Virus record (IMG/VR): IMGVR_UViG_3300020190_000007
Coordinates: 32,001-96,000 of that record
Reading direction: 5' to 3' (one strand)
From: a virus
DNA length: 64,000 bases
In this document: piece after piece, positions 1 through 64,000 of the stretch
Position numbering within the stretch: the stretch's first letter is position 1
Layout: every line of letters begins with the position of its first letter
The notes under the pieces: model-generated
Told to the model about the DNA's origin: nothing
What the model saw: only the letters and a program-made list of their open reading frames with translations
Database searches by the model: none
Translations under genes and position numbers: made by a program

Positions 1-1
1 G

Positions 2-3000
2 TGTAACAGAACTTGTAGGGGTTACGGATGGTGTTCTACTTGGCGTAACACTCGGTGTAACAGAACTTGTAGGGGTTACTGAAGGAGTAACACTCGGAGT
101 TACTGATGGTGTAACAGAACTTGTAGGTGTAACAGATGGTGTTCTACTTGGCGTAACACTCGGTGTAACAGAAGGTGTAACAGAACTTGTAGGTGTAACA
201 GATGGTGTAACACTTGGTGTTCTACTTGGCGTAACACTCGGTGTAACAGAACTTGTAGGAGTTACAGATGGTGTTCTACTTGGCGTAACACTCGGTGTAA
301 CAGAACTTGTAGGGGTTACGGATGGTGTAACAGATGGTGTAACTGATGGAGTAACTGAACTAGTTGGGGTGACGGATGGTGTTCTACTTGGTGTCACCGA
401 TGGAGTAACGCTTGATGTGGGTGTTAATGATGGAGTAACAGATGGTGTTCTTGACGGTGTGATGGAAGGTGTAACAGAACTAGTTGGTGTGATAGATGGT
501 GTAACACTTGGTGTAACCGAAGGTGTAACACTTGGTGTAACAGAACTTGTAGGTGTAACTGAAGGTGTTACGGATGGGGTAACACTTGGTGTAACAGAAC
601 TAGTTGGTGTGATAGATGGTGTAACACTTGGTGTTCTTGACGGTGTAACAGAACTTGTAGGTGTTACTGAAGGTGTTACTGAAGGTGTAACACTTGGTGT
701 GACAGAACTAGTAGGAGTTACTGATGGTGTAACTGAAGGGGTAACACTTGGTGTTCTACTTGGTGTAACAGAACTTGTAGGTGTAACTGAAGGTGTTACA
801 GATGGTGTAACACTTGGAGTTACTGAACTAGTAGGTGTAACACTTGGTGTTCTACTTGGTGTAACAGATGGTGTAACAGAACTTGTAGGTGTTACTGAAG
901 GTGTTACTGAAGGTGTAACACTTGGTGTGACAGACGGAGTTACCGATGGTGTAACTGAAGGTGTTATGCTCGGAGTTACGGAAGGTGTTACAGAACTTGT
1001 AGGTGTTACAGATGGTGTTCTACTTGGGGTAACGGATGGTGTAACAGATGGTGTAACAGATGGTGTGACACTTGGTGTTACCGATGGTGTTACCGATGGT
1101 GTAACACTAGATGTTGGTGTAACACTTGGTGTTCTTGATGGTGTGATTGACGGTGTTACCGAACTAGTAGCAGTAACTGAAGGTGTAACACTTGGAGTCA
1201 CGGATGGGGTTACTGAACTAGTTGGTGTAACGGAAGGTGTTCTTGACGGTGTGATAGATGGGGTTACACTCGATGTTGGTGTGATAGATGGAGTAACAGA
1301 TGGAGTAACAGATGGAGTTACTGAACTACTTGGTGTTACTGATGGTGTAACACTTGGTGTAACCGATGGAGTTACTGAACTAGTGGGGGTTACTGAAGGA
1401 GTTCTTGAAGGTGTAATAGAAGGTGTAACGCTTGATGTTGGTGTAACTGATGGGGTAACTGATGGGGTAACACTCGGAGTAATAGAACTAGTTGGTGTAA
1501 CGGATGGGGTAACTGATGGAGTTACTGATGGAGTTACTGAACTACTCGGTGTTACCGACGGAGTAACTGAAGGAGTAACACTTGGTGTTCTTGATGGTGT
1601 TACCGACGGAGTGATTGATGGGGTTACCGACGGAGTGATTGATGGGGTTACAGAAGATGTTGGTGTAACTGATGGTGTGACACTTGGCGTAACTGATGGT
1701 GTGACAGAACTTGTAGGAGTTACTGAAGGAGTTCTTGAAGGTGTAATAGAGGGTGTAACGCTTGATGTTATTGATGGTGTTACTGATGATGTGACACTCG
1801 GAGTAACCGAAGGTGTAACTGAACTGGTTGGTGTCACCGATGGTGTAATAGATGGGGTAACTGATGGAGTTACAGAAGGTGTAACTGATGGTGTAACACT
1901 CGGAGTTTTACTTGGTGTGATAGATGGTGTAACACTAGATGTTGGTGTAACTGATGGTGTAACAGATGGTGTAACACTTGGAGTTACAGAAGATGTTGGT
2001 GTCACCGATGGTGTAACACTTGGTGTAACTGAACTTGTTGGGGTAACAGATGGTGTCACTGATGGAGTGACTGACGGGGTTACCGAAGCGGTTACTGATG
2101 GTGTAACAGAAGGTGTTCTACTTGGTGTAATAGATGGTGTGACAGAACTAGTGGGTGTGATTGATGGTGTTATAGAGGGTGTTACCGAACTTGTTGGAGT
2201 TACAGATGGTGTTACGGATGGTGTTATTGATGGTGTTACAGAAGATGTCGGTGTAATTGATGGTGTGACACTCGGAGTTACAGATGGTGTTATAGATGGA
2301 GTAACGCTTGGTGTAACTGAAGGTGTAACAGATGGAGTTACAGAACTAGTAGGTGTAATTGATGGTGTAACCGAAGGTGTAACCGAAGGTGTTACGGAAC
2401 TTGTAGGTGTGACACTCGGAGTTACAGATGGTGTAACTGATGGTGTGACGCTCGGTGTAACAGATGGTGTTCTACTTGGTGTTATAGATGGGGTAACTGA
2501 AGATGTCGGCGTAACTGATGGTGTGACACTTGGAGTCACGGATGGAGTAACGGAACTTGTTGGAGTAACGGATGGTGTAACTGATGGTGTAACAGAACTA
2601 GTAGGGGTGATAGATGGTGTTACTGATGGAGTTACAGATGGGGTAACAGAACTGGTAGGTGTTACCGATGGTGTAACACTTGGCGTAACTGATGGTGTTT
2701 TACTTGGTGTAACAGATGGAGTTACAGATGGTGTGATACTCGGAGTGATTGACGGTGTTACCGAACTTGTTGGAGTAACAGATGGTGTTCTACTTGGTGT
2801 TACAGATGGTGTAACAGATGGTGTTACAGATGGGGTAACGGATGGGGTAACTGAAGGCGTTACGCTCGGGGTTACTGAACTTGTAGCGGTAACCGATGGT
2901 GTTATACTTGGAGTTACGGATGGGGTTACAGAACTTGTAGGTGTCACCGACGGAGTAACTGACGGTGTCACGCTTGGTGTAACTGATGGTGTAACACTTG

Positions 3001-6000
3001 GAGTCACTGATGGTGTTACAGATGGTGTAACACTTGGAGTTACTGAACTAGTAGGTGTAACCGATGGTGTTATACTTGGAGTTACGGATGGAGTTACAGA
3101 ACTTGTTGGAGTTACAGACGGAGTAACTGACGGTGTTACAGATGGTGTGATAGATGGTGTAACACTTGCGGTAACAGAAGGTGTTCTACTTGGTGTTATA
3201 GATGGTGTAACAGAACTAGTAGGTGTAACCGACGGAGTTACAGATGGTGTAACAGATGGTGTTACTGAACTAGTAGGTGTTATTGATGGTGTTATAGACG
3301 GTGTTACCGATGGAGTTACACTTGAAGTTGGAGTTACTGATGGCGTTACTGATGGTGTTACAGATGGTGTGACTGATGATGTTGGAGTGACTGAGGGTGT
3401 AACAGATGGTGTAACACTAGATGTAACTGATGGTGTGACACTCGGAGTAACTGAAGGGGTAACAGATGGAGTAATAGATGGAGTTACAGACGATGTTGGA
3501 GTAACACTCGGAGTTACAGACGGTGTTACCGATGGAGTAACTGAACTAGTGGGCGTTACCGATGGTGTGACACTAGGTGTAATCGATGAAGTAACTGATG
3601 GGGTTACAGAAGGGGTTACAGAAGGGGTTACAGAAGGGGTTACAGAAGGGGTTACGCTCGGTGTAACTGAAGATGTTGGCGTAACCGATGGTGTGGTACT
3701 TGGGGTAACTGATGGTGTAACTGACGATGTAACACTAGGTGTAACTGATGGTGTGACACTCGGAGTAACTGAAGGGGTAACACTTGGGGTTACTGAACTT
3801 GTTGGAGTCACCGATGGTGTTATACTTGGAGTTACGGATGGGGTTACGGATGATGTCGGTGTTACTGATGGGGTGATAGAAGGTGTGACAGATGGGGTTA
3901 CGGAACTAGTTGGTGTGACACTCGGAGTTACACTTGGGGTCACCGAGCTGGTTACTGACGGTGTTACAGAAGAAGTTACAGATGGTGTAACTGATGGTGT
4001 TATTGATGGTGTTACAGAACTAGTAGGTGTAACTGATGGGGTGATAGATGGGGTAACACTTGGCGTAACAGAACTAGTTGGTGTAATTGAAGGAGTTACT
4101 GAAGGAGTTACTGAAGGAGTTACTGATGGAGTTACTGAACTAGTAGGAGTGACAGAGGGTGTTACTGATGGAGTTACAGATGGGGTAACACTTGGTGTAA
4201 CAGAACTGGTGGGAGTGACAGAGGGCGTTACAGAGGGTGTTACTGATGGAGTTACTGATGGGGTAACACTTGGTGTAACAGAACTAGTAGGTGTAACGGA
4301 AGGTGTAACAGATGGTGTTACACTTGGTGTAACCGATGGTGTAACCGATGAAGTGGGAGTTACTGATGGTGTAACACTTGGTGTAACAGAACTAGTAGGT
4401 GTAACGGAAGGTGTAACACTAGCAGTTACTGAAGGTGTAACAGAACTAGTTGGGGTCACTGACGGAGTAACACTTGGAGTCACCGAAGGTGTAACAGAAC
4501 TAGTAGGAGTTACAGAGGGTGTTACTGATGGAGTTACGGATGGAGTTACAGATGAAGTAGGAGTTATTGATGGTGTAATAGATGGGGTAACACTTGGTGT
4601 AACAGAACTAGTGGGTGTAACGGAAGGTGTAACAGATGGTGTTACACTTGGTGTAATGGAACTAGTAGGAGTTACAGAGGGTGTTTCAGATGGTGTAACA
4701 GAAGGTGTAACAGATGGTGTAACACTTGATGTTGGTGTTACTGATGGTGTAACGCTTGGTGTAACGGACGGTGTAACTGATGATGTTGGTGTTACACTTG
4801 GTGTAACGGAAGGTGTAACGCTTGGTGTAATAGAACTCGTAGGAGTTACAGATGGGGTTATTGATGGTGTAACAGATGGGGTTACAGACGATGTGGGTGT
4901 GATAGAAGGGGTAACGCTCGCGGTCACCGATGGTGTAACTGAACTAGTGGGGGTTACTGATGGTGTAACACTCGGAGTTACTGAGGGTGTGACAGATGGG
5001 GTAACACTTGATGTAGGTGTTAGTGATGGTGTAATAGAAGGTGTAACACTTGGTGTAACAGATGGTGTGGTAGATGGGGTGACAGAACTTGTCGGTGTAA
5101 CACTTGGTGTAAGACTTGGGGTTACTGAAGGAGTAATCGATGATGTTGGTGTTACTGATGGAGTTACGGATGGTGTAACAGATGGTGTAACAGAACTTGT
5201 TGGGGTGATACTAGAAGTTACTGATGGTGTTACCGAGCTGGTTACTGACGGTGTTACAGATGGTGTCACGCTCGGTGTTACGGAAGGTGTCACAGAACTA
5301 GTTGGTGTAACACTTGGTGTAACAGAAGGTGTTACTGATGGCGTAACAGAGGATGTAGGGGTTACAGATGGTGTAACACTCGGAGTTACTGAAGGAGTAA
5401 TCGATGATGTTGGTGTAACACTCGGTGTAACACTTGGTGTTTCAGATGGTGTAACACTCGGTGTAACTGAACTTGTAGGTGTTACTGATGGTGTAACAGA
5501 TGGTGTAATAGACGGTGTTACCGAACTAGTGGGGGTTACTGATGGAGTTACGGATGGCGTAACAGATGGTGTAACTGATGATGTTGGTGTTATACTTGGT
5601 GTGACCGACGGTGTAACTGATGGAGTTACAGAACTAGTAGGTGTTATTGATGGTGTTATAGACGGTGTTATTGAACTAGTAGGTGTTACTGATGGTGTAA
5701 CAGACGGTGTAACAGACGGTGTTACGGAACTAGTAGGTGTAACAGATGGTGTAACGCTTGGTGTGACCGATGGTGTGACAGAACTAGTGGGAGTTACAGA
5801 AGGTGTAACTGACGGAGTGACCGATGGTGTAACAGAACTAGTAGGGGTCACCGATGGTGTTTCAGATGGTGTGACTGAACTAGTTGGTGTCACACTAGGA
5901 GTTACTGAAGGTGTTATACTTGGTGTCACAGAAGACGTTGGTGTAACGGAAGGTGTGATGCTTGGTGTAACAGACGGTGTTACTGAACTAGTAGGTGTAA

Positions 6001-7303
6001 CAGATGGTGTAACACTTGGTGTAACACTCGGAGTTACTGAAGGAGTAATCGATGATGTTGGTGTAACACTCGGTGTAACACTTGGTGTTTCAGATGGTGT
6101 AACACTCGGTGTAACTGAACTTGTAGGTGTTACTGATGGTGTAACAGATGGTGTGACTGAACTGGTTGGAGTTACTGATGGTGTAACAGACGGTGTAACA
6201 GACGGTGTAACAGAACTAGTTGGAGTCACAGAAGGTGTTACGCTAGGTGTTTCAGATGGGGTTACAGAACTAGTTGGTGTAACGGAAGGTGTAACACTTG
6301 GTGTAATAGATGGTGTAATAGAACTAGTGGGAGTCACAGAAGGTGTTACGCTAGGTGTTTCAGATGGTGTAACGGAACTAGTGGGAGTTACTGATGGTGT
6401 AACAGAAGGTGTTACCGATGGTGTTACGGAACTAGTGGGAGTTACAGATGGTGTTTCAGATGGTGTAACAGAAGGTGTAACGCTCGGAGTTATTGACGAT
6501 GTTGGAGTAATTGAGGGTGTAACACTTGGAGTTATTGAAGGAGTTACCGACGATGTTGGTGTTACAGATGGGGTAACACTTGGTGTTTCAGATGGTGTAA
6601 CACTTGGTGTAACTGAACTAGTCGGGGTTACAGAAGGTGTTTCAGATGGGGTAATAGATGGTGTAGCACTTGGTGTAACAGAACTAGTTGGTGTAACAGA
6701 TGGTGTTACACTCGGTGTAACCGAAGGTGTAACAGAAGATGTAGGAGTTACAGAAGGTGTAACACTTGGTGTAACCGATGGTGTAACTGAACTAGTAGGT
6801 GTTACTGATGGTGTTTCAGATGGTGTAACACTTGGTGTAACTGAACTAGTTGGAGTTACAGAAGGTGTTTCAGACGGGGTAATAGACGGTGTAACACTTG
6901 GTGTAACAGAACTAGTAGGTGTTACTGATGGTGTAACAGAGGGTGTTACACTTGGTGTAATGGAACTAGTAGGTGTTACAGATGGTGTAACAGAGGGTGT
7001 TACTGATGGTGTAACACTTGGTGTAACCGATGATGTTGGTGTTACTGATGGAGTTACTGATGGTGTAACACTTGGTGTTATTGAACTAGTAGGAGTTACA
7101 GAAGGTGTAAGTGATGGGGTGATGGAAGACGTGGGGGTTACTGATGGTGTTTTAGATGGTGTGATACTCGGAGTTACGGATGGTGTAACACTTGGTGTAA
7201 CTGAACTAGTGGGTGTAACACTTGGTGTTCTACTTGGTGTAACAGAAGGTGTTACTGATGGTGTTTGTGTTAATGTTGGTGTAGGTGTGGGTGAAGGAGT
7301 GGG
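2..7303 (-). repeat. Degenerate coding tandem repeat of 12-nt (TPSV) and 18-nt (TPTSSV) units, about 2430 codons
   Basis: Plus strand is (ggtgtaacagat)-like and (ggtgtaacagaacttgta)-like units with heavy third-position variation. Confidence 0.97.
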
Positions 7304-7498
7304 ACAAGGAATTTCAGCCACACAGGTTTTATCCAGTGATGGAAAATAAATTGAGTAAGTACCTAAATAATAGTTTGTTTCGTAATAATATGGCATTAGG
7401 ACGGAACCTAAATTTATGGTACCGCCAGTACAAGGATAAAATGTAATGTCACCGATTTCCTCATTAAAATTACCCGCGTTTATTTTTATTAATGCCAT
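2..7498 (-). CDS. Giant Ser/Thr/Pro/Val-rich mucin-like repeat protein, >=2499 aa, 3' end beyond the left edge; probable virion fibre/decoration protein
   Basis: ATG at 7498 reads [94 protein letters not shown]...; no stop down to position 2; same strand as the upstream structural genes; Ser alternates TCN/AGY on this strand. Missed by the ORF track because there is no stop in the window. Confidence 0.92.
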
Positions 7499-7588
7499 TT
7501 AAATCTAAAGTCTTATCTATATCTATTTTTACTATAAAAATATATTTATTTATTTGGGTATTGTCAACGTCTATTTTTACAGTTTTTA

Positions 7589-10500
7589 TCATGGACAATC
7601 AAAAATGGAACTACTTAATTCCTCATTAGTTGGTTCTGTAGGACAATGGTTGGCATCGATATAATATTGACCGAGGTTGAATCCAATATTTGGATGTTTA
7701 TCATATTTGTGTTTCATCAGAATTTTGTCACTGTTGTTTCCGTTAAAAACAACAACAAATTCATCATCTATTGGTGTATTGTCTAATTCAAAGTTTAGAT
7801 TGAAGTATAATCCTGTATCGCAATAATTTAAATCGACATCAATTACTTCTATGGTTTCACCATATTTGTTTATTAAATAATCTCCGTGATTGTATAATTC
7901 TTTCGGATGGTCGCAACAAGGTTCAATAAAATCTATTGGTTTTTTCTGTAATTCCTCAGGAAATCTGTCGTCAAAAAAGTAAACACTATTTGTTGGTGTC
8001 CCAAAATTTTCAATAATTCTATTTGTATAAACTCTTAGTTGTGTTGTTGGTAAAACTTCAAAAACTTCATAGGTGTTATTTTGGGTCAATCCCGTGATAA
8101 TACTTTTCTTTATTGATGCTAAACATTCAATATCCGTGATTTCAAGTTTTTGATAGTTGTACGTAAATGAATATCCTGATACAGGACCATTAACAATTTG
8201 TTGGTGACTATATTCTGTACATTGTTTATATGAAGCGGATAAAACATATTCCCCAACATTTAAATCACAAACACTTTTACCACTTATCGTACCACCACTA
8301 ATATAACTTTCAATATTACTATCGGTTGTTTGGTCATCAATGGTTAACCCACTATTAACCACCAAAACAATAGAGTCACATTTTAGCCCATAGTTAAAGT
8401 TTGATTTGTATTGTACTTTTGGTTGTATAGTATAACCCGTGTAATTGTCACAGTATGTTGCACCTGAAACAACTGAAATTGGTGAAGCGATTGTTCCTTG
8501 GTAACCAACAATACTGAATAACTCTACGTGACTCTTTCCTGATGGTGTTGGACATGGGTCATGTTCAATTTTGGGTTGTAGACCTTCTATTTTGAATTTT
8601 ACTTCTTTATTCGCAGCATCTACAATATTGAAATCTATTACATCATTTTCTGAAACACCAGTTAATTTGTATACACAATCACTAACTTTTTGAATGTGAA
8701 CATCCGCATTTTCATTTGTTCCACTCACACAGTTAGCATAAATGTTAAATGGCCATGTTGAACCTTGTTGAATTCCTGTTTTATACCCAATTACCTCAAA
8801 AAATACATCACTTACTAAAGTGCACCCACTATTTGAGTCACAGTAAACGGTATTATCAGTATAAACTTTAACACTGATTCCATGTGTATTTTTTGTAATT
8901 TTATAATCAGCATCAAATCGATAATCAAAATAGTCAACCACCGAACATTCGTTTGGTCCTAATTTTACGGATGAAAACTTAACTTTTTCGACACCATTTT
9001 CATCAGTGTATGTTGTGTATTTTATTAATGGTATTGTTTCTGAAAAATATGTTTGACCAGTGGTTCCCGTGAAAGCGGAATAGGGTTCATATCCCGCGCT
9101 ATTTCTTGTAATAGTTACGTCATCAATCAATACAGATAATGCCGATAACCATAATTCTTTAATTTTAGTAACATCAGGTTCAAGATAATCTTTATAATCA
9201 CATATTAAGGAAAGATTTACAGTATCACCACTTGTTACACCACTCGTACATCCTGTAAATGGTTGTGCGTCAAATAATTTTGCACTATTTGAAGTGTTAC
9301 TTGTTCCACTAACAATTACATACATGGAAGATGTTAGTCCTGTGTAATTAGCACCACCATAAACTGTTCCGTCAATTTCAATTACCGGATAATAAGTAAC
9401 ACCGGTAAGGTTTATTAAACCTCTGAAATTATTTTCTTCGCCTAAAATGTTTTCTAAATCTTCTTCGATTACGTTTTCAAAATCAGGGTATAATTCCTCG
9501 ATAAATTCTAATGGTTGGCAATCATATCTATATTGATATTTTGGTCTACCAAAAACGTTATTTTCAATTAAATTACCACCAGTCCATTGAGTGGTTGATG
9601 GTACTAATTGTTCTACTAATTGTGGCCAATATGGAGATAATTTATTTACAAATTCAGTGACATTTATTTGGTTATATGGTGTGAAACCTGTGGTTTGTGA
9701 AATATAATCTCTATAAACATCCTCTAACTGTATATAATTTTTATTGTAACGAATTTTGTTTGAATTAGTTACAAGACTATGAATAAATGTGTCTAAAAAT
9801 TCAGCAAAAGTTTTACCTGTTTGAGGTAATAAAGTATTTGTACCAAAACTTATTAATAATTCTCTACTTTGTCTAAATATATCATAATCTATACCTCGTG
9901 ATGGTGAGATATAAATTCCAATATTTTTTCTATTTAAAATTAATAAATAATCATCTTCAATTGGTTTTCCGTCTTTATTATCAACAGCAGACACCAATTC
10001 ATAACCTGTATCTAAACCCGGTAATGTTCTATATAAATCAAAATATTCTTCTCCGTATGTATAGTTTTTATTCTTTGTTTTAATTGTTTTAGTGTTACCC
10101 GTCAATATTGAGTTACTACTATCTAAAACAAGTGGAGAACGATGTGATAATGTAATATCGTACCATCCTGAACCTTTACCAAAGAAAATGTTTTCAGTTT
10201 CATTATATGCTCTTCTTGGTAGTCCAGTTTTTTCGTCTACGGGGTAACCCTCTCTATCAAATGTTGTTGATGCTGAGTAGTAAACTTTAGAGTATGTGTA
10301 ACCTGTGCTGTCAAAAGTTGCATAGGAATATCTTTTACTACCTTGAATCGCGTCGTATATATCTTGTTGTAAATTAAAACTAGACGGTATCGATGTGACT
10401 TTATAAATATACTCATCGATTCTAATTAAAGGTTCTGGTGCTCCTAAAAATTTCAAAAAGAAATCAATAGAAGATTTTGTTCCTTTTGATTTATAAATGT

Positions 10501-11833
10501 GTGCGAGATTTATTAATAATCTTCGATAAAACTCATATTCAGATTCAATTAAATTAGTGCCGGTTGACACACCGTCATAGTTTGATTGTAACCTTGAATA
10601 TAAAACATCATTTAAGCTATTCTCATCAAATAAATTTAATGTAGATAAACCTAAATTTTCTGATAAATTCTTTAAAAGTACATCGGGTAGATTATTAATA
10701 CCATCATAACTTACATTTCTCATTTGAGCTATGTTGTCTATATACTTCTTTACACTATCAAAACTTTGTCCGTATAGTTCAAATATACTTTCAGCCCTTT
10801 TATCTTCAGTATCAAATTCAAATAATTGTGGCGCAGCTAAAAATCTGACCATCAAATTAGATTTGTATCCATCTATTTCATCAGCAATGTCTTTTAATTT
10901 ACTAACGTATAAATCGAAATAAAACCCTGTTATTTCTATATTGTAACCATCTTCAGATATTGGCCAAGTTATTACCACATCAACCAAAGATGTTTTTGAA
11001 TTATCTTCAACATCTTTAGGTACTTTAAATGAAGAGGTATAAATTGGATTTGTGTCTCTATTTAAAAGTGATTCTTCTAAATCATCTAATCCTTCAAAAA
11101 ATTCTTCAACTAAACCATCATTTGGTCTTATTAATAAGTTTTCTGAATATGTTGTACCAGTAAATGGTTGTCCATATACTTTTAAGTAAATTCTGTTGTT
11201 TATATTTGGTTCAATATAATCTAAAATTGGATATGATGTGTTATTGGTAATAACAACATATTTTGTATATGACGAATAAAAATTTCTTAATTCGTTTTCA
11301 GTTTCTGGTTTAACCACAGAATTAGGTTCTATAAAAACTAAATTAAACGGATTAAATATTTTGCTTCTTTCAATGTAAAAAGTAGTGGTGTTGGTGCTAT
11401 CATTATATGTTATTCCACTAGCACTAAAATTAGAAACACCAATAGGGGTGTCTGATAAAATCGAAATTGCACCCGGAAACTTATTAATAATTCGAGTTAG
11501 TGAAACTAAAATTCTATCTGTTAATGAACCAAATAAAGATTTATCGGCATATTTTTTGTTACCCTTAAATCTTACTTCGTCAGTTCTTTTTTTTGAAGGT
11601 TTTACAGATGTTGTTTGAATACCTTCAACTTCCTTTAACGTATCTAATGTTAAAAATTGAGAGAATGGATTACTTGTAAAATTTTTAGAATCTTTATCAG
11701 GAATAGACTTATCAAGCGCAAATACGGTGTTAGTTAGTGCAGATGAACCATCGGTTATCTGTCTACCAACTAAGAAATCATTAAATGTTTCAGCTCCGCT
11801 TGACGCTTGACTAGGTACTTTTCTCCTTGCCAT
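7589..11833 (-). CDS. Baseplate wedge/tail protein (P2 gpI / T4 gp7-like core) with Cys-rich beta-rich C-terminal region
   Basis: Motif LPDVLLKNLSENLGL...RRLLINLAHIYKSKGTKSSIDFFL resembles gpI/gp7-like wedge proteins; lies downstream of the gp25-gp6 block. Confidence 0.65.
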   Translation of the reverse strand: MARRKVPSQASSGAETFNDFLVGRQITDGSSALTNTVFALDKSIPDKDSKNFTSNPFSQFLTLDTLKEVEGIQTTSVKPSKKRTDEVRFKGNKKYADKSLFGSLTDRILVSLTRIINKFPGAISILSDTPIGVSNFSASGITYNDSTNTTTFYIERSKIFNPFNLVFIEPNSVVKPETENELRNFYSSYTKYVVITNNTSYPILDYIEPNINNRIYLKVYGQPFTGTTYSENLLIRPNDGLVEEFFEGLDDLEESLLNRDTNPIYTSSFKVPKDVEDNSKTSLVDVVITWPISEDGYNIEITGFYFDLYVSKLKDIADEIDGYKSNLMVRFLAAPQLFEFDTEDKRAESIFELYGQSFDSVKKYIDNIAQMRNVSYDGINNLPDVLLKNLSENLGLSTLNLFDENSLNDVLYSRLQSNYDGVSTGTNLIESEYEFYRRLLINLAHIYKSKGTKSSIDFFLKFLGAPEPLIRIDEYIYKVTSIPSSFNLQQDIYDAIQGSKRYSYATFDSTGYTYSKVYYSASTTFDREGYPVDEKTGLPRRAYNETENIFFGKGSGWYDITLSHRSPLVLDSSNSILTGNTKTIKTKNKNYTYGEEYFDLYRTLPGLDTGYELVSAVDNKDGKPIEDDYLLILNRKNIGIYISPSRGIDYDIFRQSRELLISFGTNTLLPQTGKTFAEFLDTFIHSLVTNSNKIRYNKNYIQLEDVYRDYISQTTGFTPYNQINVTEFVNKLSPYWPQLVEQLVPSTTQWTGGNLIENNVFGRPKYQYRYDCQPLEFIEELYPDFENVIEEDLENILGEENNFRGLINLTGVTYYPVIEIDGTVYGGANYTGLTSSMYVIVSGTSNTSNSAKLFDAQPFTGCTSGVTSGDTVNLSLICDYKDYLEPDVTKIKELWLSALSVLIDDVTITRNSAGYEPYSAFTGTTGQTYFSETIPLIKYTTYTDENGVEKVKFSSVKLGPNECSVVDYFDYRFDADYKITKNTHGISVKVYTDNTVYCDSNSGCTLVSDVFFEVIGYKTGIQQGSTWPFNIYANCVSGTNENADVHIQKVSDCVYKLTGVSENDVIDFNIVDAANKEVKFKIEGLQPKIEHDPCPTPSGKSHVELFSIVGYQGTIASPISVVSGATYCDNYTGYTIQPKVQYKSNFNYGLKCDSIVLVVNSGLTIDDQTTDSNIESYISGGTISGKSVCDLNVGEYVLSASYKQCTEYSHQQIVNGPVSGYSFTYNYQKLEITDIECLASIKKSIITGLTQNNTYEVFEVLPTTQLRVYTNRIIENFGTPTNSVYFFDDRFPEELQKKPIDFIEPCCDHPKELYNHGDYLINKYGETIEVIDVDLNYCDTGLYFNLNFELDNTPIDDEFVVVFNGNNSDKILMKHKYDKHPNIGFNLGQYYIDANHCPTEPTNEELSSSIFDCP

Positions 11834-12750
11834 TATTCTGTGATAGTATCAAAGTTTAAGGTTTCGTCTATATCACCCCTCTCCTCACGAATTTCATATA
11901 ATGTCTCATTAAATTCGTCTTTAACCTCGTAAAGATTGTATTGTCTATAGATGTTATTATTATTATCATAAATGGTATAGATACCTTGTGAAACCGCTTT
12001 GCTTTGATTACCATAAAGGGCGTGTGCTATGGTTGAAGCGTCGTGTTCAACCATTTCTACTTCAATTGTGGTAGGATTTAAAAATGTATTTGTTAATATA
12101 ATTTTTTGTGATGGTAAACCAATAAATGGAACCGTGTTTGGTTTATTTGTTGGTGCTGAAGATGGTGTTACTGTTAAAAACATTAAATTAGTTGCTTGTT
12201 CACTATACTGATATCTAATAGCTTTTTGTGATGTACTTGTTAAATTTGAAACAATAGGTGAGCAATAGAACGAAGATGTTACAATTCTATAAAAATTTGG
12301 AATTTTTTTATTGTCAGATGAATTAATATACTCAATTCTATACCCAACAAGTCCTTGTGGTGTAAATTTATTTCTATCATCAGCGGGAACATTGGATAAG
12401 TCAATAATCAATCCTCTAACTGAAGGTAGAGATGCTAAAATTCCACAATCGGTAATCGATGTTCTTATTTGTTTTGGTCTTATATGAAGTGTATACACGC
12501 CTAAATCCGCAAAATCATCCGCGGTTAATTTTAAATTGTATAATCCACCTAAGATTTCAACATTAGGTGCTGAAGTATCATCCGTAGTATTCGAATTGTG
12601 ATAAACAGGGGTTAATACTTCCGCTGAACTTAATTTCTTAAGAGTAACAGTCGAAGTGCTATTTCTATCCGCAACATAATGAAAATAAATTTCAACGTCT
12701 TCGGGTGACACATCTGATGGTCTAATTATACCGTAACTACCTACTGCCAT
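11833..12750 (-). CDS. Putative virion structural protein (baseplate region)
   Basis: 305-aa ORF, TAATG coupling to the next gene, TATTTAT motif upstream. Confidence 0.6.
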   Translation of the reverse strand: MAVGSYGIIRPSDVSPEDVEIYFHYVADRNSTSTVTLKKLSSAEVLTPVYHNSNTTDDTSAPNVEILGGLYNLKLTADDFADLGVYTLHIRPKQIRTSITDCGILASLPSVRGLIIDLSNVPADDRNKFTPQGLVGYRIEYINSSDNKKIPNFYRIVTSSFYCSPIVSNLTSTSQKAIRYQYSEQATNLMFLTVTPSSAPTNKPNTVPFIGLPSQKIILTNTFLNPTTIEVEMVEHDASTIAHALYGNQSKAVSQGIYTIYDNNNNIYRQYNLYEVKDEFNETLYEIREERGDIDETLNFDTITE

Positions 12751-12761
12751 GTTTTTTTATA

Positions 12762-12768
12762 ATAAATA
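12762..12768 (-). promoter_or_regulatory. Putative late promoter motif TATTTAT
   Basis: 11 nt before ATG at 12750. Confidence 0.5.
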
Positions 12769-12774
12769 TGAAAA

Positions 12775-13941
12775 TTATTGTTTTCTAATATTAAAATATC
12801 CGTTTCCGTAAATTGATAATTCACCTGTGTTGTCAATTTCAGATAATCGTAATGTTTTTTCCATTACACCTTGTTTTCCTCTTTCAACAAAAATGTCAGA
12901 ATAGATTACTGGTTCATCAATAAATCCTAAGAAATGTTCATTTCTTGTAATAACCTTATTGATGACTTCTTCTTTTGTAAATCCTGATGTTGTACCGGTA
13001 ATTGTGGTAATTCCATCTTCGAAATCTTGATAATATAAATTATCAATTGTGTATGCACTGTAAGTCACACCATTTGTTACTCCTGTAGTTACACCTGAGT
13101 ATATATTTGAACCGTATAATTTTAATTCACTAATTTTACTTTTACCAATTGCTGCGTATGTAAATGTGGTATAACCTGTGTTGGTTCCATTATAGTCTAA
13201 ATCGTTTAGATAATTTTGACTTTGACCAGATATGTTGGTGTATGGTATTGTGAACCCGGAGAATGTCCCTAATGGGTTAGAGACAGTGGTATTTGAAGGT
13301 ACTTGTACTTTCTTTTTAGTTTCAAACTGACTCCATGGTGTGTTGATTGAAATTGATATGGTTGTTTCGCCGGTGGATGAATATGTTTTTGTTGCGGTAA
13401 TTCCAGTTGTTGATAGAATACTTGTAGTTCCATCTCCCCAACTGACAGTAAAATCGATATAATGTATTTCAGAAACTTTACTCGTGTCCACCGTATTGTA
13501 AACCTGAACTGTGTTACCGGTCTGAGTATAAGAAAAGTTACAAATTTGTTCAACTTGTTCAAGTTCCCCATCAAAACCAACCATTACACCCATTTCGTCA
13601 ACGTGTGTTTCTAAAAATATCGGTAACATATGTTCACCATACGCCTCCCCTTTTGTAATATTGTTCCAACCATATAGTTCTAAAGTTAAATCACAACCAT
13701 TGTCTCCGTAAGAGTTGGTTGGTATGGTGGTTCCTGTCCACATGTAGTAACCATCACCGACGGTACCGCCGCTTACATTATATACTATTAAACCTTCTAA
13801 CGGGTCAAGATATTTAGAATTTGACCAAGATATTAAACTACCCAAACTATTGTACCAATATGGACCATCGATTGAATACAATTTGACATTAAGAATGTTT
13901 TTCCTTAGTATCTCAAATTTTGTTGGTGATTTAATATCCAT
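12775..13941 (-). CDS. Putative structural protein with PKD/Ig-like domain
   Basis: PKD-like signature DFTVSWGDGTTS...KTYSSTG; Thr/Gly-rich; within the baseplate gene block. Confidence 0.55.
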   Translation of the reverse strand: MDIKSPTKFEILRKNILNVKLYSIDGPYWYNSLGSLISWSNSKYLDPLEGLIVYNVSGGTVGDGYYMWTGTTIPTNSYGDNGCDLTLELYGWNNITKGEAYGEHMLPIFLETHVDEMGVMVGFDGELEQVEQICNFSYTQTGNTVQVYNTVDTSKVSEIHYIDFTVSWGDGTTSILSTTGITATKTYSSTGETTISISINTPWSQFETKKKVQVPSNTTVSNPLGTFSGFTIPYTNISGQSQNYLNDLDYNGTNTGYTTFTYAAIGKSKISELKLYGSNIYSGVTTGVTNGVTYSAYTIDNLYYQDFEDGITTITGTTSGFTKEEVINKVITRNEHFLGFIDEPVIYSDIFVERGKQGVMEKTLRLSEIDNTGELSIYGNGYFNIRKQ

Positions 13942-14771
13942 TATTGTTTTCTTTCAAAAAAATTTATTGGTAAATTATAGGTACCTTTTCTTGAACCTAA
14001 AGAGCCATCGTATGCATATACTACAAATGAATAATTTGTTCTATCTACAATTACTTTATAGTAAACATCTTGCTCTTCAATATAAGGTGTTGTTGCATTC
14101 ACATTTTTTGATTTATTTACAAAATCTATTACACTTCCGTCTTTAGCGTTGTAATATTTTGCGGTCATATAAAAAGTGTTTCCTGTAATATTAGTTTCTT
14201 CGAATGGGGTGTCGTCGGAAAACCAAAAAAAGTACATATTTTCCGTGTTTCTATAATTAGACCCCGTAAAAACAGGCACGAAAACGTAATCATTTAATGG
14301 TAATGTAGCGCCTGATGGTGTGCCTGTATAAAATATTTTTTCACCAAGAGGTAATGATAAATTTTTTGCAAAAACCAATCTTCTATTTGTTTGATTTGGT
14401 GACGCGTCATGGTTGGTTTTGTAAAATTCTAACCTGAAGAAACTTTCTGTTGATTGTTTTAACATTTTTGAATTTTCTCTAAATGTTATTCCCACATCTT
14501 CATAGTTTTGTGAATAGTTACCCGAGGAATTTAGAAAATAAAAATTATATAATATGTCGCTTTGAATGAACGTAATGTCCGAATCAGAAACTACACTATA
14601 GGGTTCATGAATATACCTTACGGTTTCATAATTTTCAGTTGGATTAATAATTTCATATAAAATCTCTTGCTCCATTTGCTGAGCATTATCAGTCCAACCC
14701 AAATCTGTTTGAAACATTTGGTTTGGTTCAATTATAATTGATTGGTCATTATTTTTAACAAGAATTTTCAT
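13941..14771 (-). CDS. Putative structural protein
   Basis: 276-aa ORF translationally coupled within the baseplate gene block. Confidence 0.55.
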   Translation of the reverse strand: MKILVKNNDQSIIIEPNQMFQTDLGWTDNAQQMEQEILYEIINPTENYETVRYIHEPYSVVSDSDITFIQSDILYNFYFLNSSGNYSQNYEDVGITFRENSKMLKQSTESFFRLEFYKTNHDASPNQTNRRLVFAKNLSLPLGEKIFYTGTPSGATLPLNDYVFVPVFTGSNYRNTENMYFFWFSDDTPFEETNITGNTFYMTAKYYNAKDGSVIDFVNKSKNVNATTPYIEEQDVYYKVIVDRTNYSFVVYAYDGSLGSRKGTYNLPINFFERKQ

Positions 14772-14772
14772 A

Positions 14773-16533
14773 TTAACATTTAAATTTATCTACATTCTTA
14801 ACTTCATCCTGTTTATTCCTGTGAATATTTTCATTTCGCAAATAAAAATCAATGTCGCTTTTTACGTAATGTAAATTATTAATAAAAGGAAAGTTGGTAC
14901 CAAAACCATCTGGGTCAATAAATCCATGGTCATATAAATCTCTCCATTTCCATAAGGACTCATCTTCAAAATATTTTGAATTCTGTGGTAATCCATACAC
15001 TTGATTTGTTTTTGAAGTCTCAATGTATGGGGACAATTGTCTCAGTTTTACTCTATGGTGTGGTTTATAATAAAGACCATACATATTTGTTACTGAACCA
15101 CCTGAAAAAGCCACAGTTGTACCCGTTTGTCCATAATCAAACACAAATAAAGGATTAGAAAATCTATGATATGATTCACTTATAATTCTTTCATTTAATT
15201 CTGAATGATTGTATTCAACAAAGGCACCGTGTAAAACTGTACCAACAGGTAAATCTATACCTGTTGTAAAATTATAGGTTGTTGCACTAATCGTTCTTGA
15301 GAAACCACTTGTTAATATAGACGTTTCAGTAGTTCCTGTACCATTAAAATGCTCGTCAACCCACGTGTCATGAAAATTAAACTTCCACCCAACTTTAGGT
15401 GGATATTCAAAATAACCATTTCTATTGGCTAAAATGGTACTGACATAAACTTCAGTTGGTAAATAACCTAAGTTATTGGTTAATCCCGTGAGAACAAATG
15501 GTTCTTTAAAATCATAAATTAATGATTCCATCATATTTCTCTCAACTAAAACATCGGAAACACCAGCGCTATTTTCTAAAAGTAATTTTCTTTCGTTTTC
15601 CCAAATGGATGATTCAAATCCAATTTTGTCTAATATGTAATCTTCTCTCTCTGTTAATGTTTTGTGTTCGTGAACGTAATAAATTGAAGTGGAACCTGTA
15701 ATATTATTTATATTAAGACATCTTTTACCAAAAACCACCGTGGATAGTGTTGAACCAGATGGTAATTCGGATTTAGATATTTCTAAAACATATTTTTCAG
15801 AATTATATATTGAATCACCGACACTTATAATTGTAAAAGTTTTACCTGTGACATTCACCGCACTGTTAAAACTTCCACCACTTAATATTATAAATTCACC
15901 TGATGACATTCCGTGTTCAACAGGGCTTGTTAACTTATATGTGTTACCAGTACTTTCAACTCGAAAAGGTATTCCATCACCTGATGTGAAACTAAAATAA
16001 GTTCCACCACTTAATGAATATTTCATTGGATAATCACTGTCTTGACCATATACATATGAAAGGTATATGTTCCAATTATGATATGGCGCGTCAATACTTG
16101 AAATTGTGGTATGTTCGGACGCTCCTGAATAGGTAAAAACAGGAGTAATTGTTGTTAAAGATGAGATGGTTTGTATTGTATTTACTTGTCTTAAAACGTC
16201 TTTTCTTAAAAAAGCAAATTCTTGATAGGGTATAAATCCATCAAAATTATTATCACTACCGTCACCGACTAAATACAATCTTTTTAATAATGGATTATAT
16301 TCAGATGAACCACTATAAAGATTTCTAAAAACCATTTTAAGTTTACCATGAATTTTATAGCTATTACTTTCGTTCCTTTCTTTATTAAAGAGCTCCGCGT
16401 TACTTAGAATAATTGTTCTGTCACCTTCTCTTAAAAGATTCTCAGTTTCCTCTAACCCAACACGAATTGTTTGGTCTTCATTGATTGAACCAAAAAATTT
16501 TTTAGATGGTAATATAATTCTTTTTTTATCCAT
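14773..16533 (-). CDS. Putative structural protein
   Basis: 586-aa ORF coupled to neighbours; beta-rich insert YKLTSPVEHGMSSGEFIILSG. Confidence 0.55.
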   Translation of the reverse strand: MDKKRIILPSKKFFGSINEDQTIRVGLEETENLLREGDRTIILSNAELFNKERNESNSYKIHGKLKMVFRNLYSGSSEYNPLLKRLYLVGDGSDNNFDGFIPYQEFAFLRKDVLRQVNTIQTISSLTTITPVFTYSGASEHTTISSIDAPYHNWNIYLSYVYGQDSDYPMKYSLSGGTYFSFTSGDGIPFRVESTGNTYKLTSPVEHGMSSGEFIILSGGSFNSAVNVTGKTFTIISVGDSIYNSEKYVLEISKSELPSGSTLSTVVFGKRCLNINNITGSTSIYYVHEHKTLTEREDYILDKIGFESSIWENERKLLLENSAGVSDVLVERNMMESLIYDFKEPFVLTGLTNNLGYLPTEVYVSTILANRNGYFEYPPKVGWKFNFHDTWVDEHFNGTGTTETSILTSGFSRTISATTYNFTTGIDLPVGTVLHGAFVEYNHSELNERIISESYHRFSNPLFVFDYGQTGTTVAFSGGSVTNMYGLYYKPHHRVKLRQLSPYIETSKTNQVYGLPQNSKYFEDESLWKWRDLYDHGFIDPDGFGTNFPFINNLHYVKSDIDFYLRNENIHRNKQDEVKNVDKFKC

Positions 16534-19500
16534 TATTCTTGAGATGGGAACGCACCTTTTGGTCCAAATAATTTTATAAATTTATCAAGAGCGGTTGCCC
16601 CAGGTCTTAATCCAAAATAAAATAAGAATGGTGTTGATAATATTTGTTTATTACCGTTGTAATTGACTTGTGTTGGTTTTAATATAAAATCAACATCAAA
16701 ATTCCAAGGTTTGGATGTCCATCCACCTACTTCACCGACTCTAATCCATAAAGTACCCGCGTATGCCGTTTCGGTATCTCCTGATGTAATATGTAAAAAT
16801 GTAAACCCTTCTTCTTGATTATCAAAATTAAGATGATAGTCAGCCGTATCTTCTTCATCAAAATCAGCAAGTGCAACGTTCGCGCCGGAAATTGTAAACG
16901 TATCACCTGAATATGTTTTAGTCATTGGAAATAAAACATAATTATATGTCGAATCTCCCGTAAATGCGTAATTATGGGACATACCCTGAAGATTTTGAGC
17001 AACAACACTTGTATAATCCCACGACTGATTAATACCTTCACCAAATCCGGGACCTTTTTTATCCCAATAAAAAAATGGTACCACCTGTGATGATTCTGTT
17101 AATCGTCCTGGCTCGTTCAAACAAACCCTAACTCTATAACCATCATCATCATCTAAAACAAAATTTATAGGTAAAGGTCCGTTTGTAGTACCGCTTTGTG
17201 ATTTGAAAATATTTGGATAATCTTCGGGGTCCAAAATTACTGGACTGTATTGACCATAATACCTATTTTGTAAATCGAACTCATCGATACCGACTTCGTT
17301 ATTAATTGAAATTAATTGTAGAACATCACCATTCATTATTTGGTTGTTTGTAAAATAAGGATAAGTAGTAAAACCATTGTTTTGGAAAAAACTTTTATAC
17401 GTGTAATTTGGGTTAGTATCCATTCGATAATTAATGTATAGACCTAACATTTCCTTAAAATTTTGAAATGACGTTGAACCAATACTTCTAACCACGGAAC
17501 AATTAGGGTCTAAAGATGGGTCTACACAAATTTCTTTTATAAATTCATCTCTTGGACCTAAGTCCATGACCGTGGTTGGGTATCTTAGTGTTGTAAATTG
17601 AGTTCCAACATCTTTTGTTATTTGAAATTGTGATGTTGTATTATTCCATTTTGTTGACCTATAATAAAACCTTTTTACAGCACTTTTTGATGATGCCTCA
17701 TCAACTTTATAGTATACTAAGTCTTTACAATAATTTGTACCCCTAAAATTTAAATCTAAAATTTCCTCATTATCCCATCTTACTTTAGCTTTGAATGGGA
17801 ACATATATAAAGAACCTGCTAACCAATTTTCAAAAAAAGAATATTTAGCGAGTCCTTCACAAAATACTTTGTTAACCAATTTTCTTCTACAGTATTCATT
17901 AATTAATTTAAATTGTGTTTCCCTATTAAAATCGTTGGCTGCGGGAATTATTGTATATATACCAAATCTGAATTCAGAAAAACCTGTTCGAGTGTCACAT
18001 CTACCACAAGGATTTAAACCACTTTGGTTTACGTAAGCAACCTGACCTACTATTATTTTATTTAAACTAATACAATTGGTACCTGGATTTAAAATAACTT
18101 GAGAGGGGTCACTATAATTGTCTGCAACATCTGTTGCACAATAAGTTGCCGGTACAGAAACCGTATTGTCGTAAATAGTATTATTAGATAAACAACCTTC
18201 GGGTAAAGACGTTGTATCCATCGCGGTTGCTGCTGTAACTCCTACTGGATGTCCACTATCATAAATTTCGTAAGTAAATCCCGACCAAACAAAATCCTCA
18301 ATAACCCCACTTGAATTATAACGATATGGTATATTAGTACTTTCTATTCCTTTATATCCTGTTGTTGCCCCCACAGAATATGTACCTAATGTGAATGAAG
18401 TTGTTATGCCTGTGGTGATATTGGCATTTAGATAATTAATATCGGATGTTTGAGCATTTCCATGCGGACTATATGAAATTATTTTAATGAAATAAGTTCT
18501 ACCCGTGGCCAAACCATTTAAATAATTTATATATAATTGGGTTGGGGATTGTCCATAGGTATATCCGGTGTAATTATATATCGTTAGACCTGAGGAAGGT
18601 GTTTCCGTTAAAATAAATTCATTTGTTCCATTTATTGGGTCGGCAATAAAAATATCTGTAACAGTTTGGTCACACGTACCCGTTACTACCGGTACACCGT
18701 CTCCGCCAGCATATGACATTGACCCGTCTCTTGCACAAATTCCTGTTACCGATGACCCACCGGAGGGTATCGATTGAGATTGAATTGAGTTGTTAGTACA
18801 ATCTCTCCAAGTGTAAGTGGTTGTACCAACACTTGGTGGCGGTAAATTGTATGTTGTACAGTTAACTAAAAATGTCAACTCATCCCTAACCGCGTAACCA
18901 TCGACAACTTTTTCATAAAGAACGGAGGGGTCACTAGTGGTATCAACAGATTGATTAAAAACTTCAATTTCATCGCACGACTGACATTCTGGATAAATCA
19001 CTAAACTAAGGTGAACGGTGCCCAATTGTTGTAAAAATTCAATAATATCATCGAGGAATTGAAATCTACCGAAGCCAAATACTGTACTACCAAACACCCT
19101 TATCCTAAAATACAATATATCATATAACCATTGAAAAGGTCTAATCAATATTTGCATTGCCCCAATAAACGCGGTGTATATTACTTTTTCAAAAGCATTT
19201 ATAATAATTGCTAAAAGAATTGAAAAATTAAATTGTTTATATGCGTAATTTGTGGGTGGGGTAAGAACACTTGATTCACAATCATCTTCTTCTTTAGGTG
19301 CAATATCCTTTATTCCAAGAAACGAAGACGGTGAAATAGTCCCTAATGGACCTTCAATATGTGAACTTATATACGATGTTACCGCGTAAACTTTATTATA
19401 TGTGAATCTATAAAAATAATCTTGGGGGTAATAACTACCATACGTTTGATTGAATATTATCGATGTGTTTTTTGCACTAGTTGGATAATCGTTCCAATCA

Positions 19501-20690
19501 AGTGAAAACGCATAAGATTTATCCACATCATTTTGATATTCACGTATGTTTGGTACTAAGAAACTACCTACGGAGCGAACCCTACCTAATGTTTGATTTT
19601 TACCCGATATTCTAAATCTATAACAAGCTGATGTTGGAATACCTTTGTTTGGGTCGTTTGTTATTTCGTTTTCACCAAATTCATTTGTGAATATAAAATC
19701 CATATTCATTGGTAATGGGACAACGAAAGAACCATCTTCTTCAATATCTTCTTGTATTTCATATCTTTCGAGTATAGGGAAACCATTACCGTCTTTATTT
19801 GGTGTAAACCTTATCATTTCAATAACCGCGTCAAATGTGGTTAAATCACACTTTCTACCCATAGCGTTTTTAGGGGTGCAAGTTTTATTTAATGTGTTTT
19901 TACCTTTATCTGAGTAAATTGAACCTAAGAAATATGCCTTTGGTTCCACTTTTACACCCTGACTAGATAAATCAAAATCAGTTCTGGTTAATCCAATTTC
20001 ACATAAATCTTCATTACCCCAAAAAGGATAAACCTCCACGGTTTGATTAAATGAAACTATTTGTGGTAAAGAATCAATATCGTTTGATGCTTTGTATGTA
20101 TAAGTGTTTTTAAACTTATCTACACCCGTACCTTGTCTGATAAAGTCATCTGGTCTAAGTGAAAAACAACCAATATCAGATAAGTCGACATCTACGTGAA
20201 TTGTTTGTGTACCAACAGGTACACCCCAAATCATAAAGTCACCAGCATCATTTGTTTTTACTGTGTATTTGTAATATTTTTCATAAACCTCAAGGACCTC
20301 TTCCCTTGTTAGAATGTCTTTTTGGTCAGGGAATGTTCCGGTTGGTTCATGTCCACCATGTTGTTTTCGACTTGGTAAAAGATTATATTTATAACCATCT
20401 TGATTTTTATCATCCACAGTTGTATATGGATATAAAACAGATATCACAGGGTCGTTTGTGTCTTCTTCTGATATTGGTATAAAAATTGAAACTCTAGCAT
20501 TTGGAACACCAAAACCATTGTTTACAAATATTCTACCACAAACCACACCGTAGTCTGAACACATTGACGAGTAAACTTCGGTCTGTGTAAATTTTAGAGA
20601 TAATATCTCCAATAAGTCAAAATCGTTTTTTAATTCGACAACGACTTTTTGGTCTTTACCTATATTTGTGGAAATTCTGTGTTTCTGCAT
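16533..20690 (-). CDS. Large virion protein with N-terminal carboxypeptidase-regulatory-like beta-sandwich and an internal hydrophobic segment
   Basis: GVVCGRIFVNNGFGVPNARVSIF...TNDAGDFMIWGVPVGTQTIHV motif; Cys-rich; directly follows the gp6-like gene. Confidence 0.55.
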   Translation of the reverse strand: MQKHRISTNIGKDQKVVVELKNDFDLLEILSLKFTQTEVYSSMCSDYGVVCGRIFVNNGFGVPNARVSIFIPISEEDTNDPVISVLYPYTTVDDKNQDGYKYNLLPSRKQHGGHEPTGTFPDQKDILTREEVLEVYEKYYKYTVKTNDAGDFMIWGVPVGTQTIHVDVDLSDIGCFSLRPDDFIRQGTGVDKFKNTYTYKASNDIDSLPQIVSFNQTVEVYPFWGNEDLCEIGLTRTDFDLSSQGVKVEPKAYFLGSIYSDKGKNTLNKTCTPKNAMGRKCDLTTFDAVIEMIRFTPNKDGNGFPILERYEIQEDIEEDGSFVVPLPMNMDFIFTNEFGENEITNDPNKGIPTSACYRFRISGKNQTLGRVRSVGSFLVPNIREYQNDVDKSYAFSLDWNDYPTSAKNTSIIFNQTYGSYYPQDYFYRFTYNKVYAVTSYISSHIEGPLGTISPSSFLGIKDIAPKEEDDCESSVLTPPTNYAYKQFNFSILLAIIINAFEKVIYTAFIGAMQILIRPFQWLYDILYFRIRVFGSTVFGFGRFQFLDDIIEFLQQLGTVHLSLVIYPECQSCDEIEVFNQSVDTTSDPSVLYEKVVDGYAVRDELTFLVNCTTYNLPPPSVGTTTYTWRDCTNNSIQSQSIPSGGSSVTGICARDGSMSYAGGDGVPVVTGTCDQTVTDIFIADPINGTNEFILTETPSSGLTIYNYTGYTYGQSPTQLYINYLNGLATGRTYFIKIISYSPHGNAQTSDINYLNANITTGITTSFTLGTYSVGATTGYKGIESTNIPYRYNSSGVIEDFVWSGFTYEIYDSGHPVGVTAATAMDTTSLPEGCLSNNTIYDNTVSVPATYCATDVADNYSDPSQVILNPGTNCISLNKIIVGQVAYVNQSGLNPCGRCDTRTGFSEFRFGIYTIIPAANDFNRETQFKLINEYCRRKLVNKVFCEGLAKYSFFENWLAGSLYMFPFKAKVRWDNEEILDLNFRGTNYCKDLVYYKVDEASSKSAVKRFYYRSTKWNNTTSQFQITKDVGTQFTTLRYPTTVMDLGPRDEFIKEICVDPSLDPNCSVVRSIGSTSFQNFKEMLGLYINYRMDTNPNYTYKSFFQNNGFTTYPYFTNNQIMNGDVLQLISINNEVGIDEFDLQNRYYGQYSPVILDPEDYPNIFKSQSGTTNGPLPINFVLDDDDGYRVRVCLNEPGRLTESSQVVPFFYWDKKGPGFGEGINQSWDYTSVVAQNLQGMSHNYAFTGDSTYNYVLFPMTKTYSGDTFTISGANVALADFDEEDTADYHLNFDNQEEGFTFLHITSGDTETAYAGTLWIRVGEVGGWTSKPWNFDVDFILKPTQVNYNGNKQILSTPFLFYFGLRPGATALDKFIKLFGPKGAFPSQE

Positions 20691-20696
20691 TATTCT

Positions 20697-20703
20697 ATAA
20701 ATA
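20697..20703 (-). promoter_or_regulatory. Putative late promoter motif TATTTAT
   Basis: 6 nt before ATG at 20690. Confidence 0.55.
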
Positions 20704-20742
20704 GAAAATTATGGATTTCCAGAAAAATAAATAAAAATTAAA

Positions 20743-22575
20743 TTAGAATGTAGTCGTTCCTAATGTTTTTACTCTGACTTTTATGTCTTTCTGAGGAAAT
20801 CTTATTTGATATATTTGGTTAGATTTCATATAGATAGTCATATCAGATTGAGCGATTTCTTTTGTGTTAGGGTCAATATATGACTGTAACACCTCAGAAG
20901 ATGAATATACCCCACCTACGTTATTAAAAACTCTTATATCAACAGCGTTTACCACACCGTTTACTTCACCTATTGTTTTATATAAATCACCAACAAATAA
21001 TGGGTCACCCATTTTTCTTTTTTCAATTGAAAAGTAACTAACAATATCCTCGATAATGGTTTTAACAATTTCTGTCTGATTACCATTTTTATCAATGACA
21101 ACATCAATTTCCAATGTAAAATCAACCACTTCACCGCTCTGAACCTCTAAGAAATCATTTACCATCCTATATTCAGCTAAGTAAGATAAAATATTATTTT
21201 TTAATGTATTTGAAACTGTATCAATAAGATTACCATTTTCATCATACGATAATAATTTAATTTTTATTTTATTGTCCTCTTCCATCACATTTACCTTAGC
21301 TGGTGCTCCATAGGTTGATGGCATTGTCTCAATTAAAGATTTGTAATCATTAAGAGTTACCGCCCTATTTTGTGCCGAGAAGTTATATGCAATCATATTT
21401 CTAACTTCTTCAATTGTAGGTTGGTCCGCACCACCAACAGCTGGTGTTACGTTTGTTACAATTAATGAATTCTGTACTTGAGTATTCGTTGATGAATTGG
21501 GTCCATTGATTGAAAATTCAACGTTATCCACACTTGTAATAATATCAATACCAAGATTACTGTCTTTACCACCACCAATTCTGTATTTTATGAATAATGT
21601 TGTATTTGATTTTGGTAAAGCACCTAATGATAAGTTATTTAAATAAGTTCCAAGACTTACTTTTAAATTGCCTTGATTATAGTTATCTAAATTATCTAAT
21701 GGATTAACATTACCAGAGCCAAATGTTACCGAAAAATAATTTTCGGGAGTATATTCTGTAATAAATTTATTTGTAACTGGAACGTATGTTCCCGATATGA
21801 AATTATCACTATCAGATGCTGATGTTGGGTCGGGTACGAATACTTTATCTTGTATTAATGATTTTACTTCGTACCATTTATTTTCAGAACTTAAAAATTC
21901 AGAGTTAGTTGGATTATTTACAAAGTTTGTTCCCTCTTTGTGAATTACTCCACTCACCCCTAATATGTTTTGTTCAGGTAAGAATATTTTTAAGAAAGGT
22001 TTTTGGTCAACTTCTGTTATAACTTTTCTATATATTCTTGTTACACCATTTACAACCGCTTCTCTTTTTACAATTGAGTATGATATGAGTCTATTATTAC
22101 CATCGAAATTTGGAATTTTTAATCTGTTTGGTTCTCCCCTTTTATTAAAAGGATTTGAGAAATCAATATCTTCAATTGTTTCAAAAACTTGCCCCCCACC
22201 AGATACCTGAGCCCCTGATTTAATGTTTCCCAAATAACGTTCATCTTCCTTATCCCCCCTTACGGGTACTTGTATAGTAAAATCACACAAAGAAACAGAT
22301 GGTCTATTTCCTGGTATTCTCATACCATATGTTTTAGCAATATGATACAATGATTTCCTTTGTGTTGCGAAATCCAACATTGTTTCTTGCCAAACCCTAT
22401 CAATATGAAAATGTAAATTATCTGTCACAGCGGCATTTAAATCTAATAAAACAGAATAAATTGACGCGTCATTTGTATTCTTAATTAAATCGGGATAATA
22501 TTCCCTTGTAAGATTAACTAATTCCTGTCTTAAACCAGCAAAGTCTCTGACGGCGTATGATATTTTTTTACTCAT
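20743..22575 (-). CDS. Baseplate wedge subunit (T4 gp6 / baseplate J-like)
   Basis: RDFAGLRQEL...LDFATQRKSLYHIAKTYG; VTFGSG; YRIGGGKDSN; AVGGADQPTIEEVR...QNRAVTLNDY are gp6/J signatures; follows gp25. Confidence 0.88.
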   Translation of the reverse strand: MSKKISYAVRDFAGLRQELVNLTREYYPDLIKNTNDASIYSVLLDLNAAVTDNLHFHIDRVWQETMLDFATQRKSLYHIAKTYGMRIPGNRPSVSLCDFTIQVPVRGDKEDERYLGNIKSGAQVSGGGQVFETIEDIDFSNPFNKRGEPNRLKIPNFDGNNRLISYSIVKREAVVNGVTRIYRKVITEVDQKPFLKIFLPEQNILGVSGVIHKEGTNFVNNPTNSEFLSSENKWYEVKSLIQDKVFVPDPTSASDSDNFISGTYVPVTNKFITEYTPENYFSVTFGSGNVNPLDNLDNYNQGNLKVSLGTYLNNLSLGALPKSNTTLFIKYRIGGGKDSNLGIDIITSVDNVEFSINGPNSSTNTQVQNSLIVTNVTPAVGGADQPTIEEVRNMIAYNFSAQNRAVTLNDYKSLIETMPSTYGAPAKVNVMEEDNKIKIKLLSYDENGNLIDTVSNTLKNNILSYLAEYRMVNDFLEVQSGEVVDFTLEIDVVIDKNGNQTEIVKTIIEDIVSYFSIEKRKMGDPLFVGDLYKTIGEVNGVVNAVDIRVFNNVGGVYSSSEVLQSYIDPNTKEIAQSDMTIYMKSNQIYQIRFPQKDIKVRVKTLGTTTF

Positions 22576-22576
22576 A

Positions 22577-23029
22577 TTATATATTAATAATTACAAAATC
22601 GGACGAAACAAAAGGTTCATTATTTATGTCATAGTCAATTCGAACTTTTGCAGTATAGGGTTTTGTTGAAAAATCAGAGACTCTAAACAATCTTGAATCC
22701 TCATCTTCTTGTGGACTAATAGGTTCTTCAGGTTCTTGGTCAGCCGGGGTTACTCTGATAGATTTTATTTCTAAATTTGGGATATATTTTTTTACTGATG
22801 TTCTAATTTCATCCTCTATTTGTCCCCACGTAACAGCGTCGTTTGGTTCAAAAATAAATTCAATTAATTTAGTTCCAAAATCGGGTAAATAATATCTCGT
22901 ACCCTTTCTTGTTAATAATAAGTGAATTAAGTTTGCACGAATCTCCCTTTCAGGGGTTTCGGTCATAACCAAAAAATCACCCTTAGGACTAATTCTGAAT
23001 GGAAAATCTATACCATATGTAATCGCCAT
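22577..23029 (-). CDS. Baseplate protein gp25 / gpW-like
   Basis: MAITYGIDFPF...IRANLIHLLLTRKGTRYYLPDFGT...IFEP. Start moved from 23128 to ATG 23029 because the extension overlaps a terminator and the promoter motif. Confidence 0.88.
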   Translation of the reverse strand: MAITYGIDFPFRISPKGDFLVMTETPEREIRANLIHLLLTRKGTRYYLPDFGTKLIEFIFEPNDAVTWGQIEDEIRTSVKKYIPNLEIKSIRVTPADQEPEEPISPQEDEDSRLFRVSDFSTKPYTAKVRIDYDINNEPFVSSDFVIINI

Positions 23030-23033
23030 ACTA

Positions 23034-23067
23034 ATAAATATAACTAAACAACAAATACTAATAAATA
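23034..23067 (-). promoter_or_regulatory. Two tandem copies of the TATTTAT motif (TATTTATTAGTAT direct repeat)
   Basis: atactaataaata at 23028-23040 and 23055-23067 on the plus strand, upstream of gp25. Confidence 0.55.
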
Positions 23068-23070
23068 AAA

Positions 23071-23092
23071 AATCCCAACCTAAGTTGGGATT
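23071..23092 (-). terminator. Intrinsic terminator after nrdA
   Basis: AATCCCAAC-4nt-GTTGGGATT hairpin followed by a T run on the minus strand. Confidence 0.8.
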
Positions 23093-23178
23093 ATATATTG
23101 TTTGATTTTTTTGCTCTTGTATAATCAAACAAAGTAGATGTATTGTTAATTATAAAATGTCAATGGAGCCACCTACAG

Positions 23179-25611
23179 TTACGAGCCACAACCTTCACAT
23201 TCAAAAGGAGAGTCTGTTGGTCTTGATGATATGGACACCTCCACGACTTCTTCTTCTTTTTGATTATTTTGGTTATATGAAGTATTTTGTACTTCTTTAG
23301 CTTCAACTGTGGGTTTTGATGTTGAGGTGTCAATTCCTAAACCCTTTAATGGGTCAACAGCGGCTCTGGTTCGTAAATAATACATACCCGTTTTTAAACC
23401 AAGTTTCCATCCATAAATATGTGCGGCTAAAACTTTGGCTTTGTTTGCGTTGTCAATAAATAAATTTAAAGACTGTGATTGGTCGATATAAATTGACCTG
23501 TTAGATGCCATGGTTAAGATTCTTTTTTGAGACATTTCCCAAACTGTTTTGTAAACTTCTTTTATATCGACAGGTATTTCGGGAATATTTTGAACAGAAC
23601 CATTCTCTATGATTAATTTTTTCTTTAATTCATCTGACCATAATCCTCTTTCTAATAATTCATTTACAAGGTGTTTGTTTATTACTATAAACTCACCACC
23701 TAATGTTCTTCTTGAATATAAATTAGAGGTAAATGGTTCAAACGCTTCGTTGTTACCAAGAATTTGAGCTGTGGACGCTGTCGGCATGGGTGCAACTAAC
23801 AAAGAGTTTCTTACACCGTGTTTAACAACATCTTTTCTTAATGATTTCCAATTCCATCTTCCACTTGTGTCCTTGTCTGTTTTACCCCATAATTCGTATT
23901 GAAATTTACCCTCAGATAAGGGGGAACCCTCGAATGAAGAATATGCACCATTTTTAATCGCTAAATCTTTAGATGATGTAATCGCCGCGAAATAAATTGT
24001 TTCAAATATTTCCACTTGTAATTTATCCGCCTCCTCACTTTCAAAAGGTAATTTTAACATACAAAACACATCTGCCAATCCTTGTACCCCTAAACCAACT
24101 GGTCTATGTTTCATGTTTGAAAGTTTTGTTTCCTCGGTGGGATAAAAATTTAAATCAATAACGTTGTTTAGGTTTTTTACAACTTGATACACATTATCAT
24201 AAAGTAATTCATGATTAAATTCTTTATCAATAATGTATTTTGGTAATGCAATTGATGCTAAATTACAAACCGCTTGTTCTGTTGGACTTGAGTATTCAAT
24301 AATCTCAGTACACAAATTAGATGATTTAATCGTGCCTAAGTTCTTTTGATTTGACTTGTAATTAGCGGCGTCCTTATACAACATATATGGGGTTCCGGTC
24401 TCAATTTGTGCCGTTAAAATTGCGTCCATTAATTTTCTCGCTTTAACAACTTTTCTCGCTCGACCTTCTTTCTCATATCTTTCGTACAATTGAGTGAATT
24501 CTTGAGTAAAAGAAAATGGGTCATCATAAGCGTCTGACAAACCAGGAGCTTCGTCAGGTGAAAATAGTGACCAATCTCCGTCTTCCTCAACTCTTTTCAT
24601 AAAAAGATTGGGTGTCCACATTGCTAAGAATAAATCACGAGCCCTTAATTCTTCTTTACCGTGATTTTTTCTCAAATCAATAAATTCAAAAACGTCTGCG
24701 TGCCATGGCTCGAGATAAATCGCGAAAGAGCCTTTTCTTTTACCGCCCTGATTAATCCAACGAGCAACTTCATTGTATGTTTTCATCATTGGGAGTAGAC
24801 CGTCTGATTCACCACCTGTTCCTTTAATATATGAACCCTTAGCTCTAACATCATGAACATGTAGTCCAATACCACCAGCCCATTTTGAAATTTTAGCAAC
24901 ATCTTTAATTGTGTCAAATAAACCATCAATGTCATCACCTTTATTACCAATTAAGAAACAAGAAGACATTTGTGGTCTACGAGTACCAGCATTAAAGAGT
25001 GTTGGGGTTGCGTGAGTGTAGAAATGTTGTGATAAATCATTATAAATTCTCAAAGCCATTTCTAAGTCACCATTACAAATACCAACAGCAACTCTCATGT
25101 ACATATATTGAGGTCTTTCAACAATTCTTCTACCGATTTTCAAAAAGTAAGAACGTTCAAGGGTTTTAAATCCAAAATAATCAAAATCAAAATCTCTTTC
25201 TTGGATTATCGCCCCATCTAAAGATTCTTTGTTCTGAATTACAAATTGATAAACCTCATCTGAAATTAAAGATGATTCTTTTCCTGTTCTTGGTTCAATA
25301 AAACAATAAAGTTCTTTAATACATTGAGAAAACTTTTTAGGTGTTGTTTTATGTAAGTTTGACACCGCTAATCTTCCGGCTAATTTAGCGTAATCTGAGT
25401 GTGTTGTTACCATAGACGCCGCTGTCTCAGCGGCTAATGTGTCTAGCTCGATTGTAGAGATACCATCGTAAATGCCCTGAGTAACTTTAAGAGTTACTAA
25501 TGTTGGGTCAATGTATTCTAAATTTAAATCACCACAGAAATATTGTATTCTTCTGGTGATTTTGTCATATCTCATTTCTTCTAATGAGCCATCTCTCTTT
25601 TTTACTTTCAT
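23179..25611 (-). CDS. nrdA: Ribonucleoside-diphosphate reductase alpha subunit, class Ia, with ATP cone
   Basis: N-terminal VKKRDG ATP cone, TPTLFNAG, SSCF, SNLCTEI, APMPTASTA, GMYY and C-terminal CEGCGS. Confidence 0.97.
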   Translation of the reverse strand: MKVKKRDGSLEEMRYDKITRRIQYFCGDLNLEYIDPTLVTLKVTQGIYDGISTIELDTLAAETAASMVTTHSDYAKLAGRLAVSNLHKTTPKKFSQCIKELYCFIEPRTGKESSLISDEVYQFVIQNKESLDGAIIQERDFDFDYFGFKTLERSYFLKIGRRIVERPQYMYMRVAVGICNGDLEMALRIYNDLSQHFYTHATPTLFNAGTRRPQMSSCFLIGNKGDDIDGLFDTIKDVAKISKWAGGIGLHVHDVRAKGSYIKGTGGESDGLLPMMKTYNEVARWINQGGKRKGSFAIYLEPWHADVFEFIDLRKNHGKEELRARDLFLAMWTPNLFMKRVEEDGDWSLFSPDEAPGLSDAYDDPFSFTQEFTQLYERYEKEGRARKVVKARKLMDAILTAQIETGTPYMLYKDAANYKSNQKNLGTIKSSNLCTEIIEYSSPTEQAVCNLASIALPKYIIDKEFNHELLYDNVYQVVKNLNNVIDLNFYPTEETKLSNMKHRPVGLGVQGLADVFCMLKLPFESEEADKLQVEIFETIYFAAITSSKDLAIKNGAYSSFEGSPLSEGKFQYELWGKTDKDTSGRWNWKSLRKDVVKHGVRNSLLVAPMPTASTAQILGNNEAFEPFTSNLYSRRTLGGEFIVINKHLVNELLERGLWSDELKKKLIIENGSVQNIPEIPVDIKEVYKTVWEMSQKRILTMASNRSIYIDQSQSLNLFIDNANKAKVLAAHIYGWKLGLKTGMYYLRTRAAVDPLKGLGIDTSTSKPTVEAKEVQNTSYNQNNQKEEEVVEVSISSRPTDSPFECEGCGS

Positions 25612-25618
25612 ACTCTAA

Positions 25619-26596
25619 TTAAAAATCTATATCTTCAAACGCTGTGTGCATATCTTCAATTGACACGTTACTATTTACACCGGCTTTTTGATATTCAGCA
25701 ACTCTTTTTTCAAAAAAATTAGTTTTACCTTGAAGAGCAATATTTTGCATGAAATCAAATGGGTTTTCAACATTATAAACCTTTGAACAATTTAATGACA
25801 TTAATAATCTATCGGTTACAAATTCCAAATATTGGCTCATCAAATCTGAATTCATACCAATTAATTTTACGGGTAACGCCTCTAAAATAAATTCTTTTTC
25901 AATCTTCAACGCGCCACATATAATATCTTTAATTCTCTTCTCGCTTAATTTATTTTCAACGTGGTGATTAAACAAATGACAAGCAAAGTCACAGTGCATT
26001 CCTTCATCTCTAGAAATAAGTTCATTTGAAAAGGTTAAACCCGGCATTAATCCACGTTTTTTGAGCCAAAAAATAGAACAGAATGAGCCAGAAAAGAAAA
26101 TACCCTCGACAGCGGCGAAAGCGATAAGTCTTTCAACAAAAGTACCCTTTTCAATGTACTTTAACGCCCATTCAGCCTTTTTCTTAACAGCGGGAATTGT
26201 GTCAATTGCATTAAATAATCTACTTTGTTCTTGTTTGTCCTTAATGTATGTATCAATCAATAAAGAATAAGTTTCACTGTGAATATTTTCCATCATTATT
26301 TGAAATCCGTAAAACATTTTAGCTTCTGTATATTGCACCACGTTGACAAAATTCATCGCGATGTTTTCATTAACAATACCATCCGAGGCGGCGAAAAACG
26401 CTAATACATTTTTAACAAAATGTTGTTCGTCTTCGTTTAGTTTGTTTTCCCAATCATAAATGTCTTGGGCTAAATCAATCTCTTCGGCGGTCCAAAAACA
26501 AGATTCTTGTTGTTTGTAAAGTTTCCAAATATCGTGATGTTCGATAGGAAAAAGGACAAAACGTCCCGGATTTTGTTTCAAAATCTTCTCTGTCAT
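25619..26596 (-). CDS. nrdB: Ribonucleoside-diphosphate reductase beta subunit
   Basis: [33 protein letters not shown] and RDEGMH di-iron motifs. Confidence 0.97.
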
Positions 26597-26610
26597 AGTA
26601 ATAATAATTA

Positions 26611-27987
26611 TTAATTTCTGTTTAAGGTTTCCTGTCTTTGCATAAAGGCCTCTTTCATTCTTTCGGAAACATTTTTTTGTTTGTCTTCCTTGTGTCCAAG
26701 GAGTGTTGTTTGAGACTCGGTATTAATAACTAACAGTCTATTGTCAAACTTACAATTCTGCCATATAATTCCGTCACGACCAATTCTTGACTTCAGTAAA
26801 GTCATAGTTGCTAAGTTGTGTTCTTTTTGTTCTATAGTTTTACCTATTGATAAAATTACGTGAGCAATTTGCGCTTTTTTAATTGAACCACCCATTTGGT
26901 CACTATTTACAACTTCAGATGAAATAGATTCCCTGTTACCCTGAGTCGCGGTCCAAATAACGATTCCAAATTCACTTGTCATAGCTTCCAAACTTCTCAT
27001 TACGGAGCCCTCACCTTTCCACTCTTCTCCGAAATTTAATTTTTCAGGACTGATACAATCTACGTAATCAATAACTAAAAGGTCAATTTTTTTACCTTCT
27101 GAAATTCTTTTTCTCAATCGAGATTTAATTTCGGATATTGAAACCGAATCACTTGGTAATTTTAAAATATCCAATGTCCCTTTACTTTGAGTTTGAACTA
27201 CGTTTATCTTTTCTTTAACAAAATCTTTATTTTCAGATTGTTCGTCAGGTGCGATTCCTGACCAAATTGTATAATGTTTCTTTTTGATATTATCGGGATT
27301 GTCTTCAAAAAATATTTGAAGGACATTGTACCCATATAGGTATGCAGTATTTGCGAATAGTGATAATATAGTCGTTTTACCCGTACCGGTTGGAGCTAAT
27401 ACAACACCAAGCTCCCCAATACCCAATCCACCCTTTAAAGCGGTATCAAGACCCTCTATACCTGTTGGTATTGCTTGTCTATTATCTTTTTCTAAAGCGG
27501 CATCGATATTGTGAAAAACATCCATACATTCTTCAGGTGGTAATCCTACTTGTAGTGCCTTTTGAATAATACCTTCAATCTTATGGTATTCTTGAAATTT
27601 ACCATTCTCAATAATAGTGGTTACCATTTTAAGTTCCTTCTTTAAATTTTGTTGTTTACAAAAATTAAGAGCTTCTTCTCTCACCATCGGGTCATCTACT
27701 GTATTTTCTTTAATATCGTGAATTGTATCTAAATGTATTCTCGCATTTTCTTGTGAACCTATTTCAAGAATTATAGTTTGACACAAGCTCTGATAATCGG
27801 GAATTTTCCCATATTTATGATAGTATTCTTTGATATGCGAGGTGATAAATCTAAAAGAACTATTATCAAAATATTTGCTCTCAATTACATCAATAATCTG
27901 TTCACCATACTTTTTATCCTCTACGATAGATTTAATCAACGTTTGTTGAAATGACGCTCCGAGAAAACCAAAATTTTTTTCTGACAT
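26611..27987 (-). CDS. dnaB: Replicative DNA helicase (DnaB / T4 gp41-like)
   Basis: [20 protein letters not shown] Walker A, LLVIDYVD Walker B, TATQGNR, KSRIG. Confidence 0.9.
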
Positions 27988-28001
27988 AGTTTTTTATTTT
28001 T

Positions 28002-28445
28002 TTATAATTTATAGTTTAAATAAGTTGTTTCCAAATTTTTAGATGATAAAATGTTGGTTAAATCTGACAAATATCTTTTTAAATATGGACGAATGTCTAC
28101 CGTATATCTAACCTTTGGATGATATAATTTAGCGGAAAACATTCTTTGAATAAATACATCGTCACCCATCTTAATCTCGAGCAAAAAATACTCTTTTTCA
28201 TTTTGTTCATCGGTTTCTACATTGTCCAAACCACAAAAATAATCACGATTTTCATGTAAATAATCCAATGTTTTTGTTTTCAAATCTACACCAATATTGT
28301 CACAAATATTTTTAACATAATAGTGTAAATCCATGGAACGTCTAGACTTTGGGTTATGTTCTCTTACATTGAAAAATCTCTGACAGATAATGTTTCCTTC
28401 TAATGTTAAAAGAAACTCAAACTTTGTTACTTCTTGATTACTCAT
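28002..28445 (-). CDS. Hypothetical protein in replication operon
   Basis: 147-aa ORF overlapping the exonuclease stop, upstream of the helicase. Confidence 0.75.
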   Translation of the reverse strand: MSNQEVTKFEFLLTLEGNIICQRFFNVREHNPKSRRSMDLHYYVKNICDNIGVDLKTKTLDYLHENRDYFCGLDNVETDEQNEKEYFLLEIKMGDDVFIQRMFSAKLYHPKVRYTVDIRPYLKRYLSDLTNILSSKNLETTYLNYKL

Positions 28446-29460
28446 TGTTTTTAATTTTAATTAATTTTTTATTCTTTTCTTTTCTTGTTAATCTTAAAAA
28501 TGGATTTAGAAAATTTATCCATGCGTCATCCGATTTTGGAAGTAATAAAAATATACCATCTTCCATCATCATCTTCATGGTGTTTTTATATGACCGACCT
28601 TCTGGGTCAATCAAATCGTTTATTAATGAAGTTATAGATTCCTTTGCTTCATCGGTTAAAAAAGGATTATCAAGACTTACAATACGACTATTTACATCAA
28701 AAAATTCTTCACCCAATATCCCATATTTGGTAACGCCTGTCAAAAAATTCTTTACAATATGATTATCATTGTCTTCCTCAAATAAATTATTAAATCTTTC
28801 AAGAATAAATTCAACGGTAATTTCTTCAGTTTTAATCTCGGGAACTAATGATATTAATCTCCTGACACCTAAATTTTTAATACCCGCAATGTTATCCGAT
28901 GGGTCTCCACAAATTATTTTAACCAATTTTATATTCTGTATAAGAATTTGTTCATGGTCATAAACGAACATATCATTAGGTTGATATATTTTACTGTGTG
29001 ATGGATTAAAAAGTTTGGTGTTTTCGGAAACTAATTGGGTCAAATCACCGTCTGAAGAAAAAATTATTTTATTTTCTTTTGGTGAGTTATGAACATAATA
29101 AGCGATTGAATCATCTGACTCACAGAATTCATATTCACCTTGCCTAACAAAAAGTTCTTCAAGGTATTGTTTTATCCTGTTTCTTTGTTTTCCATAAGAA
29201 TGTAATTCTTCCTCGGACCTTATTCGGGATTTTCTATTCTCTTTGTATTGATGATAGAATCTTTTTCTCGTTATAGAACCATCTTGCCCATCCCAAAAAA
29301 TAACAATCTTATCTAAGTGGTGGATTTCAATTGCTCGTCTTAAAGTGTTTATAAAATGATATATCCCACCAATATGCTCCCCCTTATAAAAGTGATTTTT
29401 TAATCCAAAAAAACCAATAGTAAGTAAATTGTCACCATCTACTAATAATACATTAGACAT
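28438..29460 (-). CDS. 5'-3' exonuclease / RNase H (PolI N-terminal, T4 Rnh-like flap nuclease)
   Basis: LLVDGDNL, FWDG, YKENR, ESDDSI, SSDGDLTQL and GDPSDNIAGIKNLG (H3TH) motifs. Confidence 0.92.
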   Translation of the reverse strand: MSNVLLVDGDNLLTIGFFGLKNHFYKGEHIGGIYHFINTLRRAIEIHHLDKIVIFWDGQDGSITRKRFYHQYKENRKSRIRSEEELHSYGKQRNRIKQYLEELFVRQGEYEFCESDDSIAYYVHNSPKENKIIFSSDGDLTQLVSENTKLFNPSHSKIYQPNDMFVYDHEQILIQNIKLVKIICGDPSDNIAGIKNLGVRRLISLVPEIKTEEITVEFILERFNNLFEEDNDNHIVKNFLTGVTKYGILGEEFFDVNSRIVSLDNPFLTDEAKESITSLINDLIDPEGRSYKNTMKMMMEDGIFLLLPKSDDAWINFLNPFLRLTRKEKNKKLIKIKNNE

Positions 29461-29491
29461 TAATTATCACTCTTATGGTATTAAACAAAAA

Positions 29492-30493
29492 TTAATCTTC
29501 CTCTTCTTCGTAATCGTAAGTTATTGATTCCTCTAAATTAAAGTCAATAGACCCTAATTTTTCTCTCCAAAAACTCGAATATTCTTTTTTATACAATTCT
29601 AACGCTTCTTTAGTATCAGCAATATATCCGTTATGAACAACGATAACTTTACCATCTTTGTATCCTAATCCGTTAACGTGGTTTTTAAGGATTGAAATTT
29701 TGGTTCTAACAGCATAAACAATTTTTCTACCATCTTTAGTTGCGTCGATTTGATTAATACCTGATTTTTTCTGATTACCAAATAAAAAAATAAGTGTAGA
29801 AGCTAATTTTATGGCTTCACCACCTTTTGGTTTGATTTCAGGTTGACCCATCGGACTGTCGGGTAATTCTACCCACGGCTGATTTACTATAACCATTGTT
29901 AGATAATATGACGAGTCTTTTGATGGATAATCTTCTTTTTTTGATTTGGTAATTCTTGAATGAATACCCATACCAATTTTATCAGATAATGCACTTGCGT
30001 TGTGTTGTTTACCACCTTTACCATCAAAGGTCATCTTACATGGTATTGAACCAATTGAATCCCAGCAAAATAAAACGTGTCTTGGAATTTCACCCTTTTC
30101 GTGAGCATCAATGATATCGTTTATAAAATCGGTTGCTTGTTCAATGTAGTCAAATGAATCATTGAAGATAAAGTCACCCGTCCATTCACCATTCGCGTCT
30201 TTTTCAGCTTGAAAACCCAACTCAATAGCGTGTTCCCATTTCCATTTTCTTTCGGTGATAATAAGAACGGGTAAATGACCTTTCTTTTGTGCGTCAACCG
30301 CAGCTAAAATCATAGCGGTTGTTTTTGATGAGTTTGTATGTCCTAAGAACATATTAATACCTCCCATCACGGGTCCAGGTAAACCACAAGCACTATTAAA
30401 AGCTTCACCACAATAATAAAAATTTTCATCCTTATATTTTGTTTTCGATGAGAATTTGGATATATAATCGAATTCTTTTTTCTTAATTGCCAT
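29492..30493 (-). CDS. uvsX: RecA/UvsX-like recombinase
   Basis: GHTNSSKT Walker A variant, FCWDSIGS Walker B, IVNQ, PKGGEA and KNHV RecA-family motifs. Confidence 0.85.
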   Translation of the reverse strand: MAIKKKEFDYISKFSSKTKYKDENFYYCGEAFNSACGLPGPVMGGINMFLGHTNSSKTTAMILAAVDAQKKGHLPVLIITERKWKWEHAIELGFQAEKDANGEWTGDFIFNDSFDYIEQATDFINDIIDAHEKGEIPRHVLFCWDSIGSIPCKMTFDGKGGKQHNASALSDKIGMGIHSRITKSKKEDYPSKDSSYYLTMVIVNQPWVELPDSPMGQPEIKPKGGEAIKLASTLIFLFGNQKKSGINQIDATKDGRKIVYAVRTKISILKNHVNGLGYKDGKVIVVHNGYIADTKEALELYKKEYSSFWREKLGSIDFNLEESITYDYEEEED

Positions 30494-30528
30494 TGTATGT
30501 TTTGTATTATTTTTAATTAAAAAAAGAA

Positions 30529-30565
30529 GAACTTGGACACGTGATTACAACTAGTGTCCAAGTTC
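30529..30565 (-). terminator. Intrinsic terminator after SSB gene
   Basis: 12-bp stem GAACTTGGACAC/GTGTCCAAGTTC, followed by TTCTTTTTTT on the minus strand. Confidence 0.8.
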
Positions 30566-30572
30566 GTTTTAA

Positions 30573-31430
30573 TTAGAATGGTAAATCGTCATCCCCATCC
30601 ATGTCTTCTTGTGGGTCAATTTGAGGAATTGATGTATTTGTTGGTGAAGATGGTTTAGACATTTCAATTTCTTGAGTAGAATTTGAAACGTATTTACCTG
30701 TAGTGGTGTCCCATCTTGGCACTTCACCTTTAGCAATCATTTCTAAATATTCTTCAGGTTTTTTAGAATACACATCAGACCAAATCAATTCATCATTAAT
30801 CCAAGAGTCCGCAATAACTGAATCACTATGTAGTGGAGATTGGTCCTCAGGGATGATAGATGTTATGGTGGTATATTCTCTACCGTTACCCGCCTTAGTT
30901 AGGTTTAGATTAATAATTAAATCCCTTCCCGTCTGTGAGTCAGTAATGTCGCCTTTATTTCTAAAAAGTGGTGCAATTTTATCTAAAACGCCTTCACTTT
31001 TAGTGTTTCTTTTGAATCTCCAAAATTTAACACCATCTTGTTCTCTATCTCTATCAATAACTTTTACAATATAGAACATTTTAGACCTGTATTGACGAGC
31101 TAAAATTGCGTCTTGTTCGTCACCTGTCATTTTTAATCCTTCGTGTACTTCGTTCAGTGGTGAGCGTTTACCCTCTTGGTTTGGGTCATAAAGTTTAACC
31201 CAATTACCATCAACCTGTACCTCATGGAAATACACGGGAACAAATGGACTACTACCGTCTTTGATAGGTAGGATTCTAATTCTTCTTTCACCGCTTCTTT
31301 CACCTTTTGGGAGGAGGGTGGTAAAATACTTTTTCATTCTATCCTCTTGGGATACCTTGTTTGCGTTGCCGCTTGCGACTTGTTTGTCTTTTTCGTACTG
31401 CGCCAGTACTGATTCTGTTGTTGACATCAT
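30573..31430 (-). CDS. ssb: Single-stranded DNA-binding protein (T4 gp32-like)
   Basis: RIRILP...FHEV, VIDRDREQDGVKFWRF, DITDSQTGRDL motifs and acidic tail DDDLPF; upstream of the recombinase. Confidence 0.82.
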   Translation of the reverse strand: MMSTTESVLAQYEKDKQVASGNANKVSQEDRMKKYFTTLLPKGERSGERRIRILPIKDGSSPFVPVYFHEVQVDGNWVKLYDPNQEGKRSPLNEVHEGLKMTGDEQDAILARQYRSKMFYIVKVIDRDREQDGVKFWRFKRNTKSEGVLDKIAPLFRNKGDITDSQTGRDLIINLNLTKAGNGREYTTITSIIPEDQSPLHSDSVIADSWINDELIWSDVYSKKPEEYLEMIAKGEVPRWDTTTGKYVSNSTQEIEMSKPSSPTNTSIPQIDPQEDMDGDDDLPF

Positions 31431-31484
31431 ATTTTTGTTTTTTAAAAGTTAGAAAATATTTCTATGTAAAGTATAAACAAAAAA

Positions 31485-31506
31485 AGTCAGATTACAAAAT
31501 CTGACT
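31485..31506 (-). terminator. Intrinsic terminator
   Basis: AGTCAGATT-4nt-AATCTGACT hairpin followed by a T run on the minus strand. Confidence 0.8.
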
Positions 31507-31538
31507 CTCTTTTTTTAAAATTTATTTTTAATGGTTAA

Positions 31539-31913
31539 TTACTCAAGAGTTAAAAGATACAGCAATTTATTCAATAAACCAAGTATCTCATCTCTTAAAT
31601 TTAACAAATCTGTGTCTAACCTATCATCTAAGTCATATGAAAACTCAATAAGGGCTTCAATACAAACTTTGACCATATCAACGGGATTAATCTCTGAAAT
31701 ATTTACTAAATTAATAGTTTTAGTATCCTCGTCAAGTGTAAACCTACCATATTTACCCATAGCAATCTCAACAAATTCGTCAATAGGCTCTGTTAAAGCA
31801 TCATAAGTTTTACCAAAAGCTTCGTGTCTAGCAATACCTTTTGTTTGAAAATGGTTTATTTTCATCTGTAATTGTAAACCTAACAATAAGTTTACTTTAG
31901 AACTCAAATTCAT
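31539..31913 (-). CDS. Ferritin/Dps-like four-helix protein (DUF5856-like)
   Basis: KINHFQTKGIARHEAFGKTYDALTEPIDEFVEIAMGKYGR and C-terminal DLLNLRDEI...KLLYLL. Confidence 0.7.
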   Translation of the reverse strand: MNLSSKVNLLLGLQLQMKINHFQTKGIARHEAFGKTYDALTEPIDEFVEIAMGKYGRFTLDEDTKTINLVNISEINPVDMVKVCIEALIEFSYDLDDRLDTDLLNLRDEILGLLNKLLYLLTLE

Positions 31914-32535
31914 CTTCCTCTGTTTCTGGATTAAAACTATCTCTTATTGTATCGTTTGAATAATCCTCAATATCTTGTTTTGTAAGTATGTATTCATTTT
32001 TACCTGTTTGTCGCATCTCGCCTTGTTTTTGTGCAAAAAACTCCTGAGGATTTAAATTAAAGGGGTATGAATCCAAAGAACGTAACTCCAATTTTTCTTG
32101 GGGTGTTCTTTCTTTCATCGTTTCAACTTTACTTCCTAATTCATCAATTTTGTTTATTACGGCATCCATCTGAGATAGTTTTTGTTCTAAATCTGTTAGT
32201 TTGGTAAATACCGTTTCCATTTTATCAACAACATTTGTGTTATTAGACTTACTGTCATCCAAATCCTTTTTAATTGATTTAGTCATGTTAACTAAATCCG
32301 TAATATCTATTTCTTCAGTATCATCAGCGGGTGCTGTAGGTGCTGTAGGTGCTGTAGGTGCTGTTGGAGCTCCGGCCGGCATAGGTGCCTCTGGTGGGAC
32401 ATCACCAGGTGGTGGAATTGGTGAGTCCGTGGCGGGAGGTGGTACTTCACCCTGTTCCATTAAGTTTTTTGTATATTTATTAATCGCGTTATATCTCGCG
32501 AGTTCTTCCATAAGTGATTTTTCTAATCTTTTCAT
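31897..32535 (-). CDS. Hypothetical Pro/Ala-rich coiled-coil protein
   Basis: 212-aa ORF with PPP/APT-rich linker and heptad region. Confidence 0.7.
   Translation of the reverse strand: MKRLEKSLMEELARYNAINKYTKNLMEQGEVPPPATDSPIPPPGDVPPEAPMPAGAPTAPTAPTAPTAPADDTEEIDITDLVNMTKSIKKDLDDSKSNNTNVVDKMETVFTKLTDLEQKLSQMDAVINKIDELGSKVETMKERTPQEKLELRSLDSYPFNLNPQEFFAQKQGEMRQTGKNEYILTKQDIEDYSNDTIRDSFNPETEEDEFEF
32330..32365 (-). repeat. 9-bp tandem repeat encoding (APT)n
   Basis: ggtgctgta x3 plus ggtgctgtt. Confidence 0.85.
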
Positions 32536-32537
32536 AG

Positions 32538-32744
32538 TTAGTCTTGTAAAAGTTGTCTACCGTCTTCGGTTATAAATTTTTTATTTATCCTTTCTACTAT
32601 ACCATCTTTAGACCTGATTACATAACATTCACCGGTGTTAAGGTCACATTCTTCTTTTTCCATTCCATCGTTTGAAATGTACTTAATTTGTTTTGGATTA
32701 TCTATAAAGTTGTCCAATGTTTTATTTAATTTTTCGTTATTCAT
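32538..32744 (-). CDS. Small hypothetical protein
   Basis: 68-aa ORF with CDLNTGEC; TATTTAT motif upstream. Confidence 0.7.
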   Translation of the reverse strand: MNNEKLNKTLDNFIDNPKQIKYISNDGMEKEECDLNTGECYVIRSKDGIVERINKKFITEDGRQLLQD

Positions 32745-32757
32745 GGTATTTTATTTA

Positions 32758-32764
32758 ATAAATA
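32758..32764 (-). promoter_or_regulatory. Putative late promoter motif TATTTAT
   Basis: 13 nt before ATG at 32744. Confidence 0.5.
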
Positions 32765-32788
32765 TCTAAAAAAATTAAAAACTTTAAA

Positions 32789-35700
32789 TTAATCCATTTT
32801 AAAATATACTACATCCCCATCATATAACCCCAAATCGGACATAAGTTTCGATGACATACCCATACCAATTTGGGTAGATTTCGGTCCTCTGCTAATTGGT
32901 CCTTCAACTATTATTGAACCAACGGTTTTGTCTAATTGGTAATTAGGATTTACCGTTAATTGCACATTGTTTTTTGGGTTTTTAAATGTTGTTTTAGCTG
33001 TTTTTATAACATCATTAGTGATTGTTCTTGACAATTGAAAATCCACATTAAAAAATCTGTAATTTGAATCCTTAACATCAGACCATTGAATTCCATTTGT
33101 GAGATTGAATCCCTGTGTATCTTCTATTGGGTACTTTGCTCCACCCATTCTATATACAATAGTTCTAAACCATTCCTCATTACCGTTTCTAACTTTTTGT
33201 ATTAGACGAGTTTCATTATATCCATTATATGGTACGCCGAATCTGTTAATACCAACTTCTTGGATAACCGTTTCACCTTGTATATTTTTACCTTGTCTGT
33301 CCGTAACATATGGTATTCCTTGGTATATAACTGTTTGGTCGGTATCGGTATCGTTAGCGGCTCTCTGTTTGATTTTAGCAATTGCTTTTGATTGAATCTT
33401 ATCAAACAAAACTCTATAACTCGCAACAAATGAATCCCTCGGGTCGGGTAATGAGGAGTATGGTATTCGTGTTCCTGAAAAACTTGTTGAAATACTATTA
33501 CCCTTTATCTGATGAGAAACCTCGGTAATCCAATACGAGCCCCTAAACATAGGTATGTTTTTTAAATAAAAATACATAGTTGGTTGAATCATAACATTAC
33601 CCATAGCTGTAACACCACATTTATATGATGCTTGTTTGTAATAATCAAACAAACTAACATCAACATTGTGCACACCGGCGCCAGAAGCGGACCTTGACAA
33701 ATTTTCTAAAACCTCAAAGGATTCTGATGTATTTTTTAATGTGCTTTGGTCCAGTGTAACTCCTTTGAATATACCTTGATTTTGGTCACCGAAGCTTACC
33801 TCAAACGCAACTACTCTATTAGATTTAGATAAATCGTTTTGTGAAAAACTTTCTAAAGATGTTATCAATAATGGATTCGGTGTTTGCCCGCCAATGTAAA
33901 AACTATCATCAACAAACTTATATGGTTTACTATTGGACATATCAATTCTTTTCGATGTTTGTCCGGCTAATTGTATGATAACTTTTGGTGTCGCCTCTTG
34001 ATAATCAACCTCTAAGAATGTACCAAATAAATTTGAGGCAACCTTTTTTGATGGTGTTATTTTGTTCTTATTTGTCAAATTATTACCGTAAAAATTTATA
34101 TAAGCGGGTAAAGCCCTCATATCTAATCCGGTACCTTGAATTATCATGGAAATAGCGTTGTATAAAGGAAGTTTAGAGTTGTTTGGGTTCAATAAAGGTG
34201 TAAACTTATCTATGTTTAAATAAAATTTATCACCAATGTCTCTATTAGCTTTGTCTAAGAATAAAAATTCCTCTAGTAATAAACGTTGACCAATTGAATT
34301 ACCGGCGGTCCATTTATCGTTAAATGATTTGAAAGTGTTATACAATTCTAACTTTGTTTGAGTTGAATTGTAACCTCTAAACATATCAATACTAGCAGCA
34401 GGATTACCCGTGGCATTACTCGTTAAACCACCTAATAATGGTAAAAGTGTATTCAAATACAAAGCAAGTCTAGCTTCGGCCCCTTTTGGGGTATTTGTTT
34501 CACCTGTACTTTTAAGTATTATCGAATCTTGTAAATAAGTTAAAAAAGCGGCTTTGGTGTTGGTTCCTCCCGCTTCTCGATATCCACCATATATCTGAGC
34601 TAATGGTCTATGTTTTTTTATATTATCTTCAGTTAATTTTATATCTAATAAACTAAAGAAATTAACATAGTAACTATCGATATCTTCACCAATGTATAAT
34701 TTGATAAAATTAAGATTTGGTGTTGTTAAATCCGCAGCACTGAAAGGTTGTGGTTTATACGTTGTAAGAGCACGATAAGGGTCTACCGCGGTTAAACCAT
34801 ATAAAGAATTTGCGTCAATTTCTTTTGGATTAGCTAAGGTAAATTTTATTAAATTAGTGGTGTTTAATATATCTGTGGTAATTGATTGTGCATTTTTCTT
34901 TTGTCTTTCTTTCAGAGTGTTACCAATTAATAAATCAATATCGTTGCTATCATCATCTTTTTTTTCAACAACAGATAATTTTTTTAAAATGTCTTGAAAT
35001 TTAGAGTAATTTAAATTTCTAAAAATTGCATATGGTATTTCTTCATTCATTTTTTCACTAGCAAAATCAATAAAAAAACTTTCGAAGTACTCAAGTATCT
35101 GAGGACTAAATGTACCAATTAAGTCTAATGCTTTTTTGTAATTGGTTGATATCGAATACGTGTTACCTGTTGTCCTAAAATAATCATATGGACTTGGGAA
35201 GGTTTGTCCACTAAAACTAGTTGATAGGTTATCGTTTAGATACCAAAGTGTTTTGAATGTTAATTCTTCGGCTAATGTAAATGTGTTACTATCGGATATT
35301 TCACTATTTTTATGACCACCAAGAGATGGTAATAAGGTGTAATTTTTATCTGATGAGACGTATTTGGAATTATCCATTACCACGTCCCAATAATTCATAC
35401 CACTTTTTTGTGTAACCCTGTGTAGTAATTTATCTGAAGTACTTGTGGAAGAATATGAAACATTTCCTAACGTTATGTCGTAAGTGGCATAATCATTTAC
35501 TATTTGACTGTAAACAGTTTGATAAAATGGTCTTATGCCCACATTTGTGAAACCGGTATATGTGACACCTGATGTGGAGCCAGATGATGTTGATATTTTT
35601 GGTATTACATCAAAAGTTACATACTCATCAGAAACCGCTAATACTGTTGCACCTGTTAGTCCCGTAAGTGGTGTTTGTGAAATTGTAAATCCTGTAGTGC

Positions 35701-38700
35701 TTGTAATATTTGTAATATATGTGTTTGGCGCCGTTTGTCCTGTACCGGCAATAACTGTTACGGTCATTCCTGTTTGTAAATTCACCGTGCTTGTTACATT
35801 AATCGTTGTACCACTACTACTTGCGTTCGTTAATGTTTCTGATATTAACACTCCGTTATTATCAAAAAGAGTTTTACCCGATAACGGTCTGGTTAAATAA
35901 CTCGAGTTTATACACCCATTTAAAATATCATAACCATCTATTAGGTGTGTTTTATATCTATGATAAATTGAACCCCATTTCAATATCAAATGATATGGAA
36001 TAAAATGAGTGGACGATACCTCTCTAAATAAAGATGATGTTAATATTTTTTTATTCTCGAAGGTTATTTCCTCGTCTAAATCAATAAATGGTAATGAATT
36101 TAATAACAAATACGAAGAACCAACATACTTACCTTGTGGGGTTGATTTATTGAAATCATTAAATAATTGATTGTGAAAATAAGGGGTGTTTAATATTGAG
36201 GTTGTGTTTCCTGATACAGATAATGTGTTAGTAAACATGTCAACTTCACCCGATAATAATTTTGATACGTCATTATAACCTGTTTTCAACCAACTGTTTA
36301 TCTCTATCGGCGAACAAATAAATCCTTGTGAACTATTAACCTTTAGAATTCCATTGAATTTAAAATTGTCTCTCGTAAAGTTTGTCTTACCTAAATAATT
36401 CAAATATGTTGTTGAATTAAAAGGATATATGTCTGTTCTATATGCTTCAGGTTCGTAATCAATTAAAATCTTATTTAAATCGTCTTCTTTTAAATCACCC
36501 GTAGGATTAGTGGCGGATTCGTCATATTTTTCAAATTTGAATGGTTCTTCGATTACGTTTGATATGTAATTTGTTGTTGGTAAATGGTCTTTAAAATAAT
36601 TAAACCTTTCAAATGGTGACAGACCTGGTAAGTATCCATTATATACGGTAGTGGTTTTGGGTGTCCCATCTTCATTTTTTTGAATAACACCATTTTCTAA
36701 TAAATTTGTTTTTGTAACAGGAGCAATCAATTTATTTTTATTAGTTATTGTTTTTGCTAACTCAATAATGTCATTATCGTCTTTTATTAATTCTTGAATA
36801 TTTTTAAACTCTTCGTTGGCTAATTGTATAATCATTTGGTCATTAAAAGAATCAAACAGTGTTGTATAAAGAGCCCTTTCGTAAAGTTCATAAACAAATG
36901 CCGCGTAACTTTTATCAATAAATGGTATTGATTCATTTATAACGTCAATACCTGATAAGTCTTCAATTTTTTGATTTTCAGTGTTCGAATCAAAAACATA
37001 GTTTACGTCATTTCTTGTGGGTTCGTTATTTACATTTGTTTCTACCCTATTAGTAACAATTTTAATATATTCTTCAATAAAATCAACTTCAGGCCAAAGG
37101 GTTTTGTCATAAGATTTTAATTTGTGAACTAATTCTTCATCACCAGGATATGCAATTACATTTTGTTTACCACCACCTTGGGGTTTTTTTACTTCAGGCC
37201 ATGGATATATATTTTCACCCTTAGATTCTTTTGATAAGTTTGTGAGTGTTTTTTTTCTATTGTTCGCGGCTTCAAACGCTTTATTATGAACGTCCTTCAT
37301 TAATCTTATGAAAACTTCGGCATTGGCCAATAGGACCGCGAACATGTTTCTAACGGTAGGTTCAAACCCAAATCCATATTCATTACTTTTAATGACCTTG
37401 TTCATTTCTCTTTCAACATCGTCTTCAACTTTTTTTCTTTGTTCCTCAAATGATTTTCTGATTTGAAATATGTCTTCAAAAATTCCATCAATATAAACGA
37501 CAACTTTTTTGTCATTGAGAACCTTATAATATGAACTAATATTTTTTACGTTTCTAATTGAGATTCTTTTAAAATCCCCACTTGTTTTATTTATTAAGAC
37601 ATTATTATTGTATAATTCTTGGGTTAAAAGCTTGGTTTTACCCATCGCGGTATTGAAACTGGTTAAAAGAAGTTCAAGAGCTCCCGCACCATTACCTAAT
37701 ATGTGTTTTGTTTCTGTTTTATCTTTTGCATTCAAATAAAACCACAAATCACTAACAGTCTCGTTGTTTGTTGAGGTTTTAGTAAATGATGTATATTCTT
37801 GTGATAGATACTGTTTACCCCAAGCTTTTATTGAATTTTCAAAATCATTGAGAAGGGTGTCCATTTCTTTTATACCAGAAAAGACATCCATACTGACTTT
37901 ACTAAAAATTTGTTGTTCTAGTATTTTATCAAGACTTTCCGCGATGTACCCAATTTCTTTTAGTGTACGAACAGGAAAACCTTTCGGGATTAAACCTTTT
38001 TGTTCATACTGCCTATATACTGATTTTAATATCGAATAACCTCTTGATGATTGTTTTACTGTCGTTTCGTATAATCCAGTGTTTTGATTAAATTTTGTAT
38101 TGTCTTTTTCTTCAACCAAAAACATATAAGGACAGTTAATAATCGCTGATAGAGGAATGTCATTCAACCACGCAAAAGTGGAACCCACAAATTTTGTTGT
38201 GATTTCAAAATTACCATTAGAATCATTAAATCTAGATTTGAAATCAATCATATGTAATCTGTATCGAATAGCTTTACCATAATAACCTTTAACAGTTAAA
38301 TAAAAGATTGGCCATGGTAAATGGAAAAAAGCCCTGTATGGTGAATTTTCTGAGGATTCAAAAAGTGTTTTTCCTCTTACGTCAACAAAGTTTATAGTAA
38401 TTTGTGGAACAAAGTTAGCCCCTTTTACATCGATGTTTATTGAATCAATACCAAATGTTTGTGCGGTTGGGTCTTTAAATTGGTCTTCACCAAATGTTAC
38501 ATCATATCCGTCTTTATATGTGGATTCTTGTCCTTGAATTGGTTTTGGAACAAAGGCATCCGTCCATGTTGTGTCAAAGTTACCGTCTCCACTAGCGTTT
38601 CTTAAGAAATTAAGATTACCCTTAGCAATTTGTGTTAAGGTATTTCCTAAATTATCATCAGCAATGAGAGTCGTTCTTGGAATTAAATCAGCTTCCAAGT

Positions 38701-38854
38701 TCGCATACATGACTAAGTTTTCTTGTTTATGTCCTCTTGGTTGAACTTCTCCGTTTGAATCGACAACACTATTTGGGTCAACATAAATAAGATTGTTTTG
38801 GTCAACTTTTACAAGTATGTTTTCATTATTTGGGTAATCATTATTGCTCGCCAT
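32789..38854 (-). CDS. Baseplate hub protein (gp27/gpD-like) with C-terminal RlpA-like barrel
   Basis: Hub signature VTAMGNVMIQPTMYFYLKNIPMFRGSYWITEVSHQI...STSFSGTR; follows LysM and tube-initiator genes in the canonical order. Confidence 0.7.
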   Translation of the reverse strand: MASNNDYPNNENILVKVDQNNLIYVDPNSVVDSNGEVQPRGHKQENLVMYANLEADLIPRTTLIADDNLGNTLTQIAKGNLNFLRNASGDGNFDTTWTDAFVPKPIQGQESTYKDGYDVTFGEDQFKDPTAQTFGIDSINIDVKGANFVPQITINFVDVRGKTLFESSENSPYRAFFHLPWPIFYLTVKGYYGKAIRYRLHMIDFKSRFNDSNGNFEITTKFVGSTFAWLNDIPLSAIINCPYMFLVEEKDNTKFNQNTGLYETTVKQSSRGYSILKSVYRQYEQKGLIPKGFPVRTLKEIGYIAESLDKILEQQIFSKVSMDVFSGIKEMDTLLNDFENSIKAWGKQYLSQEYTSFTKTSTNNETVSDLWFYLNAKDKTETKHILGNGAGALELLLTSFNTAMGKTKLLTQELYNNNVLINKTSGDFKRISIRNVKNISSYYKVLNDKKVVVYIDGIFEDIFQIRKSFEEQRKKVEDDVEREMNKVIKSNEYGFGFEPTVRNMFAVLLANAEVFIRLMKDVHNKAFEAANNRKKTLTNLSKESKGENIYPWPEVKKPQGGGKQNVIAYPGDEELVHKLKSYDKTLWPEVDFIEEYIKIVTNRVETNVNNEPTRNDVNYVFDSNTENQKIEDLSGIDVINESIPFIDKSYAAFVYELYERALYTTLFDSFNDQMIIQLANEEFKNIQELIKDDNDIIELAKTITNKNKLIAPVTKTNLLENGVIQKNEDGTPKTTTVYNGYLPGLSPFERFNYFKDHLPTTNYISNVIEEPFKFEKYDESATNPTGDLKEDDLNKILIDYEPEAYRTDIYPFNSTTYLNYLGKTNFTRDNFKFNGILKVNSSQGFICSPIEINSWLKTGYNDVSKLLSGEVDMFTNTLSVSGNTTSILNTPYFHNQLFNDFNKSTPQGKYVGSSYLLLNSLPFIDLDEEITFENKKILTSSLFREVSSTHFIPYHLILKWGSIYHRYKTHLIDGYDILNGCINSSYLTRPLSGKTLFDNNGVLISETLTNASSSGTTINVTSTVNLQTGMTVTVIAGTGQTAPNTYITNITSTTGFTISQTPLTGLTGATVLAVSDEYVTFDVIPKISTSSGSTSGVTYTGFTNVGIRPFYQTVYSQIVNDYATYDITLGNVSYSSTSTSDKLLHRVTQKSGMNYWDVVMDNSKYVSSDKNYTLLPSLGGHKNSEISDSNTFTLAEELTFKTLWYLNDNLSTSFSGQTFPSPYDYFRTTGNTYSISTNYKKALDLIGTFSPQILEYFESFFIDFASEKMNEEIPYAIFRNLNYSKFQDILKKLSVVEKKDDDSNDIDLLIGNTLKERQKKNAQSITTDILNTTNLIKFTLANPKEIDANSLYGLTAVDPYRALTTYKPQPFSAADLTTPNLNFIKLYIGEDIDSYYVNFFSLLDIKLTEDNIKKHRPLAQIYGGYREAGGTNTKAAFLTYLQDSIILKSTGETNTPKGAEARLALYLNTLLPLLGGLTSNATGNPAASIDMFRGYNSTQTKLELYNTFKSFNDKWTAGNSIGQRLLLEEFLFLDKANRDIGDKFYLNIDKFTPLLNPNNSKLPLYNAISMIIQGTGLDMRALPAYINFYGNNLTNKNKITPSKKVASNLFGTFLEVDYQEATPKVIIQLAGQTSKRIDMSNSKPYKFVDDSFYIGGQTPNPLLITSLESFSQNDLSKSNRVVAFEVSFGDQNQGIFKGVTLDQSTLKNTSESFEVLENLSRSASGAGVHNVDVSLFDYYKQASYKCGVTAMGNVMIQPTMYFYLKNIPMFRGSYWITEVSHQIKGNSISTSFSGTRIPYSSLPDPRDSFVASYRVLFDKIQSKAIAKIKQRAANDTDTDQTVIYQGIPYVTDRQGKNIQGETVIQEVGINRFGVPYNGYNETRLIQKVRNGNEEWFRTIVYRMGGAKYPIEDTQGFNLTNGIQWSDVKDSNYRFFNVDFQLSRTITNDVIKTAKTTFKNPKNNVQLTVNPNYQLDKTVGSIIVEGPISRGPKSTQIGMGMSSKLMSDLGLYDGDVVYFKMD

Positions 38855-39167
38855 AATATAGATTATATAATTCTATACTTCTTTTATAATCTTGTAAAGA
38901 CGTTGTAAGAGGAAAGGGTACTCTAATAACAGTATTATCAGGTATTTCAAATTCAATACTTCCCGCCGTTGGATTTGCCTGTAATATTAACCATCCAAAC
39001 ACTGGTGAACCATAATAATCTTGCGATATTTTATCAAACCTATCTCTACCCTTTTTATAAAACATATATCTATCCGAAGATTTTATTGGGATTTCAATCC
39101 CTGGTACAATCCTAAATTTACCGTCTTCAATAAAAAACTGATATCTATCAAAATACTGTCTACTCAT
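38841..39167 (-). CDS. LysM-type baseplate wedge protein (T4 gp53 / P2 gpX-like)
   Basis: KGRDRFDKISQDYYGSPVFGWLILQANP...VIRVP. Confidence 0.82.
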   Translation of the reverse strand: MSRQYFDRYQFFIEDGKFRIVPGIEIPIKSSDRYMFYKKGRDRFDKISQDYYGSPVFGWLILQANPTAGSIEFEIPDNTVIRVPFPLTTSLQDYKRSIELYNLYYGEQ

Positions 39168-42100
39168 TATTGTGGTCTATAATAATTTAATTTATCTGTA
39201 ACTTCGTTTGATGTTGAAAAGATTTGGTTCGCTTCATCTATTATTGTTTGGTTTGTTTCATCTGTTGTGGATGAAATTCCAAACTTAATTTCTTTATCGC
39301 TTTTCCTTTTTTTGAATTTTGTTAATTTAAATTTCTGTTCTTCTGGTTTTTCAACAAATTTATTTAATCTTTTTTTCAATTGATTTTTTAAATGGTCTTT
39401 ATATAACAAAGGGTCTTTTAGCTCTGATATAAATGCTTCTACTTTATCGAATAACAATTGTTTCATCATAAATTCAAAATCCGCCGATTGTATTGTTGGA
39501 TTTAAAAATGTAATATTGGTAGATAAACCATCAACTAATTTCGGTGCGTTTGTCTCAATATAATCAACACATGTACTGTATTCGTTATATAACAAATCCG
39601 AAGTAAAACCACTTATTGCAACAGATTTAACAATACTATCTTGTACTGTTGAATCTTTACCATTTTTAATAACAAAATTAACCCTATCTAAATCAGATAT
39701 TAATTGATTTCTTGATTTTTCCAATTCATCCAATATTTGAGTAGAATCGGTGAGTTCATTTATTTTATTTTCAATTATCTCTTTAGTTATAAAATCTTTT
39801 AATTTGACATTTGTATCTGTAAGTATTGAGCCGGTCATTTCTTTATCAAACTCAACCATATTAACTAAATAAGTTGAAGACGAGTCATTAAGAAAATTAG
39901 CCAACCCTGTTTTTAATCCTGATGTATAAACGGTTAATTCTTGTGTCTTTTTATATAAACCAAGTAATGATAATGTTTTACCCGGTGTTGGTGATGTTGA
40001 GGTGTAAATGTCGTATTGATTTATTGGTCTATATTCACCCTTAAATAAAAGAGCAGTAATATCTTTACCGTATTTTGTATAAACTTTGTTATACGTGTCT
40101 TGATACTTATCAAAATAACTTTCTGTTGAGGTGAAGACGGATTTAATTATGTCCGTATATTTTATACTGTTACCATCAAGGGTACCCATATAATTTCCAT
40201 CTTTTACATTTTTAGTATTTTGAGATTGATTGTTTTTGTTAATGGCGTTTGTATAAGTTTTGTTCAAATCTGCTAAAAATTCACGAGTAAATTCTTCAGC
40301 ATTTCTACCTCCAATAGTTTCGTTTGTTGCGATTGACCTCTCATCGTACATTTCTGTGTTTGCAAAGAAATTAGATGATAAGGCGTTTTGTAATCTTTCA
40401 ACAGGTTTAGATAATCCTTGTCCACCAATAAAATTTATAGATAATGTTACCGACGCAATCATAGGTTGAACTCCAATGCCTTCGGGGTTCAAATCAAATA
40501 GTATTTGCCCACCGTCATCATAAGAAATGTTTACATCTCTAATTACTATTTTTGAGTGATAAAAATCGCCAATTCTTAAGACACAAACAGGCGGTGGTCC
40601 AAACGCGGTGTTTCTTGCTCTAACATCTGATTCTTCCGAAATACCTTTAATTGGGATGGTGTCTCCCGGTCTAATACATTGTTGTAAAAATGTAAGTCTA
40701 GCATTTAAACCTTCAGGTGTTGTTGAATGAAATGCTGGATGAAAATATTTTAATTTTTCTTTAAGTGATGAGAAAACAATCGGGTCAGTTTCTTCTAATT
40801 TTTTAAAGTAAAAACATTCGGATAGTGTTTTTGCGATAATTCTTTTTAGTGGGTCAATGGCGGGTTTTCTTGTTGGTGGGTTCACAACAACCTGTCCATT
40901 TTCTTCTATTTTTGTTATAGGTGGTTGTGGTGTTGGTGTATCGGGTTGTTTCTTCTCTGATTTATTATTGTACTTTAAAGACATTGCCGTTTGTCTACAA
41001 TAGAACGCAATTGGTGAGTATTGTTTTAATTTTGGTACTCTAACGAAATCTTTATTAACACAATCTTTATCAGGTTGGGTCCCAGTTAATGTTTCACCAT
41101 AATTGACCGATTCTACAATAATTTTAGTATCATGTTCAAATCCAAAATCTTTTGTATTATACTCTTTTAATATAACAATCGGTTGTCCTTGTTGAATTAT
41201 TTCTTTATCGTTTTCAGAGTTATCTTTGTTTACTAAATTTAAATTTTCTGGCCATTTTATTTGCCATTCTTTTTTTCCTCCGACAGCCGATAATCTATCA
41301 AAAATATCTTGAATTACGGAGTGACTTCTTCTTAGTGATAATCTTTCGTTGTAATCATTAGTCGCAACTGATGAACATGAAGATAAAATTTGAAATCTAA
41401 TTGTTTCCGCCGTTTTACCAGATATGTCTGATATTAAACTATTTAAACTAGATACGTATTTATTAAATGACACATCAGCTTGGTCAAAATAATCACCGAT
41501 TTTTGTTTTTTGAGCATCAATGTCGGATTGTGTTATAACGTGATTAGCATCACCAAAAATAAAAGATTTTTCTGTTTTTACTTGAGTGTCTGTTTGAGAC
41601 AAACCAGTTAAAGTATTTAACGCGGCACCTAATTCATCAATATAAGCTTGTTTTTGGCCTTTGTAATCGTCGTATAATTCTGTATAATTTTTTGTGGTAT
41701 CAAGGTCTAAACTTGGTCCCGGTCTATCATTTTCATACTTTAATTTAATTATAACCTCATCAACAGGTTTAGAATCTGCTTCGTTACCTTGTGTTGTCGT
41801 GTTTGTTGGTGTTGTCTCTGTTGGGTACTCAGTGGTTACCTTATATTGTTTGATAGTTTCAGGGTCTTGTCCTTGATTTAATAAACTTTGAATCAGTTTT
41901 ATATCGTTTGTATCTAATTGAGTAAATCTTCTAATTAATTCGTAGAAATCCAATTCCTTACAACCAGCAAAAAAAGCGTTGATATAATTTTCAGATTCTT
42001 CCTCTGACATTCCTTTGAAAAGTTCTCTCACTAATAAATTTAAGATACTCGGGTGGTCAACAACAACCTTAAATGATAATTGCCCACTTCTTGATGTGTC

Positions 42101-44014
42101 TTGATATGTATATATTGGTTCGGGTCTACCCAAAAAAGTATTGTCTTGCCATCTCGCTTGGTTGTTTTCACTAATCTTTAAATCGTATGGTGGAAACCAC
42201 ATAACCCTACCCCCATTGTTACCTCTTTCACAAAATGGTAAATCATTGTATGTAAATCCTGGTGTATTTGATGTTCTCCATGCTAAGTTTTCAATTGAAA
42301 ACATATATTTTTTAGCATAAAATCCATCACCCGTTCCGACACCGTTTGGTGTTTCAAATATATTTGTTGAGTTTTTAGACCCAAATGAATTTTTAAAACT
42401 ATTTTTTGCATCATAGTTTCCGCTTGATATAGGTGCAATATTAATATTATACGGTCTACTATCACCACCCATTACACTATCATCGAACTTTCTAATATTA
42501 GCGGTTCTTTTCATTGTATCTGAATAGTTCATATAGGACCTATCTTTAGTCCAAACACGACAATATTCAGCTCCTGTTTCTTGTTTATACTTATCAACAA
42601 ACTTAATTGCGGAACCTCGTGACAACATACTATCACCCTCTTTAAAGATTCTACTGGTTTGGTCAATAACGTTACCAACATGTGTTCTTGTTGCTTGACC
42701 ATCTTTAGGCATTGAATCCAATATTTCTTGAGTTTTACCTAAAATTGAATCTTCTCTAAATCCGTATTTTGTTGAAATTGAATTGTTATAATCGTTACTT
42801 TCTCTTGATTGGAATTCCTCGTTCCATAATCCAATCTTATTCTTTGAGTTTTTACTAATCCACGTAAGTTTACCACTAATTGGTCCACCTTGGGAAATAT
42901 TTCTTTGTCTCTCAAATAAAGCGGCTTGTACCGGGTCAAACATTAAACTTAAGAAGTAACTACTTTTAACCATGTTGTCATTAAAATCTGACATAGTATA
43001 TTTTACGTCTTCCGCTCTATCGTCTCCAATATAAGCAACACCTTTTGGTGCTTCAAGTCCTAAAAAGTTTTTAATTCCACCGGCAACATTGTTTGCAAAA
43101 TTAAAAAGTTTTGATGATTGTTGTGACCTTGCTGTTGTTGTGTAATTTGGTGCGTATGTTGAATATGATAATTGGTCAAACAAAATTTGTTTCTGACCCT
43201 CACCTAAGTATTCAACCATTAAGTCAGATGGTTTTCTACCTAATTTTGGTCTTCTTTGAATACCAACTAAACTACCTAAAACACCTGTTACATCTTGTAA
43301 TATCGCACCCGCTTCGGTTTTTGGTGTCGGTCTATTTACAATAGGGTTTCTTGGGTTGCTTAAATAATCTCCTGGTATTTCACTAAATGGAAATTCAATA
43401 CCCGCAACCGTTTGGAGAAAATCTACACCTTTACCTAATAAACTTTTAGCAACAGTAATTTTATAGTTTTTTTCAATTAGAGGTTCTCTTCCTGTAACTA
43501 TGTTTATCGCTGTTGCGATGTTACCATCCAATGCGTCAAGTATTCTAGCCCTACCTAAAGTTGCTGATTCTAAATTTTGTTGTAGTCTGGCTAATACAGG
43601 ACCTTGTTTGTTTTCTCTAATATTTTGTGTAGCAAATTTCATTAACCTCGAATCGTCATCGAAGTTTTGACCCGCCATAATACTAACTAAATTAGTTGTT
43701 TGGGGTTCAAACGAATTAATATAACCCGCAGATAAAATACCACCATTTAGTTGTGATAAAGTTGGTAAAGACGTGTTTGTGTATTCCTCAATAGTGCTAT
43801 TTGGTGGAATATATAGGTTAATAAAATTTTGACCAAAGTATACCGACCAATTTGTTTTAACATCACCAGGGTCAACATTAGCAAAATTGTTTAGATTTTG
43901 AACAACGTAATTTGTATCAGTAAACGTTTGAGGTCCATTGGGTCTGTTTAGGGTTTTTGAAATTAAAAAATCTCTAAACGCTTTGGTAGTATTAAAATCT
44001 AAATATGTTGGCAT
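39167..44014 (-). CDS. Tail tube initiator (gp48/gp54-like) with inserted OmpA-like peptidoglycan-binding domain
   Basis: FPPYDLKISE...WQDNTFLGRPEPIYTYQDTSRSGQLSF and PPVCVLRIGDFY...PMIASVTLSINFIG tube-fold motifs; YNERLSLRRSHSV OmpA-like motif; directly after the tape measure gene. Confidence 0.68.
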   Translation of the reverse strand: MPTYLDFNTTKAFRDFLISKTLNRPNGPQTFTDTNYVVQNLNNFANVDPGDVKTNWSVYFGQNFINLYIPPNSTIEEYTNTSLPTLSQLNGGILSAGYINSFEPQTTNLVSIMAGQNFDDDSRLMKFATQNIRENKQGPVLARLQQNLESATLGRARILDALDGNIATAINIVTGREPLIEKNYKITVAKSLLGKGVDFLQTVAGIEFPFSEIPGDYLSNPRNPIVNRPTPKTEAGAILQDVTGVLGSLVGIQRRPKLGRKPSDLMVEYLGEGQKQILFDQLSYSTYAPNYTTTARSQQSSKLFNFANNVAGGIKNFLGLEAPKGVAYIGDDRAEDVKYTMSDFNDNMVKSSYFLSLMFDPVQAALFERQRNISQGGPISGKLTWISKNSKNKIGLWNEEFQSRESNDYNNSISTKYGFREDSILGKTQEILDSMPKDGQATRTHVGNVIDQTSRIFKEGDSMLSRGSAIKFVDKYKQETGAEYCRVWTKDRSYMNYSDTMKRTANIRKFDDSVMGGDSRPYNINIAPISSGNYDAKNSFKNSFGSKNSTNIFETPNGVGTGDGFYAKKYMFSIENLAWRTSNTPGFTYNDLPFCERGNNGGRVMWFPPYDLKISENNQARWQDNTFLGRPEPIYTYQDTSRSGQLSFKVVVDHPSILNLLVRELFKGMSEEESENYINAFFAGCKELDFYELIRRFTQLDTNDIKLIQSLLNQGQDPETIKQYKVTTEYPTETTPTNTTTQGNEADSKPVDEVIIKLKYENDRPGPSLDLDTTKNYTELYDDYKGQKQAYIDELGAALNTLTGLSQTDTQVKTEKSFIFGDANHVITQSDIDAQKTKIGDYFDQADVSFNKYVSSLNSLISDISGKTAETIRFQILSSCSSVATNDYNERLSLRRSHSVIQDIFDRLSAVGGKKEWQIKWPENLNLVNKDNSENDKEIIQQGQPIVILKEYNTKDFGFEHDTKIIVESVNYGETLTGTQPDKDCVNKDFVRVPKLKQYSPIAFYCRQTAMSLKYNNKSEKKQPDTPTPQPPITKIEENGQVVVNPPTRKPAIDPLKRIIAKTLSECFYFKKLEETDPIVFSSLKEKLKYFHPAFHSTTPEGLNARLTFLQQCIRPGDTIPIKGISEESDVRARNTAFGPPPVCVLRIGDFYHSKIVIRDVNISYDDGGQILFDLNPEGIGVQPMIASVTLSINFIGGQGLSKPVERLQNALSSNFFANTEMYDERSIATNETIGGRNAEEFTREFLADLNKTYTNAINKNNQSQNTKNVKDGNYMGTLDGNSIKYTDIIKSVFTSTESYFDKYQDTYNKVYTKYGKDITALLFKGEYRPINQYDIYTSTSPTPGKTLSLLGLYKKTQELTVYTSGLKTGLANFLNDSSSTYLVNMVEFDKEMTGSILTDTNVKLKDFITKEIIENKINELTDSTQILDELEKSRNQLISDLDRVNFVIKNGKDSTVQDSIVKSVAISGFTSDLLYNEYSTCVDYIETNAPKLVDGLSTNITFLNPTIQSADFEFMMKQLLFDKVEAFISELKDPLLYKDHLKNQLKKRLNKFVEKPEEQKFKLTKFKKRKSDKEIKFGISSTTDETNQTIIDEANQIFSTSNEVTDKLNYYRPQ

Positions 44015-44021
44015 TTACATT

Positions 44022-44028
44022 ATAAATA
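44022..44028 (-). promoter_or_regulatory. Putative late promoter motif TATTTAT
   Basis: 7 nt before ATG at 44014. Confidence 0.55.
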
Positions 44029-44042
44029 GAAACTTTTTAATT

Positions 44043-46004
44043 TTAATTAAATTGAGGTGGCAAGGTAAAAGATGTGTAATCTAATTGTGAAGGTGTAACC
44101 GTTTGACGCATTTCATTTACCACTGATGGACTTTTATACATTTCCCGAACAACCGCATCCAAAACAGGACCATTTGTTTTAAAGTTATGTTCGTGTTTAT
44201 AATTAACCACTGCGGCCGTTTGATTTGAGTTTTGATTATTGGTATTACCTTTTAATTTATTTTCCAAATCAGATTCACTTACACCCATACTTTTAGCAAC
44301 CAAAGCTTTAGCGGGTGCAACTGCTTCACTAACCATCTTAGAAAATAACTCTTCGTCCGTTTTTTGTAACCCACCTAAACTTGTTTTTTCTTTTAAATTT
44401 TCAGATAACTCTAACCCTTCAATGTATTTGTCAAATTCAGCTAAAGGTTGTCTTATTGTCGCGGCCGCTTGTACCTTAGCAACTGTTAATAATGCACTTA
44501 TGTCTTTTTGCATATTTTGGGTTGCGGTATATTGGTCTCTTGCAATATCTTCAACAGACATATCTTCAAAAGCTTTTTGGTTCTCTAATAAACCTTTTGC
44601 AATTGTTGGACTTAATTCATCTAATGCAACTTTAGTATCCTGCAATCCTAATTCTTTTGCCAAGGATTGAGGGATGTCAATAACCATTCTACCACCCTCC
44701 ATTTTAGAGATGTTGGTTAAGAACTCTTTTTCTTTTTCGTCAATTTGTAGACCTGATGATAACAACGCGGTTGCTGCTGACGACCTTTCCGCAGCTTTGA
44801 TTGCGGTTTTAGACATCTCTTCCATACTCATACCCATTTGGTCCGCTAATGCTTTAGATTTTCTAAGATTAGCTCCTGTGATTTCAAACCTACCTAATTC
44901 AGTATTATATGTGGCTAATGAACCTGCAACACCTATCATAGCATCTTGTAATCCACCAGCATCGTTGGTCGCCATATACATTAATTTTAATGGGTCATTA
45001 AAGTCACCAATAGCGCCTCCTATAGCTTGTAATTCAGCAGATAACGCAATTGCTTGGTCCGGGTCAAAAAGTTTTTCCGCCATTGTTTTAACCTTTTCAA
45101 TATTCATATTAAATTCAATAGACTTCTGAACCATTCTGGTTAATCCCTCAACACCATTTTTAAATCCAATGGTATTTAATTTGTCCATATTAGCACCAAC
45201 ATCCGCCACTACTTTTCTTGCATTTAAACCAAGAGTTAATGAACTTTTACCCGCTTTGTCAATTTCTTTGATTGCATCTTTTGCACCAATACCTATTTTG
45301 TCAAAACTATCTAACGCGGCACCCAATCTATATAAATCACCATAAAATGCTCTTGCTGTTTTTTGAGATTCTTGTAAAACATCTTTACCGAATGTTGTCA
45401 TCTTACCAGTTTGTTCAACCATTTGTACTGAATAATCTTTCACATCCTCAAAACTAAATCCCATGGCGGTTGCGGCTGGTAATGTTTCAAATATATTGTT
45501 TCTAAATTGTCTCGATAATTCACCGGTTAAACCAAGTTCAGAATTAATTTTATTTCTTAATTCCACTTCTTGTTTTTGTATTTTTTCCAATTCTTTACCG
45601 AGAAAAGACACCATTTCACTAGTTCCTTTAACACCTAATTGAACCATAAAATCAGGTAGATTTTTTGATTCTCTCGCTATTTTACCTATTGTTTCAGATA
45701 TGGTGCTAAATTGAAATACAGTATCTTTTTGTAATGATAATGATGAAACAGGATTTGAATACCCTAAGTCCGCAATGTCTTGTGTTTTTAGTAAGTCGGT
45801 TGCATAAGACGCTGTTTTACTACCCGCACCTCCTGTGTTCCCTCCGCTTGATGGTTCTTTTTGGTTATAAAATGACCAATAATCATCTACTTTACCCATT
45901 AAAGAACTATTATTCTGTACTGATTGCAATTTTAAGAACTCGTTTTTGAATTGAGTATAATTTAAACCTGCTCTTAGTTTGGATACCTCTTCATTAATTG
46001 TCAT
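44043..46004 (-). CDS. Tape measure protein
   Basis: Ala/Gly/Leu/Lys-rich helical 653-aa protein (KALADQMGMSMEEM) between the tube/chaperone genes and the tube initiator. Confidence 0.78.
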   Translation of the reverse strand: MTINEEVSKLRAGLNYTQFKNEFLKLQSVQNNSSLMGKVDDYWSFYNQKEPSSGGNTGGAGSKTASYATDLLKTQDIADLGYSNPVSSLSLQKDTVFQFSTISETIGKIARESKNLPDFMVQLGVKGTSEMVSFLGKELEKIQKQEVELRNKINSELGLTGELSRQFRNNIFETLPAATAMGFSFEDVKDYSVQMVEQTGKMTTFGKDVLQESQKTARAFYGDLYRLGAALDSFDKIGIGAKDAIKEIDKAGKSSLTLGLNARKVVADVGANMDKLNTIGFKNGVEGLTRMVQKSIEFNMNIEKVKTMAEKLFDPDQAIALSAELQAIGGAIGDFNDPLKLMYMATNDAGGLQDAMIGVAGSLATYNTELGRFEITGANLRKSKALADQMGMSMEEMSKTAIKAAERSSAATALLSSGLQIDEKEKEFLTNISKMEGGRMVIDIPQSLAKELGLQDTKVALDELSPTIAKGLLENQKAFEDMSVEDIARDQYTATQNMQKDISALLTVAKVQAAATIRQPLAEFDKYIEGLELSENLKEKTSLGGLQKTDEELFSKMVSEAVAPAKALVAKSMGVSESDLENKLKGNTNNQNSNQTAAVVNYKHEHNFKTNGPVLDAVVREMYKSPSVVNEMRQTVTPSQLDYTSFTLPPQFN

Positions 46005-46008
46005 ATCT

Positions 46009-46015
46009 ATAAATA
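46009..46015 (-). promoter_or_regulatory. Putative late promoter motif TATTTAT
   Basis: 4 nt before the tape measure ATG. Confidence 0.55.
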
Positions 46016-46159
46016 TTATTTAGGAGCGTTTTCTAATTCAATAATATACTCCACGTAATATCTACGTATGAAAACGGGCATGGTGATAATATCACCATAA
46101 CTAAAACCTCTTTTGATTAAAAATAAAATTTCATCTAACTGTCCTTTCTTATAAGCCAT
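46016..46159 (-). CDS. T4 gp51-like tail/baseplate assembly chaperone (own ATG at 46159, or frameshift extension of the upstream gene)
   Basis: FSYGDIITMPVFIRRYYVEYI resembles the gp51-type YS..E...M.P.ER..Y pattern; frame is open back to 46198. Confidence 0.62.
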   Translation of the reverse strand: MAYKKGQLDEILFLIKRGFSYGDIITMPVFIRRYYVEYIIELENAPK

Positions 46160-46898
46160 AGAAAGGGCGAAAAAACTCAACCCCGAACCCAATTTCAACT
46201 TGGGTGTCTTCTCCTGACGGGGTTTTTACTGTTTTTGTTAAATCTAATCCTGGTTTATTTTCTTTTACAAATTTTTTGAAATCTTGGGAATCTTTGATTG
46301 GTAATCTTTCCACAAAATTGTGAATATTCATCATATCCTTGTTTCCTGCAACAGATTTAATCATCATTTCTAATTGTTTTGTCACGATAGGTGCAACACC
46401 TTGACCGTTCCAACTTCTTTTTAAATCATCAAGTTCTTTTTCTTGTTTTGGTGTTAAAAATTTAAATGTAATTTGAACTTTTGATTTTTCCATAAAATAT
46501 GGGTATTCACCATTCGAATCGCATTCTAAATTAAAATCTTTGAATTTTAATTCACTCATATCAACAGATACTTCAAATTCCTTTTCGGTTTTAGGGTCTG
46601 TTAAATAGAATTTATATTCAGGACCGAAAGCGGTGTTTCTTAAAAATATTAATACCGCTTGTCTATCTTCTTCAACAATATCTTCAATTTGAATATCTCT
46701 ATCCAAAATTTTTCTTTTTAATAATTCATCTATTACACCATTCGAGGCAATAAGATTTTGAGCTGATAATATATTTTCATCGGCGGCTGTTAAATACGCA
46801 ACCTTGAGTGATTTCTTTTTATTTTGATAGTGTATACCTCTTGAGGGTAGTTCAACAACATCATATGCAATTGTTGGGTCAACTCTAAATTCTTCCAT
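46149..46898 (-). CDS. T4 gp26-like baseplate hub assembly protein / tail assembly chaperone
   Basis: VELPSRG..Y, YLTAADENIL, DRQAVLIFLRNTAFG, PGLDL and terminal FFRP; between tube and tape measure. Confidence 0.75.
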   Translation of the reverse strand: MEEFRVDPTIAYDVVELPSRGIHYQNKKKSLKVAYLTAADENILSAQNLIASNGVIDELLKRKILDRDIQIEDIVEEDRQAVLIFLRNTAFGPEYKFYLTDPKTEKEFEVSVDMSELKFKDFNLECDSNGEYPYFMEKSKVQITFKFLTPKQEKELDDLKRSWNGQGVAPIVTKQLEMMIKSVAGNKDMMNIHNFVERLPIKDSQDFKKFVKENKPGLDLTKTVKTPSGEDTQVEIGFGVEFFRPFYGL

Positions 46899-46947
46899 AT
46901 TTTTTATTTTATAACTAGTATAGTTTACGAAAACTTTTAAAAAAAGT

Positions 46948-46972
46948 AAAGGTCTCCTTTTGAGAGACCTTT
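46948..46972 (-). terminator. Intrinsic terminator after tail tube gene
   Basis: AAAGGTCTC-7nt-GAGACCTTT hairpin with T-rich tail on the minus strand. Confidence 0.78.
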
Positions 46973-46997
46973 TATTGACAGATTTTTTATTATTTGA

Positions 46998-47486
46998 TTA
47001 GTAAACTAAAATACATCTATCCATTCTTAACGAACATGTGATAGATGCAATATCATCTCTTGAATAATCAAGTTCGTTAAAGTTTAAGTCGGTTATGAAA
47101 GAACCTTGAAGTATCCATTTTTCAACCACAACCCCCGTTGGGTCTAACATCTCTAATTCAATATCCTTTTTATAACCAGCTGCGTAACCCATACGACCTG
47201 TTACTGATTCGGCGTGTAGACGGAACCATTCCATCAACGCTTGTGACGCTGAAGGACCAATTGGGTCTTTGAAGGTTACTCTTATTTCACTCCATTCAAA
47301 TCTACCAGCAACATATGTTGAGGTGTTTATAAAAGGAATTGCAACTGAATTTATTTTTGCGCTTGGTCTTGCACTTGATGTTACATACCATTCATTTATT
47401 CCTAATGATGAAGGAAATCTAAGTATGAATCGGTTAACTCTTTTCGGTTCGTAAGGAACCGGCATTTTCATTAATAAATCTGCCAT
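46998..47486 (-). CDS. Tail tube protein (T4 gp19-like)
   Basis: EPKRVNRF, YVAGRFEWSEIRVTFKD, GYAAGYKKDIELEMLDPTGVVVEKWILQG; follows the sheath. Confidence 0.92.
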   Translation of the reverse strand: MADLLMKMPVPYEPKRVNRFILRFPSSLGINEWYVTSSARPSAKINSVAIPFINTSTYVAGRFEWSEIRVTFKDPIGPSASQALMEWFRLHAESVTGRMGYAAGYKKDIELEMLDPTGVVVEKWILQGSFITDLNFNELDYSRDDIASITCSLRMDRCILVY

Positions 47487-47528
47487 GTCAATATTTGTTT
47501 TTTATTTTTTTTATTTTTAATCTTTCTT

Positions 47529-47535
47529 ATAAATA
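47529..47535 (-). promoter_or_regulatory. Putative late promoter motif TATTTAT for the tail tube
   Basis: 42 nt upstream of the tube ATG, downstream of the sheath terminator. Confidence 0.5.
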
Positions 47536-47573
47536 TGTTGTATATGAAAAAACAAAAAAAATCTTCTCAATAC

Positions 47574-47604
47574 TTGATTTTGTGAAAATTATTTCGTATT
47601 TTTT
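47574..47604 (+). promoter_or_regulatory. Putative Bacteroidota-type promoter (TTG-N20-TATTTTTT) directed into the CTAG cluster
   Basis: TTG at 47574-76, 20-nt spacer, one mismatch to TAnnTTTG at 47597-47604; shares TTTCGTAT context with the polymerase promoter. Confidence 0.4.
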
Positions 47605-47608
47605 CCAT

Positions 47609-47727
47609 ACTAGTACTAGATGCTAGTAAATTAAGAACTAGATTAAAGAAACTAGAATAACTAGAAAGAAATAAACTAGATAAAAATAAACTAGAACTAG
47701 AACTAGAATACTGGTGCATATACTGGG
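47609..47727. repeat. Cluster of 10 CTAG boxes (7 as AACTAGA) plus 2 degenerate ACTGG; iteron/origin-like
   Basis: CTAG at 47610, 47616, 47623, 47638, 47652, 47661, 47676, 47691, 47697 and 47703 in non-coding A-rich DNA. Confidence 0.85.
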
Positions 47728-47786
47728 TAATTTATAATTTTATTTTTTTTATATTTAGTAGTTCCGTAGGTCACACTATATTATAA

Positions 47787-47802
47787 TGTTCCACGTGGAA
47801 CA
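47787..47802. promoter_or_regulatory. parS: parS-type centromere palindrome TGTTCCACGTGGAACA
   Basis: Exact 16-bp palindrome (18 bp with the flanking A/T) matching the chromosomal ParB/Spo0J binding consensus TGTTNCACGTGNAACA; intergenic. Confidence 0.8.
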
Positions 47803-47809
47803 TAAAATA

Positions 47810-47834
47810 GGGAGGGTTTCCCCTCCCCTTTTTA
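47810..47834. terminator. Bidirectional intrinsic terminator after the sheath gene
   Basis: GGGAGGG-GAAA-CCCTCCC hairpin (GNRA loop on the minus strand) with T-rich tails on both strands. Confidence 0.85.
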
Positions 47835-50690
47835 TTAGATATCATCAAATGATGCTCCTGTTGGTGTAATTATGAACTCAACATCTATGAATTCTAGAGC
47901 TCTTGTTGGTTTGATATAAATCTTACCTCTCAAAGTATTAGAGTCAATGTCTTCTGGGTCGTTGGAAACCGTAACACGGAATTCATATAAACCCCTTTCC
48001 CTTTTAATTGCATCTAATATTGGGTTAACCAATCTCAAGAATTCATTACGAACTTGTTCGTCATTTTGTTCGAATAACAATCTTACCGCTACTGCCGAAA
48101 TTAATTTTCTAGCCCTTAACAATAATCTTCTTACGTTAATTCTATCCAACGCCGATTCACGAATTTGAAGGGTTTTGTTACCCCATATAATTGTGCCGGT
48201 ATCTGCGTATGTTGCTATTGGGTTAATTCTAGCTTTGTATAGGTCATCTCTTTCATCTAAAGTTAATTTCTTAACCGCTTTAATTGAATTTACTAATCCT
48301 CTTGAATAACCCGCTACCGCAAACCAAGGGAAAGATACGTTATCGGTTAACGCAATATTTCTTAAAACTTCACCAGTTGGTGGTAGATATATTTGTACGG
48401 CGTTGTCTACGTCTCTAACTTGAATCCAAGGCCAATAAACAGCTGAATAATTACTATCAATCGACACACCGTCCAAAGCGTCTATTACTTCATCCGCAGT
48501 ACTGTAGTTTGGTGGTGAAATTACGTAAAGAGAATCCGCTCTATCGTCTTCAATCATATCAATTGCATATGACGTTAAAGAACTATTGTCATAGAAGTTA
48601 ATACCCGGTGTTGCAAAAATGTTTATATCAACTGATTCAGGATTTGAGAAGGTGTCAATACCTTGGGCGTAAGCGTAGTAATCAGAGTTTCCCGATACCG
48701 TGCTAAACACGCCTCCATTATTGGTATTACCACTTGTGTAAGTGTTTTTACCAAAGATGAATCCATCACCGTAGGTTCTCACATTTCTATAGATATCCCA
48801 ACCATCAAATCCTCCAGCAGCGGTAAAAGTGAACTTACGATAATTGATGTTTGTCAATACGTTACTAACTCCACCTGTTTGACCCTCTAAATCATACGAT
48901 GTAGTTAAGAAAGTTGTTCCTGTGATTGTAGACGCGTTTGTTGATAAGTGGAAACCCTTAGTCGTACCAGCCGCTGAAGTTCCTTTGAATTTAAATAAGT
49001 CCCTATCGTATGTTACTTTATTGGTTGGACTTGATAAACCAAAGTATGTTTTTCTCACTTTATCACCTGAAGATAAAACCGGTGTTCCATCTGCGAGATA
49101 AGATTCGGTATCACCAGCATTAAAGAATGTAGTTTTGTAAATCACAGAACCCAAAGTGTCTGAACCGAAAGTACTGTTATTCGGGAATCCTTTAAATCCG
49201 GCGGGATATGCGTCAACGGGGTGATTATCAGACATTAACAGCATAATGTATTTTGAACGTATTTCATATTCACCATCGGATGTACCAACCTTTTTAGCCA
49301 CATAATTAGGTAAATCTGGATTCATACTACATCTACTAAATTTTTCAAGTACGACAATATTATTGTCTGTATCGTTAAAATCTCTAACAATTAAGTCAAA
49401 GTCACCCGTGTCTATATTGATATTAATAATAGAAATTTTTACCTCAAAGTTCGCTGCGTCCCCGTCTGATATTGTAATTACATCAAATAAATCATTGACT
49501 TCACCACCTCTTACTTCAGAAACAACAGTTGGTGATATTGGAGTATCATAAGACGTTTTAAAGTCATTACCAACAGTTTCATAAGATTCTGTTAAGCTTA
49601 AACCTCTAATATATCCTTCTTCATAAGCTCTTAACAAATAATTTGGATAAGCTTCAAATACATAAATAGGAACGTCACCTTTTAATTTGTCATAAACATC
49701 TGTACCAAATACTTTTGTTACATATTTTGATGACGACGCATCCATACTACAAGTAAATGATTTTGCTCCGCTCGTTGAACCTGTAATATTCACTGTAAAT
49801 TCAGCTAAAGGATTTGTAGTAATTCCTGAACCTGTCACAATGAAATTAGCATTCCCCGTGGACTCTAAGTTTAAAGTTTGTTGGCTGTAAGAGCCTCTTG
49901 GTCTGAACGCTAAAACAACCTGATTATTATATGCCGTATTGAGTGTTGCGTTGTAGGTGAACTTAGTCACATCAAATCTACTTGCACCACTGTTGTATAC
50001 AAATAAGTAAGAATACACTTCAGAACCCGCGGAATTTACTAAAACATTATACCATTCCTTATTGTTATTATTATTTGCGTTATTTAAACCTGTTAGAGGA
50101 GAAAGTTCTTCAAGTGATGCGGTTTGACCAGAGGTTTGTGAAGTTGGTACTTCACCCATAACAAACCACTCTCCATGATTAGATGATGTGTTACCACTAA
50201 AGTTTGCCACAATATAATCTGTAATATAATTTCCATCTACAGATATTTTATCTGATAGTTCACTATAAATCGTACTTGCCGTGATTGTTGTGGTCTGTGC
50301 TGACATTGTTAAACCCGTGGTTGTACCACTAAGCGATTCCAATATAACACCAGCAATTGTCTTAACCCCGTAAGTTTTAACAGGTAAGTAACCCGTTAAA
50401 CCCAATATTTTTGTTACAAATAATTGGTTTGATTCTTCTAAATAAGATTTTGCAAAATAAGGTAATTCATATTTTGGGTTATTGTTGTTGTCTTTTAAGG
50501 GACTTGTTCCTCCAAAATATGACTTGAATTCGTCAAAATTAGTTATTAATAAAGGTTCAAAAGCGGGACCCTTTAAGGTTTCACCCACCAAACCTAATGT
50601 GCTGACACCAACACTTTGTGCCACGAATGTTAAGTCTTTTTCGGATGTGTATACACCCGGAGATACAAAAACTCTATTTGAATTTGCCAT
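47835..50690 (-). CDS. Tail sheath protein (T4 gp18-like)
   Basis: VSPGVYTSEKD N-terminus; YSAVYWPW, PWFAVAGYSRG, RDDLYKARINPI, WGNKTLQ...SALDRINVRRL, FEQND and PTRALEFI C-terminal motifs. Confidence 0.96.
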   Translation of the reverse strand: MANSNRVFVSPGVYTSEKDLTFVAQSVGVSTLGLVGETLKGPAFEPLLITNFDEFKSYFGGTSPLKDNNNNPKYELPYFAKSYLEESNQLFVTKILGLTGYLPVKTYGVKTIAGVILESLSGTTTGLTMSAQTTTITASTIYSELSDKISVDGNYITDYIVANFSGNTSSNHGEWFVMGEVPTSQTSGQTASLEELSPLTGLNNANNNNNKEWYNVLVNSAGSEVYSYLFVYNSGASRFDVTKFTYNATLNTAYNNQVVLAFRPRGSYSQQTLNLESTGNANFIVTGSGITTNPLAEFTVNITGSTSGAKSFTCSMDASSSKYVTKVFGTDVYDKLKGDVPIYVFEAYPNYLLRAYEEGYIRGLSLTESYETVGNDFKTSYDTPISPTVVSEVRGGEVNDLFDVITISDGDAANFEVKISIININIDTGDFDLIVRDFNDTDNNIVVLEKFSRCSMNPDLPNYVAKKVGTSDGEYEIRSKYIMLLMSDNHPVDAYPAGFKGFPNNSTFGSDTLGSVIYKTTFFNAGDTESYLADGTPVLSSGDKVRKTYFGLSSPTNKVTYDRDLFKFKGTSAAGTTKGFHLSTNASTITGTTFLTTSYDLEGQTGGVSNVLTNINYRKFTFTAAGGFDGWDIYRNVRTYGDGFIFGKNTYTSGNTNNGGVFSTVSGNSDYYAYAQGIDTFSNPESVDINIFATPGINFYDNSSLTSYAIDMIEDDRADSLYVISPPNYSTADEVIDALDGVSIDSNYSAVYWPWIQVRDVDNAVQIYLPPTGEVLRNIALTDNVSFPWFAVAGYSRGLVNSIKAVKKLTLDERDDLYKARINPIATYADTGTIIWGNKTLQIRESALDRINVRRLLLRARKLISAVAVRLLFEQNDEQVRNEFLRLVNPILDAIKRERGLYEFRVTVSNDPEDIDSNTLRGKIYIKPTRALEFIDVEFIITPTGASFDDI

Positions 50691-50729
50691 TTTTAAATTG
50701 TTTGGTTAATTAATTTTATTTCTTTATCA

Positions 50730-50736
50730 ATAAATA
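50730..50736 (-). promoter_or_regulatory. Putative late promoter motif TATTTAT for the sheath
   Basis: 39 nt upstream of the sheath ATG; abuts an ATCTTTG-N7-CAAAGAT inverted repeat. Confidence 0.5.
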
Positions 50737-50827
50737 TCTTTGTTTTTAGCAAAGATTCCCTTGATTTTTTTAAAAATGGTACTTATGGATACTAATTTAT
50801 ACTTTAATATCTATATTTATCTTTATC

Positions 50828-51004
50828 ATGAAAAACTCCTCGAAAAATATAAAGGTTAGTGAAAATCATCATAAAATGTTAAAAGAACATTGCGATAAAA
50901 ATGGATTAAAAATTTACAAGGTTGTTCAAAAATGGATTGATGAGTTTTGTAAAACAGGAAAGGTGAATGATTCACCTAAGAAAAAAGACCTATACGGGGA
51001 TTAA
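50828..51004 (+). CDS. Small ribbon-helix-helix-like DNA-binding protein (58 aa; not in ORF track)
   Basis: MKNSSKNIKVSENHHKMLKEHCDKNGLKIYKVVQKWIDEFCKTGKVNDSPKKKDLYGD: alternating beta strand, helix, G turn, helix; TATTTAT at 50814-50820. Confidence 0.7.
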   Translation: MKNSSKNIKVSENHHKMLKEHCDKNGLKIYKVVQKWIDEFCKTGKVNDSPKKKDLYGD

Positions 51005-51014
51005 TTGAATATTA

Positions 51015-52937
51015 TTAAGCACCATTTGTTGAAGACGGTGTTGGAGTAACAGATGGTGTAGGAGTAACACTTGGAGTAACAGATGGTGTTATCGATGCAC
51101 TTACTGATGGGGTAAGAGAACTTGTTGGGGTCACAGATGGCGTTGGGGATGGTGGGGTGACTAAATCAATTTGCAACGTATCATTATCACCGATACTTTG
51201 AGTTAAAATATATGTTTCAGTGTTCGGTGCATTACCGGTATATCCACTTATTAGGTGACCATTTTCATAAACACGTAGAACATATCCGGTTCCACCAGTA
51301 ATCGAGACAAACAAAAAATCACCAGCAACGCTTGAATTAATAAACGCGTTTTGACTTACCCCATATAAAATAGGAAATTCAAAGTTCCACATAGCCGAAA
51401 AACTACTACCAAAAGATGATATTACAGAACCATTAGTATTAGTATTTGTAAACAATAAATTTCTGAAAGGCGTGGGTGTTGGTGTTAATGTTGGAGTTGG
51501 GGTTGGGGTTAATGATGGAGTTAATGATGGTGTTGGTGTTATTGATGGTGTAATAGAAGGGGTAATTGTTGGTGTAACAGATGGTGTCATGGATGGTGTG
51601 GTAGATGGCGTTATCGACGGTGTGACTGAACTAGTTTGAGTTACAGAAGGTGTAATTGATGGTGTTGGTGTTATCGACGAACTTACTGATGGGGTAATAG
51701 AACTTGTTGGGGTTACTGACGGAGTTAATGATGGTGTTGGCGTTATCGACGAACTTACTGATGGGGTAATAGAACTTGTTGGGGTTACTGACGGAGTTAA
51801 TGATGGTGTTGGTGTCGGTGTTGGAGGTATCGTAAAAGTTGATTGGGTGATTACATCGTACCTATATTTTGTTTTTCCAATTGTATCGACTTCAATGGAA
51901 CCAAAAGTGTTTGTTTGTGTTAAATTACTAAATGTACCATCAATAGTATATTGAGTGGTTCCACTATATTGATTTGATTCAATAAAAATTTTCACTGGTA
52001 TACTTATAGAACTACCAGTAACCGTCGATAACGTATCTGTAAAAGATATTTCAACGGTTTTATCCACTTTTTTAGTTGATGTTGCAGTGTATTGTGCAAT
52101 GATTGAACCACTTGAGTAATTTGATGATATAGTTATTATATTTTCAGATTTATCGATTGATGGTATACTTCTTAAATCAGGTTCAATCATCGTTATACTT
52201 CTATTTACCGCTGGTGAAACTTCGAACTCCTCATCATCAATTAGAAACCCTAACATTGTAAATCCATAATTTTGAACGTAGAATCTTCTACCATCCAAGG
52301 TGTCCATTGGGGTATTATCTTCAATTCTATCTAACACGATTGGAATGTAGTGTCCTTTCACTCGGGTGTATCCCTGACGAGACGAAAACTTTTGTAAAAC
52401 CTTTTGATTGAATTTATTTATGTCTCTAAATTTTGTACAGACAATTGTTACATCAAAACTAATGTCAACCGCAATTGGTTGAGGGATTTTATAGATATCA
52501 GCACCCATTTGGTTTCCATCCCAAGTTGGAACCGAAGCGTAAAAGAAATCTCTTCTATCAGGGATGGTTCTTTGAATTGATGGATTAGTACCTAATTGAA
52601 CTTCAGGTTTTCTTACAACCGCGATAAACGGTAATTTAATATTTCCATCTTCATCACTAAAAGACCAATTATTGGTGTATTCACCCCACCTTTGAATTGT
52701 TAAAATTTTTGGAATCATAGGTATTTGGTCACCATCGGAAATTACTTTGAAATTTTCTTTCACAAATTCCAACATACCTAAATCAAGGTCGTCATGTAAT
52801 ATTGAATCAGGAAGGAATGTGTCAGATTTTATAATTTCTTCTAACAATTCTTTTCTTCTACCCATTATTGCAGGACCATCGGCGTTTTGGTTTGCGCCAT
52901 ATACTTTAATATCTTTTTTTCTTTTTGGTAATCCCAT
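51015..52937 (-). CDS. Tail completion/terminator protein (T4 gp15-like) with C-terminal beta domains and TPS-repeat linkers
   Basis: KLPFIAVVR...[29 protein letters not shown] gp15-like core; lies between neck and sheath genes. Confidence 0.62.
51657..51812 (-). repeat. 72-bp tandem duplication within the TPS-rich linker
   Basis: 51670-51740 is identical to 51742-51812; encodes [24 protein letters not shown] twice. Confidence 0.85.
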
Positions 52938-52939
52938 AA

Positions 52940-53452
52940 TTAAATTCCTCTAAATTCAGATTCTTGGGCTATTGCACAAGTGATGGTTCTATAATGAGGT
53001 CTGAAACCAAACATATTATGTTTATTATCTGAAGTAACCTTTCCATCGTTTACTACCGTATAGTATCTAATTCTTTCTTCTGATTCGGGATATCCAATAA
53101 AGTCACCATATCTAATATCAATATCCATTTCTTCAAGATGTTTGATGTATACGGATACTGTCATATTACCAGGTTCCAAATATCTATTTACACCTTTAGT
53201 GTATGAATTATTTTTAGGTTCTTCAATTTTAACCAATCCAAAAAATTCAGTAGGTGGTAAAAATTTAATTTGGTCTTTACCCACCTCACCATAAACATCA
53301 TCTGTGTCGGTTTTTTGTCTATCTACCCTAAATAGAACTAATTTCATACCCAAATCACCATGCAAATATTCTTCACCTAACTGAACATTTAAATCAAAAT
53401 CAGTTTCAGAAAAGAACTTACTTAGCCTGGTTATTGGTAGTTTATTTTTCAT
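52940..53452 (-). CDS. Neck / head-closure protein (T4 gp14-like)
   Basis: DDVYGE...[20 protein letters not shown] motifs; upstream of the gp15-like gene. Confidence 0.6.
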
Positions 53453-53457
53453 TTCTT

Positions 53458-53464
53458 ATAAATA
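53458..53464 (-). promoter_or_regulatory. Putative late promoter motif TATTTAT
   Basis: 5 nt before ATG at 53452. Confidence 0.55.
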
Positions 53465-53505
53465 GTTCATTTATTGATTCTATTTTAGTATATTTAATTT
53501 ATTGT

Positions 53506-55260
53506 ATGCAGAGTCAGATTCCTGAGATAGAAGCGAGAAAAATTTTATCAACTTATCAAGGTTTTAATAACCAACTAATTGAGTGGAAAAGAAAATTATC
53601 CGAAGTGAGAGGTTTTCAGTTAACAAGACCTCAAGCCGATTATGTTTTAAAATACCATGATGTGGTCCCCCGAGTTGCAAAAAAATATATTAGTATTGTT
53701 GATGGGTTTGCGGACAAGTTGATGGAATCTAAATATCTAACAAAACCACCCGAAAAAATATGGTGTGAAAAGTTATTATGTGAAAGTGATATGGCGTATC
53801 ACATATGGGGTAAAATTTTTGAAAGTGAAAAAAATTCAGCTATGTGGGTTCCCAAATCTGCTATTATACAAGAAGAAAAAAAATTAAATAGAGTAGTTGA
53901 TTATTCCCCTTACGATAATAGACCTCCATTATCACATCAAAAAACGGCGATTGAAAAATTATTAGCCAACGACAAATATATTCTCGCTGATGATATGGGA
54001 TTAGGTAAAACGACTTCAGCGATTATTGCTTCGTTAGAAAGCGGCGCAAAAAAGATTTTAATAATATGTCCAGCGTCTCTAAAGATTAATTGGCAAAGAG
54101 AAATTGAAAATTACTCAGACAAGAAAACTTTAATTGTTGAGGGTCGTAAGTGGGGTTCAACATTTAATTACTACATTATTAATTATGATATTATAAAGAA
54201 CTATCATTCAACTGATACACATGAAATTGGTCAAGAAAATACCAATTTAATAACTAATGAAAAATTTGATTTAGTAATAGTAGATGAGGCTCACTATATA
54301 TCAAATACAAGTGCTCAGAGAACTAAATTAATAAATGACATGTTAAAAAATATACCAAAAGTTTGGTTACTAACAGGCACACCCATAACCTCTAAACCAA
54401 TCAATTATTATAATCTATTAAGAATTGTAAATTCAAATGTTACATTAAATTGGCAAGGTTATGTTAAGAGATATTGTGGTGGTTACCAATTTACAGTAAA
54501 CAAAAAAAAAATATGGAACACTAACGGTGCAACAAATTTAGATGAACTTAGGATGAGAACAAAAAATCTTGTTCTGAGAAGGATGAAAACAGACATTTTG
54601 GATTTACCTGATAAAATTATTACACCAATTTTCTTAGATTTAAAAAGCACTTATTACGATGAAGAACTTGAAGACTTTTTAAGAATTACAAGTGAGGCTA
54701 AAAACAAAGAATCATTATCGGTGACAATTAATCGTTTAATGAAAGTTAGACAGATAATTTCACAAGAAAAAATTAATTACACGTGTGAGATTATTGATAA
54801 GTGTTTAGAACAGGGTAAAAAAGTAATCGTGTTTACTAATTTTACAATGTCATTGAATACGATACACGAAAAATACAAAAAGAACTCGGTAGTTTTAGAT
54901 GGTAAAATGTCCAAAGATAAAAGACAACAATCAGTTGACCGTTTTCAAAGTGAGGATAAAGTTAAGGTATTTATTTCAAATATAGTTGCGGGAGGAGTTG
55001 GTATTACCTTAACATCTGCGGAGGTTGTAATTATGAATGACCTATCATTTGTGCCCGCACATCATAGCCAAGCGGAAGACAGAGCTTTTAGGTACGGACA
55101 GAAAAAAAATGTGTTAGTATACTATCCAATTTTTGAAAACACCATAGAAAAAATAGTTTATAATATGCTTCAAAAGAAAAAGAACATTATTGACCAAGTG
55201 ATGGGTGATGGTGATTATTCTGAAAGTTTTGCCCAATCAATTCTTAAAGAGATTCTTTAA
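53506..55260 (+). CDS. SNF2-family (SMARCAL1/HARP-like) helicase
   Basis: LADDMGLGKT, ICPASLKINW, VDEAH, LTGTP, GGVGITLT and QAEDRAFRYGQ motifs. Start moved to ATG 53506 to avoid overlapping the divergent gene. Confidence 0.92.
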   Translation: MQSQIPEIEARKILSTYQGFNNQLIEWKRKLSEVRGFQLTRPQADYVLKYHDVVPRVAKKYISIVDGFADKLMESKYLTKPPEKIWCEKLLCESDMAYHIWGKIFESEKNSAMWVPKSAIIQEEKKLNRVVDYSPYDNRPPLSHQKTAIEKLLANDKYILADDMGLGKTTSAIIASLESGAKKILIICPASLKINWQREIENYSDKKTLIVEGRKWGSTFNYYIINYDIIKNYHSTDTHEIGQENTNLITNEKFDLVIVDEAHYISNTSAQRTKLINDMLKNIPKVWLLTGTPITSKPINYYNLLRIVNSNVTLNWQGYVKRYCGGYQFTVNKKKIWNTNGATNLDELRMRTKNLVLRRMKTDILDLPDKIITPIFLDLKSTYYDEELEDFLRITSEAKNKESLSVTINRLMKVRQIISQEKINYTCEIIDKCLEQGKKVIVFTNFTMSLNTIHEKYKKNSVVLDGKMSKDKRQQSVDRFQSEDKVKVFISNIVAGGVGITLTSAEVVIMNDLSFVPAHHSQAEDRAFRYGQKKNVLVYYPIFENTIEKIVYNMLQKKKNIIDQVMGDGDYSESFAQSILKEIL

Positions 55261-56385
55261 GGTATTTGTCATAAAGTCAATATCTTCTTTTTTCTGAGAA
55301 ATACTATTAATTATTTCAATCCATGTATCGTGAATTTTATTGATATCAAAATTTTCGACACTTGAAGGTAAACTCACACAAACTTTTCTTTCTTCTTCTA
55401 TAAAATTTAAGTTTGTGTTTTCAGAAACTTCAAGAGAAAACTCTACATCGTTTTTTGAACAATACATAAAAAACTCAAAGAAAATTTTTGAGTTAAAAAC
55501 ATCATCAATTTTTTCTTCCATAAGTACATTATTTTTGTTATATGTATACCAACCATTTAATTCGGGTATAATTGTATCTTCTTTAAGATGTAAAAAAACC
55601 ATTCTCGTTGGGCTCACAGTATGAAATCTAAAATCATAGTTCAATGATACCAAAACCAAAAAATCAATGTTTTTACCAATGTAGTCCTTTACATCTATTA
55701 TGTTTTTAAAACTATCACCTTGAAATTTAACAACCTTACTTTGAATCCTTTTTACTTTTGTGTCATCCTTATTATTCACCGTGAACAAATCACAACCATT
55801 AATCATATCTATCAAAGAACCTCTATATAAAGATGTCCTGTAAATATTCACCGATTTTACATTTTTTTTAAAATAGTACTCAATACATAATTCTGCAAAC
55901 GTACCTATTCCCATAGTTTTCGATGCGATGTTAAAAAGTTCATATAAAAAATCATTTATCCCAATAATTTTATGGTCAATTAATATACGGTCTTTGTATT
56001 CTCTAAACCATTTAAAATAGTTAATTATTTCTTCTTCAACTGATAAACTATCATCAAAAGTGATATCCCTTAATGGTTTTCCATTTAGGTTATTAATTCC
56101 TTTAAAAAAATAATCCTGAAAAATCCATTCATTTAATTTTTCAATTATTTTTATATTGATAAGATAGTTTGTGTTAAACTGATTCACGGGTGACCAAGAA
56201 CCTTTAGGGGTTAATACACCATAAGTTCCATTTTTTTGACAAAAACCATATTGATTTTTATTAAAATAACATTCTTTAAAAACCTCTCTCCACTCACTCA
56301 AAAAAAGGTCCTTAGTGGGTCCCTTTATTGTGCAAATCTTTTTTATATGATTTTCAATGTTTTTTGAGATTTCAGCAGAATACAT
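55237..56385 (-). CDS. Putative PD-(D/E)xK-fold nuclease
   Basis: GTFAE...DMINGCDLF...RIQSK fits the E...D...QxK pattern; very AT-rich; has its own TATATTTG box. Confidence 0.5.
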   Translation of the reverse strand: MYSAEISKNIENHIKKICTIKGPTKDLFLSEWREVFKECYFNKNQYGFCQKNGTYGVLTPKGSWSPVNQFNTNYLINIKIIEKLNEWIFQDYFFKGINNLNGKPLRDITFDDSLSVEEEIINYFKWFREYKDRILIDHKIIGINDFLYELFNIASKTMGIGTFAELCIEYYFKKNVKSVNIYRTSLYRGSLIDMINGCDLFTVNNKDDTKVKRIQSKVVKFQGDSFKNIIDVKDYIGKNIDFLVLVSLNYDFRFHTVSPTRMVFLHLKEDTIIPELNGWYTYNKNNVLMEEKIDDVFNSKIFFEFFMYCSKNDVEFSLEVSENTNLNFIEEERKVCVSLPSSVENFDINKIHDTWIEIINSISQKKEDIDFMTNTLKNLFKN

Positions 56386-56404
56386 GTCATTTAAAATATT
56401 AAAA

Positions 56405-56412
56405 CAAATATA
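56405..56412 (-). promoter_or_regulatory. Bacteroidota-type -7 promoter element TATATTTG
   Basis: Exact TAnnTTTG 19 nt upstream of ATG 56385. Confidence 0.55.
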
Positions 56413-56416
56413 AAGA

Positions 56417-56423
56417 TATTTAT
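56417..56423 (+). promoter_or_regulatory. Putative late promoter motif TATTTAT (plus strand)
   Basis: 16 nt before the neck gene ATG 56440; orientation follows the gene strand. Confidence 0.55.
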
Positions 56424-56439
56424 TGATAAATAAAAATCA

Positions 56440-57558
56440 ATGTCAACCACTGTAATTTCAAATACTGAAAAACAAAAATTGTACTCGCAAGTCTTTCACT
56501 TGTTAGGTCTACCAGTTAGAGGTGTGGAACTAACGGAGGAACAGATGGACACTTTTTTGGAATTATCCGTGTCTGAGTATGAACAATACGTAAGTGATTG
56601 GTTAATTGAATCACAATGGTCAGCGCTTGCGGGTCTTAACGTTGATACACAATCATTGTCGCGAGCGTTTACAACAAGAAGTTTAGATTATGAAACACAA
56701 TACACCCATTCTTATTCCAAGATTGTTGGATTACAGACGGGAGGTAATAGTGAATTAAAAAAAGATTACATTTCATTGTCCGCAAATACACAAACTTATG
56801 TAGTACCGGCCGGTAGAGAAATTAACGAGTTGCTATGGTTCTCAAGGGCAGAATTGACCGACTCTATTGTTGACCCGTTTTTAGGTGGTTTTGGTGGTCT
56901 TGGAGGTGTGGCTTTTGGTGGTGTTGGTGGATTTGCACAACAAGGCGCGTCTGGCTCATATTTCTTATTACCCGCTTATGATTTACTTTTAAGAATGGGT
57001 GATAGAAATATTAAAAATCGTTTAATAGGTGGCGACTTAACATATAGAATTACAGCAGGACCTAACGGAACGAAAATAGTTCACTTATATAACGTACCGG
57101 GTGGCAGATTTGATTTTGGTTCAATTCAAAATAATAGACAAAAAGTTTGGTATTGGTATTATGACACTACAGACCCTGATACGTGTTTAGATAAAAATAG
57201 TGGTATAGTAAAATTACCATCAGATGTAGAAACCGAAGAACTAACTTGGGATATGTTAAATAAACCTGCACAAAACTGGGTTAGAAAATACTTGATTGCA
57301 TATTCTAAAGAGGGTTTAGGTAGGATATATGGTAAATTTTCAGGTGATTTACAAGTGCCCGATAGCTCGGTAAAATTAGATTATTCAAGTCTGCTCCAAG
57401 AAGGTAAAGACGAAAAATTAAAACTGATAGAGGAATTAATGAATCGTTTAGAAAGACTAAGACCCGACAAATTATTGGAAAGAAAAGGTATGGAAGCTGA
57501 AAACATAAACAAAGCTCTTAAATACAGACCTTTCCAATCACCATTTAACGTTATATAA
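56440..57558 (+). CDS. Neck protein (T4 gp13-like head-tail adaptor)
   Basis: LGLPVRGVELTEEQMD N-terminus and WVRKYLIAYSKEGLGRIYGKFSG...VKLDYSSLLQEGKDEK C-terminus. Confidence 0.8.
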   Translation: MSTTVISNTEKQKLYSQVFHLLGLPVRGVELTEEQMDTFLELSVSEYEQYVSDWLIESQWSALAGLNVDTQSLSRAFTTRSLDYETQYTHSYSKIVGLQTGGNSELKKDYISLSANTQTYVVPAGREINELLWFSRAELTDSIVDPFLGGFGGLGGVAFGGVGGFAQQGASGSYFLLPAYDLLLRMGDRNIKNRLIGGDLTYRITAGPNGTKIVHLYNVPGGRFDFGSIQNNRQKVWYWYYDTTDPDTCLDKNSGIVKLPSDVETEELTWDMLNKPAQNWVRKYLIAYSKEGLGRIYGKFSGDLQVPDSSVKLDYSSLLQEGKDEKLKLIEELMNRLERLRPDKLLERKGMEAENINKALKYRPFQSPFNVI

Positions 57559-57559
57559 T

Positions 57560-60457
57560 TCAGATATTAGTTGCGTGGTAAGCGAAATCGTTACCATTTG
57601 TTTGTATTATTTCGTCTTCATTACTCCTAATACTTTCGGCTTGAAGAGAAACTACCTTTCTATTTAAATCAACCCAATATGGGTCAGCAAGATTTAAACT
57701 ATCTTCTACATACATAAAAAATGGGTCCTTATTTACTCTATTCCAAAACAAAACTTCACTGTCAGAAAGAGTCATGACATCATCGTATTTGTCTTGGCCA
57801 TCTTCTTTTAATGGGAATCCACCCACTAATTCACATTGTGTTCTGGTAAAATACTGTCTATCCTCAGGTTTTTCAACCAAAATATCGTGACGTATTTCAG
57901 GTTTAAAGACAACTAAAAGTGTTTCGATTCTTTTGTTAAAATTGGTCAAATATCTAGACACATTATAATTTCCCGTCATATCTGGATTGTCAGATAATTC
58001 TTTTTCAGAAATCATATAACAATTGATTTGAATGTAATTATCTGGCATTGGTTTACCATTTTGTTGAGTAAACTCTTCCTGTTGTTTTTTACTTGGTTTA
58101 GTTATCTTTTGCACATCGCCATCAGATTTATTCTGACCATTATTAATATAATAAATTGTCTCACCAAGAGTTGCGGGGTAGTTATTTTTAATAACCAATT
58201 CCATATGTGCTTGACGAGACATTAATGACCCCGCTTTTGTTGTTTTCTTGATGTGTTTCTTATAATCCTCTACCGATTGTTTAACACGAGATTTGTTAGC
58301 CATTTTAGACAATGGTATTTTTTTATCATAAATTTCTTGAACATATTTGTAATAAAGTTCAACAAAAGACAATCCATCACCATTTAATAAATGTTTTAAA
58401 CCCTCATCCAAAAATTCAACAACATACTGTTGTAGTTTTTTTGATTTAATCGTATTTCCGGTTAATTTAATCTTCTCTTTTCCCTTCTTAATAATTTTGA
58501 TGATGTAGTTTTTTCTTGATACATTAATACAAGCCGGTGCGGTGTAATCAATATCAAGACCCATTTCATTTCTCATAAATGTATCATTAAATTCTGCGGT
58601 GTCGGCTTCAATACCCACATATTCTATACCATCTTGTACTAATTCATTTAAACCTTTACCAACGTAAATGTGGGTATCAACATCATCAGGAGTAGAAAAA
58701 TTTACTCCGTCCGTATCCATAACCAATGGAACATAACCTTTTTTCTCAAAAAACATAATCATCATACGGAGACATTGACGGCCAGTACAAGTAATTGTTT
58801 CACCCATATTCATATCGCCCCACGGAAATACTTGAGGAGCCGATAATGAACCAAAATATGCATTAATGAAAATTTTAATTGGTAATTGTTTACGGTCATA
58901 CATTTCGGCCTCATCTGGATTTGATTTTGATAATTGACTTGCGAGTCTTTTGTATTTGATACGAATGTTTCGGAAATACTTTAACATTGATTTCTGAACA
59001 CCCATAACATCACACTCAGGAAAAACATCATAAACCAATTGAATTGATGGATAAAGTGAAGCATAGTCAAACTTCACAATATTCTTAGAGTATCCAACAT
59101 TCAATAGTCTTGAAAGACCCCCTGTGATTGCTCTTTTCTCATCTTTAGTAGGAATTGCTAACCCATTTTCATACGACCACGCTAACATGATAATTTTCCA
59201 AAGAGTCGCTGTACCCATGGTTGCAATTCTTTCATAAGTGGTTGGTACCAATTTAGATAGTAAAAATGTTGATTGTGAAAATGAATCATCAACAATCATT
59301 GTTTCATATAAGTCATCGTCAAGATATTGTTCCACAATTCTTTGACCGGGCCATATTTCATACTTATTTGGGTACTTGTCCAATAAGTTTTCGGTACCAA
59401 GTTCACCAATTCTTTTATATTTACCTGTTTTAGGATTAACGTAATAACTATGGTTTTCTAAATATATTTTGGAAATGAACGCACCATCAACATACACTCT
59501 ATTAGGTTTTTCTTTCTCTAAATACTGAGTGATATATTTCAATCCCCAAGATTTAATTTCTGAATTGATTGCTTGGGCTCTTCTAACCGCGTGTGAGATG
59601 TCTACAATATTGTGACCCCAAATCACGTGTTGTGTATAAGGTTCAATTTCGTTTGCTAATTTAAGTAGACCCTCTTTTTGTTTAATACCATCAGATGTCA
59701 ATATTGAAGTACACTCAACAATGTCAACACCTAAAATTTCCGCTCTTTTAAGTATAAATGGAAAGTCAAATGATGCTGAGTTATAACCACCAATAATTGT
59801 TGGTTTCAATTCTTTTATGATTTCAAAAAACTCCTCAATACATTTCTTTTCACCATCAGGACCAAAAGCGGAGATTGTTTTTTGTAAACCACGATTGTCT
59901 TTAACTCCAATAAGAATTATCTCATTAGTTATTGGTTCAAGACCAGTGGTCTCAATATCAAATACAAATCTGTGTACACCCGAGTAATCATCAATACCCT
60001 TGAAAAGTCTTTTTTTCTTTTGAATTAGATATTGTTCAACAGGAGACAATATAGTAAATAGATGTTTAAACTTATCACCCCATGGGTCAACTCCACCCTG
60101 TTTGAAAAAATTGATTAGTTCTCGGTATCCTTTTAAACTCTTTATCAAATAGTTTTGACCATTTTCGAGCCTTTCGTTACCGTAAGTCTTAAGTTTATCA
60201 ATAATAATCCCATATTCACCCATTTTTTTCTTTTGAGTGGATTTACTACCTTGATAAAAATTACAAGAACTTAAATCGCCAACCCAAAGGAATGGCGTGA
60301 AAGAATCTGGTTTAACCAATTTACCCCTTTCAGGGTCTTGAATAATTTTGTAAATTTTGTTGTTTTGATAATCGTATTCAACCCCAACAATAAATTCTTC
60401 AGGGTCCCACCCGTTTAAAAAGTTCTCGATTACCTCTTGAGAAATAACTTCTGACAT
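57560..60457 (-). CDS. polB: Family B DNA polymerase with 3'-5' exonuclease
   Basis: ExoI FDIETTG, ExoII GYNSASFDFPF, motif A DYASLYPS, motif B KIFINAYFG, motif C MDTDG, RKNY. Confidence 0.95.
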   Translation of the reverse strand: MSEVISQEVIENFLNGWDPEEFIVGVEYDYQNNKIYKIIQDPERGKLVKPDSFTPFLWVGDLSSCNFYQGSKSTQKKKMGEYGIIIDKLKTYGNERLENGQNYLIKSLKGYRELINFFKQGGVDPWGDKFKHLFTILSPVEQYLIQKKKRLFKGIDDYSGVHRFVFDIETTGLEPITNEIILIGVKDNRGLQKTISAFGPDGEKKCIEEFFEIIKELKPTIIGGYNSASFDFPFILKRAEILGVDIVECTSILTSDGIKQKEGLLKLANEIEPYTQHVIWGHNIVDISHAVRRAQAINSEIKSWGLKYITQYLEKEKPNRVYVDGAFISKIYLENHSYYVNPKTGKYKRIGELGTENLLDKYPNKYEIWPGQRIVEQYLDDDLYETMIVDDSFSQSTFLLSKLVPTTYERIATMGTATLWKIIMLAWSYENGLAIPTKDEKRAITGGLSRLLNVGYSKNIVKFDYASLYPSIQLVYDVFPECDVMGVQKSMLKYFRNIRIKYKRLASQLSKSNPDEAEMYDRKQLPIKIFINAYFGSLSAPQVFPWGDMNMGETITCTGRQCLRMMIMFFEKKGYVPLVMDTDGVNFSTPDDVDTHIYVGKGLNELVQDGIEYVGIEADTAEFNDTFMRNEMGLDIDYTAPACINVSRKNYIIKIIKKGKEKIKLTGNTIKSKKLQQYVVEFLDEGLKHLLNGDGLSFVELYYKYVQEIYDKKIPLSKMANKSRVKQSVEDYKKHIKKTTKAGSLMSRQAHMELVIKNNYPATLGETIYYINNGQNKSDGDVQKITKPSKKQQEEFTQQNGKPMPDNYIQINCYMISEKELSDNPDMTGNYNVSRYLTNFNKRIETLLVVFKPEIRHDILVEKPEDRQYFTRTQCELVGGFPLKEDGQDKYDDVMTLSDSEVLFWNRVNKDPFFMYVEDSLNLADPYWVDLNRKVVSLQAESIRSNEDEIIQTNGNDFAYHATNI

Positions 60458-60518
60458 ATCATATAAATTTGTTTTGACACATTTGCTTACAACAAAATGT
60501 TGTAGTTTGTCTTACTAA

Positions 60519-60526
60519 CAAATATA
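60519..60526 (-). promoter_or_regulatory. Bacteroidota-type -7 promoter element TATATTTG for the DNA polymerase
   Basis: TTTCG-TATATTTG about 60 nt upstream of the polB start. Confidence 0.6.
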
Positions 60527-60544
60527 CGAAACTTTTCTCACATC

Positions 60545-60913
60545 TTAAAAAATGGTAATAAATAGTTTTTCTTTAACGGGAAGTATCAGTTTTGTGGTTG
60601 GATTTAAACTTGTATTTAAAAATTGAACGGTTATTTTACCTTCGTATTTACCAACTATAGCGGTTTGAGATTCGGTAAATTGATGAGTGATATAATATTC
60701 GTCGGTCGTTTGATTGTATTTTTTATCTCTTGTTGTAATCAAACATGTGGAGTTCAATATCTCGGGTTCACCCGTTTCCACATCGTACATATCAAAAGTA
60801 ATGTCACAACTTTCTAACATGTCATTAAATCCTGACTTATCATTTTTTCCATCATCAATAAGTCTCATTTTTAAAATTGGTTGCGACGCTCCCTGTCTTA
60901 TAAAAAATTCCAT
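60545..60913 (-). CDS. BppU-like beta-sandwich virion protein
   Basis: FFIRQGASQPILKMRLID...HQFTESQTAIVGKYEGKITV pattern; TATTTAT at 60919-60925. Confidence 0.55.
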   Translation of the reverse strand: MEFFIRQGASQPILKMRLIDDGKNDKSGFNDMLESCDITFDMYDVETGEPEILNSTCLITTRDKKYNQTTDEYYITHQFTESQTAIVGKYEGKITVQFLNTSLNPTTKLILPVKEKLFITIF

Positions 60914-60997
60914 ATTTTATAAATATTTTAAAATTAGTAAATTATTATTATTTAACAGATTCAACTTCAGAACAACAAAATGCACTAATAGGGCCGA

Positions 60998-61180
60998 TTA
61001 CTTATAGTGGTTGTATAATGTACTACTAGCTCTTCTGTTTGAAATTGGTGTGGGATATCTACCTGAAACAGGTTTGTTCGCACCACTATAAGTCTTACTT
61101 GGTCGTGGCATGTTAATCTGAGCCTTCATTTGTTTTTGAAGGTACTCAGCAATATCCAACATCATTCCATCAACCGCCAT
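60998..61180 (-). CDS. Short hypothetical protein, possibly a truncated gene
   Basis: Starts 3 nt after the upstream stop; ends shortly after RASSTLYN. Confidence 0.45.
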   Translation of the reverse strand: MAVDGMMLDIAEYLQKQMKAQINMPRPSKTYSGANKPVSGRYPTPISNRRASSTLYNHYK

Positions 61181-61183
61181 AGA

Positions 61184-62905
61184 TTAGTAAATTACAATAT
61201 AGTTAGGGCATGGGTCAAACACAGAGTTAATTGTTACTGATACAAGATTTTCACCAGGTATTAACGAATTGATATTAACTTGTTTGTGATGCTGGTTTGT
61301 TGACATAACTGTCGTAGCGTTTGCTGTCCCACCTAAACTACCCAAAACACTAAAGTTTATTGTGACATTACATAACGCTTGTGCTGGTATTGTATGACCG
61401 CTGTCTTCCCATAAATGGAAATCTGCGTTATTATTATTCAATCTAACCCCCGTTAAGTATTGGGTTGTTATAGAAGTAGATGTCGGGGTTGGAGTGGGAG
61501 TAGGAGTCGCAGTTGGTGTAATTGAAGGAGTCGGTGTAGAGGTTGTTGTTAAAGAGGTCATACTATCAATACAATCTGTGACACACTCAGTTATATTATA
61601 ATATGGTTTAGTGGATACTAAATAATTGTGACTAACTCTAACAAAATTTAATGGTTCTTCATAGTATCTAATTCTTTTATAATTAAAACATGAAATTCCC
61701 ATATTATGTATTCCTCCCGAATATTGGGTACCACCCGCCCACGATTGAATCATAGGTTGATACCCCCTTGTTGAGGGTATAACTTCCTCCCACCCTTTTA
61801 ATTTATATATTGTTCTACCATTTAAGTAAATTTTCAAAGTACCCACTCTTCTTCCTCTTTCTAAAGCCCATTTTTTATTTAAAACTTCAATGTCTTCAAA
61901 TGTTGGGGTGGCTCCGGTTAACCAATCACTAATTGCGGTTGTAAGTGTTCGTCCAGTAATTAAATCGTTCCAACCACCATCATTTTCTATTCTACAATCT
62001 GTATAATATTTGTCTCTTTCAAAAGAAATTGTGATATTAAAATCATTTGACGTTCCGTCTGTACATAAAACAGGTGTTTGTCCTGAGGAAGTATAAAAGG
62101 TTTCGGTGAATCCGCTATTTGTTACACATATTCCCGAATATCTAATTGACCTCCATTGTATTCTACCATCATTTGTAAATGAAAATGATAAATTATTATC
62201 GGCATAATCTAATAAATCGTTCTCACCACGAACACCTAAATAATAAATAGTTCTACCGCTTATCCAATCTAAACCATTTCTATTTAGTACTAGGTCAATA
62301 GTCCAACCTTTTTCTGTTCTTCTATGTACTTTATATGAACAGTTATCAGCGCCGGCACCGTGGTTAATTTGATAAGCCCATGGTTTCGCTTCGGGTATGG
62401 AATCTTGAGGGCAACAATTATCTGTATCGGCTAATTTAGCGACACAAGCGTAAGACGCTCCCGTTATTCCTGTTGTGAAACCTGAAGTGTTGAGTGAAAA
62501 TGGGTTTGAAATTGAATTATTGTATCCGTTATTCCTCAAATAGTGAGTATTACTATAAAGTTTGTAAGAGTATACGTCGTTTTGTAAAATAATATCTGAA
62601 TTTCCTAATGTGTTGGTAAACGCCGAGTAACTTAAAGTCCAAGTTAATGCAGAATACGTGTAACCACTGTCATTCACACTATTGTTATACTCAATTAAAG
62701 ATATCGTATCTCTAACGCAATCAGTGTTTTGTAGCGATGTTGTATTAATTGTTAGTGCGGTATAAGTTATGGCGGTATTTAAATCTAAAACTAATTCATC
62801 ATAGTCGTCTTGAGTTTTTGATATTTCATAATCATAGTACTCCGATGAATCTAATTGTAAATCTAACCTACTACCATAATATTTGAGTATGTTTTGACTA
62901 TTCAT
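61184..62905 (-). CDS. Virion protein with concanavalin A/LamG-like domain, PT linker and C-terminal beta domain
   Basis: GWTIDLV...LSFSFTNDGRIQWR...GTLKIYLNGR...IRYYEEPL pattern; [18 protein letters not shown] linker; TATTTAT at 62914-62920. Confidence 0.55.
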   Translation of the reverse strand: MNSQNILKYYGSRLDLQLDSSEYYDYEISKTQDDYDELVLDLNTAITYTALTINTTSLQNTDCVRDTISLIEYNNSVNDSGYTYSALTWTLSYSAFTNTLGNSDIILQNDVYSYKLYSNTHYLRNNGYNNSISNPFSLNTSGFTTGITGASYACVAKLADTDNCCPQDSIPEAKPWAYQINHGAGADNCSYKVHRRTEKGWTIDLVLNRNGLDWISGRTIYYLGVRGENDLLDYADNNLSFSFTNDGRIQWRSIRYSGICVTNSGFTETFYTSSGQTPVLCTDGTSNDFNITISFERDKYYTDCRIENDGGWNDLITGRTLTTAISDWLTGATPTFEDIEVLNKKWALERGRRVGTLKIYLNGRTIYKLKGWEEVIPSTRGYQPMIQSWAGGTQYSGGIHNMGISCFNYKRIRYYEEPLNFVRVSHNYLVSTKPYYNITECVTDCIDSMTSLTTTSTPTPSITPTATPTPTPTPTSTSITTQYLTGVRLNNNNADFHLWEDSGHTIPAQALCNVTINFSVLGSLGGTANATTVMSTNQHHKQVNINSLIPGENLVSVTINSVFDPCPNYIVIY

Positions 62906-62961
62906 GCTATTCTATAAATATCTTTCCTTTCTTTTGATATTTATTATAAAAAGATTATTGC

Positions 62962-63720
62962 ATGGATAAATACATTAAAAATATTATTGAGGAAACATTT
63001 GCATCAAAAAAACAACAAAGATTCTTCTACGCAAAAGCCAATGACAAGTCAACATCAAAGAAGGAAAGAAATAAATGGTCAAAATGGGCTAAAGAATATT
63101 CTGACGATACTGACTTTAAAAAAATACCAGAAAAGGTTGAAACCGAGGTAGATGAAATTGTGGACGAAAAGGGTAATGTGGCCAGAAAAAAAATTCCTCT
63201 TACCAAAGCAACTAAAGGGGGTTCTCGTTCAATAACCGACAAAGTTGTTAAAACCAGTGCCGGTAGTATGGGTACTCACGGGGTTCACGGTACTCACACA
63301 TCCTTAAGATATTGGGCCGAATCAGACTTAAGTAAGGCTTTAGGATTTGAAAAAACTTTAGGTCAAGACGAGAATATTGAAGGGGCTTATGAATACTTTG
63401 AAGATGATTTAGGTATGAGTGATGATGAAACCGAGGAAAGATTATCTTCTTATGGTTACGATAAAAAATTAAAAGGAGATAAAGTAAGACTTATTGAAAA
63501 CCCCAAAAAATTTGTAAATGACTATGTTGAAAGTGTTTTGAATAAAAAATCAACTCATAGTGATTTAGTAAAAAAAGACCAAACAGAAGATATTGAAGTT
63601 GAATTAAGTCCAATCATAAAAAGACAAGTAATGTCTTTAAAAAATACCATGTCAAAAAACAATATATCTGTTGAAGATGTGATAAATATTCTTAAAAAAG
63701 AAGAAAATACCGGTGAATAA
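62962..63720 (+). CDS. Hypothetical Lys/Glu-rich protein
   Basis: 252-aa ORF with ETFASKKQQRFFYAKA; TATTTAT at 62938-62944 upstream. Confidence 0.75.
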   Translation: MDKYIKNIIEETFASKKQQRFFYAKANDKSTSKKERNKWSKWAKEYSDDTDFKKIPEKVETEVDEIVDEKGNVARKKIPLTKATKGGSRSITDKVVKTSAGSMGTHGVHGTHTSLRYWAESDLSKALGFEKTLGQDENIEGAYEYFEDDLGMSDDETEERLSSYGYDKKLKGDKVRLIENPKKFVNDYVESVLNKKSTHSDLVKKDQTEDIEVELSPIIKRQVMSLKNTMSKNNISVEDVINILKKEENTGE

Positions 63721-64000
63721 AGAATTAAAAGATAGAATTTTTGATATTCCACAAGATATTTTAGACAAGATAAACCATACAGTAATCGGTTTAAATGGTG
63801 AAAATACGCGAGGTATCGAAAGAGCTAAAAAACTTTTAATCGATAAAAAAGTAAAATATGGTCAACTGAAAAGAATTATTCACGATATCCAAAATATGGA
63901 TAAAACAAAAGATAAAACCAAGTATGACTTATGTGGTGGAGACCTAATGGAAAAATGGGCTAAACAATTTTTACAAGGAGAACGAGATTTAATAAGTGGT
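63713..64000 (+). CDS. Hypothetical protein, partial (runs off the right edge)
   Basis: GTG overlapping the previous stop; 96 open codons: MNKELKDRIFDIPQDILDKINHTVIGLNGENTRGIERAKKLL... Confidence 0.65.
   Translation, partial: MNKELKDRIFDIPQDILDKINHTVIGLNGENTRGIERAKKLLIDKKVKYGQLKRIIHDIQNMDKTKDKTKYDLCGGDLMEKWAKQFLQGERDLISG

Follow-up and report, generated by a model that had tools for sequence, protein, structure and literature searches.

A 2,940-residue protein with a Thr-Pro-Ser-Val stalk encoded near the baseplate genes of a freshwater jumbo myovirus

A gene at the end of the baseplate/fiber block of a bS21-encoding freshwater jumbo myovirus encodes a 2,940-aa, 289-kDa protein, most of which is a Thr-Pro-Ser-Val repeat. 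The gene is real, and sequence comparisons indicate a conserved N-terminal domain in the role of an anchor, with a swappable distal part behind it. The reading that we favor, and to which we give even chances, is that of a modular distal fiber with an anchored N-domain, a flexible Thr-Pro-Ser-Val tether, a Cys-rich head, and a stalk glycosylated by the phage itself. We infer the virion location, binding, and glycosylation of the protein.

Gene architecture and coding strand

The window, that is, the whole 64,000-nt stretch of DNA analyzed, corresponds to positions 32001 to 96000 of the full record (G000:C1). Within it, the minus-strand open reading frame (ORF) covers positions 2 to 7498 (2,499 aa) and is open at the window edge. 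The sequence-only reading had recommended a leftward extension, and in the full record the ORF runs 1,323 bases beyond the window to a stop at genome position 30676 (full extent, L003:10676-19498, minus strand), with the C-terminal domain now readable.

The protein consists of five parts. The N-terminal domain (residues 1 to 65; window positions 7304 to 7498, minus strand) is nonrepetitive, contains three cysteines (C23, C59, and C65), and was predicted by AF2 to form six beta strands (pLDDT, 70), in agreement with the beta-rich, three-Cys domain originally described. It is followed by the main stalk (residues 66 to 2592), of which residues 66 to 2499 are encoded in the window (positions 2 to 7303, minus strand) and the rest to its left. 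Full-record translation sets its length at 2,527 residues, instead of the approximately 2,430 first given. Also left of the window, the same translation yields a 6-Cys domain (residues 2594 to 2667), a second stalk of approximately 120 aa (residues 2668 to 2788), and a 16-Cys C-terminal domain (residues 2789 to 2940). No signal-peptide-like hydrophobic stretch was seen at the N terminus by inspection.

A distal adhesin had been proposed to lie past the window edge. The protein indeed does not end in the repeat, and its distal part holds two globular domains, those with 6 and 16 cysteines; as to the term adhesin, none of the protein's domains matched known fiber, adhesin, or lectin families or folds. 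The AF2 fold of the C-terminal domain is confident (pLDDT, 91.4), and the domain belongs to a family with 14 representatives, in all of which it forms the C terminus and follows TPS(V/R) linkers. Searches with it returned nothing above the Pfam cutoff and no Foldseek match against PDB or BFVD at an E value of ≤0.001; the best structural scores were Z values of 3.7 for the C-domain (VIA-align) and 5.0 for the N-domain. A density of 16 Cys per 150 aa is odd if the protein is synthesized in the reducing cytoplasm, a point against the favored reading.

Codon usage, silent serine codon switching, and three globular domains in frame all place the gene on the minus strand, as had been proposed from the serine codons. 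In PSV contexts, serine is encoded by TCN in 245 cases and by AGY in 94, and the preferred codons of the gene (ACA, CCA, GTT, and AGA) agree with those of 14 neighboring genes. The N, middle, and C domains share one frame across the 7.6-kb repeat, as they do in the related assemblies G001 and G004. A plus-strand ORF (window positions 3 to 7349; genome positions 31667 to 39346) was considered as a gene and rejected. It only mirrors the repeat, to which it is limited, whereas the minus-strand ORF crosses three nonrepeat domains, and where it alternates between D/E and L, the minus strand switches silently between TCN and AGY codons for Ser.

As the sequence comes from a metagenome assembly, the exact length of the array is uncertain. 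It could be argued that the gene is real but that the length of its array, and possibly its continuity, is an artifact of short-read assembly, the true protein being much shorter. The array of the relative G002 contains a 20-N gap and a frameshift, the G003 contig stops inside the array, and the gene itself holds 61 distinct repeated 101-mers and an exact repeat of up to 138 nt. However, shifted self-alignments of the array reach only approximately 69% DNA identity, and most of the array is therefore unique to 100- to 150-nt reads. Furthermore, four independent assemblies (G000, G001, G002, and G004) contain stalks of approximately 2,000 to 4,700 residues, the partial G003 contributes at least 1,000 more, and the N, middle, and C domains are in frame in three of the four. 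We therefore consider such an artifact very improbable.

The slot gene and its tail-module neighborhood

The gene is the last large one in a co-oriented block whose order (gp25-like, gp6-like, five conserved genes, 1,414-aa gene, slot gene) is the same in relatives, with sheath and hub genes close by. The block is headed by the baseplate wedge genes (window positions 20743 to 23128, minus strand), which encode a gp6/Baseplate_J-like protein of 610 aa and a gp25-like protein of 183 aa (PHROG 6/219 and 261/43; Pfam PF04865). Between these and the 1,414-aa gene are five unannotated conserved genes (305, 388, 276, 586, and 1,385 aa; positions 11833 to 20690, minus strand), which keep their order and have similar sizes in the relatives L031 and L032 and returned no family matches. 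The 1,414-aa gene (positions 7589 to 11833, minus strand; 78% identity) always directly precedes the slot gene. Its product had no sequence match in Pfam, PHROG, or PDB and is a candidate attachment partner of the slot protein.

In relatives, the slot behind this 1,412- to 1,419-aa protein encodes N-domain proteins of 224 aa (L032), 609 aa (L031), 2,737 aa (G001), about 5,300 aa (G002), and 5,472 aa (G004, intact and without N on a contig that is 92% complete). The N-domain is 83 to 86% identical in orthologues and 47 to 74% identical in 214- to 821-aa proteins with unrelated downstream parts; across the entire range of 214 to 5,472 aa, N-domains 47 to 86% identical are thus joined to remainders that are unrelated or resized. 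Identity between orthologues drops along the protein, from the N-domain to the middle domain (47%) and the C-domain (29 to 41%), while the flanking genes are 78 to 90% identical between relatives. As the same N-domain occurs in proteins of very different lengths, it would serve as the anchor of an otherwise exchangeable protein, and the anchor role suggested by the sequence-only reading extends to a whole gene slot in related phages. The stalk itself appears dispensable for virion building, since a 224-aa slot protein suffices in relatives. Cys-rich/Thr-Pro character is also found in the four genes behind the slot gene (591, 230, 116, and 405 aa). Three of the four (591, 230, and 405 aa) have clear Thr/Pro linkers, and three of the four share modules with differently arranged genes of relatives.

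Alternatively, the slot protein may not be part of the virion, but a soluble or cell-associated protein that is made late and released upon lysis (as matrix, decoy, or aggregation control) or a coat of the infected cell. In keeping with this, it has no structural-protein family match, its size is dispensable (224 aa in one relative), and the gene has a promoter-like site of its own. This site (TTGACA-17-TATATT; window positions 7539 to 7567, minus strand), approximately 40 nt upstream of the ATG, agrees with the consensus at 11 of 12 positions, a consensus match alone in a setting where shuffles average 1.8 sites per scanned region. However, the slot gene is co-oriented with the baseplate/fiber block and stands at its end, it combines a conserved N-terminal module with an exchanged distal part, as phage fiber and receptor-binding genes usually do, and the N-terminal sequence has no visible signal peptide. 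A nonvirion protein is thus decidedly unlikely. In the distal fiber that we favor, the 65-aa N-domain would fasten the protein to the tail or baseplate fiber apparatus, with the invariant 1,414-aa neighbor as the probable link, the 2,527-residue stalk would act as a long, flexible, nonglobular tether, and the two small Cys-rich beta domains at its far end would form an exchangeable binding head.

The reach of such a tether had been put at 600 to 750 nm, several times a tail of approximately 100 nm. Both statements were overstated: the former value is a contour length, whereas for a flexible chain of that many residues a polymer model suggests an r.m.s. span of approximately 30 to 125 nm, depending on stiffness, and the latter rests on a 653-aa ORF, called a tape measure, that has no family match.

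The source genome is that of a bS21-encoding freshwater jumbo myovirus. It encodes bS21 and a myovirus baseplate, has 29 to 36% GC outside the repeat, and has an estimated full size of approximately 310 kb (from 55% completeness). In these features it resembles the bS21-encoding freshwater jumbo phages of Bacteroidetes (293 to 331 kb; 31 to 33.7% GC) described by Chen et al. 2022 (PMC9723584). In the portion of its text that was searched, "tail fiber" and "glycos" do not occur, and "repeat" occurs four times, always for CRISPR arrays.

Stalk composition and glycosylation capacity

The main stalk is about 98% T/P/S/V/I and is dominated by Pro, Thr, and Ser in long tandem repeats (1,391 T+S and 561 P among 2,527 residues). 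Its units include 298 TPSV, 101 TPTSSV, and 53 TPSI, and an 18-aa superunit of one TPTSSV and three subsequent TPSV is the most frequent. Exact TPSV units number 348 and are encoded by 91 different 12-mers, with an entropy of 5.65 bits versus 6.07 expected under independent codon choice, and adjacent units are not more alike than random pairs (identity of 0.731 versus 0.741). Orthologous arrays are no longer collinear and share no segment of ≥100 nt at ≥85% identity. In G004, T-P is kept at period 4 but TPTN replaces TPSV, giving (TPTN)n. Near-random codon choice and the lack of shared segments between orthologous arrays argue that the stalk is selected at the peptide level, and the initial impression of an old, selected repeat stands.

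A search for glycosyltransferases, also recommended in the sequence-only reading, found GT2 and sugar-nucleotide enzymes as well as two enzymes of the PF11397 family, which we take to be equivalent to CAZy GT60, the family that initiates mucin-type O-GlcNAc addition in protists. A sugar cluster at genome positions 151269 to 160811 encodes an NAD epimerase/dehydratase, a DegT aminotransferase, two GT2 proteins, an FkbM methyltransferase, and the two PF11397 proteins (E values of 1e-70 and 5e-49; 239 and 168 bits against a curated cutoff of 21). Further GT2, FkbM, and epimerase genes are found at positions 1498 to 3979, and another GT2 gene is found at 103723 to 104499. Both PF11397 proteins contain the motif QLDSHHRF (DxH, not DxD), and no signal peptide was seen on reading their N termini. 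GT60 and GT27 both O-glycosylate Ser/Thr of polypeptides and both carry DxH (PMC7185993), and the target of the Trypanosoma cruzi pp-alpha-GlcNAcT is Thr of mucins (PMC3769586).

A DNA pattern for four consecutive TPxx units was present in all 11 records with PF11397-like genes (1 to 200 matches each), a small, hand-picked set of possibly related records (G000, XacN1, Xoo-sp13, and G004 to G011), three of which have 1 to 5 matches. The reversed-pattern control gave no match, and the pattern was absent from six hand-picked large phages without a PF11397 enzyme. The cultured Xanthomonas jumbo phage XacN1 encodes both a homologue of the phage enzyme (ORF334, 45% identical) and a TPSV/TPDV repeat protein (ORF236), and its virions contain at least two glycoproteins, which are not named in the part of the text searched (PMC5852040).

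Glycosylation of the stalk by phage-encoded enzymes is therefore plausible from the gene content. The stalk, and likewise the shorter Thr/Pro linkers encoded by the four genes behind the slot gene, would be the likeliest acceptor for the phage's GT60-type polypeptide glycosyltransferases, and with sugars attached the stalk would become a stiffer, hydrated, mucin-like thread. Any such modification would be cytoplasmic, since slot protein and enzymes appear to lack signal peptides. With hallmarks of the secretory pathway not found, the protein is, as far as its sequence tells, a functional analogue of mucin-like glycoproteins, not a member of that group.

A virion fiber could also carry a bare stalk, an oversized Pro/Thr linker of the kind that joins modules in bacterial glycoside hydrolases, acting as an entropic tether, with the glycosyltransferases serving, e.g., DNA hypermodification or changes in host surface polysaccharides. 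Short Thr/Pro linkers do connect domains in neighboring genes and in relatives, and the XacN1 homologue adjoins a carbamoyltransferase gene near replication genes. DNA is another known substrate of phage glycosyltransferases (Pyle et al. 2024, cited in PMC12619734). Moreover, the sugar cluster is approximately 120 kb from the slot gene, and linkage thus lends glycosylation no support. In contrast, PF11397/GT60 enzymes are polypeptide directed as far as documented, their genes and TPxx tracts occur together (11 of 11 records versus 0 of 6 controls), XacN1 virions contain glycoproteins, and the stalk offers 1,391 Ser/Thr hydroxyls. On balance, an unglycosylated stalk seems unlikely.

Relation to known fibers, linkers, and mucins

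Phage tail fiber and receptor-binding genes (T4 gp12, gp37, and the fibritin whiskers) combine a conserved N-terminal attachment module with an exchangeable distal part. The slot gene resembles them in its position behind baseplate wedge genes and in retaining its N-terminal 65 aa while the distal part is replaced or resized. Unlike theirs, the shaft of its product is neither a coiled coil nor a beta-helix nor collagen-like but a low-complexity array of Thr-Pro tetrapeptides, 2,000 to 4,700 residues long, and its end domains are Cys-rich and of no known fold. The Pro/Thr (PT) linkers that join modules in bacterial carbohydrate-active enzymes, which span tens of residues, are similar in composition and beads-on-a-string layout, and the 591-, 230-, and 405-aa neighbors are built exactly so; however, the slot protein stalk is about 25 to 100 times longer, a scale kept in several relatives.

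With its long Thr/Pro-rich tandem repeats and its two DxH PF11397 enzymes, the phage genome resembles the GT60 mucin system of protists (T. cruzi mucins; PMC3769586, PMC7185993). The protist system operates in the Golgi apparatus on secreted, GPI-anchored proteins, whereas the phage enzymes and their presumed substrate apparently lack signal peptides. Phage-encoded glycosyltransferases are shared with mycobacteriophages and XacN1, in which glycosylated virion proteins have been observed (PMC5852040 for XacN1). In mycobacteriophages, other GT families place sugars on short C-terminal tails of capsid and tail tube subunits (Freeman et al. 2023, cited in PMC12619734), with nothing as long as the slot protein reported for them.

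A broader and more tentative proposal, which may well not hold, is that mucins are produced by a clade of freshwater jumbo phages themselves: tail-anchored single-polypeptide threads with Thr-Pro tetrapeptide stalks of 2,000 to 4,700 residues, O-glycosylated in the bacterial cytoplasm, where GT60-type enzymes of the phage would use sugars that the phage also makes, and tipped with a small disulfide-rich binding head. As a glycan-stiffened "fishing line" with a contour length near a micrometer, the thread would let the phage capture scarce or gliding Bacteroidota hosts over a wider radius. If this reading is correct, tailed phages would make appendages not of folded trimeric shafts but of low-complexity polypeptide that is intrinsically extended and probably glycosylated, with a glycosylation-initiating enzyme whose study has so far been in protists. 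More kinds of phage adsorption device would then exist than are now known, bacteria and their viruses would offer a cytoplasmic model for mucin-type glycosylation, and it would be explained why these abundant lake phages devote 3 to 6% of a 300-kb genome to a single repeat gene. In addition, giant repeat genes of this kind break short-read assemblies, and their mirror ORFs may be miscalled by annotation pipelines.

Extent and coding strand of the Thr-Pro stalk gene

The slot gene, which encodes a giant Thr-Pro stalk protein on the minus strand, fills window positions 2-7498 and remains open at the window edge. In the whole IMG/VR record (G000; linear, 170,860 bp, 55% complete according to CheckV), of which the window covers bases 32001-96000, the open reading frame (ORF) continues for another 1,323 bases to a stop at genome position 30676, giving a complete protein of 2,940 aa, 289 kDa, and a pI of 8.2. 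The sequence-only reading had described a short nonrepetitive start followed by TPSV repeats, and translation indeed yielded 65 nonrepetitive residues (the N-domain, residues 1-65, with three Cys) followed by an uninterrupted Thr-Pro-Ser-Val array, the stalk (residues 66-2592). The leftward extension that it proposed for finding a distal domain revealed two domains beyond the window edge: a 6-Cys middle domain (residues 2594-2667) and, following a second stalk of TPSV/TPSR units (residues 2668-2788), a C-terminal domain with 16 Cys (residues 2789-2940).

The stalk comprises 298 TPSV, 101 TPTSSV, and 53 TPSI units. Its commonest super-unit, TPTSSV plus three TPSV, agrees with the 54-nt and 108-nt periods reported by Tandem Repeats Finder. 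The GC content was 44 to 46% in the repeat region, with a strong GC skew, compared to 29 to 36% in the rest of the window. Charged units were regionally distributed (window 2-7303, minus strand): TPSE and other Glu-containing units occurred only at residues 210-938, and TPSR and other Arg-containing units lay nearly all at residues 1438-2560, becoming regular (approximately every 18 to 36 residues) toward the C-terminal end. Such a regional spread is typical of arrays growing by local duplication. A TTGACA-17-TATATT site upstream of the slot gene is a consensus match only.

The repeat is also open on the plus strand, as a frame of 2,448 aa ([12 protein letters not shown]). This mirror frame is confined to the repeat (genome 31667-39346), while the minus-strand frame crosses all three nonrepeat domains. 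Within the motif PSV, serine is written as TCN 245 times and as AGY 94 times; this switch leaves the minus-strand protein unchanged and exchanges D/E for L in the plus-strand frame. For Thr, Pro, Val, and Arg, the stalk favors the same codons as 14 neighboring genes, and the neighboring genes are all located on the minus strand. As the extent of the frame, the Ser codons, the codon preferences, and the strand of the neighbors agree, the sequence-only argument from silent Ser switching on the minus strand was correct. The slot gene and its architecture are real.

Conservation of the slot and reliability of the array

Among 1.8 billion proteins, 14 representatives of the C-terminal domain were found; it always lies at the C terminus, with an invariant YYQCCDG-type core and TPS(V/R) linkers preceding it. 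A single-sequence search of IMG/VR with this domain found no relative; it was a degenerate DNA pattern for YYQCCDG, and then queries with the 1,414-aa protein encoded upstream of the slot gene (window 7589-11833, minus strand), that retrieved related contigs. The GenBank phage collection contained no relative of the fiber block at the DNA or protein level. In all retrieved relatives, the gene directly after a 1,412- to 1,419-aa protein begins with the same N-domain. What follows ranges from stalkless proteins of 224 aa (L032) and 609 aa (L031) to proteins of 2,737 aa (G001), at least 1,802 aa (G003, where the contig ends within the repeat), 4,688 aa followed by a frameshift and 638 aa (G002), and an intact 5,472 aa (G004, a record of 288 kb, 92% complete and free of N).

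The N-, middle, 16-Cys, and C-terminal domains all recur in the G004 orthologue (IMGVR_UViG_3300027816_000051, G004:C1:107949-124364, L115/L116). Its stalk of approximately 4,700 residues (45% Thr, 14% Asn) is built from 748 TPTN units along with TPTL, TPTK, and TPTV, in place of TPSV. Given the TPTN of G004, conservation lies in a Thr-Pro recurring every four residues and followed by a hydroxyl-rich third position, rather than in the exact tetrapeptide. No segment of ≥100 nt at ≥85% identity was common to the arrays of the orthologues. Identity among orthologues drops along the protein, from 83 to 86% in the N-domain to 47% in the middle domain and 29 to 41% in the C-terminal domain. The flanking genes are 78% (upstream 1,414-aa gene) and 85 to 90% (downstream 716-aa gene) identical.

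The conserved 716-aa gene ends a cassette that includes four genes behind the slot gene (591, 230, 116, and 405 aa; L003:6554-10634, genome 26554-30634, minus strand, left of the window). These encode small Cys-rich modules and Thr/Pro tracts, with clear PT/TPSV linkers in the 591-, 230-, and 405-aa proteins. The modules of the same three proteins recur in differently arranged genes of relatives; that of the 405-aa protein, for example, lies within 1,303-aa and 763-aa proteins. In distant proteins of 214 to 821 aa, the N-domain precedes other domains, either Thr/Pro linked or linker free. Taken together, a fixed N-domain, a variable remainder, and shuffled modules are the hallmark of a host-recognition cassette in which the attachment module is kept constant. 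The anchor and distal domain envisaged in the sequence-only reading are supported by comparative evidence.

A search for paralogues of the three globular domains by tblastn against the 170-kb record returned only marginal matches. One (E = 0.025, 31% identity over 55 aa to the 6-Cys middle domain) lies at approximately 36512-36661 within an unannotated 2,021-aa ORF (window 32789-38854, minus strand), and the other (E = 0.058) lies inside the 405-aa gene. Sharing of a C-terminal-domain module with the 405-aa gene is unproven, as a profile comparison of the C-terminal-domain family with the 405-aa protein aligned linkers only. G004 encodes a second N-domain protein at a separate locus (308 aa, G004:C1:52194-53117, L117), with a diverged N-domain followed by TPSI/TPSV linkers; no such paralogue was seen in the 55% fragment G000.

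The exact array length is a metagenome assembly figure, and the arrays of two relatives contain a 20-N gap with a frameshift and a contig end, respectively. In G002, the gap lies at L012:19149-19168 and the apparent frameshift near L012 5827-5966; the splitting of a protein of approximately 5,300 aa into 4,688 and 638 aa probably stems from misassembly of the repeat. For G000, the strongest argument for the array is that the N-, middle, and C-terminal domains share one frame over 7.6 kb, as they do in two independent assemblies. The 348 exact TPSV units are encoded by 91 distinct 12-mers, with an entropy of 5.65 bits, near the 6.07 bits that independent codon choice would give, and adjacent units are no more alike in DNA (identity of 0.731) than random pairs (0.741). 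Exact repeats within the array reach at most 138 nt. As the array is approximately 69% identical to itself when shifted, and only 61 distinct 101-mers recur, most of it is unique at read length. Inflation of the array length by assembly is considered very improbable.

Phage context, domain folds, and physical size

G000 is a myovirus, with gp25-like and gp6/Baseplate_J-like wedge genes, a baseplate hub, and a 951-aa sheath; its structural genes are interleaved with RNR, DnaB, UvsX, SSB, and exonuclease genes. It also encodes ribosomal protein bS21, and its GC content and estimated size match those of the freshwater bS21 phages (293 to 331 kb, 31 to 33.7% GC) in the searched text of Chen et al. 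2022 (PMC9723584). There, a single spacer matching a Flavobacterium, together with gene taxonomy, leads to a prediction of Bacteroidetes as hosts; the slot gene is not discussed.

Pfam and PHROGs contained no family for the N-, middle, or C-terminal domains or the conserved neighbors. Neither a T9SS-type C-terminal domain nor any other Pfam family was detected at E ≤ 0.1, except for a chance 14-bit match. A PDB sequence search gave no match for the 1,414-aa neighbor, a 1,385-aa neighbor, or one PF11397 enzyme. The C-terminal domain was predicted as all-beta, apparently with two sandwich-like halves (pLDDT 91.4, pTM 0.82), and this predicted fold has no match in PDB (best Foldseek E = 0.45; best VIA-align Z = 3.7) or BFVD (best E = 0.015, to an uncharacterized phage protein). 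The N-domain was predicted as a six-strand sandwich (pLDDT 70) with generic similarity to YEATS/Ig-like sandwiches (best Z = 5.0). The C-terminal domain would have to accommodate its 16 Cys in 150 residues within the cytoplasm, perhaps through metal binding, or perhaps by becoming oxidized once the cell has lysed. The 55%-complete record gave no match to Erv1 sulfhydryl oxidase (PF04777) in a search without a positive control, and its single thioredoxin gene is uninformative.

Inspection revealed no signal peptide in the N-domain or C-terminal domain. A slot protein that is not part of the virion is regarded as quite unlikely, and the fixed N-domain ahead of variable modules in a myovirus is consistent with a tail-attached fiber.

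At 0.25 nm per residue, the contour of the 2,527-residue stalk comes to approximately 630 nm; a polyproline II helix would give 780 nm and a fully stretched chain 910 nm. In a worm-like chain model, the root mean square (r.m.s.) span would be about 30 to 40 nm for a bare chain (persistence length, 0.5 to 1 nm) and about 90 to 125 nm if stiffened like glycosylated mucin (5 to 10 nm). The 600 to 750 nm of the sequence-only reading therefore stands as a contour length; as a reach it is an upper bound, since the r.m.s. span of a flexible chain (30 to 125 nm) is far less than its contour. The accompanying comparison to a 100-nm tail was based on a 653-aa ORF (window 44043-46004, minus strand) without a PHROG or Pfam match. 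This claimed tape measure adjoins the baseplate-hub gene, a position compatible with that role.

Glycosylation capacity and co-occurrence with Thr-Pro repeats

The search for glycosyltransferases proposed in the sequence-only reading returned at least five GT2-type matches. A ten-gene sugar cluster outside the window (genome 151269-160811, L022:3269-12811, minus strand) encodes an NAD-dependent epimerase/dehydratase, a DegT-type aminotransferase, two GT2 enzymes, an FkbM methyltransferase, a GDSL-like protein, an unannotated 344-aa protein, a second methyltransferase, and two PF11397 "GlcNAc" transferases, which suggests synthesis of a methylated amino-deoxy sugar. A second group (GT2, FkbM, epimerase) is located at genome 1498-3979. 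In G003, a glycan-synthesis island of about twelve short co-oriented genes (L014:321-9580) includes a UDP-GlcNAc 2-epimerase, GT2, WavE-like, two FkbM, and, judging from N-terminal sequence only, an apparent NAD-binding epimerase.

QLDSHHRF (DxH motif) is present in both PF11397 paralogues (E = 1e-70 and 5e-49), which share 40% identity, and inspection of their N termini revealed no signal peptide or membrane segment. PF11397 is the Pfam counterpart of CAZy GT60. GT60 has the DxH motif and the O-glycosylation of polypeptide Ser/Thr in common with GT27 (PMC7185993). In Trypanosoma cruzi, mucin glycans are initiated by an enzyme that attaches alpha-GlcNAc to Thr (PMC3769586). The 55%-complete record had no match to prolyl 4-hydroxylase (PF13640), which makes hydroxyproline a less likely acceptor than Thr/Ser; GT1-family enzymes (PF00534) were likewise not matched in it. 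A PF11397 search of G001 to G003 gave no match, these contigs being 14 to 28% fragments in which the control set also gave none. No paper on giant Thr/Pro phage proteins or phage GT60 enzymes was found in the literature search.

Relatives of the PF11397-like enzyme number 179 in IMG/VR and four in GenBank phages (43 to 47% identity): XacN1 and Xoo-sp13 (Xanthomonas) and two Stenotrophomonas jumbo phages. A DNA pattern for TPxx four times running gave 200 hits in G000, 19 in XacN1, 12 in Xoo-sp13, and 1 to 74 in all eight large IMG/VR contigs examined; the reversed control pattern gave none anywhere. The pattern was absent from T4, phiKZ, P-SSM2, Tenacibaculum phage PTm1, RSL1, and phage G, in which tblastn also detected no enzyme homologue. 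It was thus present in 11 of 11 enzyme-bearing records and none of the six controls. Because the controls were chosen by hand, hits numbered only 1 to 5 in three positives, and several positives may be kin, this co-occurrence is a lead rather than proof.

Overall, we give about an even chance that the slot protein is a tail-attached flexible fiber whose Thr-Pro stalk is glycosylated by the phage GT60-type enzymes. The same fiber without sugars is rather unlikely. Alternatively, the PF11397 enzymes of G000 could glycosylate DNA, for which glycosylated phage DNA cited in PMC12619734 is a precedent; that paper also cites glycosylation of mycobacteriophage capsid and tail tube (Freeman et al. 2023), a precedent for the glycosylated fiber. 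A further parallel is the cultured jumbo phage XacN1, which has both a TPSV-type repeat and a GT60-like enzyme. Its hypothetical 746-aa ORF236 (L030:5621-7861, AP018399.1 129620-131860) ends in a TPSV/TPDV/TPSL tetrapeptide repeat, and its ORF334 is a homologue of the PF11397 (GT60-like) enzyme of G000. At least two virion glycoproteins have been reported for XacN1, with its two glycosyltransferases, ORF328 and ORF334, suggested as their makers (PMC5852040). Given this repeat, ORF334, and the reported glycoproteins, XacN1 is a possible experimental model.

Follow-up and report, generated by a model that had tools for sequence, protein, structure and literature searches.

A chromosomal-type parS palindrome between the tail sheath and tail tube genes of a jumbo T4-like lake-water phage: a candidate docking site for host ParB

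Introduction

What is a sequence that reads as a bacterial chromosomal centromere (parS) doing in the spacer between two tail genes of a large phage, and which protein would read it there? The question was raised by a preliminary description of the 64,000-nt stretch of DNA considered here (the window), which corresponds to bases 32001-96000 of a 170,860-bp IMG/VR virus record (completeness 55% according to CheckV; G+C 32.7%). An 18-bp palindrome in the sheath−tube spacer was there proposed to fit the parS consensus, and the phage was proposed to use it to recruit the ParB protein of its host or to titrate it away from the host chromosome. Precedents are found in the Bacillus phages phi29 and Nf, which carry parS sites bound by the host Spo0J protein. 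Phi29 has five of them, and its genome is thereby segregated into the prespore (PMC2731898). The literature on host ParB acting on phage parS sites, or on jumbo phages carrying parS, yielded nothing direct beyond phi29 and Nf.

The palindrome and the sheath−tube spacer

The location of the palindrome and the identity of both neighbouring genes, as initially described, were confirmed, the latter with PHROGs and Pfam. The features of the region are, by increasing coordinate:

46998-47486, minus strand: tail tube gene, 162 aa (phrog_4542, E 2.5e-24; T4 gp19-like; PHROGs and Pfam)
47528-47535, minus strand: TATTTATA, promoter-like motif, 49 nt upstream of the tube ATG
47609-47710, no strand: CTAG-rich repeat array, 10 CTAG, with units like AACTAGA
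47708-47728, minus strand: CCCAGTAT/CCAGTAT element, conserved and unique in the genome
47786-47803, no strand: palindrome ATGTTCCACGTGGAACAT, the inner 16 bp of which (47787-47802) correspond to a chromosomal-type parS
47809-47828, minus strand: intrinsic terminator of the sheath gene, a GC-rich hairpin with an A-run before and a T-run after
47835-50690, minus strand: tail sheath gene, 951 aa (phrog_23, E 4e-59; Pfam Phage_sheath_1 and Phage_sheath_1C)

The palindrome, perfect over its 18 bp, lies within the 348-bp spacer that leads from the sheath gene to the tube gene, right behind the sheath terminator (it begins 5 nt past the terminator stem) and 316 nt upstream of the tube start codon. 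On the gene strand the order of the elements is sheath stop, terminator, palindrome, A/T tract, CCCAGTAT/CCAGTAT, CTAG array, TATTTATA and tube start. The earlier statement that the window holds a single copy was borne out, the sole other match being intragenic with 3 mismatches, and it could be extended to the whole 170,860-bp record, in which no second copy of the 16-mer was found. At the base composition of the record approximately 5e-6 copies of the exact 16-mer are expected per 64 kb, in agreement with the initial estimate that a chance occurrence is very unlikely, and the position of the site is kept in relatives. Palindromes as such are not rare in the record, as indicated by the presence of 4 perfect ones of at least 18 bp against approximately 1.75 expected from base composition.

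The elements that surround the palindrome differ in the way they are conserved. The terminator, which looks bidirectional because an A-run precedes and a T-run follows its hairpin, keeps its fold in relatives while being present in 52 different sequences among the 63 loci compared. The distance from the palindrome start to CCCAGTAT is 46-49 nt in most relatives and 75 nt in the window. The tetranucleotide CTAG is depleted three-fold genome-wide (156 observed, approx. 518 expected), and the spacer is its densest cluster, with 10 copies per 150 bp, the three other clusters, in the repeat gene, having only 4. In relatives L073 and L079 the CTAG unit is expanded to a perfect tandem array of 12.9 x 16 bp (CTAGGATCTCTAGTAT; L073:1037-1242). 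The CTAG array looks like an array of protein-binding sites. Among upstream motifs TATTTATA dominates, being present in front of 29 of 169 genes (2.6 expected; often after A/G-A). In all relatives it is situated between -40 and -56 with respect to the tube ATG, and it is probably the main promoter element of the phage. It is the reverse complement of TATAAATA, the T4 late-promoter word, yet it is located on the gene strand.

The spacer is also an insertion hot spot in relatives, where extra genes of 0.9-2.2 kb are found (L032:1166-2689, L038:508-2169, L049:1040-1738, L050:2029-2712, L073:1282-2895, L078:2116-2739); these encode YkuD-type L,D-transpeptidases, a GDSL-like lipase/acylhydrolase, DUF7487 proteins and a zinc-ribbon/REase_MTES_1575 endonuclease-like protein. 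Elsewhere in the window, at 2-7498, both strands are open for approximately 2,450-2,500 codons in a giant low-complexity repeat gene, with a G+C content of 44-46% against 30-35% for the remaining window and a GC skew of approximately +0.47. Outside the window, at G000:C1:131633-132878, there are four tRNA genes (Leu-TAA, Arg-TCT, Met-CAT and Gly-GCC).

Match to chromosomal parS sites and likely host

The inner 16 bp of the palindrome fit the consensus TGTTNCACGTGNAACA at 16 of 16 positions, as the preliminary description had it, and their letters are identical to those of chromosomal parS sites. The exact 18-mer is present in at least 120 bacterial genome contigs from many phyla, and it is common to find multiple copies separated by no more than a few kb. 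In five Bacteroidota genomes all TGTTNCACGTGNAACA matches except one fall in tight clusters of 2-5 sites, and nearly all of these clustered sites have the C..G spelling of the phage site. Clusters of the exact 16-mer were found in Chitinophaga, Flavobacteriaceae, Algibacter and Mucilaginibacter.

The comparison with the parS variants of Bacteroidota that had been suggested at the outset was carried out on 121 sampled genomes of the phylum of the Flavobacteriaceae reference (Bacteroidota): the 14-bp core GTTNCACGTGNAAC is present in 115 of them, with a reversed control close to zero, typically as a pair with a spacing of approximately 2 kb or as clusters with up to 9 members; the exact 16-mer is present in 9 of the 121. 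In one Flavobacteriaceae genome mnmG/gidA, a classic origin-region gene, is flanked by the two parS sites of that genome, and canonical ParB (TIGR00180) scored over the cut-off in all three Bacteroidota genomes tested.

As for the host of the phage, a Shine-Dalgarno-like 4-mer precedes just 6 of 132 long open reading frames, and the leaders are A-rich. Scarce Shine-Dalgarno use combined with A-rich leaders is the pattern of Bacteroidota, and since the phage almost never uses Shine-Dalgarno sites, its hosts probably belong to this phylum. A search for runs containing the phage DNA gave 20 lake-water metagenome DNA runs and no RNA run. In the window's clade the palindrome exactly reproduces the chromosomal parS of freshwater Bacteroidota, the likely hosts.

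Conservation across the phage family

Relatives of the tube protein were found in more than 590 IMG/VR stretches with 82-99% identity, which indicates a widespread family of phages of approximately 300 kb. The identical site is found in the same place in the five closest contigs, and a single perfect site per genome in each of two large relatives, one complete (310,542 bp, with terminal repeats) and the other near-identical and 92% complete. Among 98 unique loci, 65 have the motif (with up to 3 mismatches) at the homologous place just past the sheath terminator, while in the other 33 the approximately 380 nt that precede the tube gene contain none. For a few of these 33 this is due to an inserted gene that displaces the site; in the remaining ones the terminator-plus-palindrome module, or the palindrome alone, is missing rather than decayed. 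No relocated site was detected in the fragments of the motif-less relatives, which are 24-59% complete: only 2-mismatch matches were obtained, 8 of them against 4 for the reversed control. The absence of the site in about a third of the loci, with none relocated in the available fragments, implies that its function is dispensable. The conservation of position between sheath and tube that had been put forward as a check of the initial proposal holds across the family. Of the observation named at the outset as refuting the proposal, an absent or degenerate site in close relatives, part was made: although perfect in the closest relatives, the site has degenerated in many of the others and is lacking in about one third.

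Within the motif-bearing loci the mean pairwise identity of the 16-mer is 0.81, a figure inflated by the 3-mismatch search cut-off, compared with 0.35 and 0.42 for the 45 nt on either side. Positions 2, 4, 6 and 13 are invariant, positions 7, 11, 14 and 15 are nearly so, and most changes fall at positions 16, 10 and 9. Such position-specific substitutions are not what neutral decay produces. The plurality base is the parS base at 15 of 16 positions, the exception being position 16, where C is slightly more frequent than A. In the window's own clade the only variants are TGTTTCACGTGGAACA and TGTTCCACGTGAAACG, both of them legal parS spellings, and the changes seen there are limited to position 5 (C to T), position 12 (G to A) and position 16.

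Perfect sites occur in at least four well-separated clades of the tube-gene tree, on which the motif-less label requires 9 changes, at least 6 of them forced by well-supported branches. On the sequence data, then, the motif is ancestral in the phage family and was lost several times independently. The difference in identity between the motif (0.81) and its flanks (0.35-0.42), the agreement with the parS consensus and the presence of perfect sites in four or more clades lead to the conclusion that the palindrome is a selected, sequence-specific site for a protein, with a predicted role as a docking site of the parS class.

Host ParB as the predicted binder

In the window's clade, where the site is perfect, the palindrome is a candidate docking site for host ParB, a reading to which we assign a probability of roughly one half. 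According to the proposed scheme, host ParB dimers would recognize the palindrome after injection of the phage DNA, bind CTP, close to clamps and slide onto the flanking phage DNA, building up a ParB complex that would engage host ParA and possibly the host chromosome-organizing machinery. The phage genome would then be positioned, compacted or passed to the daughter cells during a slow or stalled infection, and the phage would not need partition genes of its own, following the logic of phi29 minus the spore. The location of the site past a strong terminator, and more than 200 nt ahead of the next promoter motif, would keep it free of transcription. In this scheme we infer the host phylum as well as the binding of ParB and the downstream function.

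With respect to partition genes, searches with ParB_N and AAA_31 revealed neither ParA nor ParB in the window or in the whole fragment; in the 92%- and 100%-complete relatives there was no ParA-type match, and ParB_N matches were only under the cut-off. The initial statement that no ParA or ParB gene is visible is thus valid for the window and for the fragment at large, but near-identical as well as more distant relatives do encode a non-canonical ParB-like protein approximately 153 kb away from the site. The fragment and its two most complete relatives share with phi29 the combination of a host-type parS with the lack of an own ParA or canonical ParB.

A finer comparison is that between the positions that vary in the phage family and those that vary in chromosomal sites. 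Position 16 is the most variable one in both, and the family varies at positions 16, 1, 5 and 12 as chromosomal sites do. However, the T of position 10 is replaced in 42% of the motif-bearing relatives and the G of position 9 in 28%, whereas among 120 parS-bearing loci of many phyla half-site position 7/10 is mismatched in none of 54 imperfect sites, the outermost base taking 44 of 66 mismatches. In 20 Bacteroidota parS arrays 55 of 80 mismatches are outermost, and position 7/10 is mismatched in 5 of 79 sites; the rare centre variants of Bacteroidota include CACGGG, CACAAG and CACGAA, as in the phages. The family profile, TGTTCCAC-nn-GGAAC, is also asymmetric, where a symmetric ParB dimer predicts otherwise. 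It follows from these comparisons that the family profile overlaps the tolerance of ParB, but is looser at the centre and asymmetric. Pseudomonas aeruginosa ParB has been found to bind lone GTTCCAC and GTTTCAC heptamers in vivo (PMC10419367), and in several relatives of the phage extra copies of the GTTCCAC/GTTTCAC heptamer are present beside the site.

Of the initial interpretation, the presence of a host-type parS on a phage with neither ParA nor canonical ParB stands, as do its conserved position between sheath and tube and the occurrence of the core, along with canonical ParB, in the likely host phylum. The reading that invokes host ParB is weakened by the absence of the site in about a third of the relatives, by the changes at position 10 and by the existence of a rival phage-encoded candidate binder. 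What a lytic-looking phage would gain by recruiting ParB in hosts that do not sporulate is also a matter of speculation. Bacteroidota, the inferred hosts, do not sporulate, so that the benefit must differ from that obtained by phi29 and would consist of inheritance in a carrier state or during slow growth.

An observation that bears on lifestyle is that the complete 310-kb relative encodes a tyrosine recombinase, L423 (G002:C1:187797-188246; Phage_integrase, E 5e-36; 273-aa frame), which could be an integrase or a dimer resolvase; it was not found in the 92%-complete close relative or in the window's fragment.

A phage ParB-like protein as a possible binder

The site may instead be the operator or centromere of a phage protein, chiefly of the 251-aa ParB-like protein of the family, its likeness to parS being due to shared helix-turn-helix (HTH) ancestry or being partly coincidental. 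We hold this possible, but somewhat unlikely, and host ParB and a phage factor are not mutually exclusive as binders. The gene is located beyond the end of the window's fragment:

L088:958-1713 (= G001 220.9 kb), minus strand: ParB-like gene; also L092:1501-2214

It is present in all three large relatives searched (G001, G002 and G003; 100% and 45% identity), the product matches phrog_12305, ‘ParB-like partition protein’, with E 6e-22, and 190 homologues of the same size were found, so that this protein is core to the phage family. It contains a ParB/Srx N-domain and an HTH-like helical domain, with a DGQHR motif in place of the GERRxRA motif of ParB. In the AF2 model (pLDDT 90.6), residues 7-205 align to KorB with a Z of 10.4 (rmsd 4.0 over 166 residues), to Noc with a Z of 9.6 and to the Caulobacter ParB−parS complex with a Z of 9.7, the alignments spanning both the nucleotide-binding N-domain and the DNA-binding domain.

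KorB and Noc bind 13-16-bp palindromes of their own, and the predicted similarity of the model to these proteins over both domains, together with the occurrence of the gene in every large relative searched, argues for a phage protein as the reader of the site. The same can be said of the family profile, the asymmetry of which and the tolerance at positions 9, 10 and 16 are unlike those of chromosomal parS. On the other hand, the gene is approximately 153 kb from the palindrome and no parS-like sequence is found near it. At the sequence level the protein aligns to host ParB only at Box II (43 columns, 29% probability), and a comparison with the sequences of solved structures gave no match. It is far under the cut-offs of ParB_N, parB_part and DGQHR, and indeed fails every curated ParB model, scoring 16.6 bits against TIGR00180 for a cut-off of 58.45 bits; no LGRGL-type ParA-binding motif was seen at its N-terminus. 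The fragments of the motif-less relatives, 24-59% complete, end short of the expected position of the gene. More generally, many phage proteins with the ParB fold are not site-specific partition proteins (PMC12704722).

The spacer as a possible composite locus

The palindrome could also be one module of a larger cis-acting locus that occupies the spacer, namely a replication origin or a phage centromere, in which the CTAG repeats would serve as iterons and the A/T tract for unwinding, with partition or loading taking place at the parS-like site. The clustering in one spacer of the palindrome, the unique CCCAGTAT element and the densest CTAG cluster is in line with this proposal, as are the three-fold depletion of CTAG elsewhere, the regular 12.9 x 16-bp CTAG array of some relatives and the spacing of 46-49 nt between palindrome and CCCAGTAT that is fixed in most of them. 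The spacing is not universal, however, and the gap past the palindrome falls in three classes of approximately 8, 32 and 59 nt. Moreover, there are clades that have lost the palindrome but retain CCCAGTAT and the CTAG repeats, and the GC skew follows gene orientation, with no turning point and no orientation switch at the site. To our knowledge no initiator gene that would serve such an origin is known. By taking all this into account, we consider it quite improbable that the palindrome is a module of this kind.

A more elaborate version would have the whole spacer mimic a chromosome origin, with the parS loading host ParB and the folding machinery, an iteron-like CTAG array and the CCAGTAT palindrome bound by a phage factor, possibly the ParB-like protein. 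We judge this unlikely. If the composite reading were true, a virulent genome of approximately 300 kb would be compacted, positioned or inherited in a carrier state in non-sporulating freshwater Bacteroidota.

Readings without a ParB-type binder

The position of the palindrome directly behind a terminator suggests that it may act as an RNA or DNA hairpin, by supporting termination, by stabilizing the 3'-end of the mRNA or as part of a small antisense RNA ending at the bidirectional terminator. Stem pairs 2-6 are Watson−Crick in 81-100% of relatives, a compensated T-A is found at pair 5/12 in a few lineages, and in unrelated phages too the 16-mer is found beside terminators. However, it is the primary sequence of the palindrome that is conserved, while the adjoining true hairpin varies freely, and C-A mismatches are as frequent as G-U ones, whichever strand is considered. 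The palindrome has no T-run behind it, the terminator scan returned only the GC-rich hairpin, and in the minimum-free-energy fold the palindrome does not form a hairpin of its own. The sequence, moreover, equals that of a known protein-binding site. With an Rfam search of the spacer giving nothing near any gathering score, a hairpin function is in our opinion very improbable.

Three more specific roles were considered and set aside. That of intrinsic terminator was rejected because there is no T-run and the sequence is conserved beyond pairing, and that of core promoter or operator of the tube gene because a distance of 234-338 nt separates the palindrome from the ATG downstream of it, and TATTTATA is far away as well. 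The right arm, GGAAC, was evaluated as the -35 element of an ECF-type promoter, which was dropped as the downstream spacing falls in three classes.

Finally, that the site is a chance occurrence or a non-functional relic is hardly credible since, in spite of the number of palindromes of at least 18 bp (4 against approximately 1.75 expected) and of its being dispensable in many relatives, its substitutions are position-specific with positions 2, 4, 6 and 13 invariant, its identity is 0.81 against 0.35-0.42 in the flanks, and it is enriched at least 40-fold over a control palindrome in viral contigs.

Relation to known systems and to other phages

Like phi29 and Nf, the phage is of the lytic type, carries a host-type chromosomal parS and lacks partition genes of its own, and by analogy the use of host ParB is proposed. 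The differences are also evident. Phi29 is a 19-kb podovirus with five sites, the genome of which is trapped in the spore; here, a T4-like myovirus of roughly 300 kb has a single site in the sheath−tube spacer, the inferred hosts are Bacteroidota and binding is predicted. With chromosomal ParABS systems the phage site shares the identical 16 bp, a tolerance of C/T at position 5 and of G/A at position 12, and a free outermost base. Chromosomes, however, usually have 2-9 parS sites clustered near origin genes and encode both ParA and ParB, whereas the phage carries just one, orphan, copy and the central position 10 varies far more often among its relatives.

The presence in the family of a protein with a predicted ParB fold, and of a 16-bp palindrome of the same class, is reminiscent of KorB-OB of plasmid RK2 and of Noc-NBS, but KorB and Noc sites are multiple and dispersed while the phage site is single and the phage protein fails every curated ParB model. 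The GTTCCAC/GTTTCAC heptamer of the P. aeruginosa half-parS sites is the best-conserved part of the family motif; the Pseudomonas half-sites, though, are dispersed over the chromosome in the hundreds with no clear local role, as opposed to one conserved intergenic site in the phage (PMC10419367).

Orphan sites of this type are not confined to the family. In IMG/VR the 16-mer was found in at least 120 viral contigs, compared with 3 for the reversed, composition-matched palindrome, and no ParA or ParB was detected by tblastn near the 16-mer in the 80 loci examined among them (L093-L172; for example L096:5343, L150:9792 and L116:4071). The enrichment, which is at least 40-fold, suggests that phages may quite generally carry orphan host-type parS sites, a feature that would then be under-described. 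In unrelated AT-rich phages the 16-mer was observed near portal genes, and often directly beside an intrinsic terminator (L094, L096, L132, L144 and L155).

Concluding remarks

That a virulent phage can carry a host-type parS was already established by phi29 and Nf, and no new principle is introduced by the present case. What is new is that the phages are jumbo T4-like myoviruses from lake water; that their inferred hosts, Bacteroidota, do not sporulate; that the site is single, ancestral and fixed in position; that there is a natural allele series, which comprises perfect, centre-degenerate and deleted sites; and that the site is found together with a unique repeat locus and with a phage ParB-like protein as candidate binder. 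The allele series and the candidate phage binder make the question of which protein reads the site directly testable.

If host ParB does load at the palindrome, the borrowing of host partition known from phi29 would extend past spore-forming Firmicutes to jumbo T4-like phages of freshwater Bacteroidota. The gain for a phage that appears to be of the lytic type may then lie in carrier-state inheritance, in the compaction of its genome or in the titration of ParB away from the host chromosome.
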